Shown here piece after piece: positions 1 through 52,701 of a stretch of DNA of 52,701 nt. The first letter of the stretch is position 1. Each line of letters begins with the position of its first letter. Source of the DNA: Pseudomonadota bacterium (lineage in GTDB: Bacteria > Pseudomonadota > Gammaproteobacteria > Ga0077536); assembly GCA_043782755.1 (NCBI GenBank), contig JAYWAC010000001.1, forward strand, positions 1 to 52,701. Direction: 5' to 3'. The notes beneath the pieces are model-generated. The model saw only the letters and a program-made list of their open reading frames with translations. It was not told where the DNA came from and ran no database searches. The translations under genes were made by a program, and so were the position numbers.

Positions 1-17
1 CGACGAAGCGCGTCTGA

Positions 18-1157
18 TCAGGCGGCCTTGACCGCAGTCGCCGCGAAGGACGGCGCGCCGTCCACATCAGTGTCGAACAGCGGACGGTGACCGAGATTCT
101 TCAACGCCGGCACCACTTCCTTGGCAAACAACTCCATGTTGCCGCGTGCCACGGACTCGGACATGCCGGCGTAACTGAACACGCCGGTAAAGCCGCAGCA
201 GTCGGTGCGCGAATGAATGTCTTTGATCTTGTCGAGGCACTGGGTCGGCGTGCCCCACACCTGCAAGTTCATGAAGAACTCCGTAACGGCGTCGACGCCC
301 TGGCTGCCGATGGTGTCGGTCATACGCTTGTAGTACTCATAGCCCTTGGTCTGTTCGAAATGGCTACCACCCATTTCGTAGTGCTTGACCACCGAGTGCC
401 AGTAGCCGCCGATGTATTTGCGTGCCATTTCTTCGGCGCGACCGGCATCCTTGTCGCAGGCCACCCAGCCGGCCACATAGGGACGCGGCGGTGCGACGCC
501 CTGTTGCTGACGAAACACGTCGGCGTAGTCCTTGAGTTCCTTGGCATGCTCTTCCCAAGGCTTCTGCGGAATGACCAGGATGCCGAGGCCGAGGCGCGCC
601 ATGATCAATGAGGATTCCGGCGATACCGCAGCGGCATAGGTGCGGTTCTTGAACGATCGGAAAGGCTCGGGGCGGATACGGGCCTTGGGCTGTTTGATGT
701 ACTGCCCATCGTATTCGCAATAGCCTTGCTCCAGACCTTGCAGAATGGTTTCCGCAGATTCGATAAAGCGCTCGCGCGATTCACCCATCGGCACGCGGAA
801 GCCTTCGAATTCAACGCGGCCGAGGCCACGGCCGATGCCGAGCAGAGTGCGGCCATCCGACATGCAATCGAGCATCGCGACCTTTTCCGCGACGCGCATC
901 GGGTCGTTCCAAGGCAGCACGATGACCATGGTGCCGAGCTTGACCTTCTTGCACTGGCCGCCGACGAAGGACAGGAATTGGGTGACATCGGGCGTCATGG
1001 TGTAGTCGGTGAAATGGTGTTCGACACCCCACACCGATTCGAAGCCGAGGCTCTCGGCGCTGAGCGCGAGACGCATGTCCTGCTGATAGATGGCGTAGTC
1101 GCTGACGCCGCTGTCCCGTCCCGGATTCTGGAAAATTGCAGCCATTCCAACGTGCAT
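18..1157 (-). CDS. LLM-class (luciferase-like) flavin-dependent oxidoreductase
   Basis: 379-aa ORF with the N-terminal LLM pattern (LGFESVWGVEHHF). GGGGAG lies 8 nt upstream of the ATG at 1157. Confidence 0.8.
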   Translation of the reverse strand: MHVGMAAIFQNPGRDSGVSDYAIYQQDMRLALSAESLGFESVWGVEHHFTDYTMTPDVTQFLSFVGGQCKKVKLGTMVIVLPWNDPMRVAEKVAMLDCMSDGRTLLGIGRGLGRVEFEGFRVPMGESRERFIESAETILQGLEQGYCEYDGQYIKQPKARIRPEPFRSFKNRTYAAAVSPESSLIMARLGLGILVIPQKPWEEHAKELKDYADVFRQQQGVAPPRPYVAGWVACDKDAGRAEEMARKYIGGYWHSVVKHYEMGGSHFEQTKGYEYYKRMTDTIGSQGVDAVTEFFMNLQVWGTPTQCLDKIKDIHSRTDCCGFTGVFSYAGMSESVARGNMELFAKEVVPALKNLGHRPLFDTDVDGAPSFAATAVKAA

Positions 1158-1273
1158 AAGAGGAACTCCCCGGCGTGCGCCGACTGTGTTTGCATTGAGC
1201 GCGCTAGTAGACGGATCGACTTCCCAGCCGTCAACCGTACACGATATGGGGTGGTGCTCGCTGGCGTCCGGCC

Positions 1274-2092
1274 TCAGTCAAAAAACGCGACGGTGCGCAC
1301 TTCGATGCTGCGACGTGGCGGTGAGCCCGCCGGCGCGCTGGGATCATGAAAGGCGCAATGGGCGGTATAGCGGGCTGCGATCTGCCGGGCCGAGTCAAAG
1401 CATTTCAGCAGCAAGGCCTCGTCGGGTTGCAGGCGCGATTGGTAGAACCAGCGATGACGGGCGCGGTAGCGGGCGCTGTAGACCTCGCCCGTGCGCTGCG
1501 CATAGCGCAGATCGGTGGGCACGAAATCCTCGGGCGCGAGACTGGCGCCATCGCAGATCGCCAGCGGCACGTCGATTGCGGCGACCTCCACCGGTCGCCA
1601 CAGATTGATGAAAACGAAACGCCCCGTGCCCGGCGCGCCGCCCGGAAACAAGTCTCGAACCCGCTGTGGGGCGGACTTCTCGGTGTAGTCGTTGTGCACG
1701 AAGCGCACAGGCTCGCTGACGCCGCTACCGGGCTGGCGGGCGAGCGCCTTGTCGCGCAGGTTGTAGTCGAAAGCATGCACGTGACAGGCACCGGTCGCGG
1801 CACGTACCGCCTCCTCGCATTCGGCGAAATAGTCTTCGCTAACGGCGATAGGGTCGAAGAAATCACGGTGGGCGCTTGGCGCACGAAGAAAAGTGAAGCC
1901 GTTGTCGTCAAGGCTGGGCCGCAGCGTGGCGTTACGCAGATCGTGGATGGGCACGGTGTACTTGGCCATCACCGGTGGTGGCGGCGCGGCGTGAGTCGCC
2001 TGTAGATCGACGCCGGGATGGCTCGCACCTTCGGCCAGATAATTCAGGACCGCGTTGACGTGGCGCAGGGCAGTGGTATCGAGCACAGGCAT
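1274..2092 (-). CDS. CmcJ/NvfI-family (AsaB-like) oxidoreductase-like protein
   Basis: Blocks VHNDYTEKSAPQRVRD, INLWRP and PLAICD match my recall of this family. Start trimmed to MPVLDTT (ATG at 2092) because the longer ORF would run into the divergent ABC gene. Confidence 0.6.
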   Translation of the reverse strand: MPVLDTTALRHVNAVLNYLAEGASHPGVDLQATHAAPPPPVMAKYTVPIHDLRNATLRPSLDDNGFTFLRAPSAHRDFFDPIAVSEDYFAECEEAVRAATGACHVHAFDYNLRDKALARQPGSGVSEPVRFVHNDYTEKSAPQRVRDLFPGGAPGTGRFVFINLWRPVEVAAIDVPLAICDGASLAPEDFVPTDLRYAQRTGEVYSARYRARHRWFYQSRLQPDEALLLKCFDSARQIAARYTAHCAFHDPSAPAGSPPRRSIEVRTVAFFD

Positions 2093-2200
2093 CGCGAACT
2101 CCAGACGTGAGCGGGGTTCGGACGAGAATGGCGCAAGGGCGCGGTCGGGGCAACGTCCAAGCGCACCGCTATACTGCCGGCCCTCAGACCAGGACTGGCC

Positions 2201-4036
2201 ATGTCTCCTCCCATTCGTCCCACCGCCGGTCATGCCGGTGACGGCGCTTTTCACTGGCGTGCCTTGCGTGGACTCGCGCCCTATCTATGGCCGTCCAAAG
2301 CACCGCGCACCCGCGCCCGTGTGCTGCTCGCGCTCACCCTGCTGACTGGCGCCAAGCTCGCGACCGTCTATGTGCCGCTGCTCTACCGGCGCATGATCGA
2401 CATGCTGGCAGATCCCGCGCGCCTGCCGCTCGAATTGCCGCTGGCGCTGTTGGTGTCCTACGGCAGTCTGCGGCTCATGCAGATAGTGTTCGCCGAGCTG
2501 CGCGACGCGGTGTTTGCCAAGGTTGCCCAGGCCGCCATCCGCGATGTCGCGCTTACTACCTTTCGTCACCTCCACGCACTGGCCTTGCGCTTTCATCTCG
2601 ATCGACAGACCGGCGGCTTGTCGCGCGCCATCGAGCGCGGCACCAAGGGCATCGATTTCCTGTTGTCCTTCATGCTGTTCAACATCATCCCGACCTTGAT
2701 CGAAATAGGCCTGGTCTGCGGCATCCTGTGGGTCTTATTCGATGCACGCTATGCGGTGGTGACTTTCGCCACCATCGTTGGTTATATCGCCTACACGCTG
2801 ACGGTCACCGAGAAGCGCACCCACCATCGGCGGCGCATGAATGAGACCGACAGCCAGGCCAACACCCGCGCCATCGACAGCCTACTCAACTATGAGACGG
2901 TGAAATATTTCGGCAACGAACAATTCGAGGCGCGCCGCTACGACGAAGCGCTGCGCCGCTACGAGCGCGCAGCAGTCTCAAGCAAGCGGTCCTTGGCGCT
3001 GCTGAATATCGGCCAGGCGGCAATCATCGGCGTCGGTCTGACGGTGGTGATGGCGATGGCGGGGCAGGGCGTATTGCAACATCGCATGACGGTCGGCGAT
3101 TTCGTGTTGGTGAACACCTATCTCATTCAGCTCTATATCCCGCTCAACTTCCTCGGCTTCGTCTATCGTGAGATGAAGCAGTCCTTGATCGACATGGAAT
3201 CCATGTTTCAGCTGCTAGCCGTCGACAGCGAGGTGCGCGACCCACCGCATGCCGCATCGTTGCCGACGGGCCCAGGGCGCGTGGATTTCGACCATGTAAG
3301 CTTCGCCTACGACCCGCGACGCCCGATACTGCGGGACTTGAGTTTCAGTGTGGCGCCCGGCGCGAAACTCGCCATCGTCGGTGCCAGCGGTGCGGGTAAA
3401 TCGACGATCGCGCGGCTGCTGTTCCGCTTCTACGACGTCAGCAGCGGCGCGATACGCATCGATGGCGTCGATATTCGCGAGGTCAGTCAACACAGTCTGC
3501 GTGAGGCGCTCGGCGTGGTACCGCAGGACACCGTGCTGTTCAACGACACGCTCTACTACAACATCCTCTATGGACGACCCACAGCCAGCGAAAGCGAAGT
3601 GCACGAGGCTGCCGAGCTGGCCCAGATCGGTGCTTTCATCAGTGCTGCGCCCGATGGTTTCGCGACCCTGGTCGGCGAACGTGGGCTCAAATTGTCAGGC
3701 GGCGAGAAACAACGCGTCGCGATCGCACGCACCATCCTCAAACGTCCGCGCGTGCTGATCTTCGACGAGGCGACGTCGGCGCTTGATACGCACACCGAGC
3801 GGGAAATTCAGGCGGCGCTGAAGGAAGTGTCGCGCGGGCACACCACCCTCGTCATCGCCCATCGTCTGTCGACGGTGGTCGATGCTGACGAGATCATGGT
3901 GCTGGACGACGGCGTGATTGCCGAACGTGGTTCCCATACCGCGCTACTGGCGGCCGACGGGCTTTATGCGCACATGTGGCGGCGTCAGCAGGAAAACGAA
4001 GCGGACAGGGCGATAATCCCCCGCGCTGATCGCTAG
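2201..4036 (+). CDS. Atm1/ABCB7/HMT1-type ABC exporter (fused permease-ATPase)
   Basis: 611 aa with an N-terminal 6-TM domain. Walker A GASGAGKST, signature LSGGEKQR, Walker B VLIFDEATSALD. TMD blocks LFNIIPTLIEIG and NYETVKYF are typical of Atm1-type exporters (recall). Confidence 0.85.
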   Translation: MSPPIRPTAGHAGDGAFHWRALRGLAPYLWPSKAPRTRARVLLALTLLTGAKLATVYVPLLYRRMIDMLADPARLPLELPLALLVSYGSLRLMQIVFAELRDAVFAKVAQAAIRDVALTTFRHLHALALRFHLDRQTGGLSRAIERGTKGIDFLLSFMLFNIIPTLIEIGLVCGILWVLFDARYAVVTFATIVGYIAYTLTVTEKRTHHRRRMNETDSQANTRAIDSLLNYETVKYFGNEQFEARRYDEALRRYERAAVSSKRSLALLNIGQAAIIGVGLTVVMAMAGQGVLQHRMTVGDFVLVNTYLIQLYIPLNFLGFVYREMKQSLIDMESMFQLLAVDSEVRDPPHAASLPTGPGRVDFDHVSFAYDPRRPILRDLSFSVAPGAKLAIVGASGAGKSTIARLLFRFYDVSSGAIRIDGVDIREVSQHSLREALGVVPQDTVLFNDTLYYNILYGRPTASESEVHEAAELAQIGAFISAAPDGFATLVGERGLKLSGGEKQRVAIARTILKRPRVLIFDEATSALDTHTEREIQAALKEVSRGHTTLVIAHRLSTVVDADEIMVLDDGVIAERGSHTALLAADGLYAHMWRRQQENEADRAIIPRADR

Positions 4037-4242
4037 AACCGCTATGGTCCGTGCTTGAGTGGCGCTGCCGCGTCGTCGCGGTTGCCGTAGCCCAATGTAA
4101 AACATTCCCCGTAACGAACGAGAAGGCTTGCCGAGTGCGGCGGGTGTCGTCAATCATGGCTAGGTCGGCGACCGTGTTGAGCGGGACGTCACCGCGTTGG
4201 AGCAATGGCCAGGGCACACCAACAACGAGTGAGAGTGGCGCA

Positions 4243-4614
4243 ATGAATGACAAAATGATTAAACACAACGTGCTTGGCCTTGCTCTGGCGCTCGCTGTCA
4301 CGCTGCCTGCACAGGCCGCTAACGAAAGCCACGGGCTGCGTGTGGTCGCGGTCCACGGCTATGGGCTCGGCCGTATCACCCTGGTCGAGGCGCGTATTTC
4401 GCGCACGCTGGCCAACCGCGTGCTGTCGCCACAGCGTCTGCGTGTCGCGATCGTGGCGGCCGATGGCACGGTGCGCGCCGAGCGGCAACGTCTGGTCGGG
4501 CCGGCGCAGATGACGCGCGGCAGTGCCCGCGAAACTTATCTCACCACGCAGCTCGAGGTACTGGCCGCGCCGCAAGACCGTCTGGTGGTCGAATGGGTGA
4601 CGACCACGCTCTAA
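4243..4614 (+). CDS. small secreted hypothetical protein
   Basis: Start trimmed to MNDKMIKHNVLGLALALAVTLPAQA, a signal peptide with an AQA cleavage motif. No family recognised. Confidence 0.45.
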   Translation: MNDKMIKHNVLGLALALAVTLPAQAANESHGLRVVAVHGYGLGRITLVEARISRTLANRVLSPQRLRVAIVAADGTVRAERQRLVGPAQMTRGSARETYLTTQLEVLAAPQDRLVVEWVTTTL

Positions 4615-4620
4615 GCGGAA

Positions 4621-5799
4621 CTACAGCGCGACTTGCAAGCGCACGCCAAGGATCAAGGCATTGTCGATACGGCTGTCCGTACCGGGATCGATGATGTACT
4701 GCAGATCCGGCTGCACGGTCAGCCATGGCCTGGGTGTGATCAGATAACTCGCTTCGAGTGTGGTCTCGGCCTGTACAAAGGCGGGATTCAGACGTTTGAA
4801 ATGGTCGCCGTTGCGCGCATGAGCTACAGCCAGACCCGCGACATCTTCCGCACGCTGTGGGAAGGGACCGGTCCAGGTCACACCGCCGCCGACATAGGTC
4901 GAAATCTGGTTGCGGTCGCCATCGGCGCAGCCGATCTGAGTGAAAACGCCCACGCCGCGGCCATCTTCTGCCCGCCACAGATCCGTTTCGCCGATGGCAT
5001 ACAGGCCCGAATTGTCGTCGCGTGGTTGGCCGTCGAGGTCAGTAATGTTGGCGGTGCGGTGCCAGCCGCCGACGCCGAGTTTGTAGTATTTCGCTTGATC
5101 TCCGAGCAGGCCTGCTTCGGCGATCACGAATACCCCGTCGCCATGATCGAAACTGATATGGGTGCCATAGGGATCCTTGGGATCACCCGCCACGCCATCG
5201 TAGATCGCCGCCAACAAATAGGTATTGGGCGTCCAGTTGAGGCGCATGCGCACGCCCACTGAGGTGCTTGGAAAGATCGAGGGGCCCACCTGCGCGACCT
5301 CGGGACCAAGGCCAAACGAGCTGTTGAGGAACATGCCGCTGTGTTCGGTGACATAGAAGTCGGTATTGATATCGTGCAGGCCGACCAGCACGCCTACGCG
5401 ACCGTCCAAGAAGCGGTGCTCGTAGGTGGCTTCGAACACCTTGAAGGTGTTGGGCGCCTCGATATTGCTCAGCCCTTGCAGATCACCAGCGCGCCGGCTC
5501 GGGGAGCCACCGGCATTGCCGAGCAGATAGAGCTGCAAGCTGCCGTTGCTCCACCAGCCGGCGTTGCCGGTGTCGAGGGTAAATACCATGTCGAAGTTCG
5601 CCGGCGTCGCCACGCCGCGCGAAATACCGCCATCGACTATTGCCATCAAGTCGGCGCTGGCAACGAACTCCATGTCCAGACCGCGATCAGCCAGCGCCTG
5701 GCGCTGACCGCCCCAGCCCCCCAGCAACCAGGCCGCGTCCTCGGCCAAGGCCGTCCCCGTCCACAGGCCGCAAGCAATGATGGCTGCGACGGACTTCAT
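4621..5799 (-). CDS. OprB-family carbohydrate-selective porin
   Basis: Start trimmed to MKSVAAIIACGLWTGTALA (signal peptide). The N-terminal LLGGWGG..R..L...G block and beta-barrel-like composition fit OprB (recall). Confidence 0.7.
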   Translation of the reverse strand: MKSVAAIIACGLWTGTALAEDAAWLLGGWGGQRQALADRGLDMEFVASADLMAIVDGGISRGVATPANFDMVFTLDTGNAGWWSNGSLQLYLLGNAGGSPSRRAGDLQGLSNIEAPNTFKVFEATYEHRFLDGRVGVLVGLHDINTDFYVTEHSGMFLNSSFGLGPEVAQVGPSIFPSTSVGVRMRLNWTPNTYLLAAIYDGVAGDPKDPYGTHISFDHGDGVFVIAEAGLLGDQAKYYKLGVGGWHRTANITDLDGQPRDDNSGLYAIGETDLWRAEDGRGVGVFTQIGCADGDRNQISTYVGGGVTWTGPFPQRAEDVAGLAVAHARNGDHFKRLNPAFVQAETTLEASYLITPRPWLTVQPDLQYIIDPGTDSRIDNALILGVRLQVAL

Positions 5800-5801
5800 C
5801 C

Positions 5802-8432
5802 CTAGAACTGGTTCCAGACCTCGTCGCCGTTGGTGACATTGCCCCGCCGCGATGCAGCGGTTACCGGTGCCGTGGTGCTGTTGTCGTGCCACGGACGGCT
5901 GAGCTTGCGACGTTCGTTGGCGAGCCGGGCGCTGGTCGTCGGCGGTGCCATCATTTCCCTAGCGCCACCGTTGAAGAAGGACATGAGTTCACTCAATGCG
6001 CGCGTCTCGTCGTCCATCGATTCGCTGGCGGCGGTCGCTTCCTCGACCAGGGCCGCGTTCTGCTGCGTGACTTCGTCGAGCTGGGTAAGCGCCTTGTTGA
6101 CCTGTTCGATACCACTCAACTGTTCTTCGGACGCGGCCGTGATCTCGGCAATGATGTCGCTGACACTCTTCACCGCGCTAACGATGTCGCGCAGCGTGCT
6201 GCCCGAATCGTTGACCAGCTGGGTACCATGGTTGACCTTGTCGACGCTGTCGCCGATGAGATCCTTGATTTCGCGGGCCGCTGCTGCGCTGTTCTGTGCG
6301 AGGTTGCGCACTTCGCTCGCCACCACCGCGAAGCCGCGACCCTGCTCACCGGCACGCGCGGCTTCGACTGCGGCGTTCAAGGCCAGCAGATTGGTTTGAA
6401 AGGCGATGCCATCGATGACCGAAATGATGTCGGCAATCTTGCTGCTGGCCGAGTTGATGGCGCTCATGGCGTTGATGGCGTCGGCCACCACCTTGCCGCC
6501 CTTCTCGGCTTCCGCGCGCGCCGAGGAGGCGAGCTGGTTAGCCTGGCGAGCATTCTCGGTGTTTTCCTGCACGCGGCTGGTCAACGACTGAATGGCGGCC
6601 GAGGTTTCTTCGATCGACGCCGCCTGTTCCTGGGTGCGACGATTCAGATCCTGGTTGCCCTTGGCGATTTCGGTGGCCGAGGTGCCGATGCTGTTGGCTG
6701 AGTGGCCGATGCGCGTGACCATGTTGGCGAGATTTGAGACTGAGGCGTCCATGGCATCGCGCAGCACCGCGAATTCGCCGCGATATTCGCCTTCCATGCG
6801 ACCGCCGAGATCACCCATCGCGAGGCCGGTCATGACGTCGCGCGCGGCGCTGACCGGGCCCGCCATGGCATCAAGCATGGCGTTCATGCCGGCGACTATC
6901 TTGCGGAAGTCGCCCCAATGGCGGTCGAGTTCGGCGCGCTTGTCGAGCTGACCTGCAGCGGCTGCATCGACCAGGGTGGTGGCGTCTTCGATCATGGCGC
7001 GCAGCACGTCGCTGCAGGTATTGAGATTCGATTTGATATCGTTGAAAGCGCCGTGGAACTCGGTGGTGATCGGCGCCGGTATCTTGCCGTCGGCGATACC
7101 CTTCAGATGTTCGGCGGCGACGTTCAGCGGCGCGGTGATAGCGTCCATCATGTGGTTGACCGATTCGGCCAGCGCGCGGGTAAAACCGCGAAAGCTGTCG
7201 GCGTTCAAGCGGCTGTCGAGGCGGCCCGCGATGGCGTCGCCGAGCACCGACTGAATTTGACGCTCGGCCTCGCGTTGCTCGGTCAACTCGACCCATTCAC
7301 AGACCACGCCCAGGCGTTCACCATGATCGCCACGCACCGGTGTGGCGGTGACGCTGAAGGTCTTACCACCCAGCAATAGTTCATCACTACGCGGTGCGCT
7401 CAGGCGTTCCAACGCGGCGTAGACGGCGCGGTCGGTGTAGAACTGTTCGATGCCGCGATCTGTCATGGCCTTGGCATCGAAGCCCGGCAGGTCGCGTTTG
7501 ATGTCCGTGGCATAGCGCTCGAACATGGCGCGCGCGGTGTCGTTGACGTAGACCACTTCCAATGCGTCGTTGCTCAGCACCACATTGGCGGCGGCCGCGT
7601 TCAGCGCTTGCTGAACACGTAACGCGGCGTTGGCGCGCTCTTGCTCAAGCTTGCGCTTGGCATCCAGATCGTCCAGCACACCGTTGAACGCGGTCTGCAC
7701 TGATTCGAACTCGTGACGGAAACCATCCAGGCGGGTTGCACTGCCGTCGGCACGGCGCAAGCCTTCGATGGCGGCGCGCAACTGCTGGAGTGGTGTGATG
7801 ATGCCGCGCACCAAGAACATGGAAACCATCATCGCGGCCAGTGCCGAGGCGATGAAGACGCCCACGATCCAGCGACTGCCGGTTGCCGCCATGCCGTCGG
7901 CCTCGCGCTCCGCCCGGGTGGCGTCCTGCTCGACGAGATCAGAGAGATTGGACAGGCGCCCTTCGAGGACTTTGAAGGCGGCCAGAAACGCCGGCATCTT
8001 GGCTTCGGCGGCGTCGATATCCTTGAACGCTAAGCCGGTTATTTCATGCGCGGCGTCGGCATAGGAACCGAGCGACGGACGCAGCTCTTCGATCGCCTTC
8101 TTGATCTCGCTCGGCAGCGGCAGGGCTGCGTTCTTGTCGACGTGTTCGCGAAACGAAGCGATGTGTTGTTCGATGTCAGCGAGGACCTGCTTATGCGTTT
8201 CTTCGTCGTGATTGTGACCGGCACGCAAGGCTGACAGCACGTCGGCGCGCAGTGCGTCGTGCATCATGTCGCTTTCCATATGGTTGCGCAGCGCACCGAG
8301 CTTGATGTTGACACTCATGAGTGCGTCACCGAGCTTGGTTTCGCTCTGGTAGCCCACCAGTCCGACGATGAGCGTGGCGACCATGCCGAAAGCCGCGAAG
8401 GCCCATAGTTTCTGTTTGACGCCCAGTTGCAT
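5802..8432 (-). CDS. methyl-accepting chemotaxis protein (4HB-type sensor, HAMP, PAS, repeated HAMP-like segments, MA domain)
   Basis: Highly conserved signalling hairpin [37 protein letters not shown]. Two TM segments flank a ~190-aa periplasmic region. C-terminus ends in ...VWNQF. Start trimmed to [10 protein letters not shown] (ATG at 8432). Confidence 0.9.
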
Positions 8433-8528
8433 GGCCAACTCCAGTAGGTCTGATTCGAGGACGCGACTCCCGCGCTGTCGAGCCGGTCCGATCCAGCGAT
8501 GAGTGAGGCTAAGGTAAATCGCTACTCG

Positions 8529-8556
8529 ATAGCGGCGCCGACGGTGTGCGGCTTTA
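8529..8556 (-). promoter_or_regulatory. putative sigma28 (FliA) promoter of the chemoreceptor gene
   Basis: Minus strand reads TAAAGCCG-N12-GCCGCTAT, about 97 nt upstream of the trimmed MCP start. The spacing is identical to the fliC promoter in this window. Confidence 0.5.
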
Positions 8557-8642
8557 GCGTGGTGCGGCAAAGTTTGCCGGCTAGCGACGGTCGCTCAATT
8601 CGCGCGGCTAGAATCAAGTCTCCACCGCCGGCGAGGAGGGCG

Positions 8643-8841
8643 CATGAGTGTCGGAATGAGAGGGGTGCGGGTGTTATTGGCGGTGTGGGTGCTTTAGGTG
8701 ATCGGCATGTACAACGGACGGGTCGCGGGCAGGAATCGATTCAAGAACGCATTCGCGCAAATCGATGTGCCTTTGCAACGGCGCTATGACCTGATGCCGA
8801 ATCTGCTCGAAGCGGCGAAGGGCTACATGGCGCACGAACAC
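8643..8841 (+). pseudogene. LemA-family gene remnant (frameshifted and 3'-truncated)
   Basis: ATG at 8643 encodes a TM-like MSVGMRGVRVLLAVWVL and then meets TAG at 8694-8696. The +1 frame from 8698 continues with the LemA core [44 protein letters not shown]. Similarity stops near 8841, and the rest of the ORF is antisense to the GST gene. Confidence 0.6.
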
Positions 8842-8884
8842 CCGTGCTCACGACGGCGTTGTCGTCGTGAGCTTTTGAGCGTAC

Positions 8885-9520
8885 TTAAGCCTGGGCGCTG
8901 GGACGCGCTGAAACTTTGGCGTACCACGCCAGGCTGTGGGTGTTCTCGGGCGGAATGGCGAATTTTATCCAGGCCACGAAGTCGACGGTGCACAGGGCCG
9001 TGATGTCGGCCATGGTGTAGACATCGCCGGCGACGAATTCGTTTTCGCTAAGATAGCTCTCCAGCCACTTGAAGAAGCGTGCGAGGGATTGCGTGCCACG
9101 CGCGATGAGGCCTGGAATGGCCGGGATCGGTTCACCGCCACCGCCCGGAATGGAGCGCTGCGCGAATTTCTCGTGCTGGTTACGGAATATTTCGGAGCCG
9201 GCAATCATGCCGTCGAATTCCATCTTGCGCTGACGCGATTCGACCAGTGCTTGTTCCTTAGCGTTGCGGCCAAGTAATGCCGGTTGTGGCTGCACGGCCT
9301 CGAAGTAACGACAGATGGCCATCACTTCGTCAAAGCGCGTGCCGTCGTCAAGTTCCAACGTCGGCAGCAGGCCGTGCGGATTGATGGCGAGAAAGGCGGG
9401 GGCGAGATTCTCACCTTCGAAGAGGTTGATCTCGATGGTCGGCAGAACAATATTTTTCTCGGCCAGAAAAATTCGCGCGCGGCGCGGATTGGGCGCCATG
9501 GCACAGTCATACAGCTTCAT
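8885..9520 (-). CDS. glutathione S-transferase
   Basis: Start trimmed to [22 protein letters not shown]. The thioredoxin-like N-domain contains [15 protein letters not shown], followed by a helical C-domain. Confidence 0.85.
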
Positions 9521-11357
9521 TGCTTTTAGCTCCTGTTGCGCAGTTCGGTGGCTCAGGGGTGAGCGCGGTATCGTCGCTTGCGCTGTCATTGAATTGCAAT
9601 TCGGCAAGACGTGCGTATAGGCCGCCCCCTTCGCTGAGATCGCTGTGACTGCCGCTGGCGACAATGCGACCGCCATCGAGCACCACGATACGGTCGGCAC
9701 TACGTACCGTGGCCAGGCGATGGGCGATGACCAAGGTCGCGCGATCGCGCATGAGATCGCGCAGCGCTTCCTGCACCAGTTGTTCCGACTCGGCGTCGAG
9801 CGCACTGGTGGCTTCGTCGAGCAACAGGATGGCGGGCTGCTTCAACACCGCGCGGGCGATGGAAATGCGTTGCTGCTGGCCACCCGACAGGCGCACGCCA
9901 TGTTCGCCGACTTGAGTTTGATAGCCTTCCGGCAGACGCTTGATGAAATCGGCGGCAGCCGCTGCGCGCGCTGCCGCGCACACTTCCTCGTCGCTGGCGC
10001 CCGGACGGCCGTAGCGGATGTTTTCCATGATGGTATCGGCGAACAGCACGGTGTCCTGCGCCACGATGGCAATGCGCCGCCGCACTTCGCGCGGGTCAAC
10101 GCGCGCGATGTCGACCCCATCAAGCAGGATGCGCCCCTGCTGCGGGCGATAGAACGCCAAGGCCAGCGCCAGTACGCTGCTCTTACCGGCGCCCGACGGC
10201 CCGACCAGGGCGATGGTTTCACCGCGTCGCAGTTCCAGCGTAAATTCGCTCAAGGCCGGTGGCGTAGGACGGGACGGATAACTGAAGCTGATGTTTTCAA
10301 AACGCAGTTCGCCGCGCGAAGGCAGCGGCAAGGGTTCGGGCACCGCAGGCAGCGTGTAATCGGGACGCACGCCGAGCAGTTCCACCAGACGGTCGGTCGC
10401 GCCGGCGGCCTGTTGCAGGGCGCCGAAGATCTCTGACAGTCCAGCCGTCGAGCCGCCGGCAAACACGGCATAGAGCAGAAACTGGCCGAGCTGACCGCCA
10501 CTCATGCGGCCACTGACGACGTCCTGCGCGCCTATCCATAACACCAGCACCAGTGCGCCGAATACCATGGTGATGGCGTAGGCGGTCAGTAGGGCGCGCT
10601 GGCGAATGCGACGCCTTGCGGCTAGAAACGCACCGTTCACGGTCTCGTCGTAGCGCTTGCCGTGCAGATCTTCGAGGGTGTAGGCCTGCACCAGCGGCAT
10701 CGCGTTCAACACTTCACCGGCCAGCGCCGAAGTATCGGCGAGACGGTCCTGACTGGTGCGCGACAGGGCGCGCACGCGGCGTCCGGCGAGAATGATCGGT
10801 ACCGTTACCAGCGGAATGACCAGCACAATGATGCCGGTCAGGCGTGGACTGGTGATCATCAGCATCACCACCGCGCCGAACAAGGTCAGTGAGCTGCGCA
10901 AGGCGATCGAGAGACTGCTGCCGACTACGTTCTGGATGAGCGTGGTATCGGTGGTCAGGCGCGACAACAGTTCGCCGCTCTTGGTCACTTCGAAAAAGCT
11001 CGGGCTCAAGCTCAGCACGTGGCGGAACACCGCACTGCGCAGATCGGCCACTACCCGCTCGCCCAGCCATGACACCAGATAGAAACGCAATGCGGCGGCA
11101 CAGGCGGTCGCAACCGCGAGGGCAAACAAGCCGAGAAAATAGCGATTGACCGAGGCGCTGTGGGCAGCGCTGAGACCACTGTCGACCACATAGCGCACCG
11201 CGACCGGCATGGCCAAGGTCGAGAGCGCCGCCACCAGCAGCGCCACCAGCGCGCCGGCGATCACACCGCGATAGGGAAAGAGGAAAGGCCGCAGGCCGCG
11301 CAGGCCGCTGAAACGTAAGCGCGACTTGGCGGGAATGGACTGTTCAGGTGCGTTCAT
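9507..11357 (-). CDS. ABCB-type ABC exporter (fused permease-ATPase)
   Basis: Start trimmed to MNAPEQ (ATG at 11357). Walker A GPSGAGKSS, signature LSGGQQQR, Walker B ILLLDEATSALD. The 3' end overlaps the GST start codon by 14 nt. Confidence 0.85.
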   Translation of the reverse strand: MNAPEQSIPAKSRLRFSGLRGLRPFLFPYRGVIAGALVALLVAALSTLAMPVAVRYVVDSGLSAAHSASVNRYFLGLFALAVATACAAALRFYLVSWLGERVVADLRSAVFRHVLSLSPSFFEVTKSGELLSRLTTDTTLIQNVVGSSLSIALRSSLTLFGAVVMLMITSPRLTGIIVLVIPLVTVPIILAGRRVRALSRTSQDRLADTSALAGEVLNAMPLVQAYTLEDLHGKRYDETVNGAFLAARRRIRQRALLTAYAITMVFGALVLVLWIGAQDVVSGRMSGGQLGQFLLYAVFAGGSTAGLSEIFGALQQAAGATDRLVELLGVRPDYTLPAVPEPLPLPSRGELRFENISFSYPSRPTPPALSEFTLELRRGETIALVGPSGAGKSSVLALALAFYRPQQGRILLDGVDIARVDPREVRRRIAIVAQDTVLFADTIMENIRYGRPGASDEEVCAAARAAAAADFIKRLPEGYQTQVGEHGVRLSGGQQQRISIARAVLKQPAILLLDEATSALDAESEQLVQEALRDLMRDRATLVIAHRLATVRSADRIVVLDGGRIVASGSHSDLSEGGGLYARLAELQFNDSASDDTALTPEPPNCATGAKSNEAV

Positions 11358-11479
11358 GGCGGTGCAAGCGTTGCGTGCGGACTGGCTGGGCGCGTGACCA
11401 TAACACAGTGCTTGCCAGCCACGACGTGGGCTATCGATCTGGCGGTGCCGTGCGTCGTCACGCTGGATAGAATCGCGGT

Positions 11480-12079
11480 ATGAACAGACCATTCAATCCC
11501 GCCGCCGAACGCAACAAAGCGCCCATCCTCGCGGTCATCGCGCCCTATCTTCGCGCCGCCCGCGTGGTGCTGGAAATCGGTGCGGGCAGCGGCCAGCACG
11601 CGCTGCATTTCGCCGCTGAACTCCCCCATCTGCGTTGGCAGACCAGTGAGCAGAGCGCGAGCCTGGCGGGGCTCGCCGCCAATTTGAGCGATGCAGGGCT
11701 CGCCAATCTGCTGACTCCCATAGAGCTGAATGTTCTGCACGGGCCATGGCCTGTGCAGGAACTCGACGCCGTGTTCGCCGCCAACGTCGTGCAATGCATG
11801 ACTTCGCCGGCCCTCGAAGCCTTGTTCCAAGGTGTCGGCACTCGTCTGGCGGCGGATGGTGTGTTCCTGCTGTATGGCCCCTTCAATCGTGATGGGCGCT
11901 ACACCAGCGAAGGCAATCAACAGCTCGACGTCTGGGCACGTTCACTCGATGCCGATTTCGGTTTGCGTGACCGCGCTGTAGTCGAAGATCTCGCCGCTCA
12001 ACATGGTCTGCGTCTGTGCGAAGATCACGCCCTGCCCGCCAACAATCAGTTGTTGGTGTGGCGACGTCGAGACACCTGA
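11480..12079 (+). CDS. DUF938 family protein (SAM-methyltransferase-like fold)
   Basis: AERNKAPIL....VLEIGAGSGQHALHFAAELPHLRWQTSE matches my recall of the DUF938 N-terminus. Confidence 0.7.
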   Translation: MNRPFNPAAERNKAPILAVIAPYLRAARVVLEIGAGSGQHALHFAAELPHLRWQTSEQSASLAGLAANLSDAGLANLLTPIELNVLHGPWPVQELDAVFAANVVQCMTSPALEALFQGVGTRLAADGVFLLYGPFNRDGRYTSEGNQQLDVWARSLDADFGLRDRAVVEDLAAQHGLRLCEDHALPANNQLLVWRRRDT

Positions 12080-12111
12080 TTGCCAAGCTTGCTTATCTCC
12101 CCAGTATCACC

Positions 12112-13728
12112 ATGACCGACAATATCGTCGACACTTCGGCCTGTCTCGACGCGCTGCTGCGCGCCGCGCCCGCCGATGACATCGCCATTCACTATGGTGA
12201 CGCGGCTATCAGCTTTGGCGAGCTTTTGGCCGAGAGCGAACGGGTGGCTGCCGATCTCTACGCGCGCGGCCTGCGCGAAGGCGATCGCATTGCGGTGTGG
12301 TTGCCGAATATTCCGGCCTGGCTATGTCTCATGTTTGCTTGTGCGCGCTTGGGGGCCATGCTGGTCTCGGTCAACACACGCTTCCGTGCGCATGAGGTGG
12401 CCGACATCGTGTCGCGCTCCGCTTGTCGCATGCTGGTGTTGTGGCCAGACTTCAAGGCCATCGATTTCGCCGGCATTCTGCGCGCCATCGAGCCGGCGGC
12501 GCTGCAAGCGCTGGAACATGTCATCGTTTATGACGAAGCGAACAAGGACAGCGCTACAGCCATCATTGCCGGTGTGCCGGTCAGCAACTACGAGGCGCTG
12601 CAACGCTGCGCGGAGGCGGCGCCGATGCAGGGCAGTGGCGCGCACCGCTGCGTGATCTTTACCACCTCGGGTACCACCAGGGCGCCCAAGTTCGTTTGTC
12701 ACGTGCAGGGCACCGTAACGCGCCATGCTCACGACGTCGCCCTTGCATTGGGTATGACTCGCAGCGGCGCCAAAGTCTTGCAGGCGCTGCCGCTATGCGG
12801 TGTATTCGGTTATACGCAGGCCATGGCGGCGTTGGCCGCACGTGCGCCGATGTTCATGCTGCCAGTGTTTGACGCGGCGCTGTCGGCGCGACTGGTGCGC
12901 GAACTCGGCATCACGCATATGAATGGCGTGGACGACATGATCGATCGCATGCTCGCCGAAGTGGACGAGCAGGATGCCTTTCCGACGCTTGAGCATTTCG
13001 GTTACGCGCTGTTCAATCCGGCCTTGGAAGATATCGTCGAGCGGGCGCAAGCGCGCGGCGTGACCCTGCGTGGTTTGTACGGCATGAGCGAATGCCATGC
13101 CTTCTATGCCTTGCAGCCGACCAGCTTGCCGGCCGGCCAGCGACGCAAGGGCGGTGGTCGTCCGGTCGCGCCCGAGGCAGGTGTGCGGGTGCGTGATCCC
13201 GACAGCGGTGCCTTGCTTGCTGTCGGCGTCGCCGGTGAACTTGAGATCAGTGGCCCCAGCCTCATGCACGAATACTTCGGTGATGCCGCCGCGACGGCTG
13301 CAGCCTTCACCAGCGATGGTTTCTTGCGCACCGGTGATCTCGCCTATCTCGAAGCCGATGGCCGCTTCTGTTACGTGGCACGCATGGGTGATGTGATGCG
13401 GCTCGCCGGTTTCCTTACAAGCCCGCTGGAAATTGAAGCGGTGTTGGACGAGCACCCGGCCGTGCATAGCAGTCAGGTGGTCGCGGTCGAAGTGGACGGT
13501 GCGTCGGCGCCGGTGGCTTTCGTGCTGGCCGCACAGGGCACGGTCGATGCGCGCGAGGTGATCGCCTTTTGTCGCGCGCGACTGGCGAATTACAAGGTGC
13601 CAAGGCAGGTGTTCACGGTCGACGCGTTCCCGACCACCTTGAGCGCCAATGGCACCAAGATTCAAAAGAGCCGGCTGCGCGTGCTGGCCCAAAACATGAT
13701 CAACGAAGCAGGGGAGAAACACGCATGA
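12112..13728 (+). CDS. AMP-dependent synthetase/ligase (acyl-CoA synthetase family)
   Basis: AMP-binding motif IFTTSGTTRAPK and C-terminal ...GTKIQK. Start trimmed to MTDNIVD (ATG at 12112). Confidence 0.85.
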   Translation: MTDNIVDTSACLDALLRAAPADDIAIHYGDAAISFGELLAESERVAADLYARGLREGDRIAVWLPNIPAWLCLMFACARLGAMLVSVNTRFRAHEVADIVSRSACRMLVLWPDFKAIDFAGILRAIEPAALQALEHVIVYDEANKDSATAIIAGVPVSNYEALQRCAEAAPMQGSGAHRCVIFTTSGTTRAPKFVCHVQGTVTRHAHDVALALGMTRSGAKVLQALPLCGVFGYTQAMAALAARAPMFMLPVFDAALSARLVRELGITHMNGVDDMIDRMLAEVDEQDAFPTLEHFGYALFNPALEDIVERAQARGVTLRGLYGMSECHAFYALQPTSLPAGQRRKGGGRPVAPEAGVRVRDPDSGALLAVGVAGELEISGPSLMHEYFGDAAATAAAFTSDGFLRTGDLAYLEADGRFCYVARMGDVMRLAGFLTSPLEIEAVLDEHPAVHSSQVVAVEVDGASAPVAFVLAAQGTVDAREVIAFCRARLANYKVPRQVFTVDAFPTTLSANGTKIQKSRLRVLAQNMINEAGEKHA

Positions 13729-14504
13729 CACGTCTGAGTACATTGAGTCGCAGCATTGCCGGCAAGGTCGCCTTGGTGACCGGCGCGGCGAGCGGCATGG
13801 GCCGCGCCACCGCACATCTGTTTGCCGATGAAGGCGCGCATGTCGCGGTCACCGATCTCGATGCAGCGAAAGTGCAGGCGGTGGTCGATGAGATCAAGGG
13901 CGTCGGTGGCAGCGCTGAAGGCTGGACGCTGGATGTCAGTCAGGGCACCGACCGCGAGCGTGTGGTGGCGGCGATCGTCGCCCAGTGGGGCGCGCTCGAC
14001 ATCCTGGTCAATAACGCCGGTATCGTGATCGAGCGGCCGCTCGAGGCGCCGGACTACGAAGCAGCCTGGGACCGCACCTTGGACGTGCTGCTGAAATCGC
14101 AGGTGATGTTGATACGCGCCTGCCTGCCGCATCTGCTGAACAGCGGCGCCGGTCGTGTCGTTAATATTGCTTCGACTGAAGCGCTGGGCGCGACCAAGGG
14201 CGTCAGCCCCTACACCGCCGGCAAGACCGGCGTGATCGGTCTCACGCGTTCATTGGCGGTGGAACTCGCGACCCGTGGCATCACGGTCAATTGCATCTGC
14301 CCGGGACCGATACGCACCGGTATGACGGCCGGTATCCCCGAAGAGGCGAAGGCCGAGTTCGCGCGTCGGCGCGTGGCCCTGCGGCGCTATGCGGAACCGG
14401 AAGAAGTGGCGCAGGCCACCTTGAATTTCGTGTTGCCGGCGGCGCAATACATCACTGGCCAACACCTCGCCGTCGATGGCGGCATGACCATCCGTAACGC
14501 TTGA
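13725..14504 (+). CDS. SDR-family oxidoreductase
   Basis: TGAASGMGRA cofactor motif and YTAGK catalytic motif. The start overlaps the upstream stop in ATGA (translational coupling). Confidence 0.9.
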   Translation: MTRLSTLSRSIAGKVALVTGAASGMGRATAHLFADEGAHVAVTDLDAAKVQAVVDEIKGVGGSAEGWTLDVSQGTDRERVVAAIVAQWGALDILVNNAGIVIERPLEAPDYEAAWDRTLDVLLKSQVMLIRACLPHLLNSGAGRVVNIASTEALGATKGVSPYTAGKTGVIGLTRSLAVELATRGITVNCICPGPIRTGMTAGIPEEAKAEFARRRVALRRYAEPEEVAQATLNFVLPAAQYITGQHLAVDGGMTIRNA

Positions 14505-14508
14505 GTGT

Positions 14509-14542
14509 GAGGACGCGGGTCGCGTGTGCGACTCGCGTCCTC
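14509..14542. terminator. GC-rich hairpin between convergent genes (putative bidirectional terminator)
   Basis: GAGGACGCGGGTCG / CGACTCGCGTCCTC forms a 14-bp stem with one G-U pair and a 6-nt loop. No clear U-tract. Confidence 0.45.
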
Positions 14543-14557
14543 GCCGGTGGCTTGAGT

Positions 14558-15064
14558 TCAGGACGCGACGATGGCGCGCAGACCTTGCGGGCTTAGGACC
14601 TCGATCCAGTAGCCGTCCGGATCCTTGATGAAGGCCAGACCCTTCATCTTGCCGTCGTCGGGGCGCTTGACGAATTCAATGCCGAGCGCCTCGAAGCGCT
14701 CGCAGGCGGCATAGACGTCCGGCACCGAAATGCCGATGTGACCGAAGCCGCGCGGATCGCTGTTACCGTTGTGATAGCCAGCGAAATCGGCGTCCGACTC
14801 GCTGCCCCAGTTGTGCGTCAATTCGACCAGCGCGGGGCGACCGAAAACCCACTGCGCGCGCTCGGCGGCAGCGCTGGGAATGGTTTCACCCGGCGCCAGA
14901 TAACCGACGAAATAAAGCGAGAACTGCATGTCCGGAAAGTCATAGCGGTCGAGCAAGGTCATGCCGAGCACGTCCGTGTAGAACGCGACCGAGACCTTGG
15001 GGTCGCGGACCCGCAGCATGGTCTGGTTCATGACAAATCCGGCGGTGGGTGAGGCGTTGGCCAT
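14558..15064 (-). CDS. gloA: lactoylglutathione lyase (glyoxalase I)
   Basis: [27 protein letters not shown] and [11 protein letters not shown] blocks are typical of the long GloI type. Confidence 0.85.
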
Positions 15065-15190
15065 CGCGATACTCCGTGGTGCTGAATGAGGCGGTGTGAG
15101 CCGCAGTGCGCGCGGCGGCGGAAATATAACCTGCTATCGCGCGCTTGGCAGCGATCGCGACCAGACGAGAACGCCGCGCGGGTGCGCGCT

Positions 15191-16270
15191 TCAGTCGATG
15201 CGGTCGAATGCGCGCGGTACGCGCTCGTCGTCTAGGGTCTTGTCAATGGCGTCGTAGAGTTCGCCAAGCAGGGGCACGACACGCAGACGGATGGCGTCGT
15301 GCAGACAACGTCTCACGCGCTGCGAATCGCAGTATTCGACGGTTGCCTGCCACAGGATGCGGCAGGCAGTGGCGGGCTGCAGCGGATTTTCCCGCGGGTC
15401 GAGGGGATGCCCCAGCACATTGGCGAGCCGCACATTGAGTTGAAACAATTTGAGTTTGAATTTTTCCGCTGCGGCATGGCCGATGGCCATGATGGTCGAG
15501 TCCTGTTCGACCTCTTCATCACCGACCACATCGATGCTCGGGCCGGCGCTACCATCGCCGCGCTTGAGCAGCATCGGCGCGACGGTCAGCTCCTGGGTCT
15601 GGTCGAGGTCGCTGACAACGGCGAAAGCCTGCAGGAACTGGCGCTCGATAGTGCGCCCTATCGGGATGGCCTTGTCGTCGAGCCGGTCGGCCTCGGCGCG
15701 TGCGTCACGCGCCTGCGCAGGTGTCGACGTGTCGGCTTCGTGGCGCAGCCGTCGCCCGGTCTCGGTACGCAGTGTCCAGATGATGTTGGGCAGCAGTTTC
15801 TCGGCGGTCTTGCGACAGGCGAGCATCACCTTGCGATGTTCCGGAGAGCGTCCGCGGCGGCCCTGCGCGGGGGACGCTACACGCGCTTCGACGGCGGCGT
15901 GCGCGATGGCCTTGAGCGCGGTGCGAAGGTTGTCGTCTTGGCGCTTGAAACGCACCCCGAGGCCGACCGGCGTGCGCCACATGATCTGCACCGGCGTCTG
16001 CACTTTCTGGCTGGTGCCATCAATCAGACGTACTGAGAACTCGAGCCTGCCGCTGGTGCTCTGTTCAAGTGCTTCGCGGCCGGGTTCGGGCGTCTTGAGA
16101 TCGATCTTGAGGGCCATGCCGGTGCTGCTGATGTCTTCGATCGTGCAGGCCACGGCGTTGTTCTTGCGATCAAATACGATGGCCGGCAGCGAGACTTCGT
16201 GCCTGATGCTGCCGCGCCGACGACCCCAATCGTCGGGTCGAGACAGTCCTTCTACTTGCTCGTCTATCAC
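15191..16270 (-). CDS. PilZ-domain c-di-GMP-binding protein with a DUF1631-like C-terminal region
   Basis: Canonical PilZ motifs are present: RGSIR (RxxxR) and DISSTG (DxSxxG). The C-terminal NPLQPATACRILW...LGELYDAIDKTL block resembles DUF1631 (recall, low certainty). Confidence 0.65.
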   Translation of the reverse strand: MIDEQVEGLSRPDDWGRRRGSIRHEVSLPAIVFDRKNNAVACTIEDISSTGMALKIDLKTPEPGREALEQSTSGRLEFSVRLIDGTSQKVQTPVQIMWRTPVGLGVRFKRQDDNLRTALKAIAHAAVEARVASPAQGRRGRSPEHRKVMLACRKTAEKLLPNIIWTLRTETGRRLRHEADTSTPAQARDARAEADRLDDKAIPIGRTIERQFLQAFAVVSDLDQTQELTVAPMLLKRGDGSAGPSIDVVGDEEVEQDSTIMAIGHAAAEKFKLKLFQLNVRLANVLGHPLDPRENPLQPATACRILWQATVEYCDSQRVRRCLHDAIRLRVVPLLGELYDAIDKTLDDERVPRAFDRID

Positions 16271-16600
16271 GCTATCGCTGGTTCCGATCGCTTGCGCATT
16301 GGGACCGGTTTCGCGTCGCTGGTGCCGCAGGGTACGGCGGGGCGTTGAAGCCGGTCACGAAGTGACTCGGTACGATACCACCGGTGGTGTCGAGAATGGA
16401 ATCGCGAATTTCGGAAAAACAGGAATTTGCGTCATACATGCGATGGATTACTTTGGCTGTCGCGATGCACTCCTCAAGGTTTTGCGATGGCTAGCAGGCG
16501 GGGCTGATGAGCTGTTCGGGACGGGACTGGAGCTGCGCGCCACCCGTTCGGGCGACCAAAGGCTGGGCCGGCCACGAGGCCGACCCAGCACCTTCATCGA

Positions 16601-17167
16601 TCAATATCCGGGCGGCGCCGGCGTGCCGGGCGGCGGGTAGCTGCCGCCCGCCGGCGGCACGGTGACCGGGCCTGTGGGCGGCGGTGCAACATAGCTCGGA
16701 GCCGGCTGTTGATAGTTGGCGACACTGGCCGGCACCGGCACCTGATGACCCTTGGCGTACATGCATTGGATGTAGGCATCGTCATAACGCTGCTGGGCGA
16801 GGTAGCCGGTAGTGGCGTAGGAATCGGTGCCTGCGGCACTGCCCAGTATGAGGCCGCTGCCCGCACCGATGGCGGCGCCGGCGCCCGCGTTTCCTGACGC
16901 TGCGCCCAGCAGGGCGCCAGCTGCCGCGCCGACCGCCGTGCCCACCGCAGCGCTGTTCAACCCACTGTTCGATGCGCTCTGCTGAGGGCTTTGCAAGCCC
17001 AAGGTCTGCTGCGCATAGGACTGGCACTGGTAATCATCGGCACGGAACTGATCGAAGCTCGCGCCATTGCCCGGCAACGCCATCATGCTCGGGCCGGTCG
17101 GGTAGGTGGCGCAGGCGGCAAGGCTGCCGCATAACGCGAGCATGGCGATAGGTGATGTGTATTTCAT
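16601..17167 (-). CDS. glycine-zipper lipoprotein with a proline-rich tail
   Basis: Start trimmed to MKYTSPIAMLALCGSLAAC (lipobox LAAC). Gly/Ala zipper AVGTAVGAAAGALLGAASGNAGAGAAIGAGSG and a C-terminal PPPTGP...PPPGTPAPPGY tail. Confidence 0.6.
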   Translation of the reverse strand: MKYTSPIAMLALCGSLAACATYPTGPSMMALPGNGASFDQFRADDYQCQSYAQQTLGLQSPQQSASNSGLNSAAVGTAVGAAAGALLGAASGNAGAGAAIGAGSGLILGSAAGTDSYATTGYLAQQRYDDAYIQCMYAKGHQVPVPASVANYQQPAPSYVAPPPTGPVTVPPAGGSYPPPGTPAPPGY

Positions 17168-17189
17168 GAATTCACTCCTGCGATGGGGA

Positions 17190-17567
17190 TCAGCGTGCGG
17201 GTGGCGGCGACACGCTGCGTGGATCGACACTCACCCACGGTTGGCCGCAACTCTGTACATAGGGGTAGTAGCCCGCCGGGTTCTGGCAGTAGTACCAGAC
17301 TGAGGACGCGGCTGGCGCCGGTGGCGCGGCCAGCTGTCGCTGGACGTAAACCGGCGGGTCGCGTTGCTCGATGATGACCGGCGGCTGGTTGTAGATGTAA
17401 GGCCGGTACGGATAGAAGAATGGATCGGGACCCCACCAGTAAGGATCGTTGAAATAGAAACCGACGCTGCCGTGGCCATGGCCATGTCCGCCGCGTGCGG
17501 CCGCTGTGCCGGCGCAGGCCGCCAGTATCAGCAGCACGGCCAGGCGGAGTAACGAATGTTTATACAT
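17190..17567 (-). CDS. small exported Pro/Tyr-rich protein
   Basis: Start trimmed to MYKHSLLRLAVLLILAACAG (signal/lipobox-like). Contains a GHGHGHG tract and a WYYCQNPAGYYPYVQSCGQPW motif. Confidence 0.5.
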   Translation of the reverse strand: MYKHSLLRLAVLLILAACAGTAAARGGHGHGHGSVGFYFNDPYWWGPDPFFYPYRPYIYNQPPVIIEQRDPPVYVQRQLAAPPAPAASSVWYYCQNPAGYYPYVQSCGQPWVSVDPRSVSPPPAR

Positions 17568-17856
17568 GCTTCGAACGCTCCGATGTTTGAACAAGGTCTG
17601 GTAGCGGTCTACCGACACCATGATGGGTAGACGTCGCTGGCGCGGATTGGTTGCCGACTGTCGTATCGTGACTAGTCGGAGACGAGATCTGTGCATCACC
17701 CAACGCGGCGCGATGCTAGGCGCTGGCACTAAACTCGTGCTGAACCACAACACTCATGGCGTGAGGTCGAATGCGCCCATGATGACCGACAGCATGCCAG
17801 CGCTCTGTACGCCAGGCCGTGAAGCACCGCACGTCTCCATGCCGATGCGTGAGTCG

Positions 17857-18258
17857 TCAGCGCCGCACTTTGAAGATTTCGTCGACTTCCACTTGCAGGG
17901 TTGCGACCAGTCCATTGGTGTGGTGAGCCATGCCGATCACCGCCAGCAGCTCGGCGTATTGCGCCTCGCTCATACCCTTGGCGCGCGCCGCCGCAGTGTG
18001 GGAGTGAACGCAGTACTCACAGGCATTGGCGACCGACACCGCGATGTAGATCAGCTCCTTGGTCAGCGGGTCGAGCGCGCCTGGCGCCATCACTGCCTTG
18101 GCGCTTTCCCAGGTGCGCTTGAGTTGCGCCGGGTTGTGCGCGAGCGCTTTCCAGAAGTTGTTGATGAAATCGGTCTTGCGCGTCACGCGGATGTCGTCGT
18201 AGACGGCGCGCACAGCGGCATCGGCGTCGGCGTATTCGATCAGATGGACGGTGGTCAT
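17857..18258 (-). CDS. carboxymuconolactone decarboxylase (AhpD-like) family protein
   Basis: 133 aa with the CxxC-type motif ACEYCVHSH, typical of the CMD/AhpD fold. Confidence 0.8.
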   Translation of the reverse strand: MTTVHLIEYADADAAVRAVYDDIRVTRKTDFINNFWKALAHNPAQLKRTWESAKAVMAPGALDPLTKELIYIAVSVANACEYCVHSHTAAARAKGMSEAQYAELLAVIGMAHHTNGLVATLQVEVDEIFKVRR

Positions 18259-18291
18259 GGTGTGGCCCTTCGATTTGCAGGTTCAGGCCCG

Positions 18292-19371
18292 TCAGACGGG
18301 CAACTCGATTTTACGCGTCCAACCGTAGGGATCGGGACGACGACCGGTCTGCAGACCGGTCAATTCGGTATGCAGACGGCGCGCTATGGGCCCAGGTTCG
18401 CCGTCGCGGATCACGACTTCGCGTCCCTGGTAATGCAGGCGCCCCACCGGTGCGATCACAGCGCCCGTGCCCATACCGAAGATTTCCGTGATGCGGCCGT
18501 CGGCGAGGCCTTCCAGCACTTCGCTGATGGCAATGCGTCTCTCGTTGACGGGGAAGCCAAGATCGGGTGCCAGCTTTAGCAGCGAGCGTCGCGTCACGCC
18601 GTGCAGAATGGCGCCAGTCAGCACCGGCGTGACTATCTCGTGGCCGTCGTACACGAAGGCGATGTTCATCGCGCCGACCTCATCGATATAACGACGTTCC
18701 ACACCATCCAGCCAGAGGACTTGCTGATAGCCCTTGGCCAGCGCCACTTCGGTCGCCGCGATCGAGCCGGCGTAGTTGCCCGGCGTCTTGGCCTCGCCGG
18801 TGCCACCACGCACGGCGCGCACATAGTCGTCGGACACATAGACCGAGACCGGCGCAAAGCCGGCGGCGAAGTAGGGCGCCACCGGCGACAAAATGATGTA
18901 GTGCAGGTATTCGCGACTGGCGCGCACTTCCAAGGTCTTCTCGGTCGCGATCATGACCGGACGGATATAGAGCGCGGTGCCTTCGCGATGCGGTACCCAG
19001 CGGTGGTCGAGTCCGACCAAGGTTTCCATCGCGCGCAGGTGCAGATCGACATCTACCGGTGGCATGCCCATGCGCCGTGCCGATTCGTTGAAACGTTCGG
19101 CATTGCATGCGGGGCGAAACAGGTTGATGTGACCGTCGGGCCGCCGATAGGCCTTGGTACCATCGAAGATCATCTGACCGTTGTGATACACGGTCGCAGC
19201 CGGGTCGAGCGTGATGGGCCCATAGGCACCGATGCGCGGCGCGTGCCAGCCACGCTCCGCGTCGTAGCGCTGGGTGAACATGCGCGTGGTGAAATGGCGT
19301 CCGAAGCCGAGTTGTTCGGGCAGTACCACGTCGTGCTCGACGACCTGATCTATCTGAATGGCGGTGGTCAT
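18292..19371 (-). CDS. ilvE: branched-chain amino acid aminotransferase (fold type IV)
   Basis: Start trimmed to MTTAIQ (ATG at 19371). Blocks FDGTKAYR, LYIRP (the BCAT-type Y-x-R), EAKTPGNYA and GVTR. Confidence 0.8.
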   Translation of the reverse strand: MTTAIQIDQVVEHDVVLPEQLGFGRHFTTRMFTQRYDAERGWHAPRIGAYGPITLDPAATVYHNGQMIFDGTKAYRRPDGHINLFRPACNAERFNESARRMGMPPVDVDLHLRAMETLVGLDHRWVPHREGTALYIRPVMIATEKTLEVRASREYLHYIILSPVAPYFAAGFAPVSVYVSDDYVRAVRGGTGEAKTPGNYAGSIAATEVALAKGYQQVLWLDGVERRYIDEVGAMNIAFVYDGHEIVTPVLTGAILHGVTRRSLLKLAPDLGFPVNERRIAISEVLEGLADGRITEIFGMGTGAVIAPVGRLHYQGREVVIRDGEPGPIARRLHTELTGLQTGRRPDPYGWTRKIELPV

Positions 19372-19405
19372 GAAAAGGCTCGTGTGGTCTTGGATTGATA
19401 GGCGG

Positions 19406-20344
19406 TCAAGGCAGGACTTGTGTTGTCCACTGCGGACAGTCGTGGGCGTCCCAGTAATCCTGCCGCAGGGCGAGCGTTGTCGCGCCGGGCCGGCCATCTC
19501 CGATCGGCACACCGTCGAGACACGTCACCGGCATCACGCCGCCGGCGGTACTGGTGAGGAAGATTTCGTCGGCCTCACGCAGTCGCTCGGCGCCGAACAT
19601 GGTGACCTCGGTGTGAATGTCGCGCCTGGCCGCGAGCTCAATGACGGTATCGCGGGTGATGCCGAGCAGCACCCCGCTTGCGGGTGTCCACAAGCGTCCT
19701 GCGCTGACGACGAACAGGTTGAAGCCTGGGCCTTCGGTCACTTGACCGGCGGCATTCAGTAACACCACGGTATGGGCTTCGCGCTCAAAGGCTTCGAACA
19801 GGCCACGGGTCAGATCGCCCCACTGGAAATTCTTGACCGTCGGGTCGACGGCACTGGCATCGATACGCACCACGTCGCGCGCGATGACGAGATGCGTGCC
19901 GCGCAATTGATCGTCGGGCTTGACCAGCCACACATAGGGCACGGCAAAGGCATAGAAGCGATTGATGAAATTGCGCGGGTCGCGATCGCCGGGCGGTGGT
20001 GAGCCGCGCGTCACGATCATTTCGACATAGCTATCCTTGAGCCCGCTGCGTCGTACGCATTCGATCAAGACCTCGCGCATCGCCGCCCGGCTCAAGGGCG
20101 GCTTGAGCCGCAGCGCCTGCCACGAGCGTTCGAAACGCGCGAGGTGGTCGTCGAGACGGAAAAAGCGTCCCGCCCAGGTCGCGACCACGTCGTAGGTGCA
20201 GTCCGAGCGCGTGAAGCCGGTGTCGGTGATCGGAATACGCGCTTGGTCTATCGGCACGAAATGGCCGTCGATATACGCGCAACCTGCGGCATAGACCGCG
20301 TCGGGTGCTGTCGTGACTTGCATGTCGCGGGCCGAAGTGTTCAT
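19406..20344 (-). CDS. fold type IV aminotransferase, (R)-selective amine transaminase-like
   Basis: Blocks GRFFRLDDH, SYVEMIVTRG, PYVW, DPTVKNFQWGDLTRG, TEGPGFN, LGITR and EIFLTSTAGGVMPV closely follow my recall of the fungal and bacterial R-ATA sequences. Confidence 0.75.
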   Translation of the reverse strand: MNTSARDMQVTTAPDAVYAAGCAYIDGHFVPIDQARIPITDTGFTRSDCTYDVVATWAGRFFRLDDHLARFERSWQALRLKPPLSRAAMREVLIECVRRSGLKDSYVEMIVTRGSPPPGDRDPRNFINRFYAFAVPYVWLVKPDDQLRGTHLVIARDVVRIDASAVDPTVKNFQWGDLTRGLFEAFEREAHTVVLLNAAGQVTEGPGFNLFVVSAGRLWTPASGVLLGITRDTVIELAARRDIHTEVTMFGAERLREADEIFLTSTAGGVMPVTCLDGVPIGDGRPGATTLALRQDYWDAHDCPQWTTQVLP

Positions 20345-20353
20345 GGTCTGACC

Positions 20354-21688
20354 TCAGAAGTTGTAGGACAGATAGGTCTGGATGACCCAGAAATTTTTGT
20401 CGCCATAGACCTGGCGCGCGGCGGCGTTGGGCGTCGACCAGGCCAGGCCGGCATAGCCGAAAAAGCGATCGCCGACGAAATGCTCAACACCGAAATTGAG
20501 TTCGTCCGCCCAATTGGTCGCGGTGAGTTGCTTGGCGAAGTAGTGCGGCTGTTCGAGTTGATGGTGATAGTAGTAGAAAGTCAGCGACCACTCTCGCAGC
20601 GGGAAGGTCTTCAGCTTGACCATCTGCGTGATCTGGTTTTCGTTGTACAGATGATATTCGCCGGCGATCTCGCCTTGATACCAGGTGTCCCAGTCACGGC
20701 GGAAGATGGTGTAGAAGAGCCCGCGGTATTCTTCGTTGGTGCGGGTGGTCGGGTCGTCGCCCTGCATCCATGCATAGCGGTAGTTCAATCGCGTCAGCCA
20801 CGGCAGGCCGGGCACGGTGAACTCGCCTTCCACATACCAGGCGGTGGCATCATTCGGCGCGCCGCCGCCCTGAATGTCGTGACCGCGCTCCAACACCCAC
20901 TCGCCATAGAGCTTAAGCGCCGGCACACCAGGCACCTTGATGCCGGCGCCACGGAAATTCCAGACCTTCATGCCGTCGTAATTGAACGCGCCACCCTGTA
21001 AGACTTCGGCATACATGGCACCCAGCACGCCGAAGCTGTCGGCGGTGGTGGTCTCGATATTGATGCCGGCTACCCGCGCGTCCTTGAAATCGGTATCGGT
21101 GCGCAGCCAGAACAAGTCGGCGCGCAAGGGCTTGGTGTTGACTTTGAGGATGGCGGAGTTGCGCCACGAGAGGAAACCGCCCGACCAGTACTGGCCGTTC
21201 TCACCACCTTTGTTGTAGTTGCCGTCGCCGATGATGAAGCCGTCGCCGACCGAGAATTCCTGACCCCCGACCGAGAGATCGACCACATCATTGCGCCAGC
21301 CGAGATAGGCGTGATCGGTGCTGACCGCCCAGTCACCGGCCCGCGCGGTCTGACCGGAGATCTCGCCGTCGAGTTGGGTGGTGGCGGCCACCACCGACAG
21401 TGCGCCATACAGCGACGACTCACCCAGCAGCGCGACATTCGCGAGCGGAAGTTTCAGATCGATCTTGGGCTTGGCGACCAGATAGGCGGTCGATCTCTCG
21501 GTCTCGCCGCGGCTGTCGATGGCGCCAAAACCATAGTTGATGCCCTCACCGTACTGCAGCGTAAGGATGGTCTTGAAACTTGGCTTGATGTTGAGTGGGC
21601 CCAACTGCACCGCGTCGAAGGCCTGCGCCGGGTGCAATAGGAGCAGCGCCGCGCAGGCCGCCGCCCACGCGCAGGTTTTGTGCGACAT
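20354..21688 (-). CDS. outer-membrane beta-barrel protein (porin-like, family unassigned)
   Basis: Signal peptide ...LLLLHPAQA, alternating aromatic/Gly-rich strands, and a C-terminal ...YLSYNF (terminal Phe typical of OMPs). Confidence 0.6.
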   Translation of the reverse strand: MSHKTCAWAAACAALLLLHPAQAFDAVQLGPLNIKPSFKTILTLQYGEGINYGFGAIDSRGETERSTAYLVAKPKIDLKLPLANVALLGESSLYGALSVVAATTQLDGEISGQTARAGDWAVSTDHAYLGWRNDVVDLSVGGQEFSVGDGFIIGDGNYNKGGENGQYWSGGFLSWRNSAILKVNTKPLRADLFWLRTDTDFKDARVAGINIETTTADSFGVLGAMYAEVLQGGAFNYDGMKVWNFRGAGIKVPGVPALKLYGEWVLERGHDIQGGGAPNDATAWYVEGEFTVPGLPWLTRLNYRYAWMQGDDPTTRTNEEYRGLFYTIFRRDWDTWYQGEIAGEYHLYNENQITQMVKLKTFPLREWSLTFYYYHHQLEQPHYFAKQLTATNWADELNFGVEHFVGDRFFGYAGLAWSTPNAAARQVYGDKNFWVIQTYLSYNF

Positions 21689-21719
21689 CGACCTCTCCCA
21701 GGGTGAGCGAAGTGTGGCT

Positions 21720-22721
21720 TTAGATCAGCAGTTCAGCGAGTGCTTGGTCGACGAAGGCATTGTCCGCCGCGTCGATGCCAAAGCCCGCGCCATGGCCCCA
21801 CTTCGATGGGATGGGACGCAATTCGGCATGCGGCATGCGCGCGACTTCATAGGCGTTATCGGGCACACGAAAGTACAGATCCGTTTCGCCGGGCATCACG
21901 ATCGCGCGACATTTAATGCCCTGCAAGGCCGCATCGAAGTCACCTTGATAGCGCGGGTTGGCGCTGATATCGCCGGCCATCCAGGTGCGCGCCATGGCGA
22001 TCAGATCGTTGGCATCGTTGGCGAGGAAGTAGCGCTGGGTGAATTTCACCACGTCGTCGCGACTGGCGAGACCGAGTTGGGTATAGAGTCGTTCACGGAA
22101 GAAGTCCTGGGAGAACAACCAGGCCGCATAGACATGACCAAAGGCCAGCACGCCGCGTAGCGGCTGGCTCTCATACCAGCCGTCCTTGAAAGCGGGATCG
22201 AGCTTGAGTGCATTGACCGCGCTCTCGACAAACACATAGTTATGGGCGGCGGTGCGCGCCGCGCCGCAGATAGGCGCGATGGCGTCGACCATCTCGGCGA
22301 ACAGTGCGCCCCATTGGAAAGACTGCTGGGCACCCATGGAAAAGCCCGTTACCAGCCGGATGCGTTTCACGCCCAGGTGTTCGGTCAACAGACGATGCTG
22401 GCACATGACGTTGTCGTAGACGGTGGTGAGCGGAAAGCCGCCTCGGCCGTAGGGCGCCGAGGTGTTGCTGGGCGAGGTCGAACAACCGTTGCCGAGCATA
22501 TTCGGAATGACCACGAAGTAGCGGCTGGTATCGATGACACGACCGGGCGCGACCATGAATTCCGTCTCACTGTGTCGACCACCGTAGAAGGTTGGAATGA
22601 CCACCACGTTGTCGGCTGCGGGCGCGAGCTTGCCGAAGGTCTTGTAGGCCAGCTTCACGTCGAGCGTGTAGCCGCTCTGGGTGGCGAAGCCCGGAATCTC
22701 GTAGGTCTGCAAATCTGACAT
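21720..22721 (-). CDS. alpha/beta hydrolase, homoserine O-acetyltransferase (MetX)-like
   Basis: Nucleophile elbow GFSMGA. The overall MetX-like layout has C-terminal ...GHGAG (recall). Confidence 0.7.
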   Translation of the reverse strand: MSDLQTYEIPGFATQSGYTLDVKLAYKTFGKLAPAADNVVVIPTFYGGRHSETEFMVAPGRVIDTSRYFVVIPNMLGNGCSTSPSNTSAPYGRGGFPLTTVYDNVMCQHRLLTEHLGVKRIRLVTGFSMGAQQSFQWGALFAEMVDAIAPICGAARTAAHNYVFVESAVNALKLDPAFKDGWYESQPLRGVLAFGHVYAAWLFSQDFFRERLYTQLGLASRDDVVKFTQRYFLANDANDLIAMARTWMAGDISANPRYQGDFDAALQGIKCRAIVMPGETDLYFRVPDNAYEVARMPHAELRPIPSKWGHGAGFGIDAADNAFVDQALAELLI

Positions 22722-22997
22722 GCGTACTTACCCCTGGTTGCCACGACCGTCAATGGCGTGGGCGATGGCTAAGGGCCGATCCTAGCATCGTGACCAGGCC
22801 GTCGACGCCGCGATGGCTAGTCTAGTGCTGAGCACGACTGGGCAGTGATTCAGAACGCCACTCGGCTGACCGCTATAGAAAGCTGCAGGCGGGGGCGATG
22901 TTGCGTCGCGCTGTCCGCGCGAGGCGGGTATGCTTGCCGCCCATCGCGGGGCGGTAAACGGCGGCGCACTGGGTAGGGACTTCGGCATGGCGGGCTC

Positions 22998-23996
22998 GTG
23001 AGCGGACAATCAGCACTCATCGTTGGTGGCGGCGCGGTCGGCGTCGATTTTCACCTGCCGCGCCTGTTCACGCACTGTGGTATGGCCGAGGTCGCCATCG
23101 TAGAGATCGATGCGCGACGTCGAGCTGCGCTCGCCGCCAAGCTGCGCGGACGCACTGACGTGCAGGTATTACCCAGCGTGCCCGAGGGGCGTGCCTACAA
23201 CATCGCCGTCATTGCCACGCCGCCGCGCTTGCATGCCCCCTATGTCGAGCAGCTCAAGAGCCGCTGCGAAAAGCTCGTCATAGAGAAACCGTTGGCCCAC
23301 GATCTGGTCGCTACCGAGGCGATAGTCGCGAGCCTCGCGCAGGCTTCGACCCAGACCTTCGTCTGTCACATCCGCCGTGCGCTGGGTAGCTTCGTGCTGG
23401 TGCGCGAGCTTCGTCAGCGCGGCACCTTTGGCAGGCTGCTTGAAGTCCGCATGGCCGAGGGCGGGGTGTTCAACTGGAAGGCGGCGTCGATAGGATCTTT
23501 CTCGCGCGAGCTGAACGGTGGCGGCGTGTTACAGGATACCGGTCCCCATGCCCTCGATCTGCTCTGCCAGGTGTTCGATAGCCTGAGCTTGGAACGCGCC
23601 TGGATGGATGCCGATCTGCGACATGGCACGCGCGCTATCGAGGCCAACTGTGTGTTGCGACTGCGGGGCGATGATGAGGTCGGCGTCGAACTCTGCTTAA
23701 GTCGCAATCGTAATTTTTCTAACCAAGCGAGCTTTCGTTTCGAAGGCGCGAGCGTGTCGGTCGATGTGCGCGACAACACCCTGCGCTGGTCTATCGACGA
23801 CCAGCTCGGCATGCAGGGCGTGGCGCTGGGTGGCCCGCTGCAGCGTCTCGAATACCACGAATTGTTTGACGCCTTCTACCAGCGTTTCGTCGCGGCCGGC
23901 GACAATCGTGGCGTGACCGTCAACGATGCACTGCGGGTCGCGCGCCTCATCGATGCAGCCTATCGCCGCAGCGAAGTCTTGGCGGGGGGATTTTGA
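22998..23996 (+). CDS. Gfo/Idh/MocA-family oxidoreductase
   Basis: N-terminal Rossmann motif ALIVGGGAVG plus the EKPLA motif. A GTG start at 22998 is needed to retain the Rossmann motif. Confidence 0.7.
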   Translation: MSGQSALIVGGGAVGVDFHLPRLFTHCGMAEVAIVEIDARRRAALAAKLRGRTDVQVLPSVPEGRAYNIAVIATPPRLHAPYVEQLKSRCEKLVIEKPLAHDLVATEAIVASLAQASTQTFVCHIRRALGSFVLVRELRQRGTFGRLLEVRMAEGGVFNWKAASIGSFSRELNGGGVLQDTGPHALDLLCQVFDSLSLERAWMDADLRHGTRAIEANCVLRLRGDDEVGVELCLSRNRNFSNQASFRFEGASVSVDVRDNTLRWSIDDQLGMQGVALGGPLQRLEYHELFDAFYQRFVAAGDNRGVTVNDALRVARLIDAAYRRSEVLAGGF

Positions 23997-25117
23997 TGAA
24001 GGTCGCGGTCTTCGGCGGCTCGGGATTTCTCGGCTATGACTTCGTGCGACTCGCGCTGCAAGAAGGCGGCTGCGCGCCGGTGGTGTATTCGAGCAGCGCC
24101 AAGAGTCTCTCCAATGTCGCTCGTCACGAAGTCGACATTCGTCTCTATCCGTCGGCCGACCCGGCGGCCGTGGTGCTGGATACGGATGCCGAACTGCTGA
24201 TCAATTTCTCCCATCCTTTTGAGCGGCGCGACGGCATCAGCGGTACCGCACAGGTTGCGCGCTTTGCCGATTTCGTCGGGCGAGCACGCCGGCGCAATCC
24301 GCGTTTACGTCTCATCCATACCAGCTCGATGTCGGTCTACGAACCGTTCGCGGCAGACGTTAAGTTCGAGGAAGGCGCCGCCCTGCATCCGCCGCGCCAT
24401 GATCGTTATGCACGGGAGAAGGTGTGCGCGGAACAGGCTTTGCTGGCGCTGCCCGATGCTGCAAGCTGGCAGCTGCATCTGCGCCCGACGGTGGTCTATG
24501 GGCCATTTTGCGGGGTGTGGACTGATCGCATTTTTGAGGCCTTTACCGCTGGCAACGTCGCCTGCCATTCGCTTGCCGGACGCATCCAGCCGCTGTTGGG
24601 TGCCGATCTGTCGCGCTTCATACTTGCGCGCCTGACGGATTTTCGTGCTGGTATCTACAACGTGCCTGGTCCGGAAATTCTCACTTGGCAGGAATTCTTC
24701 ACCGTCTTTCAGGACATTGCCGCAAGCGGCAAGCTCCAGCTGCACCAGGCTGGGGTCGGCGACAACGAAAGCCGGTGGCGTTTCTATGCGAGCAACCTGC
24801 GCGAGTTGCTGCATGCAGTGCGCAAGGAGCCGGCGTTTGATCGGATGGCTTTGAGCATCGCGCGTCATCTGCCTGAGCACTGCGTGCAGCGCATTCGGCA
24901 AATGCTGTTTGGTCGCGGTGAACGGGCCGCTGTCGTCACTCGGGAGCGCGGGACCAGCGACTATCTGCGACCGTTCTTCGCCGAAGACCGCTTGGTGTCA
25001 GCGGCGCATATCAAGCGCGACTTCCCCGATTTCAAGCCTCGGTCTGTGCACGCGAGCCACGACGAGCTGGGGCGATATTTCCGCTATCGTTTCGGCGACG
25101 ATAGTTTCATCGCTTGA
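23993..25117 (+). CDS. NAD-dependent epimerase/dehydratase (extended SDR)
   Basis: VAVFGGSGFLG and the catalytic YAREK (YxxxK). The start overlaps the upstream stop (ATGA). Confidence 0.8.
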   Translation: MMKVAVFGGSGFLGYDFVRLALQEGGCAPVVYSSSAKSLSNVARHEVDIRLYPSADPAAVVLDTDAELLINFSHPFERRDGISGTAQVARFADFVGRARRRNPRLRLIHTSSMSVYEPFAADVKFEEGAALHPPRHDRYAREKVCAEQALLALPDAASWQLHLRPTVVYGPFCGVWTDRIFEAFTAGNVACHSLAGRIQPLLGADLSRFILARLTDFRAGIYNVPGPEILTWQEFFTVFQDIAASGKLQLHQAGVGDNESRWRFYASNLRELLHAVRKEPAFDRMALSIARHLPEHCVQRIRQMLFGRGERAAVVTRERGTSDYLRPFFAEDRLVSAAHIKRDFPDFKPRSVHASHDELGRYFRYRFGDDSFIA

Positions 25118-25122
25118 GTACG

Positions 25123-25998
25123 ATGTTAGGCACGACCCCGCTGCTGACCCCAGTGACGCGGCCGCTGCGGCGCTTGTTACGCTTCCTCGGCGATGGCTTG
25201 CGGGCGCCCGTCGCTTGTCGTATCTGTGGTGCGGACACTATCAGGCGTGCGGCCTATCTGCGGGTCTTCAATCAATGTCGTGAATGTGATTTTATCTTTG
25301 CCATCACCTATGACGAGCGTAAAAGCCGCGCTGGCATGGGGCTCGATGGCTCCTGGACGGGCTTCGGCGGTGGCGGGCATCGCGAGTATTTCCTGGCCCG
25401 ACAGATGATGCATGAGTTGGGACGCGCGCGCCTCCTGCTCTATGGAACAGGTAACACGCCGACCTTCGCCAAGTTGCGGGAGGAGGGCAGCGACGTGGTC
25501 GGTTGCGATATCAGCCGTGAGGTCGTGGCCACCAAACAGCAGGCTTTCGGCGCGGCGCGATTCATGACGCCGGAACAACTACCGCGTCAGGCGAACTTCG
25601 ACGCGGTCATCGCGGTTGAGGTCATCGAACATCTTCTGGAGCCGGCGACAAGCTTCGCGCAACTGTTTGCACTGTTGCGGCCAGGCGGCATCATCTGCGG
25701 CACCACCAATTGCTGGCCGGGCGGGTCTATCGTCGACGGTAACCGCCCCGGCTATATGAGCGATATTGCCCATGTCGCCTATTGGAGTGAGCGCAATCTG
25801 CGACGGCTTGCCGCGAACTACGGCTACAGCGTCGCCTTGCATGAGATGGTGCGTCCCGGCAGCGTGTTGCCGGACGAACGTTTCGGACAACTGTGGCCAA
25901 ACAAACGGGTTTTCTTCCTGTTCGACGCCGCGTTCCATGGCGAATATTTCGCGAGTCTCAAGCAGCGGCAACCCGTATTGCCGATAGATAGACCGTGA
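25123..25998 (+). CDS. class I SAM-dependent methyltransferase with an N-terminal Cys4 zinc-ribbon
   Basis: CRICG...CRECD forms the ribbon. The motif-I-like segment is LLLYGTGNTPTFAKLREEGSDVVGCDIS. An alternative TTG start at 25114 overlaps the upstream stop. Confidence 0.7.
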   Translation: MLGTTPLLTPVTRPLRRLLRFLGDGLRAPVACRICGADTIRRAAYLRVFNQCRECDFIFAITYDERKSRAGMGLDGSWTGFGGGGHREYFLARQMMHELGRARLLLYGTGNTPTFAKLREEGSDVVGCDISREVVATKQQAFGAARFMTPEQLPRQANFDAVIAVEVIEHLLEPATSFAQLFALLRPGGIICGTTNCWPGGSIVDGNRPGYMSDIAHVAYWSERNLRRLAANYGYSVALHEMVRPGSVLPDERFGQLWPNKRVFFLFDAAFHGEYFASLKQRQPVLPIDRP

Positions 25999-26032
25999 AT
26001 GCGGCTGTGCAAAGTTGCCGTCAGGAGACCAC

Positions 26033-26860
26033 ATGAAACCGCACTATCTCGACGGCCTCGCGTCCTGGGAGCGAGTGTTGTTCAAGTGCGCGCGACTGGC
26101 GGGATGTTCGCGGGCCTTCTATGCCGGCTATCAAGCTTGGCACGGCGACCTGCCGGCGATAACGTCGTTTGCCCGGCGCCACGCTGGCCAGCGCTGTTTC
26201 ATCATGGGCGGCGGTCCGTCATTGAAGCTCATCGACCCGCGGCCGTTACGCCATGAGTTCACCTTCGGCGTGAACGGCATATTCCTCATCTACGACTGGC
26301 TGGGGTTCGAACCCAGCTACTATGTGGTGGAGGATTTTCTGGTCTTCGAGGATCGCTGGCGCGAGATCCACGCAAGGGTGAGGGCATCGACCTGCTTTTT
26401 CCCCACGCATTTCCACTACGCCGACTTCGTGCAAAGCAATCATCACTATTTCCGCGCGATCTATGATTTCGACCCTCGCGCGGGTTTTCCGAATTTCTCA
26501 ACGAACCCAGCCCGCCTGATGTGGATAGGTGGTACCGTCACCTACATCTGTCTGCAGCTCGCCTTGTATATGGGTTTCAGCGAGATCTATTTGATCGGCA
26601 TGGATCACAACTACCAGCGCCCGGCCCATGTGCGTAGCGTCGGCGATGTGTGGACCTCCCACGGCGACGACCCTAACCATTTTCACCCGCAGTACTTCGG
26701 TGCCGGCTATCGCTGGCACGACCCGCAAGTCGATCGCATGGAAACGGCCTATCGCAAGGCACGCGAGGTCTATACCAGCGCTGGCGCGACCGTCTTCAAC
26801 GCCACGGTTGGTGGCCATCTCGAAGTCTTTGAGCGGGTCGACTATGCGAGCCTGTTCTGA
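26033..26860 (+). CDS. DUF115 / MptE-like protein (Maf motility-accessory-factor core), putative glycosyltransferase
   Basis: FIMGGGPSL and GGTVTYICLQLALYMGFSEIYLIGMDHNY match the DUF115 signature I recall. AGGAGA lies 4 nt upstream of the ATG at 26033. Confidence 0.7.
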   Translation: MKPHYLDGLASWERVLFKCARLAGCSRAFYAGYQAWHGDLPAITSFARRHAGQRCFIMGGGPSLKLIDPRPLRHEFTFGVNGIFLIYDWLGFEPSYYVVEDFLVFEDRWREIHARVRASTCFFPTHFHYADFVQSNHHYFRAIYDFDPRAGFPNFSTNPARLMWIGGTVTYICLQLALYMGFSEIYLIGMDHNYQRPAHVRSVGDVWTSHGDDPNHFHPQYFGAGYRWHDPQVDRMETAYRKAREVYTSAGATVFNATVGGHLEVFERVDYASLF

Positions 26861-26869
26861 GGGCCTGAC

Positions 26870-27850
26870 ATGAGCGCATCGACACAGCGCGTCAGTGTGA
26901 TCATCCGTTGTTGTAACGAAGAGCAGCATATCGGTCGCCTGCTGTCGGGCATCCTTGAGCAGACCCTGAGCGAAGTGGAGATCATCGTGGTCGATTCCGG
27001 TTCGACCGACGCGACACTCGCCATCGCCTCTCGTTACCCGGTGCAGATCCGCCACATCGCGCGCGAAAACTTCTCCTTCGGTCGCTCCCTGAATATCGGC
27101 TGCGCGGCGGCGCGCGGCGAATTCCTGGTGATTGCAAGCGCCCATGTCTACCCGATTTACCGTGACTGGCTGGAAAAGTTGATCGCGCCCTTTGACGATG
27201 AACGTGTGGCGGTGGTCTACGGCCAGCAGCGTGGTGACGAGCGCAGCAAGTACGCCGAACAACAGATCTTCGAGAAACTCTATCCGGCCGGCCCGGCGCA
27301 GATCACCGACGGTTATTTCTGCAATAACGCCAATGCCGCCGTGCGTCGTGCGCTATGGCTGGAACTGCCCTATAACGAAGCCCTCACTGGACTCGAGGAT
27401 CTGGCTTGGGCTAAGGCCATCGGTGAGCGTGGACTACGGGTCGCCTATCAGGGCGAGGCGGGGGTCATCCATGTGCACGATGAGCGTTGGCGCCAGGTCT
27501 TGAACCGCTACCAGCGCGAGGCTATCGCCTTGAAGAAGATCGCGCCTGAAGAGCATTTTGGAGTGGGCGATTTCGTCGGCTGCTTCGTCAGCAATGTGCT
27601 GTCCGATCTGCGCCATGCCCATCGTGAAGCGCGTTTGCGCGAGGTCTGGATGGGCGTGCTGCGGTTTCGCTTCATGCAGTTCTGGGGGACTTATCGCGGC
27701 TTTGCGAGTGGCGCTGCGATCCCCGACAATCTCAAGCAGACTTTCTACTATCCCAAAGGCTGGGACCATGAACCGGAGACGTCAGGCAACGAGCACCGTG
27801 CGGCATTGCGTATTCCCTACGCGGCGCTGGGCGATGAAGACGAACCCTGA
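26870..27850 (+). CDS. family 2 glycosyltransferase
   Basis: VSVIIRCCNEEQHI...IIVVDSGSTD is the N-terminal GT-A signature. Confidence 0.8.
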   Translation: MSASTQRVSVIIRCCNEEQHIGRLLSGILEQTLSEVEIIVVDSGSTDATLAIASRYPVQIRHIARENFSFGRSLNIGCAAARGEFLVIASAHVYPIYRDWLEKLIAPFDDERVAVVYGQQRGDERSKYAEQQIFEKLYPAGPAQITDGYFCNNANAAVRRALWLELPYNEALTGLEDLAWAKAIGERGLRVAYQGEAGVIHVHDERWRQVLNRYQREAIALKKIAPEEHFGVGDFVGCFVSNVLSDLRHAHREARLREVWMGVLRFRFMQFWGTYRGFASGAAIPDNLKQTFYYPKGWDHEPETSGNEHRAALRIPYAALGDEDEP

Positions 27851-27892
27851 GGCTGTTACTGTCGACAGTACAACAAGGGGGAGTGTGCGCTG

Positions 27893-28573
27893 ATGCCTGA
27901 GCGCAAACTGGTCGCGCTACTACCGATGAAGGCCCACAGCGAGCGCCTGCCGGGCAAGAACTTCCGCGTCCTGGGCAGCAAGCCCTTGTACGCCTGGATG
28001 CTCGATACCCTGCTCGCGATCGAAGACATCGATACCGTGGTGATCAACACCGATGCCGTGGCGGCGCTGGGTGACGATGCGCGTCTGCGCCAGCCGCGCG
28101 TGCAGGTGCGCGCGCGCGCTGCGGCACTGTGCGGGGATTTCGTTAGCATGAATCTCATCATCGCCGACGATATCGCGGCGGTGCCGGCCGACAGCTATCT
28201 CATGACCCACGTCACCAATCCCTTCCTGTCGGTTGCCACTATCGGCGCGGCGGTCGCCACCTATGATGCCGGTCTTGCGGCGGGCGACGCCGATTCGCTA
28301 TTCACGGTCACACGCCATCAGACCCGTTTCTATCGCGCCGATGGCAGTGCCATCAACCATGATCCGGCTAATCTCATTCGTACTCAGGATCTGGAACCCT
28401 GGTTCGAGGAAAACTCCTGCATGTATTTGTTCAGCGCCGCGAGTTTCGCCCGCACCCAAGCGCGTATCGGCGACCACCCCATCCTGTTTCCGATCCCCAA
28501 ACGCGAGGCGGTGGATATCGACGAGCAGGATGACTGGAACGTCGCGGCCTTGCTGGCCGCAGGCATGAGCTGA
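27893..28573 (+). CDS. acylneuraminate cytidylyltransferase-family (CTP_transf_3, NeuA/PtmB-like) enzyme
   Basis: VALLPMKAHSERLPGKNFRVLGSKPL corresponds to the N-terminal nucleotide-binding loop of CMP-sugar synthetases. Confidence 0.75.
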   Translation: MPERKLVALLPMKAHSERLPGKNFRVLGSKPLYAWMLDTLLAIEDIDTVVINTDAVAALGDDARLRQPRVQVRARAAALCGDFVSMNLIIADDIAAVPADSYLMTHVTNPFLSVATIGAAVATYDAGLAAGDADSLFTVTRHQTRFYRADGSAINHDPANLIRTQDLEPWFEENSCMYLFSAASFARTQARIGDHPILFPIPKREAVDIDEQDDWNVAALLAAGMS

Positions 28574-28577
28574 AGCG

Positions 28578-29537
28578 ATGCACAGCGTGAGTACCTGTAA
28601 GGTTCTGGTGAGTTGTCCGCCCATGCTCGGCATGCTGGCGGAATTCGATGCTGACTTTGCCGCTTTCGGCATGCACTACGAAGCGCCGCCGCTGGTGCAG
28701 GTGCTGAGCGAAGTGGAATTGATCGCGCGTCTGCCGGACTGCGAGGGCTGGATTATCGGCGACGACCCGGCCACCCGCGCGGTGTTGCAGGCTGGCGCCA
28801 ACGGACGCCTCAAGGCGGCGGTGAAATGGGGTATAGGCATAGACAACGTCGACCTCGCGGCGACGCGCGAACTGGGTCTCGGCTTCGTCAACACGCCCGA
28901 TATGTTCGGCGACGAAGTCGCCGACTATGCGATGGCCTATGTCACCGGCCTCGCCCGTGAGCTGTTCCTGGTCGATCGCGGCGTGCGCGCCGGCCGATGG
29001 CCCAAGCCCGCCGGCATGTCATTGCAGGGCAAGACCGTCGGTCTGATTGGTTACGGCAACATTGGTCGCGCCACGGCACGGCGTCTCGCCGCTGCCGGGC
29101 TCGAAATCCTGGTCTACGATCCGGCGCCGGCCGCGCAGCGCGCGACGCAGGAAGACCGACACGATGCGCGCGTGTGGCCCGAGGGTATCGAGCACTGTGA
29201 CTTCCTGGTCTTCACCTGCGCGCTGACGGCTGCCAATCGCCACATGTTCGATCACCAAGTATTGGCGCGCTGCCGGCCTGGTGTACGCCTGGTGAATGTC
29301 GCGCGCGGTCCGCTGGTTGATACCGAGGCCTTGCTGAGTGGCTTGCGTGAAGGGCGTATCCATGGCGCTGCCCTCGATGTATTCGAAGCCGAACCGCTGG
29401 CGCTGGACCATCCGTTGCGCGGTTTCGAGCGCGTGGTGTTCGGTTCGCACAACGGCTCCAACACCGTCGAAGCAGTGCGTCGTACCAGTCGCAAGGCGAT
29501 CGTCGAACTGGCGCGCCTGCTGGGCCTGAAGTCATGA
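28578..29537 (+). CDS. D-isomer-specific 2-hydroxyacid dehydrogenase (PGDH-like)
   Basis: GKTVGLIGYGNIGRATARRL is the NAD motif. Also LVNVARGPLVD and a C-terminal ...FGSHNGS. Confidence 0.85.
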   Translation: MHSVSTCKVLVSCPPMLGMLAEFDADFAAFGMHYEAPPLVQVLSEVELIARLPDCEGWIIGDDPATRAVLQAGANGRLKAAVKWGIGIDNVDLAATRELGLGFVNTPDMFGDEVADYAMAYVTGLARELFLVDRGVRAGRWPKPAGMSLQGKTVGLIGYGNIGRATARRLAAAGLEILVYDPAPAAQRATQEDRHDARVWPEGIEHCDFLVFTCALTAANRHMFDHQVLARCRPGVRLVNVARGPLVDTEALLSGLREGRIHGAALDVFEAEPLALDHPLRGFERVVFGSHNGSNTVEAVRRTSRKAIVELARLLGLKS

Positions 29538-30283
29538 CGGCCACGCCGGATGGCGTATTGATTACTGGCGCCGGCGGCGGCATAGGTGTCGCGCTGTGCG
29601 CGGCGTTTTCTAGCGCCGGTTATCGCGTCATCGCAACCGATAGCGAGACCCGCGACTGTGACTGTCATGGTTTCGTGACGCTCGATCTCGCGCGGCTGGC
29701 GGATGACGAATCGGTGCGTGAGGTATTCCGCCGAGAAACCGAGACGGCGCTGGCCGGCTTACCGTTGCGGGTGATCGTCAATAACGCGGCGGTGCAGACT
29801 CTCGGCGGGGTTGGCGACCTGACACTGGCGTCGTTCCGCCACAGTCTGGACGTCAATGTCAGTGCGCCTTTGGCGCTGGTCTCGATGTTTCTCGACAGCT
29901 TGAGCGCACAGCGCGGTGTGGTGATCAACATCGGCAGCGTGCACGCACAGCTCACCAAGCCGGGCTTTCTCGCCTACGCCGTCAGCAAGGCGGCGCTGGC
30001 GGGCCTGACGCGCTCGCTGGCGCTTGATCTCGCGCCCCGTGGCATCCGCGTCAACGAGATCAGGCCAGGCGCAACCGCGACACCGATGTTGCTGGCGGGT
30101 TTCGCCGCAGATCCGGCAGCACTCGCCGAGGTGGCCGATATGCAACCCTTGGGCAGGCTCGCGGTACCGGCCGAGATCGCGGCCATGGCGGTGTTTCTTG
30201 CCTCGAGTGAGGCGGCGTTCATGACGGGTGCGGCCATACAGGTCGACGGCGGCATCGCCGCGCGACTGCACGACCCGCACTGA
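29534..30283 (+). CDS. SDR-family oxidoreductase
   Basis: TGAGGGIGVA and YAVSK motifs. The start overlaps the upstream stop (ATGA). Confidence 0.85.
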   Translation: MTATPDGVLITGAGGGIGVALCAAFSSAGYRVIATDSETRDCDCHGFVTLDLARLADDESVREVFRRETETALAGLPLRVIVNNAAVQTLGGVGDLTLASFRHSLDVNVSAPLALVSMFLDSLSAQRGVVINIGSVHAQLTKPGFLAYAVSKAALAGLTRSLALDLAPRGIRVNEIRPGATATPMLLAGFAADPAALAEVADMQPLGRLAVPAEIAAMAVFLASSEAAFMTGAAIQVDGGIAARLHDPH

Positions 30284-30291
30284 AGCGCTAG

Positions 30292-31431
30292 CTAGCTGAG
30301 CAGCAATCGCGCGACGCGATAGCGATCGACTAGCGGCGCCTGGCGGTCGAGGAGCAGGTCGCCGAGTATGACGATGAGGCGTCTCGAATGTGGATTGCCC
30401 ACCACGATTTTTGACCGCTGCAAGGCTTCCCACAGTGTTTCAAAAGCTGCGCGCGCGCGTGGCTCGCGGGCGCTGCTGAGCGCGGCCTTGTGCAAGAGTA
30501 TGAGCAGATAGTAATCGCGCAGTACGCGGCGAGGAGTGAGCGCAGCAGCCAGTGCTGTTGGCCAGTCAGTCATGCAGTTCTCCATCAAGCCAAGCAAGCG
30601 ATGGTAGTCAGCGTTATCAACCGTCGGCAGACGCGCAAGCGTGGTGAAAACACCGGCGCAGGCGGCGAGCAGCGCGCAGGCCGGATCGCTAGGGCATAGT
30701 TGATGACCGCGCAGCAGGGCGTCGAACAGGCGTTCATGCAACAGCACATCATGATGCAGTTGATTGCTGTTGTTGGCTGACATGCTGGTCGCATGCTTGC
30801 GGTAATACACGCAACCGGCTGGGCTGTAGAGCGGCTCCTGACCCTGCGCGAGTACGCGCAGCCAGTAGTCATAGTCTTCGCAGGCGCGCAATTGCGTGTC
30901 GAACAGTCCGGCTGCGTCCGCCACGCTGCGATGCATGAGATAGGCATGCGGTGGCGCGATGTTGAAGTGCATCAGGCGCAGACCGAGATCGGTAGGCGGC
31001 AGCAACCAGCGCGCGCCAAGTTGCGGTGTGCCGTCCGCCTTGGTGGCGCTGAACTGTCGCGTACCACACACGCTCCAGCCCGACGTCGACTGTGCGCGCA
31101 GAAATGCCAATCGCGGCGCGAGACTGGCCGGCGCCAGCAGATCGTCGGCGTCGAGGAATAACAGGGTTTCGCCACTGCTCTGGACGAGGCCGCTATTGCG
31201 TGCCGCCGACAGCCCCTGATTGTGTTGATGGCGGTAACGGACGGTGGGAAAGCCGGCCACGACTGCGGCGGTGTTGTCCTCGGAACCGTCGTCTATCACC
31301 AACAGTTCGAGATCCGGGATGCCCTGCTTGAGCACACTGCGCAGGCAGGCGCCGAGAAAATGCCCGTAGTTATAGGCCGGCACGATCACCGACAGCCGAC
31401 CGCTAACGCCGCTGCCGAGCCCGGCGCTCAT
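30292..31431 (-). CDS. family 2 glycosyltransferase with a ~130-aa C-terminal extension
   Basis: LSVIVPAYNYGHFL, LLVIDDGSEDNT and FLDADD (DxD) motifs. Confidence 0.85.
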   Translation of the reverse strand: MSAGLGSGVSGRLSVIVPAYNYGHFLGACLRSVLKQGIPDLELLVIDDGSEDNTAAVVAGFPTVRYRHQHNQGLSAARNSGLVQSSGETLLFLDADDLLAPASLAPRLAFLRAQSTSGWSVCGTRQFSATKADGTPQLGARWLLPPTDLGLRLMHFNIAPPHAYLMHRSVADAAGLFDTQLRACEDYDYWLRVLAQGQEPLYSPAGCVYYRKHATSMSANNSNQLHHDVLLHERLFDALLRGHQLCPSDPACALLAACAGVFTTLARLPTVDNADYHRLLGLMENCMTDWPTALAAALTPRRVLRDYYLLILLHKAALSSAREPRARAAFETLWEALQRSKIVVGNPHSRRLIVILGDLLLDRQAPLVDRYRVARLLLS

Positions 31432-31456
31432 CGCCAGACGTGTACGCGAGCGCGCT

Positions 31457-33247
31457 TCATACCGTGCTCATCTCGTGAAATTCGGGGTGCTGGGCCTGCA
31501 GTTCTTCAAAGGTTCCTATCGCATCGATGGTGCCAGCTTTAAGGAACACGATGCGATCGCAACGCCGCACGGTCGACAGTCGATGGGCGATCATGAGAAT
31601 GGTGCGGTCGCCCTTGAGTGCCGCTACTGCCTCAATGACGGCCGCTTCAGTGGTGTTGTCCAATGCCGAGGTCGCCTCGTCCATGATCAGGATGTCGGGG
31701 TTGTGATACAGCGCGCGGGCGATGGCGATGCGCTGACGTTCACCACCGGACAGACGGATGCCATGCTCACCAATGGTGGTATCAAGCCCCTGCGGCAGAC
31801 GCGCGAGCAGTGGCCCCAGTTCCGCCGCCGCCGCCGCGCGTTCCACCCCGGCGCGATCGACTGCCGCTGGTTCAAGACCCAGGGCAATGTTCTCGGTGAG
31901 CGTGCCATCGATCAGGAACAAGGCCTGCGGCACGTAGCCGAGATTGGCCTGCCAGGCCGACAGCGTCGCGCGGATATCCTTGCCATCGACACGAATCTGC
32001 CCGTCTACCGGCGCTAGCACGCCGAGGATCAAATCGATGAGTGTGGACTTGCCGGCGCCGCTGGTGCCGACGATGCCGATAGCCTCACCGCGCGCGATGC
32101 GCAGATTGACTGCGTGCAGACTGTCCTGCGTTGCGCCCGGATAGCGATAGCCGAGCTGCTGGATTTCGATGTGCTGGCGAAATGGTAGGGGTGCGCTGAC
32201 GCGTGCCGCGTCGTTGAGCAAAGGCTCAAGCGTACGCAGTCCGTCGTGAACGATATCCAGCGAGGCAGCGTTGTGACGGACTTCGGTGAAGTTATCCATG
32301 AGCCCGCGCACGGCGCCTTTCATGCGTGTCAGCGCGACCGCGAACACGCTGAGGGTGGCGATGATGGCCTGGTTGTCGCTGCCGAGCTGGAACAGCATCA
32401 GGGTCACGCCTAGCAGGCCGAAGATGCCGGTCAGTTCGATGAGTTGTGGAATTGCGCGCTGCACTAGCTGCATGGTGCGTTGAATACGGAACACGTTGAC
32501 CAGCGCCTCGCGCAGACGCGCCAGGAAATAGTCGGTGCGTCCGAGCACGATGATTTCCTTCACGCCGCCCAAGCCTTCGGTGACACTGCGAATGACCATG
32601 CCGCGATGCGCTTGGGCTTCGACACCGAGGCGTTTGACGCGGTTCTGCAGCAGGGTCGCGATGCCGATACCGCCGCCGAGGAAGCCGGCCAGCCACACCA
32701 GTACGCGTAGATCGAGGATCGCGACCAGCACACCGCTGATGCCGAGCAGGATGAAGATATTGCTGATGAACTCGACCATCGGCATCAACACCCGCACCGA
32801 CAGCTGTTGACACTCCTGATTGATATTGCGTTGCAGTTCCGAAGAGTTGTTGCGCAGATGAAAAATATAGGGTGCGCGCAGATAGGCGGTGAACAGGCGG
32901 GTGCTGAGTTTCAAGGCGCGGGTCTGCGCGAAGCGTGCCTTCCAGTAGGCGAGGAACACCACATAAGCAGTCTTGAAGCCATACAAGCCAAACATCGCCA
33001 CGCCGCCCCATACCAACAGATGTTCGCGACTCAGCCACTGGCGCCAATAGGGCGACAAGGCCTCGCGCAGCACGGGGTTGTCGATCAGTTTCTCGGGATA
33101 GGCGAGCACGGTGATGTAGAGCGGTACGACGGCGACGCCGGCCATTTCCAGCATCGCCTCGCACAGCATGAGTAAGACCAGCAGCATGAGACTGCGCCTT
33201 TCGGCGCCGCTCAAGAGATCGATGAGCTTGGTCAGACTGTGCCACAT
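31457..33247 (-). CDS. ABC exporter, fused permease-ATPase (MsbA/PglK-like architecture)
   Basis: 6-TM N-domain. Walker A GTSGAGKST, signature LSGGERQR, Walker B ILIMDEATSALD. Confidence 0.85.
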   Translation of the reverse strand: MWHSLTKLIDLLSGAERRSLMLLVLLMLCEAMLEMAGVAVVPLYITVLAYPEKLIDNPVLREALSPYWRQWLSREHLLVWGGVAMFGLYGFKTAYVVFLAYWKARFAQTRALKLSTRLFTAYLRAPYIFHLRNNSSELQRNINQECQQLSVRVLMPMVEFISNIFILLGISGVLVAILDLRVLVWLAGFLGGGIGIATLLQNRVKRLGVEAQAHRGMVIRSVTEGLGGVKEIIVLGRTDYFLARLREALVNVFRIQRTMQLVQRAIPQLIELTGIFGLLGVTLMLFQLGSDNQAIIATLSVFAVALTRMKGAVRGLMDNFTEVRHNAASLDIVHDGLRTLEPLLNDAARVSAPLPFRQHIEIQQLGYRYPGATQDSLHAVNLRIARGEAIGIVGTSGAGKSTLIDLILGVLAPVDGQIRVDGKDIRATLSAWQANLGYVPQALFLIDGTLTENIALGLEPAAVDRAGVERAAAAAELGPLLARLPQGLDTTIGEHGIRLSGGERQRIAIARALYHNPDILIMDEATSALDNTTEAAVIEAVAALKGDRTILMIAHRLSTVRRCDRIVFLKAGTIDAIGTFEELQAQHPEFHEMSTV

Positions 33248-33273
33248 ACGTCAATTCTCGCAGCGATAGCGAT

Positions 33274-34386
33274 TCATTGCGTCACACCGTGCAGCACCGC
33301 TTCGAGATGGGCGGCCTGGGTGGCCCAGTCGGGCGGCGCGAGGGTGCTCGGTGTCGGCGTGGCCAGTTGCGCGCTGAGGCAGTGGCGCAGACTGTCGATG
33401 TCATCGACCTCGTACAGGCTGTTGGCTGGTGTTGCTAGCAGCTTGCTCAATGCGCCGACCTTGGCCGCCACCACCGGCGTGCGGCAGGCAATGATCTCAT
33501 AGGCCTTCTGCGGGAAGGCATAGCGCCCAAAGGCGGTGTCGCGCATGCAGATCACGGCGACATCGAGCGCGCTGAATAGATCGGGCATGCGCGCATGAGG
33601 CAGTTCGCCAAGATGGATCACGCCCGGCGCATTTGGCAAAGGCTCGGCGCCCTGGCGGCTGCCCGCCAGCACCAGGTGAAGATTATCGTCGCGCGCGCGC
33701 AATTGTTCATAGGCACGATACAAGGTCGCGATGCCACGCGAGGCATCGAGCGCGCCGGCGGTACCGATCAAGCGTCCATCCGCCGGCAGGCCCAGTCGTA
33801 CACGGCTGGTGGCGCGATCGCGCGGATGGAACAGTTCGTGGTTGATGGTGCTCACGAGCGTGCTGACCCGTGCGCGCGGCGTGTGGCGCGCGGCCACCAT
33901 TTCGCATAGTGCTTCGCTGACGCAGGTCACGGCATCGGCGTCGGCCAGCGCGCGGCGGTAGGCGCTGGTCAGGCCGGGCAGTCGCGACAGACCAAAGCTT
34001 TCATAATTATCGAACAGGTCGACAACAAAGGGCAGCCCGGCGCGGCGCGCGAAATGGTGGGTCACGACGACATGGGGACTGTCGGAACCGCCGAGCATCA
34101 CCGTCGGTGCGAAATCTTCAATCGCCGCCTTGACCATGCGCCGATAGCGCAATAGCCCCGGCAATAGCAGTGGCCCCAGATCACAGGACTGCCAGTGCAG
34201 GCGGCCTGCGCCGAGGGCATCTTCGCGCGCGAAGGGCGGCGCTACGCCGCGATAGTTGAGACAGAGGCCGAGTACCTCGTGCCCGCGCAGCGCCAGTTGC
34301 CGTGGCAATTCGTAGAGCCGCGCATAGCGATCGACGATGACGTCCTGGCGCATGTAGCGACGCTTGAACAGACACAGGATGCGCAT
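33274..34386 (-). CDS. GT-B glycosyltransferase (family 4/1-like)
   Basis: MRILCLFKRRY... N-terminus and a C-terminal ...FPQKAYEIIACRTPVVAAKVGAL segment typical of GT4 (E-x7-E region). Confidence 0.7.
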   Translation of the reverse strand: MRILCLFKRRYMRQDVIVDRYARLYELPRQLALRGHEVLGLCLNYRGVAPPFAREDALGAGRLHWQSCDLGPLLLPGLLRYRRMVKAAIEDFAPTVMLGGSDSPHVVVTHHFARRAGLPFVVDLFDNYESFGLSRLPGLTSAYRRALADADAVTCVSEALCEMVAARHTPRARVSTLVSTINHELFHPRDRATSRVRLGLPADGRLIGTAGALDASRGIATLYRAYEQLRARDDNLHLVLAGSRQGAEPLPNAPGVIHLGELPHARMPDLFSALDVAVICMRDTAFGRYAFPQKAYEIIACRTPVVAAKVGALSKLLATPANSLYEVDDIDSLRHCLSAQLATPTPSTLAPPDWATQAAHLEAVLHGVTQ

Positions 34387-34447
34387 GATTCAGCAGCTAC
34401 TCCCGTCAGGCTGGTGCGGACCCTGCGCCGTGCGATTGGCGTGCTGC

Positions 34448-35575
34448 TCAGGCCTCGAGACTGCTGTATTCATCGTCCAGCCCAGTGATGTCACGCGCGG
34501 TCTTCAAGGCCGCCGCCACCACCTGGTCCATGTTGTAGTAACGGTACTGGGCGAGGCGACCGACGAACACCACGTGTTGCTCGGCGCGCGCCATGGCCTT
34601 GTAGCGTTGATAACGCGCTTCGTTGGCCGGATTCGGAATCGGATAATAGGGCTCGCCTGCGGCGCGCGGGATCTCCTTCACTATCGAAGTGCCGGCCACG
34701 TTCTGACCGGTGAGGTATTTGAATTCGGTGATACGGGTGTAGTCATGGTCGTTCGGAAAATTCACCGTGCCGGTGTGCTGGTAGCGCGGCTGGTGGTGAT
34801 GTTCATGACGGAATTCTAGTGAGCGATAGGGCAGGGCACCGTGGCAATAATTGAAATAGGCATCAATAGGGCCGCTGAAGACGGTCAGCCTGGCCAGCAG
34901 TCGCTCGCGTACCGCGAAATAGTCGACGCCGGTCTCGACGGTGATGTGCGGATGAGCGAGCAGCCGCGTGAACATCGCGCTGTAGCCCTGCATCGGCATG
35001 GCCTGGTGACTGTCGGTAAAATAACGATCGTCATCGTTGCTGCGCGTCGGTATGCGGGAGGCGACACTGGCGGCGAGTTGATGGAGTTCCAGGCCCCACT
35101 GCTTGCGCGTATAGCCGCGAAAGAATTTGTCACACAGATCAGCGCCGACGCTGGCCAGTACCGCGTCCTCGCTGGTCTTGATCGTCGTGCGTTGCTCGCG
35201 CACGCCCGCCAAATAGTCGGCGACACCCTGCTCATCGAGTGCGAGACCGTAGAGGCCATTGATGGTGGTGCGGTTGATGGGGATTGGATAGAAGCGACCG
35301 TCGACCAGCGCCTGCACCCGATGTTCATAGGGACGCCAGCTCGTGAAACGCGACAGATAAGCGAACACGCGGCTCGACTGGGTGTGAAAGATGTGCGGGC
35401 CGTAACGATGGATGAGCACACCGTGGGCATCGACTTCATCGTAGGCATTGCCGCCGATGTGCGGGCGCTTGTCTATCACCAGCACGCGACGGCCGGCGCT
35501 GGCGAGACGTTCGGCCACTACCGCGCCGGCAAAGCCGGCACCGACTACCAGCACGTCAAGGGTGGACGAGGACAT
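34448..35575 (-). CDS. glf: UDP-galactopyranose mutase
   Basis: VVGAGFAGAVVAERLA, HIGGNAYD, YGPHIFHT and YRYYNMDQ are characteristic Glf blocks. Confidence 0.9.
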   Translation of the reverse strand: MSSSTLDVLVVGAGFAGAVVAERLASAGRRVLVIDKRPHIGGNAYDEVDAHGVLIHRYGPHIFHTQSSRVFAYLSRFTSWRPYEHRVQALVDGRFYPIPINRTTINGLYGLALDEQGVADYLAGVREQRTTIKTSEDAVLASVGADLCDKFFRGYTRKQWGLELHQLAASVASRIPTRSNDDDRYFTDSHQAMPMQGYSAMFTRLLAHPHITVETGVDYFAVRERLLARLTVFSGPIDAYFNYCHGALPYRSLEFRHEHHHQPRYQHTGTVNFPNDHDYTRITEFKYLTGQNVAGTSIVKEIPRAAGEPYYPIPNPANEARYQRYKAMARAEQHVVFVGRLAQYRYYNMDQVVAAALKTARDITGLDDEYSSLEA

Positions 35576-35658
35576 GAAGACACGTGCACGAAGCTGGGCG
35601 CAGCGGCGTAAGCCTGCGGATTAAAGCGATTCACCGGCGGATTATGCCTGTGATTGCC

Positions 35659-35684
35659 GCGCCACGCATGACGGCGCGTGGCGC
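35659..35684 (-). terminator. hairpin downstream of the fliT-like gene (putative terminator of the fliDST unit)
   Basis: GCGCCACGC / GCGTGGCGC forms a 9-bp perfect stem with an 8-nt loop. It begins 8 nt after the stop at 35692. Confidence 0.45.
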
Positions 35685-35691
35685 TGATCCG

Positions 35692-35988
35692 TCAGCCGTA
35701 GGCGGCGACGGCCTTGCGCGCTTTGCCGAGTTGCTGGAGTTCTGCACGCACGTCGTCCTGGGCCGCGCGCGCGGCGGCACTGACGCGTCCGACCGCTAGA
35801 TAGGCATGACGGAACACCGCTTCGGTGTGGGCACGATCGGACGACGGCGGTGTAGCCAGCAAGCTCGCGAGCGTAGTGGTACACAGTTCCGCGCCGCTCC
35901 AATCGGTGGCAACCGCCGCAGCTTCCAGCGCACACACCTGTTCGGCGACAGCCGCTGCCCAGTCCTGATCGCCGATGGCGGTGGCCAT
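35692..35988 (-). CDS. FliT-like small helical protein (putative flagellar chaperone)
   Basis: 98-aa Ala-rich helical ORF. It starts (MATAIGDQDW) 2 nt after the fliS stop. The call rests on position and size only, not on a recognised motif. Confidence 0.4.
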   Translation of the reverse strand: MATAIGDQDWAAAVAEQVCALEAAAVATDWSGAELCTTTLASLLATPPSSDRAHTEAVFRHAYLAVGRVSAAARAAQDDVRAELQQLGKARKAVAAYG

Positions 35989-35990
35989 GG

Positions 35991-36449
35991 TCAGCCGTAG
36001 ATGCGCGCGGTGGCGCCCAGATCGTTTTGGATAGTGGCCGGTGCGCCGCGTTCGACCTGAGCTTCGATGCCCTTCCACCCGGCACGAATCTCGTGCAACA
36101 GCTTTTCGACTTCGACCAGTTTGGTCTCGTCATTGTGTAGATTGGCGGTGACCAGCGTGCGAGCCATGTAGTCGTAGAGCGCATCGAGATTGGCTGCGAT
36201 CTTGCCGCCGCGTTCATGATTGAGACTGGCGCGCAGGCCGTCGATGATCGACATCGCCCAGGTGATGTTCGAACCCTTGGCGGCGATGTTGCCGCGTGTC
36301 ATCGAGGTACGCGCGGCGCGGATCTTGTCGAGTGCACCGTCCAGCAGCAGCAGGATCAGACGATGGGGTGAGGCGGTTTCAATGTCGGTGCGCAGCGCGA
36401 GGCGAGTGTATTCGTCTATCGCATTGAAGGCAGTGGGTGAGTAGCTCAT
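35991..36449 (-). CDS. fliS: flagellar export chaperone FliS
   Basis: ASPHRLILLLLDGALDKI and LDALYDYM blocks. GGAGA RBS upstream of the start. Confidence 0.9.
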   Translation of the reverse strand: MSYSPTAFNAIDEYTRLALRTDIETASPHRLILLLLDGALDKIRAARTSMTRGNIAAKGSNITWAMSIIDGLRASLNHERGGKIAANLDALYDYMARTLVTANLHNDETKLVEVEKLLHEIRAGWKGIEAQVERGAPATIQNDLGATARIYG

Positions 36450-36535
36450 TCATTCTCCTCTCGGTCGCGCAGACCGTTGTGGGCGCCGGTCGCAGCTTCT
36501 GCGTGCGGGCTGCGGACCGTGGTCAAGGCTGAAAT

Positions 36536-36559
36536 ATTTAGCGACCGCCGACGCTAAAT
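36536..36559 (-). terminator. hairpin just after the fliD stop (possible attenuator/terminator)
   Basis: ATTTAGCG / CGCTAAAT forms an 8-bp stem with an 8-nt loop, followed by an AT-rich tail on the minus strand. Confidence 0.3.
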
Positions 36560-36568
36560 CTGAATCGA

Positions 36569-37948
36569 TCAGCCGTTCTGATTTGCGGTGAACTGCTTAA
36601 GCTGCGTGGTCAGATAGCTGCTGGTGGAGTTGAGACTGCCGACCAGCACGTCCATTTGATTGAACTGCTTGTTGAGAGCGGCTTCCCGACGATTGAGACG
36701 GTACTCGAGATCGGCGCGCTCCTTGGTACTGGCACTGATGCGCGCGTGCATACTGGCTTCGCGGCCGGGCAGGATGCCGCCAACACCGAGCAGACTGTTG
36801 GCGAGTGCCTTGAAGCGCACGGCGGCGCCGGTCTTGGCATCGGTGAACATGTTCGCGACGCCGTCCGGATCCTTTTTCAATGCTTCCTGAAAGATGGTGG
36901 TATTCAGCGCAAGCCCGGTGCCGTTGGCGCCATTGGTGACGCCGATTTCCGCGAGAAATTTGAACGCCGTCGAATTACCGGATTTGCCATGCAGCGCATC
37001 GCGGAATTGCGATTCGATATTCAACAGCGAGCCACGCTCGTCCTTCAGTGTCTTGCCCTTGAGGTCGGCGGTGAGCTTGAATACTGCGTTGTAGGACGAA
37101 ACCAACTGCTGGACGGCGCTTTGTATCTTGCCGTCGTCGCGCACAACATTGAGATTGACCGTGCCGGTGGTGACCAGATCGAGCGTCAAGCCGGAGATCA
37201 CGTCGCTGACGCTGTTGCTCGAACTGGTGACGGTATAGGTGTTTTCGACCTTGAGTTCGGCGTCGAGATCGGCGCTGGTGAAGCTGCCGCTGCCGTTGCG
37301 ATCGGTGTTGATGGTACTCAAGCCGAAGGGATCCGGCTGGTCGGTGACCGGGTCGGCCAGGGTATGGTATTTCACGCTGACGAAATTGGATGAACCGGTG
37401 TTCTGGGCCGCCAGGGTCAGGTGATAACCGGTGGCGTCTTTCAGGGTCGAAGCGGTGACGCCGGTGTTGGCGGACGAGGCATTGATGGCGGTGCGAATCT
37501 CGTCCAGCGTCTTGTCGCCGATCTGGACCGTGAAGCTTTTGCTGCCGACCGTAATCGCCATGGTGTCGCCGGTCGCGCCGATCTTGGTGGTCGTGTTGTC
37601 GGCGAACACCGTAGCGGCGACCAGACGATGGGTCTCGGCCAGACGCTTGACCTCGATGGCATAGGAACCGCGGCCCGCGTCGGCGGTGGCGGTGGCGGTC
37701 AGGATCTTGGCATCGGAGGAAGTGGCCTGGGTGGCCTTGAATTTGGCGACATCGGTCAGTTCGTCCATCGACGACTTGAATTGATCGACGACATCCTTGA
37801 GCTGGCCATAGGCACTCAGCTGTGCCTGCATCTCGACCTCGTCGGTGCCCATCTTGACCCACGGCTGACGCTCAAGCGTCATGATCTTGCTGACAATGCC
37901 GGCGATGTCGAGTCCGGAACCGAGACCTTGAGTGCTTAGGGACGCCAC
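36569..37948 (-). CDS. fliD: flagellar filament cap protein FliD
   Basis: N-terminal GLGSGLDIAGIVSKIMTLERQP and the C-terminal FliD region. GTG start preceded by AAGGAG at 7 nt. Confidence 0.9.
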   Translation of the reverse strand: MASLSTQGLGSGLDIAGIVSKIMTLERQPWVKMGTDEVEMQAQLSAYGQLKDVVDQFKSSMDELTDVAKFKATQATSSDAKILTATATADAGRGSYAIEVKRLAETHRLVAATVFADNTTTKIGATGDTMAITVGSKSFTVQIGDKTLDEIRTAINASSANTGVTASTLKDATGYHLTLAAQNTGSSNFVSVKYHTLADPVTDQPDPFGLSTINTDRNGSGSFTSADLDAELKVENTYTVTSSSNSVSDVISGLTLDLVTTGTVNLNVVRDDGKIQSAVQQLVSSYNAVFKLTADLKGKTLKDERGSLLNIESQFRDALHGKSGNSTAFKFLAEIGVTNGANGTGLALNTTIFQEALKKDPDGVANMFTDAKTGAAVRFKALANSLLGVGGILPGREASMHARISASTKERADLEYRLNRREAALNKQFNQMDVLVGSLNSTSSYLTTQLKQFTANQNG

Positions 37949-38013
37949 GTTTTTACTCCTTCAGAATCCTCGTGCGGAACGGCGTTCCGCCGCTGCGATT
38001 TGCAGAAGAGAAC

Positions 38014-38030
38014 TTGCAATATGCAGGCCA
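38014..38030 (-). promoter_or_regulatory. putative sigma54 (RpoN) promoter upstream of fliD
   Basis: Minus strand reads TGGCCTGCATATTGCAA, i.e. TGGC-N..-TTGC with the canonical GG-N10-GC spacing. It lies about 66 nt upstream of the fliD start. Confidence 0.5.
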
Positions 38031-38099
38031 ATGACCTGCGGCAAGCGCCCGTTCGAGGGCTTCTGGAAAACTCCCAAGTAAAGGCCTGCCGCGTGTCGC

Positions 38100-38483
38100 T
38101 CAGGCTTCGTCCTTGACGAGCCTGCCCGTGCCGTTATCAATGCGCGCCGCCATTTCCAGCACATGTTGTTCCGGAATCTGGCGGATGATTTCCTGGGTGT
38201 TTTTGTCGAAAACCTTGATGACCGTACGGCCACTGGTTTCATCGATGGAAAACTCCAGCGAACGTTGCAGATTCTGTACGCCCTGACTCAGATCCCTGAC
38301 AGCCTGTGCCAGCATCTTCGGATCAAGCGGCGGGACATTGCCCGCCACATCCCTTTGCTGCTGTTCCACAGCCTGAGGCGCCGTCGCTTCCGCAGTACTC
38401 GCGTAGGCGGCGGTCTGACTGCGCTGTGGGCGCAGCTCCGTCAAGTTGGAGGGCAATCTATGTAATGCGACATGACTGACCAT
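38100..38483 (-). CDS. flaG: flagellar protein FlaG
   Basis: LEFSIDETSGRTVIKVFDKNTQEIIRQIP is the FlaG core. ATG at 38483 is preferred because GAGAGG lies 7 nt upstream and the longer TTG start lies in the terminator flank. Confidence 0.85.
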   Translation of the reverse strand: MVSHVALHRLPSNLTELRPQRSQTAAYASTAEATAPQAVEQQQRDVAGNVPPLDPKMLAQAVRDLSQGVQNLQRSLEFSIDETSGRTVIKVFDKNTQEIIRQIPEQHVLEMAARIDNGTGRLVKDEA

Positions 38484-38506
38484 GACGCTACCTCTCAGTG
38501 GCAATG

Positions 38507-38533
38507 GCGCCCGGGGTACGAGACCCCGGGCGC
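38507..38533 (-). terminator. strong hairpin downstream of fliC (terminator/attenuator)
   Basis: GCGCCCGGGGT / ACCCCGGGCGC forms a perfect 11-bp stem with a 5-nt loop, about 30 nt after the fliC stop. Confidence 0.55.
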
Positions 38534-38562
38534 GTCACATTGGCTTTAGCCTTCAAACACGC

Positions 38563-40038
38563 TTACTTGAGCAGCGAGAGCGCTGCGTTCGGCAGAGCAT
38601 TGGCCTGCGAGACCATCGAGATACCTGCCTGCCGCAGGATCTGCGCGCGGGCCATCGATGCCGTTTCCGCCGCGAAGTCCGCGTCCTGGATACGGCCGCG
38701 AGCGGCAGAAATATTCTCACTGACGTTCTGCAGGTTGCGGATGGTCGAGTCGAAGCGGTTGAGCTTCGCACCGAGTACCGCGCGGTTGCTGTTGATCTGG
38801 TCGAGGGCAGACTGGAAGGCCAGCAAGGCGAGGTTGGCACCCGACTGCGTCGACACGCTCTGGGCGTTGACCGGCGCGTTGGCCAAGGTTGTGGAGGTAG
38901 CCGATACGCCGGTAATGGCCGAGCCGGTACCGACCGCATCGTAGGTGATGGTGGTCGCGTTCAGCTTCTGGTTTAGAACAATCATCCCGTTGGCGCCAGC
39001 ATCGACGGCGGTCGTGCCCTGCGCGAAGCCGGTAGCCGTGGAGGCGGCGGCTGAGTTGACACCGACCGTGATGGCGGCGCCAGTGCGGTTGAGCAGCACC
39101 AGGCGGCTTTGGTTGGCGGCAGCGCCTGCTTCGACCACCGCAGTGACGCCGGTTTCTCCGGTCTTGGCGTTGATATTGGCGACCAGGTCGGTCATGGTGG
39201 TATTGGCACCATTGCCGTCGATGGACACGCCATTGACGATCAGCGCACCGGTGCCGATGGTCTGACCGGCGGCGCCGGTGGCGTCAGCGTCGAGCACGTC
39301 GGTGCCGGCAACCGCCGCATTGCCATAGCTGAAAGCGCTCACGCCGGTGGTGCCGCTAACGGCATTGATGGCGGTGATCTTGTTCACCGAGTTCTGACCG
39401 GCGGAAACCGCCGCCAGCACCGTGCCGTTAACGGCTGCGCTGGTACCGTTCAGGGCGGTATCGAAGGTGTTGCGGATACGGTCGGCAAACGTCGCGTCGT
39501 TGGCCGAGTTGACGGTGCTGTATTCCGATGCCACGCCAAGACCGGTAGGCGACAGGTTGGTGACCGAGACGTTGATGGTTTCGTTGACATTGGTGCCGAC
39601 CTGCACGTCGGCGCTGAAACCGCCGGTCAACAGCTGCTGACCGTTGTAACGGGTCTGGTTCACCACGCGGCTCAGCTCGTCGATGATCTGTGTGACTTCC
39701 TGGTTCATCGAACCACGGTCACCGTTGGTGTTGTAGCTGGCGGACTGCAGGGCGAGGTCATTGGCGCGCTGCAGTGACTTGGTCATTTCGTCCATCGCGC
39801 CTTCAGCGGTCTGGGCGATGGAGATACCGTCGTTGGCATTGCGCACCGCGACCCCAAGGCCGCTGATCTGGGTGCCCATGCGAGTCGAAATCGCGAGGCC
39901 CGCCGCGTCGTCCTTGGCGGAGTTGATGCGCAGACCGGAAGACAGGCGCTGGATGGCCGTGTTCAACTCCATATCGGTCTTGTTGAGGTTGCGCTGGGCG
40001 GTCAACGAGGCGACGTTCGTATTAATTGCCTGAGGCAT
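38563..40038 (-). CDS. fliC: flagellin
   Basis: Conserved N-terminal LSSGLRINSAKDDAAGLAIS and C-terminal D0/D1 segments. AGGAGA lies 8 nt upstream of the ATG. Confidence 0.95.
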   Translation of the reverse strand: MPQAINTNVASLTAQRNLNKTDMELNTAIQRLSSGLRINSAKDDAAGLAISTRMGTQISGLGVAVRNANDGISIAQTAEGAMDEMTKSLQRANDLALQSASYNTNGDRGSMNQEVTQIIDELSRVVNQTRYNGQQLLTGGFSADVQVGTNVNETINVSVTNLSPTGLGVASEYSTVNSANDATFADRIRNTFDTALNGTSAAVNGTVLAAVSAGQNSVNKITAINAVSGTTGVSAFSYGNAAVAGTDVLDADATGAAGQTIGTGALIVNGVSIDGNGANTTMTDLVANINAKTGETGVTAVVEAGAAANQSRLVLLNRTGAAITVGVNSAAASTATGFAQGTTAVDAGANGMIVLNQKLNATTITYDAVGTGSAITGVSATSTTLANAPVNAQSVSTQSGANLALLAFQSALDQINSNRAVLGAKLNRFDSTIRNLQNVSENISAARGRIQDADFAAETASMARAQILRQAGISMVSQANALPNAALSLLK

Positions 40039-40140
40039 TGCAATGCTCTCCTTTGAGAGGACGCCGGTGAGTGTTGGTCGGCGTCATTTATGTTTGACGG
40101 ATATATTCGTGATTTCGAATATTCACCGCCTCCGGGGAAA

Positions 40141-40168
40141 CTATCGGACAGCAGCGGCAAGAACTTTA
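40141..40168 (-). promoter_or_regulatory. sigma28 (FliA) promoter of fliC
   Basis: Minus strand reads TAAAGTTC-N12-TCCGATAG, against the consensus TAAAGTTT-N11-GCCGATAA. It lies about 100 nt upstream of the start. Confidence 0.7.
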
Positions 40169-40360
40169 GGGGGCGTTGGCAAGTCTTGCCGCGCGCACGG
40201 CAAACGCTTGCCATAGCAGGCAATCGGTCGCCTTGCGCCGGGTGCGCAAGGGCAGTGGCATGACGCGCGGCCTGCGACCAAGAACGTGAACAGGGCGACA
40301 ACGTGATCAACACGCCGCCGGCTTAGCGACTCGCGGTGTGTGTTCTCGAATAGACGAAGT

Positions 40361-40386
40361 GCACCGGCGGCGCCCGCCGCCGGTGC
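40361..40386 (-). terminator. GC-rich palindrome downstream of the GST gene
   Basis: GCACCGGCGGCG-CC-CGCCGCCGGTGC has 12-nt perfect arms. It lies 15 nt after the stop at 40402. Confidence 0.5.
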
Positions 40387-40401
40387 GAACGGAGGAGAAG
40401 C

Positions 40402-41067
40402 TCAGGCGCTCTTCATAGTCCAGGTCGGCGCTTCTTCGTCGAGCAAGGCCTTGAAGCTTGGACGCGCGAACATGCGCTCCAGGAAGGCAGCAAGTTTGGG
40501 GAAGCGCGCGCCATCGACCTTGACCTGGGCATGCAGCAGATTGACGTGAATGGACGCGACCGTGATGTCGGCCAGGGTCAGGGTGTTGTTGACGAAGAAC
40601 GTGTTGTTGCCGAGCTGCGCTTCCATATAGGCCCAGAAGCTTGGCAGTTCTTCTGCCACCACCTTGGCGACAGCGGCACGGACGGTGGCGTCGGGCGCGA
40701 CCTTGGTGCCGAGCGGCGCCACGATCAACGGAAAGAACACCTTGCCACCGGCGACCGCGACAAAACCACCGTCAATGTATTCCTCCAGCCACAGGGCCTG
40801 GATATAGCCATCATCATCGGCCGGCAACATAGGCGCGGCTTTGTTCTTGCGCTCGATGTATTGGCAGATGACCGATGAGTCATTGACCACTGTGGTGCCG
40901 TCCAGCAGCGCGGGAATCTTGCCCAGCGGGCTGATATCGCGCCAATTGGGTGGCGGCGCAAAAGGGCTGACGGGCTCGAAGTCATAGGCGATGCCTTTTT
41001 CGGCCAGCATGACGCGGACCTTGCGCACGAAGGGCGAAACATTGGCGCCCATCAATTTGTAAGTCAT
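40402..41067 (-). CDS. glutathione S-transferase
   Basis: Start trimmed to MTYKLMGANVSPFVRKVRVMLAEKGI. Contains ISPLGKIPALLDG and a helical C-domain. Confidence 0.85.
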   Translation of the reverse strand: MTYKLMGANVSPFVRKVRVMLAEKGIAYDFEPVSPFAPPPNWRDISPLGKIPALLDGTTVVNDSSVICQYIERKNKAAPMLPADDDGYIQALWLEEYIDGGFVAVAGGKVFFPLIVAPLGTKVAPDATVRAAVAKVVAEELPSFWAYMEAQLGNNTFFVNNTLTLADITVASIHVNLLHAQVKVDGARFPKLAAFLERMFARPSFKALLDEEAPTWTMKSA

Positions 41068-41446
41068 AACGTGAATACTCCTGTGGTGGTGATAGTGGCG
41101 CAGCCGCGACCGGCGCGTTGCATGGAACCGGGAGTGTATGCGGTGATGGTCGTGATCGTCGCACAAGCGATGGGCAGGTGACCTCAGCGCGATGGGATCA
41201 GCGCGGCGCATGGCGCAGGAATGGTGCAGGAACTCGATGCTGCAATGCACGCGTCGTGTATACATGATTTCATCGCGGCCAACCCTTTTCAGGAAGGGCT
41301 GTGCGGTCGCTCAGCATGGTATCTTTACGCCCCCGCGACAGGGCGGGGAAACATACAATCAGCCGCAGGAGCGTGCTTGGGGGGCGGTTCATTTCGTGGC
41401 CCCACGTCCAGCCAACCTGCCAGTCAAACTCGAACCGGGGGAGTCA

Positions 41447-43090
41447 ATGACGAATCTACTCAAGCGTGGCACGACCTATGAGGAGGTCTACGGCAACTTC
41501 AAGTGGAACATTCCAGAGTTCTACAACATCGCCGACGATGTCTGCGACCGCTGGGCCGGCGATGCCGCCCGCGTTGCGCTGGTCTACGAAGATGCCCAGA
41601 AGAAGTCCCACAACTACACCTTCGCCGATGTCCGCAAGTATGCCAATCAGCTCGCCAATACGCTGGCCAGTTGGGGCCTGAAACGCGGCGATCGCGTGAC
41701 CTTGCTGCTGGCGCAGGACCCGGAATGCGCCATCAGCCACGTCGCCTGCTGGAAGGGTGGCATGGTGTCAGGGCCGTGCTCGGTGTTGTTCGGCGGCGAT
41801 GCCATCACCTACCGTTTGAACGACAGCGGCGCGAAGGTGCTGATCACCGATAGCGCCAACTATCCCAAGGTTGCCGCGCTGCGTAAGGATGCCCCCAAGC
41901 TTGAGCGCGTGCTGGTCATCGACGGCGAGCCGGAAGGTGCGCAGAACTTTTGGAAGGCCATTGAAGGTGCCAGCGACCAGTTCACCAACGTCAAGACCCG
42001 CGCCGATGACATCGCCTGGATCAGCTACACCTCCGGCACCACCGGCATGCCCAAGGGTTCGGTGCAACCCCATCGCATGATGCTCGGCCATATGCCGAGT
42101 CTCGAATTCATCTACGACTTTTTCCCGCAGACCGGCGACTGTCTGTGGTCACCGGCCGACTGGGCGTGGATGGCGGGTCTGATGGACGTCATCATGCCGG
42201 GCTGGTTTCATGGCTGTAAGGTCATCGCGACCGCCATGAAGGGCTTTGAGCCCGAAGAGGCGTATCGCATCCTCGACCAGCACGCCGTGACGCTCGCACT
42301 GTTGACGCCGACCATGTTGAAGCTCATGCGTACCGTTGAGGACCCGCTCAGCCGTTACAACTTGAAGCTGCGCGCGGTGTTGTCCGGTGGTGAATCGGTC
42401 GGTGCCGGTCTGCACGAGTGGGCGCTGAAGGAGCTCAAGATCAGCATCAACGAAGGCTTTGGTCAGACCGAATGCAATGTCATTCTCGGCAACAATGGCA
42501 AGGTCTTTCCAGTCAAGCCGGGTTCGCTCGGCAAGTCCACACCCGGCACCATATGCGCGATCATCGACGACAACGGCAACGAAGTGCCGGTCGGTGTCGA
42601 AGGCCATATCGCCTGCAAGCGGCCCCATCCGGTCATGTTGCTGGAGTACTTGAACAGACCCGATGCGACCCGCGACAAGTTCATCGGCGACTGGTTGATC
42701 ACCGGCGACGTCGGCCACAAGGACGAAGACGGTTACTTCTGGTTCCATGGTCGCGGTGACGATGTCATCACCAGCTCCGGCTATCGCATTGGTCCCGGCG
42801 AAATCGAAGACGCACTCTTGAAGCACCCAGCGGTACAGATGGCGGCGGCTATCGGCGTACCGGATCCGGTGCGTACTGAAATCATCAAAGCCTTCATTAT
42901 CTTGAAGCCTGGTTTCGAAGGCAGCGACAAGCTCGCCGACGAACTGCGTGAGGACGTGCGCTCGCGGCTTGCGAAGCACGAAGTGCCGCGCATGATCGAG
43001 TTCGTCACCAGCATGCCGATGACCACCACCGGCAAGATCATGCGGCGCGAGTTGCGCGATCTGGAGAAGAAGCGTCGCGGCGACGCCTGA
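41447..43090 (+). CDS. AMP-dependent acyl-CoA synthetase (medium-chain/ACSM-like)
   Basis: ISYTSGTTGMPKG and YRIGPGEIE motifs with a C-terminal ...TTTGKIMRREL. Start trimmed to MTNLLKRG (ATG at 41447). Confidence 0.85.
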   Translation: MTNLLKRGTTYEEVYGNFKWNIPEFYNIADDVCDRWAGDAARVALVYEDAQKKSHNYTFADVRKYANQLANTLASWGLKRGDRVTLLLAQDPECAISHVACWKGGMVSGPCSVLFGGDAITYRLNDSGAKVLITDSANYPKVAALRKDAPKLERVLVIDGEPEGAQNFWKAIEGASDQFTNVKTRADDIAWISYTSGTTGMPKGSVQPHRMMLGHMPSLEFIYDFFPQTGDCLWSPADWAWMAGLMDVIMPGWFHGCKVIATAMKGFEPEEAYRILDQHAVTLALLTPTMLKLMRTVEDPLSRYNLKLRAVLSGGESVGAGLHEWALKELKISINEGFGQTECNVILGNNGKVFPVKPGSLGKSTPGTICAIIDDNGNEVPVGVEGHIACKRPHPVMLLEYLNRPDATRDKFIGDWLITGDVGHKDEDGYFWFHGRGDDVITSSGYRIGPGEIEDALLKHPAVQMAAAIGVPDPVRTEIIKAFIILKPGFEGSDKLADELREDVRSRLAKHEVPRMIEFVTSMPMTTTGKIMRRELRDLEKKRRGDA

Positions 43091-43106
43091 GCGGGACCGC
43101 GCAGAT

Positions 43107-43325
43107 ATGCGCTATCGATTGCTCGCCGACGGGACAACGGTACCGGTGCAGAACACCGGTGAAATCGTTGAACTGACGGTGTGGTACACGCTCATCTGTG
43201 GGATCGCGTTGTTGGGGATGGGCCTCTACGGCAAGCAGCGCTGGTTGCAGTTCTGGGGTGGGCTGACGATTGTGTGCGTCGCGGTGTATTTCCTGCGTGG
43301 CGTGCTGGGTCTGATGTCTGTGTGA
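43107..43325 (+). CDS. small two-TM membrane protein (hypothetical)
   Basis: 72 aa with two hydrophobic helices (VWYTLICGIALLGMGLY and GGLTIVCVAVYFLRGVLGL). No family recognised. Confidence 0.35.
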   Translation: MRYRLLADGTTVPVQNTGEIVELTVWYTLICGIALLGMGLYGKQRWLQFWGGLTIVCVAVYFLRGVLGLMSV

Positions 43326-43373
43326 GCGACGGGGCGCGAGTTGCTCGCGACCATGAAACTTCCTGACGTGAAG

Positions 43374-43394
43374 CTCCCCGCCCTAGGCGGGGAG
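43374..43394. terminator. hairpin between convergent genes (putative bidirectional terminator)
   Basis: CTCCCCGCC-CTA-GGCGGGGAG forms a 9-bp perfect stem. On the plus strand it is followed by CGCTTCATCTTTCC. Confidence 0.55.
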
Positions 43395-43417
43395 CGCTTC
43401 ATCTTTCCCTGCGATCC

Positions 43418-44182
43418 TCAGAGCGCGACGTAACCGCCGTCCACCGGCATCGCGATACCGGTTACGAAGGACGACAGGTCCGACAACAACCACAGCACCG
43501 CTTCACCGATTTCCCCCGGCTGGCCAAGGCGGCCAATGGGTTCCTGATCGATCAGATGCTGAGGCACGATGCCGCTGTCGGCCATCATGCGATCGACCAT
43601 CGGGGTCTGGATGATGCCGGGGCAGACCGCATTCACACGGATAGCCTTGCGCGCATATTCCAGCGCCGCGCACTTGGTCAGACCGACCACGCCGTGTTTG
43701 GCGGCGCAGTAGGCACTGCCACCACGGGTGCCGATGAGGCCCGCCACCGAGGCGGTGCTGACGATGCTGCCGCCGCTGCCCTGTTTTAGAAACTGCTCGA
43801 TCTGATATTTCACGCACAGCCACACGCCCTTCAGATCGACACTGAGCGTGCGGTCGTATTCCTCTTCGGTCATCTTGGTGATGCTGGTGAAATGCCCTTC
43901 GATGCCAGCGTTGTTGAAGGCTCCATCGAGACGACCATAGGCACTGACGGTGGCCGCGATCATGGCCTGCACGTCGGCGCTGTGGGTGACATCGGTTTTG
44001 ACCAGTTGCGCGCTGCCGCCGTTCTTCTTGATCTCGGCGACTACTGTTTCGCCGTCTTTGATGTTGATGTCGGCGATGGTCAGGCGTGCGCCTTCCTGTG
44101 CGGCGCGCAGCGCGGTCGCGCGCCCGATGCCGGTGCTGCCACCGGTGATGATGAGAACTTTATCTTGCAACAGGCCGGCCAT
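43418..44182 (-). CDS. SDR-family oxidoreductase
   Basis: TGGSTGIGRA, NNAG and YCAAKHG motifs. Start trimmed to MAGLLQDK. Confidence 0.9.
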   Translation of the reverse strand: MAGLLQDKVLIITGGSTGIGRATALRAAQEGARLTIADINIKDGETVVAEIKKNGGSAQLVKTDVTHSADVQAMIAATVSAYGRLDGAFNNAGIEGHFTSITKMTEEEYDRTLSVDLKGVWLCVKYQIEQFLKQGSGGSIVSTASVAGLIGTRGGSAYCAAKHGVVGLTKCAALEYARKAIRVNAVCPGIIQTPMVDRMMADSGIVPQHLIDQEPIGRLGQPGEIGEAVLWLLSDLSSFVTGIAMPVDGGYVAL

Positions 44183-44302
44183 GGAGTGATTCCTCTTTTG
44201 GGTAATTAACGAATGCGGGGGTCGAGTTCGTGAGAGGAATCGCTTCGCGTTACACTCACGGTGCCTCATGTCGAGGCCAGACCCGATGATACTGGAAGCG
44301 AA

Positions 44303-45547
44303 ATGAAAGTAGTGACACCCGAAGCCGCAGTGGCGGCCATCCCCGATGCAGCGACTTTGATGCTGCCCGGCGCTTGTGCCGAGCCGCGCGAGTTCTATCG
44401 CGCCTTCAGCGCTGGCGTCGAGCGCTTCCGCACGCTGACGGTGGCCTCGGGCCTGTCGCTCGGCGGTTACGGTTTTCTTGAACGGGGTTTAGGCGAACAC
44501 TTCCATTATCTGACCTGGCAGGCGGCCCCGCGTCTGCGGCCCTTGTTCAAGGAAAACGATCGCCGCAAAGTCAGCTTCGTGCCGATACGCTTGAGCGATC
44601 TCACGCGCATCGTGCGTCGCGGCGGGCCGATCAGTCCCGACGTGGTGGTGGTGCAGACCTCCTTGCCGCAGGCCGATGGCAGCGTCAGTCTCGGCCTCTC
44701 GGTCGGGCCCAACCAGCATCTCATCGACCAGGCAAGGGTGGTGATCGCCGAGATGAATCCCAATATGCCGGTCACCTCAGGCAATGCGCGCGTAGCCCTC
44801 GAGCGCATCACCTATGGCTTCGAAGCCGCGCATCCGCTCGCGCAATACGACACCGGTGAACCAGAGCCGCGCGATGGGAAGATCATCGAGCATGTGCTGA
44901 GCCTCATCCCGCCTAAAGCCTGGGTGCAGTTCGGTATCGGCGCGGTGCCGGATCGCGTGCTGAAACGTCTGTGCGATATCCCCGAGGTCAATCTTTATTC
45001 CGGCATGCTGTCGCGCAGCCTGGTGGATTTCCTTGAAGGCGTGAAGCACAAGCCGCGCGTCATCAATGGCGAACTGGCCGGCGACCCGCGCCTTTACGAA
45101 TACTGCAATGGCAATGCGGCCATTGAGATGAGCGGACTGGATGTCACGCACAATCCACTGGCCTTGGCGGCGCTGCCGCGTTTCGTTTCGATCAATTCAT
45201 CGGTTGAAATCGATCTCATGGGTCAGAGCAATGGCGAGACCCTGGGCCCGGTGCAGATCAGTGGTGTAGGCGGCAGTCTGGATTATATCGAAGCGGCGGC
45301 TTTGTCGGACGGCGGTGTATCGATCATCGCGCTGCCCTCGACGACGGCCGACGACGCGCGCTCGAAAATCGTCGCCATGCTCGCGCCCGGCAGCGTGGTC
45401 ACCACGCCGCGTTATTGCATCGACTACATTGTCACCGAGTACGGCATTGCGCGACTGCGCGGCAAGAGTCTATGGGCGCGGGCCGAGGCCTTGATCGGCA
45501 TCGCCCATCCGAAGTTCCGTGACGAGTTGGCGAATTCGCTGCAGTGA
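44303..45547 (+). CDS. acetyl-CoA hydrolase/transferase family protein (4-hydroxybutyrate CoA-transferase-like)
   Basis: Length and blocks (...SGVGGSLDYIEAA..., ...YIVTEYGIA.LRGKS...) fit this family. Start trimmed to MKVVTPEAAV. Confidence 0.8.
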   Translation: MKVVTPEAAVAAIPDAATLMLPGACAEPREFYRAFSAGVERFRTLTVASGLSLGGYGFLERGLGEHFHYLTWQAAPRLRPLFKENDRRKVSFVPIRLSDLTRIVRRGGPISPDVVVVQTSLPQADGSVSLGLSVGPNQHLIDQARVVIAEMNPNMPVTSGNARVALERITYGFEAAHPLAQYDTGEPEPRDGKIIEHVLSLIPPKAWVQFGIGAVPDRVLKRLCDIPEVNLYSGMLSRSLVDFLEGVKHKPRVINGELAGDPRLYEYCNGNAAIEMSGLDVTHNPLALAALPRFVSINSSVEIDLMGQSNGETLGPVQISGVGGSLDYIEAAALSDGGVSIIALPSTTADDARSKIVAMLAPGSVVTTPRYCIDYIVTEYGIARLRGKSLWARAEALIGIAHPKFRDELANSLQ

Positions 45548-45577
45548 AGATTAAAGGGCAGGGCGCGCTTGATGCCG

Positions 45578-46216
45578 CTACTTGGCGGGGTTGAACAGGC
45601 GTTTGACCTCTATCGGTTTCATCAGCATGCGCAGCTGCACACGCACCACGTACTCGAGCTGGTGCGGGTTTTCGCGGACGGTGAATTTTTCACTGACCTT
45701 GCCACCCTCGGGCGCATCGGCTTCGACCACTAGCGAGTCGTTGTCCCAATAGGTCAGGGTATAGCCAAAGGTATCCCGCACCAGTTCATCGCCCTTGGCG
45801 GAAAACACTTTGCCGTTAGGGTTGGGGCGCACGCTGCGCGGCAGTGAGTTCTCGTAGGTGATGCGGTAGCCGCCTTCTTCCTCGGCGATGTCGAGGCGTA
45901 GGGCCTTGACCATCGGATAGGCGATACCGAGGCGGCGCAGTGCTTTGTCAGGATGGGCCTCCTTGCCGTCGCGCACCGATTCCCAGTAGGCGAGTTGCGC
46001 CAGATCGTAAGGCGTTGTGCGTTCGCCGCCTTGCTGCATGACGGGCATCTGTTCGTCGTGGTGGCGAAATTTTCCCTTCAACATTTTTTCGGGGTCGCCG
46101 CTGCCTTTTTCATCCAGTGTCCAGGCACCAAGGATGGCCGGTGTGGCGAAAACCTGCTGCGCGAAGCACAACAACAACATCAGCAGGGCGTAAACATTCA
46201 GTGATCGCGACGGCAT
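45578..46216 (-). CDS. secreted hypothetical protein
   Basis: Signal peptide MPSRSLNVYALLMLLLCFAQQVFA. No family recognised. Confidence 0.5.
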   Translation of the reverse strand: MPSRSLNVYALLMLLLCFAQQVFATPAILGAWTLDEKGSGDPEKMLKGKFRHHDEQMPVMQQGGERTTPYDLAQLAYWESVRDGKEAHPDKALRRLGIAYPMVKALRLDIAEEEGGYRITYENSLPRSVRPNPNGKVFSAKGDELVRDTFGYTLTYWDNDSLVVEADAPEGGKVSEKFTVRENPHQLEYVVRVQLRMLMKPIEVKRLFNPAK

Positions 46217-46339
46217 GGGTTTGCCTTTATGGGGGCTAGGTGCGGCGAGGGCTAAGGGATTGCGATATGCTCACGCCGCGCTGCGGCATGGTGCCATGGC
46301 GGGAACTGGGCCTCAAGAGCGGCTAGCACGGGAGTGCGC

Positions 46340-46798
46340 ATGGGAGTAGAACCGCGCCTTACGCCGATCGATGGTGCGTGTCTGTGCGGCGCCATCACGG
46401 TGGTGCTGGAAGCCATCGCCGGCCCGCTCATGTTTTGTCACTGCCGCGAATGTCGCAAGAGCGCGGGCGCGCCTTTTATTGCAGTACTGCCGGTGCCGAC
46501 TTCCGCGTTTCAATTGCACGATCTGCGGCAGCGACTCGCTGCCTATCGGGTGACGCCGAACAAGGCTCGCTATTTCTGTTCGGCCTGCGGCAGTCCGGTT
46601 TACAGTCAACGTGATGGCGCCGACACCGTGCGCGTCCGCGCAGGCCTTCTCAATCTGCCGGCCGACGTTCCCCTGGGCGGACATATCTACTGTGCCGATG
46701 CCGCCGCCTGGTATGAAATACACGACACCTTGCCGCGCCATGCCGGCATCGAGCCCAGTCGCGCACCTATCGTCTCGCAAGAGGATTTGTCGTCATGA
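46340..46798 (+). CDS. GFA (glutathione-dependent formaldehyde-activating / CENP-V) family protein
   Basis: Zn-binding Cys pattern CLCG...CHCRECRK...CSACGSP. ATG at 46340 with GGGAG 6 nt upstream. Confidence 0.8.
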   Translation: MGVEPRLTPIDGACLCGAITVVLEAIAGPLMFCHCRECRKSAGAPFIAVLPVPTSAFQLHDLRQRLAAYRVTPNKARYFCSACGSPVYSQRDGADTVRVRAGLLNLPADVPLGGHIYCADAAAWYEIHDTLPRHAGIEPSRAPIVSQEDLSS

Positions 46799-47463
46799 TC
46801 AAAGTTGTCTCGGTGCTTGAGCGTAAACCCAGCATGAGCGTCGAAGATTTTCAGCACTACTGGCTGAACGAACATGCGGCCATCGTCAGTCGCCTGCCGG
46901 GGCTGCGACGCTACGTGCAGTCGCATACCTTGTTGTCGGGCTATCGCCGTGGCCAGCCGGCCGCCGATGGTCTCGCCGAGTTGTGGTTTGACGACAGCCA
47001 CGCACTGCGTGCATTGAAGGACAGCGCCGCACTCAAGACGGTGCTCGCCGATGAGCCTAATTTTGTCGATATGACGCGCTTCATTCAGGTTCATACCGAG
47101 GAGCACGTTATCAAGAACGGTGCGATTCCAACGGCGGGCGTGAAGAACATTGAGTTCGTGACGAAGAAGATCGGCATGTCGGTGGCGGATTTCCAGCATT
47201 ACTGGATCACCACCCACGGTCCGCTCGGCGCTTCGATCAAGACCGTCATGCGTTATGTGCAAAGCCACACGCGCCAAACCGCCTATGATCGCGGGTCGCC
47301 GCCGGCGCTGGACGGTTTTGCCTTGACCTGGTTCGAGAGTACCGACGCGATGCGTGAATCAGCGCGTAGCCGGGAATACGAGAGTACTCGCGACGATGAA
47401 GAGAACTTCCTCGCTATTCCGCTCGAATTCATCATCACCCGCGAGCACGTCATCGTCGCGTGA
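46795..47463 (+). CDS. tandem EthD-domain protein
   Basis: The motif MSVEDFQHYW / MSVADFQHYW occurs twice, with ...RRYVQSHT / MRYVQSHT, indicating two EthD repeats. The start overlaps the upstream stop (ATGA). Confidence 0.75.
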   Translation: MIKVVSVLERKPSMSVEDFQHYWLNEHAAIVSRLPGLRRYVQSHTLLSGYRRGQPAADGLAELWFDDSHALRALKDSAALKTVLADEPNFVDMTRFIQVHTEEHVIKNGAIPTAGVKNIEFVTKKIGMSVADFQHYWITTHGPLGASIKTVMRYVQSHTRQTAYDRGSPPALDGFALTWFESTDAMRESARSREYESTRDDEENFLAIPLEFIITREHVIVA

Positions 47464-47475
47464 GGGATACCGAGA

Positions 47476-47507
47476 ACAACGCCGGCGTCTCGTAACCCCG
47501 GCGTTGT
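47476..47507. terminator. hairpin between convergent genes (putative bidirectional terminator)
   Basis: ACAACGCCGG / CCGGCGTTGT forms a perfect 10-bp stem with a 12-nt loop. Confidence 0.6.
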
Positions 47508-47516
47508 ATCAGACAC

Positions 47517-48593
47517 TCAGCAGAGTGGAATAACCTTTTCGGCGAAGTCCTTCGCCACTTCGCGGAGATGCTTCAAAGGCGGCAGCAGACTGACTTCTTT
47601 CAGACCGTTCTTTTCCGCCATGCGGATCTTCTCGGCAATTTCACTCGGACCACCAACGAGGGAGGTACCCTCGATCATGGTGGGCGTGACGAACTTGCGC
47701 TCACCCGCCGCGTAATAACTGCAATGGCCCTCGTGTATCAACTGATGACGCTTCTGTGGCGGCAGCGGGAAATTGTTGACGTGGTCGACATACTCTTCCC
47801 AGATACCCTTCATGTACTGCGGCACCACTTCGTCGTTCTTGGTGTAACGCCAGATCTCATAGACGAAGTGCAGCGCGGTTACCACCCACGAGCCCGAGCG
47901 TTCGACCACGGCGTCGTCGGTGAGCTTCTCGCCGGCCTTCAGCACCACGGCATTGGTTAAGGTCACGGTGTGATAGTTGCTGAGATCGCGACCAGCCTTA
48001 TCCGCACCTTCCTTCACGTGCTTCAGGTTGTAGTCGAGGATGTCCTTCTGCTCGTTGAAGATCGAAACCAGGCCGTCGCCATAGGTGCCGGCGCTACGCA
48101 GCGCGCGCGGGCCGTTAGCGGCAACGTAAATCGGTATCGGGTTTTCGATGTTACGGAAACCGCTGCCGTGGTCCTGCCACACGATGGCGGTGGTCTTGCC
48201 GCGATAGGTGTATTCGGTTTCCTTGCCTTCGAGCATGCTGCGCACCACGCGCAGATAGTCGCGGAACTCGGCGATGGGAATCGGGTCCTGGCCCATCACG
48301 CGCATCGCGGTATGGCCGGTGCCGATGCCGAGAAAGACGCGGCCGGGCGCGATGGCGTTGACCGAGGCGATGGCGGCGGCGGTGGTCGGTGCGATGCGGG
48401 TGCCGGCGATGGCAACGCCGGTGCCGATGTGGATGCGCGAGGTATTGGCCGCAGCCAATGCCATGGTCGCGTAGCAGTCGGACCACATCATCTGGGTATC
48501 GGGCACCCAGGCGGCGTCGTAGCCGAGATCTTCGAGATATTTGATGACCTGCCAGTCGGTAATGCGCGTTTGCACATGCAGGCTGAATTTCAT
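47517..48593 (-). CDS. LLM-class flavin- or F420-dependent oxidoreductase
   Basis: LEDLGYDAAWVPD and LGIGTGH blocks with the TIM-barrel LLM layout. Confidence 0.8.
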   Translation of the reverse strand: MKFSLHVQTRITDWQVIKYLEDLGYDAAWVPDTQMMWSDCYATMALAAANTSRIHIGTGVAIAGTRIAPTTAAAIASVNAIAPGRVFLGIGTGHTAMRVMGQDPIPIAEFRDYLRVVRSMLEGKETEYTYRGKTTAIVWQDHGSGFRNIENPIPIYVAANGPRALRSAGTYGDGLVSIFNEQKDILDYNLKHVKEGADKAGRDLSNYHTVTLTNAVVLKAGEKLTDDAVVERSGSWVVTALHFVYEIWRYTKNDEVVPQYMKGIWEEYVDHVNNFPLPPQKRHQLIHEGHCSYYAAGERKFVTPTMIEGTSLVGGPSEIAEKIRMAEKNGLKEVSLLPPLKHLREVAKDFAEKVIPLC

Positions 48594-48671
48594 GACGGTT
48601 CTCTCCCCATTTGAGCGTTGGCGCCTCGACTATAATCAAACGCCAAGGCGAAGCCTATGACGCGGTAGGGG

Positions 48672-49973
48672 TCAGCGGCGCTGGAAACTGCTTGCTCTAC
48701 CGTGTTCCATGTTACTTGTATCGAAGTCAGCGGGACTGACATCGGGCACGTTGACCAGGGTCAACAGTTGCAAAGTGGTACAGCGGTTCGCCGCAATATC
48801 GATAGTCGATGAGGCAGTCGGGATAGGCGCGCCCGATTCCTGGTTCTCGCGCAGATGGGATTTGGGGTGCGCGTAGGCGTTGATGACGAACTTCCACAAT
48901 TGACCGTCACCTTTATAGATCTTCCACAGCGCGGGCATATAAGTCTGTGCATCGAGATAGAACACTCGGCGCGTGACGATTGCTGCGGCGTCAACCGACG
49001 TGCCTTCCAGCATCAGGGTCGGTCGTAACTGCCACGTCACCTTGGGAAAGCAGCCGGCACGGCCGTTGAAGTCGACATGCCAGTAGTCGTATTTGCGCGC
49101 CTTGCGCGGTGACGCTTCGATCTCGTCGTGACGATAGAGTGGTAGCAGCATGTAGGTACTGCCGAGGTAGCGCCAGCGCATCGCCGACAGCGGTCCCGAG
49201 TAAAGCAGAAAATCAGTAGGCAGGATGTCACTGCCAAACATCGACTCTGCGGTCGCGAAGGACGCCAGGGTCTGGTTGCGGCCGAGCTGCGGAACGTAGA
49301 CCCAGCCGTTCAAGGGCCGCGATTCGTCGCGGTTGGCGAAGACCATGGCCTCGCTGCCGTCGTAGCTGCCGGCCGCGACCGCGCGCATGTGGAAGGCGGC
49401 GAAGGCGTCCTGGGGATTCTTCTCGATGTTCGGCAGTGGCGTCTGCACATGGCGATACATGAAGCGCAGGCTACGCCCTTCGAACAGCATCTCGGCCTGC
49501 ACCTTTTCGCTCGTCCAGTCGCGCATCTGCCAGATGATCTCGGGCAGCCTGTCGCTGTCGCCGCTGTAGGCATAGCGCATGTTCCAGGCCGCCTTGGCAC
49601 CGGCGTCCGGGTCTTGGCTAGCGAGGGGGCCGCTGAACGGGCGACCTTGGATGTAGCCATTCAGTACACCGGCCTGGTCGGTCAGACGTGTCTGATCACG
49701 GAATTTGGCGGTGGCGCTGACATAGCTGAAATGCGGCTGGAAGGACAGCGGTTCGCCGATGGTCAGACTGGCCGCGCCATTGGCGATGAAACGCGCGAAG
49801 TCTTGATCGACGAAGGCGCTATAGCGCGGCAGGGTGGTCGCATCGATGACGCTGCCTGGACGTGGGCTCAGTTCATGCAGCTCGTCGAGGTCGATATCGA
49901 AATCGCCGGCCATCGCCGACGCCAGAGCACAGAGCGCGAAGGCGCTCCACAGCAGGGATGCGAGCGCCTGCAT
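48672..49973 (-). CDS. DUF1329 family exported protein
   Basis: Signal peptide plus the AAWNMRYAYSGD block, recalled as typical of DUF1329. Confidence 0.7.
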   Translation of the reverse strand: MQALASLLWSAFALCALASAMAGDFDIDLDELHELSPRPGSVIDATTLPRYSAFVDQDFARFIANGAASLTIGEPLSFQPHFSYVSATAKFRDQTRLTDQAGVLNGYIQGRPFSGPLASQDPDAGAKAAWNMRYAYSGDSDRLPEIIWQMRDWTSEKVQAEMLFEGRSLRFMYRHVQTPLPNIEKNPQDAFAAFHMRAVAAGSYDGSEAMVFANRDESRPLNGWVYVPQLGRNQTLASFATAESMFGSDILPTDFLLYSGPLSAMRWRYLGSTYMLLPLYRHDEIEASPRKARKYDYWHVDFNGRAGCFPKVTWQLRPTLMLEGTSVDAAAIVTRRVFYLDAQTYMPALWKIYKGDGQLWKFVINAYAHPKSHLRENQESGAPIPTASSTIDIAANRCTTLQLLTLVNVPDVSPADFDTSNMEHGRASSFQRR

Positions 49974-49987
49974 GGCTGCGGGGCTTG

Positions 49988-50389
49988 TCAGTCGAGGAAG
50001 AAATTGAGCTCGATGGTCACCCCTTCCGGATCTTTCACGAATAGTTGACTCAGGCGGAAGTCCGGCACCTCACGTCGCTGGAAGGACACGCCCATGCGCT
50101 CAAAGCGGGCCAGGAAGTCGTCGAGCTTGCTGGCGCGGAAAGCGATGTGGTCGACCGGACCCGTTGGGCCGGTGATGGTGCGTTTGCCGTCCGGATAGGC
50201 ATAGCCGCCTTCGAATCCGTCGTCGCCGATGTGCACCACCGGGCGATCTTCGAGGTAGAACCAATAGCCAGGAAAGCCGAATTGCGGACGCGGCCCGCTG
50301 GCCAGACCCAGCACTTCGCTATAGAAACGGCGCGAGACTTCGAGATCCGAGGCGTAGACGAAATAGTGGTCGAGACGCTCGAGCGGCAT
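49988..50389 (-). CDS. VOC-family (glyoxalase/bleomycin-resistance/dioxygenase) protein
   Basis: 133 aa with LDHYFVYASDLEVSRRFY...GL and VDHIAF metal-ligand-type segments. Confidence 0.8.
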   Translation of the reverse strand: MPLERLDHYFVYASDLEVSRRFYSEVLGLASGPRPQFGFPGYWFYLEDRPVVHIGDDGFEGGYAYPDGKRTITGPTGPVDHIAFRASKLDDFLARFERMGVSFQRREVPDFRLSQLFVKDPEGVTIELNFFLD

Positions 50390-50634
50390 GGCTGCTCCTC
50401 ATTCAATAGTGCGGGGATGGAGGCTGCGGCCGATAAGCTGACAGCGACGCTCATAGCATTGGGACTAGCGAGCGTGGCGTCAAGGTCGGGCACCGGCTCC
50501 TATCAGACAAATGTGAAACTTCGTCGGGCTCGGCTTGGCAGCCTGGTGGGCCTGTCGTATGCTGCATCGCGATAGCTATTTTACGCGCCCAAGTGGGGTG
50601 CTCCGCAATCCGACTCCATTGAGGACAGCCCTGA

Positions 50635-51885
50635 ATGCTTTATCACCTCTACGAGTGGACGCATGCGGCGGTCAAACCCTGGCGTGCTGCGGCCAGCATG
50701 GGCCGCGTGATGCTGAACAACCCCGCCAACCCGCTTGCCTATACCTATCAGGCCAAGGCCACTTCGGCCGCCCTCGAAGTCTTTGACGGCCTGACGCGCA
50801 AATACGCGAAGCCCGAGTTCGGCATCCACGAAGTGTCTTGTCACGGCGGCCACATCGCCATCACTGAAGAAATCGTCACCGTTCTGCCGTTCTGCCAGTT
50901 GCTGCACTTCAAGCGCGATACCAGCCGACTTCCGCAACGTTTCCAGATCGCGCCCAAGCTTTTGATCGTCGCGCCGGTGTCCGGTCATTACGCAACGTTG
51001 TTGCGCGGCACGGTGCGCGCGCTGCTCGAAGATTTCGACGTCTACATCACCGATTGGCTCGATGCTCGTGAAGTGCCGGTCGGGCAAGGCAATTTCGATT
51101 TACACGATTACATCGATTACGTGATGGGCTTCATGCGCCAACTCGGGCCCGATCTGCACGTGGTGGCGGTGTGCCAGCCAGGGCCTGCGGTCTTGTCTGC
51201 CACCGCGCTCTTGGCGGCGGCGGATGATGCGTGTCAACCGGCCACCGTGACCATCATGGGCAGCCCCATCGATACCCGTAAAAGCCCGACCCAGCCGAAT
51301 TTGCTCGCCAAGAGCAAACCGCTGTCGTGGTTCAAGAAGAACGTCATCATGACCGTGCCCTTCCCGAATGCCGGTGTGATGCGCCGCGTCTATCCGGGTT
51401 TCCTGCAGCTGACCGGCTTCATGACCATGAATCTCGATCGGCATCTTGCCGCCCACAAGAATCTGTACCAGAACCTGGTCTCGGGTGATGGCGATTCGGT
51501 CAGTGCGCACCGCAAGTTCTACGACGAATACCTGGCGGTGATGGATTTGTCCGCCGACTACTACCTGCAGACCATTCAGAAGGTGTTCCAGGAACATCAA
51601 CTGCCCGATGGCCTGTTGGAGCATCGCGGTGAGCGGGTTGATCTGAAGGTCATCAAGCGCACCGCGCTCATGACCGTCGAAGGCGAGAACGACGACATCT
51701 CGGGTATCGGCCAGACCCAGGCGGCTCATGATCTGTGCATCAACATCCCGACCGCCAAGCGGGTGGATTACATCCAGCCCGGCGTCGGTCATTACGGTGT
51801 GTTCAATGGTTCGCGCTGGCGCACCGAAATTGCGCCGCGCATTCGCGACTTCATCTATTCGAACCGGACCCTCGGCAAGGACTGA
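50635..51885 (+). CDS. phaZ: intracellular polyhydroxyalkanoate depolymerase
   Basis: The MLYHLYEW N-terminus, size and conserved blocks resemble Ralstonia-type PhaZ (recall). Confidence 0.8.
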   Translation: MLYHLYEWTHAAVKPWRAAASMGRVMLNNPANPLAYTYQAKATSAALEVFDGLTRKYAKPEFGIHEVSCHGGHIAITEEIVTVLPFCQLLHFKRDTSRLPQRFQIAPKLLIVAPVSGHYATLLRGTVRALLEDFDVYITDWLDAREVPVGQGNFDLHDYIDYVMGFMRQLGPDLHVVAVCQPGPAVLSATALLAAADDACQPATVTIMGSPIDTRKSPTQPNLLAKSKPLSWFKKNVIMTVPFPNAGVMRRVYPGFLQLTGFMTMNLDRHLAAHKNLYQNLVSGDGDSVSAHRKFYDEYLAVMDLSADYYLQTIQKVFQEHQLPDGLLEHRGERVDLKVIKRTALMTVEGENDDISGIGQTQAAHDLCINIPTAKRVDYIQPGVGHYGVFNGSRWRTEIAPRIRDFIYSNRTLGKD

Positions 51886-51963
51886 GAGCGCTCGCGCTGC
51901 CTCTTCGTTCCCTTGTGGGCGAGGCCGGACGAAGGTGCGAATGAATTCGCAGGGAGAAATCCC

Positions 51964-52470
51964 TCAGCGGTGCGCCTGAAACACCAGCTTGTCGAGCACG
52001 CCCAGCAGCAGCGCCGAGACCACGAAGGCCATGTGGATTAGGGTGTACCACATGAGTTTGTCATTATCGATGGTCGCGGCTTCCATGAATTTGCCGAGCA
52101 GATGAATGCTCGAAATGGCGACTATAGAAGCGGCGACCTTGAGTTTGAGGGTGTTGGCGTCGAGCTTGCCCAGCCAGTCGATGTTGTGCGAACCCTCATC
52201 GATATCCAGGCGCGAGACGAAGTTCTCGTAGCCACTGAACATCACCATCACGATCAGGCTGCCGACCAGGGCCATGTCGATCAGCGATAGGATGGACAGC
52301 ACCAGCGAGGCTTCGCCTATCTCGATGATGTGAGTGAAGATGTGAATCAGCTCCTGGAAGAATTTCACACCTAGCGCGAGCACCCCCACGGATAGACCGA
52401 GAAAAATCGGGGCAAGCAGCCAGCGCGTCGCGAACAGCGTTCTTTCGAGGAGGACTTCGAGGGCTTTCAT
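51964..52470 (-). CDS. yqhA: UPF0114 (YqhA) family membrane protein
   Basis: [24 protein letters not shown] and [15 protein letters not shown] closely follow my recall of E. coli YqhA. Confidence 0.85.
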
Positions 52471-52547
52471 GGAGCGTGATCCGGTAATGCGGTGGAGTGT
52501 GCAGTATACCGAAGCTCTACAGCGCCATCTGTGGTGTCCTTTCTTGT

Positions 52548-52626
52548 GGGTCCTACTTCAGTCAGACATTCAATGCCCGGCTAAGGCCTGAGCGCTCTAG
52601 AGGAATGTCCGACTGAAGTCGGACCC
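52548..52626. repeat. REP/MITE-like imperfect inverted repeat
   Basis: The 24-nt arms GGGTCCTACTTCAGTCAGACATTC and GAATGTCCGACTGAAGTCGGACCC match at 22 of 24 positions and are separated by 31 nt. The right arm is itself a perfect GTCCGAC-TGAA-GTCGGAC hairpin. Confidence 0.5.
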
Positions 52627-52701
52627 TGAGATATCCCCACGTAATTTCCACAGAAGTGGTGGTCGAACAAAGAGATAGATGATCGACGACCATGCTGCTC
52701 T

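Follow-up and report, generated by a model that had tools for sequence, protein, structure and literature searches.

Gene organization of the locus

The window (the whole 52.7-kb stretch of DNA that was analysed) carries three consecutive genes that encode a cytidylyltransferase, a D-isomer-specific 2-hydroxyacid dehydrogenase (2HADH) and a classical SDR. Genes for a GT2-family glycosyltransferase, a stand-alone DUF115/MptE-like protein and a class I SAM methyltransferase lie upstream on the same strand (Table 1). The three genes are real, and the coordinates and spacing given for them in the original prediction were re-found in the sequence. The stop codon TGA of the cytidylyltransferase (28571–28573) is followed by AGCG and then by the ATG of the 2HADH at 28578, a gap of 4 nt, and the 2HADH and SDR genes overlap by the four nucleotides ATGA at 29534–29537. 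A Shine-Dalgarno-like run, AAGGGGGAG, is present 5′ of the cytidylyltransferase start at 27893.

Table 1 Features of the locus and the domain matches of their products
Feature	Position	Strand	Size and matches
Gfo/Idh/MocA oxidoreductase	22998..23996	+	Pfam
Epimerase-like protein	23993..25117	+	Pfam
Class I SAM methyltransferase	25114..25998	+	Methyltransf_23, Pfam 57 bits
Stand-alone DUF115/MptE-like protein	26015..26860	+	281 aa; PF01973 42.2 bits vs cut-off 34.6
GT2-family GT-A glycosyltransferase	26870..27850	+	326 aa; Pfam 93 bits
Cytidylyltransferase (CTP_transf_3)	27893..28573	+	226 aa; Pfam CTP_transf_3 (PF02348) 57 bits vs cut-off 22.6
D-isomer-specific 2-hydroxyacid dehydrogenase (2HADH), NAD-type	28578..29537	+	319 aa; 2-Hacid_dh_C 168 bits, 2-Hacid_dh 53 bits
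Classical SDR, NAD-type	29534..30283	+	249 aa; adh_short_C2 154 bits

The genes are part of a glycan island of 12.6 kb that adjoins fliD and fliC in this organism, so the target of the sugar may be flagellin or a lipid-linked oligosaccharide. Composition gives no support for the island as a recent transfer, as GC is uniform (0.60–0.64) over the window. The SAM methyltransferase probably tailors the sugar. The Gfo/Idh/MocA and epimerase-like proteins have counterparts of 46–78% identity in five related loci (L006–L009 and L017), and their genes are co-conserved with the others in gammaproteobacterial relatives only.

Conservation of the cassette

Neighbors of the cytidylyltransferase gene were counted by tblastn in 80 related loci, which span Pseudomonadota, Verrucomicrobiota, Cyanobacteria, Planctomycetota, Nitrospirota, Gemmatimonadota and Bacteroidota. 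Within 6 kb, a 2HADH is found in 70 of the loci, a GT2 in 68 (usually directly upstream of the cytidylyltransferase), an SDR in 50 and a DUF115 protein in 36. Dozens of unrelated genomes share this gene order, which argues against chance juxtaposition. It had been proposed that the triad in itself forms the functional unit; this has to be revised, since the GT2 is linked as tightly as the 2HADH and the SDR is the least constant of the three. The unit is a larger cassette of four to five genes, with GT2, cytidylyltransferase, 2HADH and SDR, often joined by a DUF115 protein, a lactonase and a methyltransferase. FkbM methyltransferases lie inside the cassette in 19 of the 80 loci and fill the methyltransferase role in other phyla. 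In most phyla other than that of the window the cassette is found in Wzx/Wzy-type polysaccharide loci, and its hosts need not be flagellated. Our literature searches found no published description of it.

Gene fusions tie the members together further. Fusions of GT2 and cytidylyltransferase make up 56 protein clusters, and one cluster (P0177) fuses the cytidylyltransferase to the 2HADH; a search for long 2HADH fusions (at least 560 aa) found none. The 478-aa cytidylyltransferase P0122 was set aside as a fusion, as its N-terminal extension has no similarity and probably reflects a mis-called start.

A hydrolase of one of three unrelated types lies in the operon in 33 of the 80 loci (UlaG-like MBL in 21, SGL in 10 and cyclase-type in 2). 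No locus has two of them, against an expectation of about 2.6 co-occurrences; the statistics for mutual exclusion are weak, and the loci are related by phylogeny. Neither an SMP-30/gluconolactonase nor a UlaG-like MBL hydrolase is encoded in the window itself. No aldolase, synthase or dehydratase was found to recur within 10 kb in the 80 loci.

Substrate-binding residues of the cytidylyltransferase

The cytidylyltransferase has the D-x-D metal site and the phosphate-binding loop with conserved Lys of the CTP_transf_3 family (NeuA/KdsB superfamily). Its N-terminal loop is as had been claimed, LPMKAHSERLPGKN at residues 10–23. The protein belongs to a distinct and highly conserved subfamily, with identities of 55–65% over phyla. 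Invariant in 36 sequences are K13, S16, R18, K22 and N23 toward the N-terminus and, beyond them, GDFVSMN (81–87), H106, RTQD (163–166), N174, Y178, R191 and D208-I-D210. The score against the PseF equivalog TIGR03584 (62.5 bits) does not reach the cut-off of 205.7, and the NCBIfam comparison lists no NeuA, LegF or KdsB equivalog match. Among solved structures the CMP-Kdn synthetase PpNeuA (PDB code 9t4z, E 5.7e-13) is closest.

Alignment with the solved enzymes is informative on the substrate. The Mg site D208-x-D210 aligns with Asp209/Asp211 of the N. meningitidis CMP-sialate synthetase (PMC2901514). At the position of Arg191, PpNeuA has Arg196, its Kdn gatekeeper, which selects a hydroxyl over an N-acetyl substituent (PMC12934254), and the N. 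meningitidis enzyme has Phe192, which lines the N-acetyl pocket together with Phe193 (PMC2901514). The invariant Arg at the gatekeeper position argues that the substrate is probably not N-acylated. The hydrophobic N-acetyl pocket is absent, and the invariant His106 stands in place of the catalytic Gln, which is Gln104 in the N. meningitidis enzyme and Gln98 in KdsB; these two features of CMP-sialate synthetases are missing, as is regular co-occurrence with NeuB (see below). On sequence grounds we predict a CMP-ulosonate synthetase for a non-N-acylated sugar acid.

The two dehydrogenases

The 2HADH has the Pfam domains of its family, an intact catalytic triad (Arg243, Glu272 and His291) and the NAD-binding GxGxxG followed by Y-D181-P; R243, E272, H291 and D181 are conserved in 56 sequences. 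The SDR has the classical motifs TGxxxGxG (T11-G12...G18) and N83-N84-A85-A86, together with D36, S135, Y148 and K152. The marker Asp is present in both enzymes, and we take both to be NAD- rather than NADP-type for this reason.

Neither enzyme can be assigned to a characterized subfamily. The 2HADH falls below all NCBIfam equivalog cut-offs (174.9 vs 454 for its best model, PGDH TIGR01327, and 132.9 vs 492 for GhrB), and it is closest to 3-phosphoglycerate dehydrogenases (1wwk, E 1.7e-49), not to 2-ketoaldonate reductases. CTP_transf_3 enzymes require the hemiketal of an α-keto acid, and the 2HADH is predicted to supply the 2-keto group needed for CMP activation by oxidizing a sugar acid at its 2-OH. 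It would be the sole member of the cassette able to create the α-keto group.

Structures near the SDR include Bacillus glucose 1-dehydrogenases and galactitol dehydrogenase (E ~1e-30 to 1e-34), although glucose 1-dehydrogenases are not the nearest, and the score against the glucose 1-dehydrogenase subfamily NF005559 (159.6 bits) misses the cut-off of 215. The likeness to glucose 1-dehydrogenases appears generic; an aldose 1-dehydrogenase-like first oxidation is the predicted role. A PtmA-like role was rejected, as PtmA acts in a pathway that depends on NeuB and the SDR shows no specific similarity to it. The SDR is absent from about a quarter of the apparently complete loci (the planctomycete versions, for example, consist of GT2, cytidylyltransferase and 2HADH with FkbM), which suggests that the first oxidation is dispensable or is made by another enzyme.

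NeuB and KdsA in the host and in other cassette genomes

The statement of the original prediction that no NeuB is encoded in the 52.7 kb was borne out by a PF03102 search, with zero matches there. The search for neuB and kdsA paralogues was extended, as had been proposed, to the whole host assembly (345 contigs, 4.67 Mb, 93.9% complete), which encodes one NeuB (the single PF03102 match, on contig C344) and one KdsA (on contig C8), both outside the window; a KdsB-like gene lies on contig C93. The C344 NeuB is accompanied by its own fusion of a cytidylyltransferase with a KdsC-like phosphatase and by a TIGR04396 transferase, and is a true Kdn-type module separate from the cassette. Its cytidylyltransferase, which has 33% identity to the window enzyme, retains the canonical Gln and PRRQD, both of which are changed in the window enzyme. 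The proposal that the precursor is made elsewhere in the genome stands in so far as a NeuB is present; however, that NeuB has a cytidylyltransferase and a transferase of its own, and the window enzyme is left unexplained by it.

True NeuB is absent in 23 of 45 cassette genomes, including one complete chromosome (G030); the genomes compared are for the most part MAGs of unstated completeness. Five cassette genomes, two of them from isolates, lack both true NeuB and a KdsA that scores above cut-off: Sphingomonadales EhC05 (G017), Richelia sinica FACHB-800 (G024), G021, G041 and G044.

Candidate transferases

In the GT2 an invariant S90-x-H92 occupies, by alignment, the canonical DXD position, while the GT-A fold and the Pfam match are present. 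His92 may bind a metal, or the donor may be a monophosphate nucleotide sugar. The GT2 moiety of the cytidylyltransferase fusion is 40% identical to the GT2 of the window and keeps S-x-H. The AF2 model (pLDDT 88.8) has PcManGT, WrtF and TarP as nearest folds, and look-alikes in the ESM Atlas carry generic GT2 names only.

For the DUF115 protein a sequence search against the PDB gave nothing meaningful, and a match came from the fold search alone. Foldseek with the AF2 model (pLDDT 90) returned the Maf glycosyltransferase 5MU5 as best PDB match (E 3.7e-7) and, after it, MptE HPPK and sialyltransferases (ST8SiaIII, Cst-I and Cst-II); the alignment covers part of the 632-residue 5MU5, with a TM of 0.25 by target. 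The N- and C-terminal domains that engage flagellin, which bring Maf to a total of ~600–650 aa, are lacking. Conserved are a GGGPS motif (family consensus GNGPS) and D197/H198. A preprint reports the transfer of Kdo and Neu5Ac by Maf enzymes. Judged from the modeled fold, the DUF115 protein is a candidate CMP-sugar-dependent transferase with a sialyltransferase-like fold. Its earlier designation as the user of the CMP-sugar agrees with this fold, but the GT2 could fill the role equally well.

Proposed route and alternatives

The original prediction held that an unusual acidic sugar is made and CMP-activated without a NeuB-type synthase. This reading gains support from the conservation of the cassette over phyla and from the genomes that lack NeuB and, in some cases, KdsA. 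In general terms, we regard it as rather probable that the cassette makes a CMP-activated acidic keto-sugar independently of NeuB and KdsA. That it provides a surface glycan, more precisely, with a non-aminated 2-keto sugar acid, independently of PEP-condensing synthases of the NeuB and KdsA type, we judge to have an even chance.

A specific oxidative route, from aldose through aldonolactone, aldonate and 2-keto-aldonate to the CMP-sugar and its transfer, is advanced here tentatively. The NAD-type SDR would oxidize a free aldose at C1 to the aldonolactone, which would open spontaneously or by the action of an SMP-30/gluconolactonase or a UlaG-like MBL hydrolase. The NAD-type 2HADH would then oxidize the aldonate at C2 to a 2-keto-aldonate, a 2-ulosonic acid that is not 3-deoxy, and the cytidylyltransferase would join CMP to its anomeric 2-OH. 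The GT2, the DUF115 enzyme, or both would transfer the residue, and the methyltransferase would decorate it. Somewhat more doubtful is the full combination, in which a 2-ulosonic acid arises by two NAD-dependent oxidations of an aldose, is activated with CMP by an enzyme with His in place of Gln, and serves a DXD-less GT2 as CMP donor in many phyla. We know of no glycan with a non-deoxy hex-2-ulosonic acid; our literature searches found none with a non-deoxy hexulosonic acid, and they spoke neither for nor against one.

The substrate could instead be a pre-existing 2-keto-3-deoxy sugar acid, derived from KDG/KDPG (Entner-Doudoroff or uronate metabolism) or formed by a pyruvate aldolase (DapA/NanA or HpcH type) encoded elsewhere. 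In that case the role of the two dehydrogenases would be limited to tailoring this acid, such as epimerization through a keto intermediate or oxidation at another position. To our knowledge, the characterized substrates of CTP_transf_3 enzymes are all 3-deoxy. The sugar motifs of CMP-sialate synthetases and the Kdn-type polar pocket of the cytidylyltransferase are compatible with such an acid, as is the dispensability of the SDR in many loci. The neighborhoods speak otherwise: no aldolase or dehydratase recurs in them, and the 2HADH, the most constant neighbor of the cytidylyltransferase and once fused to it, is a better fit to a committed precursor-forming step than to optional tailoring. The lactonase-type hydrolases of the operons would also have no role. 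We consider a 3-deoxy substrate unlikely.

A non-sugar (phospho)hydroxy acid is quite improbable. Here the PGDH-like enzyme would produce or use up a hydroxy or keto acid of C3–C4 size, the product of the cytidylyltransferase would be an acid linked to CMP or CDP, and the fused, DXD-less GT2 would transfer the acid as a substituent; CofC/FbiD in F420 synthesis offers the model for this logic. The best matches of the 2HADH (1wwk and TIGR01327) and a GT2 that has no DXD and is fused to the cytidylyltransferase would suit it. A non-sugar hydroxy acid had been among the substrates originally considered, and has become less likely because the cytidylyltransferase retains the sugar-acid motifs of CMP-sialate synthetases. 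Its pyranose- and carboxylate-binding residues (RxQD, N174/Y178 and the D-x-D metal site) are invariant, and the sugar-lactonase-type hydrolases and the aldose-dehydrogenase-like SDR point to sugar chemistry. We know of no CTP_transf_3 member that uses a non-sugar acid.

Very improbable is a conventional paralogue of NeuA, PseF, LegF or KdsB that is fed by a canonical pathway, uses the product of the C344 NeuB or the C8 KdsA and merely adjoins unrelated dehydrogenases: the Pfam family is the same and the host does encode one enzyme of each kind, but the C344 module is self-contained, a KdsB-like gene is available on C93, the PseF cut-off is far from reached and no KdsB model matches, the window enzyme has diverged from its paralogue in the Gln and PRRQD positions, and orthologues with the same neighbors occur in genomes without NeuB and KdsA.

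The full combination of two oxidations, CMP activation and transfer by a DXD-less GT2 would, if true, define a new class of CMP-sugars, with a hex- or pent-2-ulosonate that is not deoxygenated. It would also bring a new logic to the biosynthesis of ulosonic acids and give GT2 enzymes a new type of donor. The CMP-activated sugars known to us (Kdo, Kdn, and the sialic, legionaminic and pseudaminic acids) all derive from an aldol-type condensation with PEP, and genome mining for sialic-acid-like surface sugars keys on NeuB and KdsA for this reason. If the widespread cassette reaches a CMP-sugar acid independently of these two enzymes, cyanobacteria, verrucomicrobia, planctomycetes, nitrospirae and proteobacteria would have acidic surface sugars of a whole class that such surveys miss. 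In that case the NeuA/KdsB fold would have a wider substrate range, and GT2 enzymes may use CMP donors.

Comparison with known systems

The enzyme families and reactions that the oxidative route needs are those of glucose 1-dehydrogenase, SMP-30 gluconolactonase and the 2-ketogluconate reductases of the 2HADH family (GhrB and KguD). Those enzymes, however, are catabolic and have no link to nucleotide activation or glycosyltransferases; the cassette enzymes fall below all equivalog cut-offs, and the 2HADH of the cassette would work in the direction of oxidation.

The Campylobacter PtmA/PtmB pair resembles the locus in that an SDR-like gene adjoins a CTP_transf_3 gene near flagellin genes. PtmB (LegF, a CMP-legionaminate synthetase) depends on the NeuB-type LegI and on GDP-sugar precursors, whereas the cassette has no dependence on NeuB and the pocket residue of the window enzyme argues against an N-acylated nonulosonate. 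The DUF115 protein shares its core fold and a GNGPS-type motif with Maf (Magnetospirillum, 5MU5) and with the GT42 sialyltransferases of Campylobacter (Cst-I and Cst-II), and the place of the cassette beside fliC and fliD is typical of Maf; at 281 aa it lacks the flanking domains of Maf (~630 aa).

In the CMP-Kdo pathway (KdsD, KdsA, KdsC and KdsB/KpsU), a CTP_transf_3 enzyme activates an α-keto sugar acid with CMP, as is predicted for the cassette, and the S-x-R-L-P-G-K loop at the N-terminus of the window enzyme presumably resembles the KdsB loop. Unlike that pathway, the cassette has no KdsA, KdsC or KdsD, and it is found in genomes that lack KdsA.

The CMP-Kdn pathway consists of Kdn-9-P synthase, Kdn-9-P phosphatase and CMP-Kdn synthetase. 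With this pathway, as found in Bacteroides thetaiotaomicron and Prymnesium parvum (PpNeuA, the closest solved enzyme), the cassette has in common the cytidylyltransferase family, the gatekeeper Arg and, by prediction, a CMP-linked non-aminated acidic sugar as product. It differs in having two NAD-type dehydrogenases in place of a NeuB-type synthase and a HAD phosphatase, and a cytidylyltransferase with His for the catalytic Gln and IRTQD for PRRQD.

Organization of the locus

The open reading frames originally predicted for a cytidylyltransferase, a D-2-hydroxyacid dehydrogenase (2HADH) and an SDR agree exactly, in position and strand, with our ORF check. The sequence confirms the 4-nt gap between the first two genes and the ATGA overlap of the second and third, and the N-terminal loop claimed for the first protein is found as LPMKAHSERLPGKN at residues 10-23. 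The Shine-Dalgarno-like sequence AAGGGGGAG lies upstream of the cytidylyltransferase gene. The absence of NeuB from the window also held in a PF03102 search of the 4.67-Mb assembly. GC content is uniform across the window (0.60-0.64).

Features of the locus and of the NeuB-containing module on contig C344
Feature	Position	Strand	Remark
Alpha/beta hydrolase, 444-aa protein, two class IV aminotransferases	17857-22721	-	divergent from island
Gfo/Idh/MocA oxidoreductase	from 22998	+	triad operon
Epimerase-like protein	from 23993	+	triad operon
Methyltransferase	from 25114	+	triad operon
DUF115/MptE-like protein	from 26015	+	triad operon
GT2	26870-27850	+	triad operon, directly before triad
Cytidylyltransferase	27893-28573	+	CTP_transf_3, 57 bits (Pfam)
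2HADH	28578-29537	+	2-Hacid_dh_C, 168 bits; 2-Hacid_dh, 53 bits (Pfam)
SDR	29534-30283	+	adh_short_C2, 154 bits (Pfam)
Second GT2, PglK/MsbA-like ABC exporter, GT4, UDP-galactopyranose mutase	30292-35575	-	convergent operon
fliD	36569-37948		beyond convergent operon
Flagellin	38563-40038		beyond convergent operon
C344 module, three genes	L005:9911-13924	-	outside window

The ABC half-transporter of the convergent operon scores 278 bits on the PglK model, under its cut-off; a flippase for lipid-linked oligosaccharide is a poor fit to cytoplasmic flagellin glycosylation, and no initiating phosphoglycosyltransferase was seen within the glycan island. In the divergent operon, the 444-aa protein has no Pfam match; this protein, the hydrolase and one aminotransferase are kept beside the island in two relatives (L006/L007).

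A cassette conserved across phyla

The conserved unit is larger than the triad first proposed. One genome per species was searched, and the best 80 of 237 cytidylyltransferase relatives (55-87% identity to the window enzyme) were analysed; they come from Pseudomonadota, Verrucomicrobiota, Cyanobacteria, Planctomycetota, Nitrospirota, Gemmatimonadota and Bacteroidota. Neighbours within 6 kb of the cytidylyltransferase were counted by tblastn with the window proteins and representatives of neighbouring genes, and the counts are lower bounds because many loci lie on incomplete contigs. The 2HADH is present in at least 70 of the 80 loci, the GT2 encoded before the triad in at least 68, the SDR in at least 50 and DUF115 in at least 36, followed by a Wzx-like membrane protein (at least 30), an MBL-fold hydrolase (at least 21), an FkbM methyltransferase (at least 19), SMP-30/gluconolactonase (at least 10) and a cyclase-type hydrolase (at least 2). 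The commonest gene order is GT2, cytidylyltransferase, 2HADH, SDR; the SDR is missing from about a quarter of apparently complete loci. The DUF115 count is probably too low, since a 244-aa protein (cluster c25) encoded about 7 kb downstream of the cassette at L015:16556-17290 and in four other loci, verrucomicrobial/planctomycete, has a sub-threshold MptE-like match (24.7 bits).

In clusters of proteins above 397 aa, the cytidylyltransferase is fused to the GT2 in 56 cases (~550 aa) and to the 2HADH in one; the fused GT2 and 2HADH are 40% and 50% identical to their window counterparts. The gene fliD is also near the cassette in close gammaproteobacterial relatives (L006-L008), and in other relatives the cassette sits within Wzx/Wzy, Bac_transf or exosortase-type polysaccharide loci. 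The cassette is a portable sugar module, not flagella-specific. We found no published description of it in the literature, and database names of its proteins are generic ('acylneuraminate cytidylyltransferase family protein', 'rhamnosyltransferase').

The closest locus, L006 (CAMCBY010000030.1; 86% identity, island genes in the same order, surrounding GC about 62%), bears the title 'MAG: Klebsiella pneumoniae'. Its gene content and the identity of the other close matches, 'Gammaproteobacteria bacterium' MAGs, suggest that this label is wrong.

Probable independence from NeuB and KdsA

The original prediction allowed for a precursor made elsewhere in the genome. Synthases do exist there: PF03102 has one match in the assembly, on C344, and a canonical KdsA (409 bits) lies on C8. 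Three CTP_transf_3 genes are present (C93, C344 and the window), of which the window gene is the weakest against the family model; that on C93 is KdsB-like (175 bits), and the second adjoins the sole NeuB. The C344 module encodes a TIGR04396 'surface carbohydrate biosynthesis protein' (657 aa, 382 bits), a NeuB-family synthase of 295 aa without SAF domain, and a 382-aa protein in which a cytidylyltransferase is joined to a KdsC/YrbI-type HAD phosphatase; the phosphatase part exceeds the TIGR01670 cut-off and reaches 138 bits against the Kdn-9-P phosphatase model. The three genes appear to form a self-contained nonulosonate module of the 9-phosphate (Kdn-like) type, transferase included. Its surroundings (TerC, aldehyde ferredoxin oxidoreductase, amidohydrolases) are unrelated. 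The C344 cytidylyltransferase is only 33% identical to the window enzyme; it retains the canonical Gln of IQATSP and the PRRQD motif, both of which are altered in the window enzyme. As the module carries this cytidylyltransferase of its own, its NeuB can do without the window enzyme and probably does not supply that enzyme's substrate.

NeuB has no match whatever in 17 of 45 cassette genomes, mostly MAGs, and in 6 further ones only weak partial matches, on DAHP/KDO8P-synthase-like genes; the genomes lacking NeuB include G030, a complete 5.7-Mb chromosome. Among the 25 cassette genomes tested for KdsA (cut-off 314 bits), G017, G041 and G044 gave no match, and G021, G024 and G011 gave paralogues only, far under the cut-off (120-132 bits). 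The combined searches leave G017 (Sphingomonadales bacterium EhC05), G024 (Richelia sinica FACHB-800), G021, G041 and G044 with a full cassette and neither synthase (cited loci L036, L049 and L043).

The cassette enzymes

Residues of the cytidylyltransferase were mapped by combining HMMER alignments with a family alignment. Its nearest solved relative, before other NeuA enzymes, is the Kdn-specific CMP-Kdn synthetase PpNeuA of Prymnesium parvum (9t4z, E 5.7e-13). The phosphate loop (K13, R18, K22-N23), RTQD 163-166, N174 and D208-I-D210 are invariant, the last corresponding to Asp209/Asp211, which form the Mg site in N. meningitidis (PMC2901514); Y178 is kept in at least 90%. The catalytic Gln position (Gln104, N. 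meningitidis) is an invariant His106, and in the N-acetyl pocket an equally invariant Arg191 takes the place of the first Phe (Phe192). Arg191 pairs in the alignment with Arg196 of PpNeuA, the gatekeeper residue that selects Kdn over Neu5Ac (PMC12934254). The solved enzymes have nothing equivalent to the invariant GDFVSMN block (81-87), and the PseF equivalog is not reached (62.5 bits, cut-off 205.7). On this evidence the window enzyme is probably an active member of a separate subfamily of CMP-ulosonate synthetases, with a substrate that would not be N-acylated.

The 2HADH is most similar to phosphoglycerate dehydrogenases; Arg243, Glu272 and His291 make up its triad, and Y-D181-P marks it as the NAD-dependent type. 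The SDR has the Ser135-Tyr148-Lys152 triad and the NAD-type Asp36; it reaches no equivalog cut-off, and glucose 1-dehydrogenases and galactitol dehydrogenase are among the solved structures closest to it. The hydrolases encoded inside the operon belong to three unrelated families that never occur together (33 loci with one, none with two), a statistically weak exclusion. Two are lactonase-like: the SMP-30/gluconolactonase match has E 1.7e-86, and the best NCBIfam match of the MBL hydrolase is L-ascorbate-6-phosphate lactonase. In L017 and L078 a small 'putative cyclase'/arylformamidase-like hydrolase (PF04199) lies between GT2 and cytidylyltransferase, the slot of MBL or SMP-30 in other cassettes, and may be a third, non-orthologous enzyme for that step.

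The DUF115 protein was originally predicted to use the CMP-sugar. Its model (pLDDT 90) does have the fold of CMP-dependent transferases, matching best the Magnetospirillum Maf glycosyltransferase (5MU5, E 3.7e-7), then archaeal MptE and the ST8SiaIII, Cst-I, Cst-II and ST6GalNAc2 sialyltransferases, and a GNGPS-type motif is kept; the GT2, however, is more tightly linked and is found fused. The GT2 is modelled with confidence as a GT-A fold (pLDDT 88.8) closest to PcManGT, WrtF and TarP, with an invariant Ser90-x-His92 at the DXD position and an invariant FSFGRSLN block. This GT2 may use a CMP donor, and the DUF115 protein (fold) and the GT2 (linkage, fusions, no diphosphate-binding DXD) are both candidates for the enzyme that uses the CMP-sugar.

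A possible oxidative route

In CTP_transf_3 enzymes (KdsB, NeuA, PseF, LegF) the reacting group is the anomeric hydroxyl of an alpha-keto sugar acid, and of the conserved cassette members it is the 2HADH that could generate an alpha-keto acid. The NAD type of the two dehydrogenases favours the oxidation direction. Together with the lactonase-like hydrolases, these points make an oxidative route from aldose to CMP-sugar the most economical reading. We infer each step: the SDR would convert an aldose to an aldonolactone, a lactonase or spontaneous opening would give the aldonate, the 2HADH would oxidize this to a 2-keto-aldonate, and the cytidylyltransferase would form the CMP-sugar, which the GT2 (fused or adjacent), the DUF115 enzyme or both would transfer, with O-methylation in addition. 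Such a route to a non-deoxy ulosonic acid, combined with a CMP-using GT2, is proposed tentatively. The loci without an SDR, the likeness of the 2HADH to phosphoglycerate dehydrogenases and the weak statistics of hydrolase exclusion count against the route, and we found no glycan in the literature known to contain a 2-keto-aldonate-type sugar.

Somewhat less probable is activation of a pre-existing 2-keto-3-deoxy acid (KDG-type or aldolase product), which the dehydrogenases would merely tailor; no aldolase, synthase or dehydratase is among the recurrent neighbour families of the cassette. Activation of a non-sugar phospho-hydroxy acid in the manner of CofC, with transfer by the DXD-less GT2, is improbable, as the cytidylyltransferase retains sugar-binding motifs and lactonases occur in the cassette. 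An ordinary NeuA or KdsB paralogue supplied by NeuB or KdsA elsewhere is very doubtful despite the synthases on C344 and C8, since the C344 module is self-contained, the window enzyme misses the equivalog cut-off and some carriers lack both synthases. We place the cassette, as a probable new form, among the CMP-ulosonate pathways.
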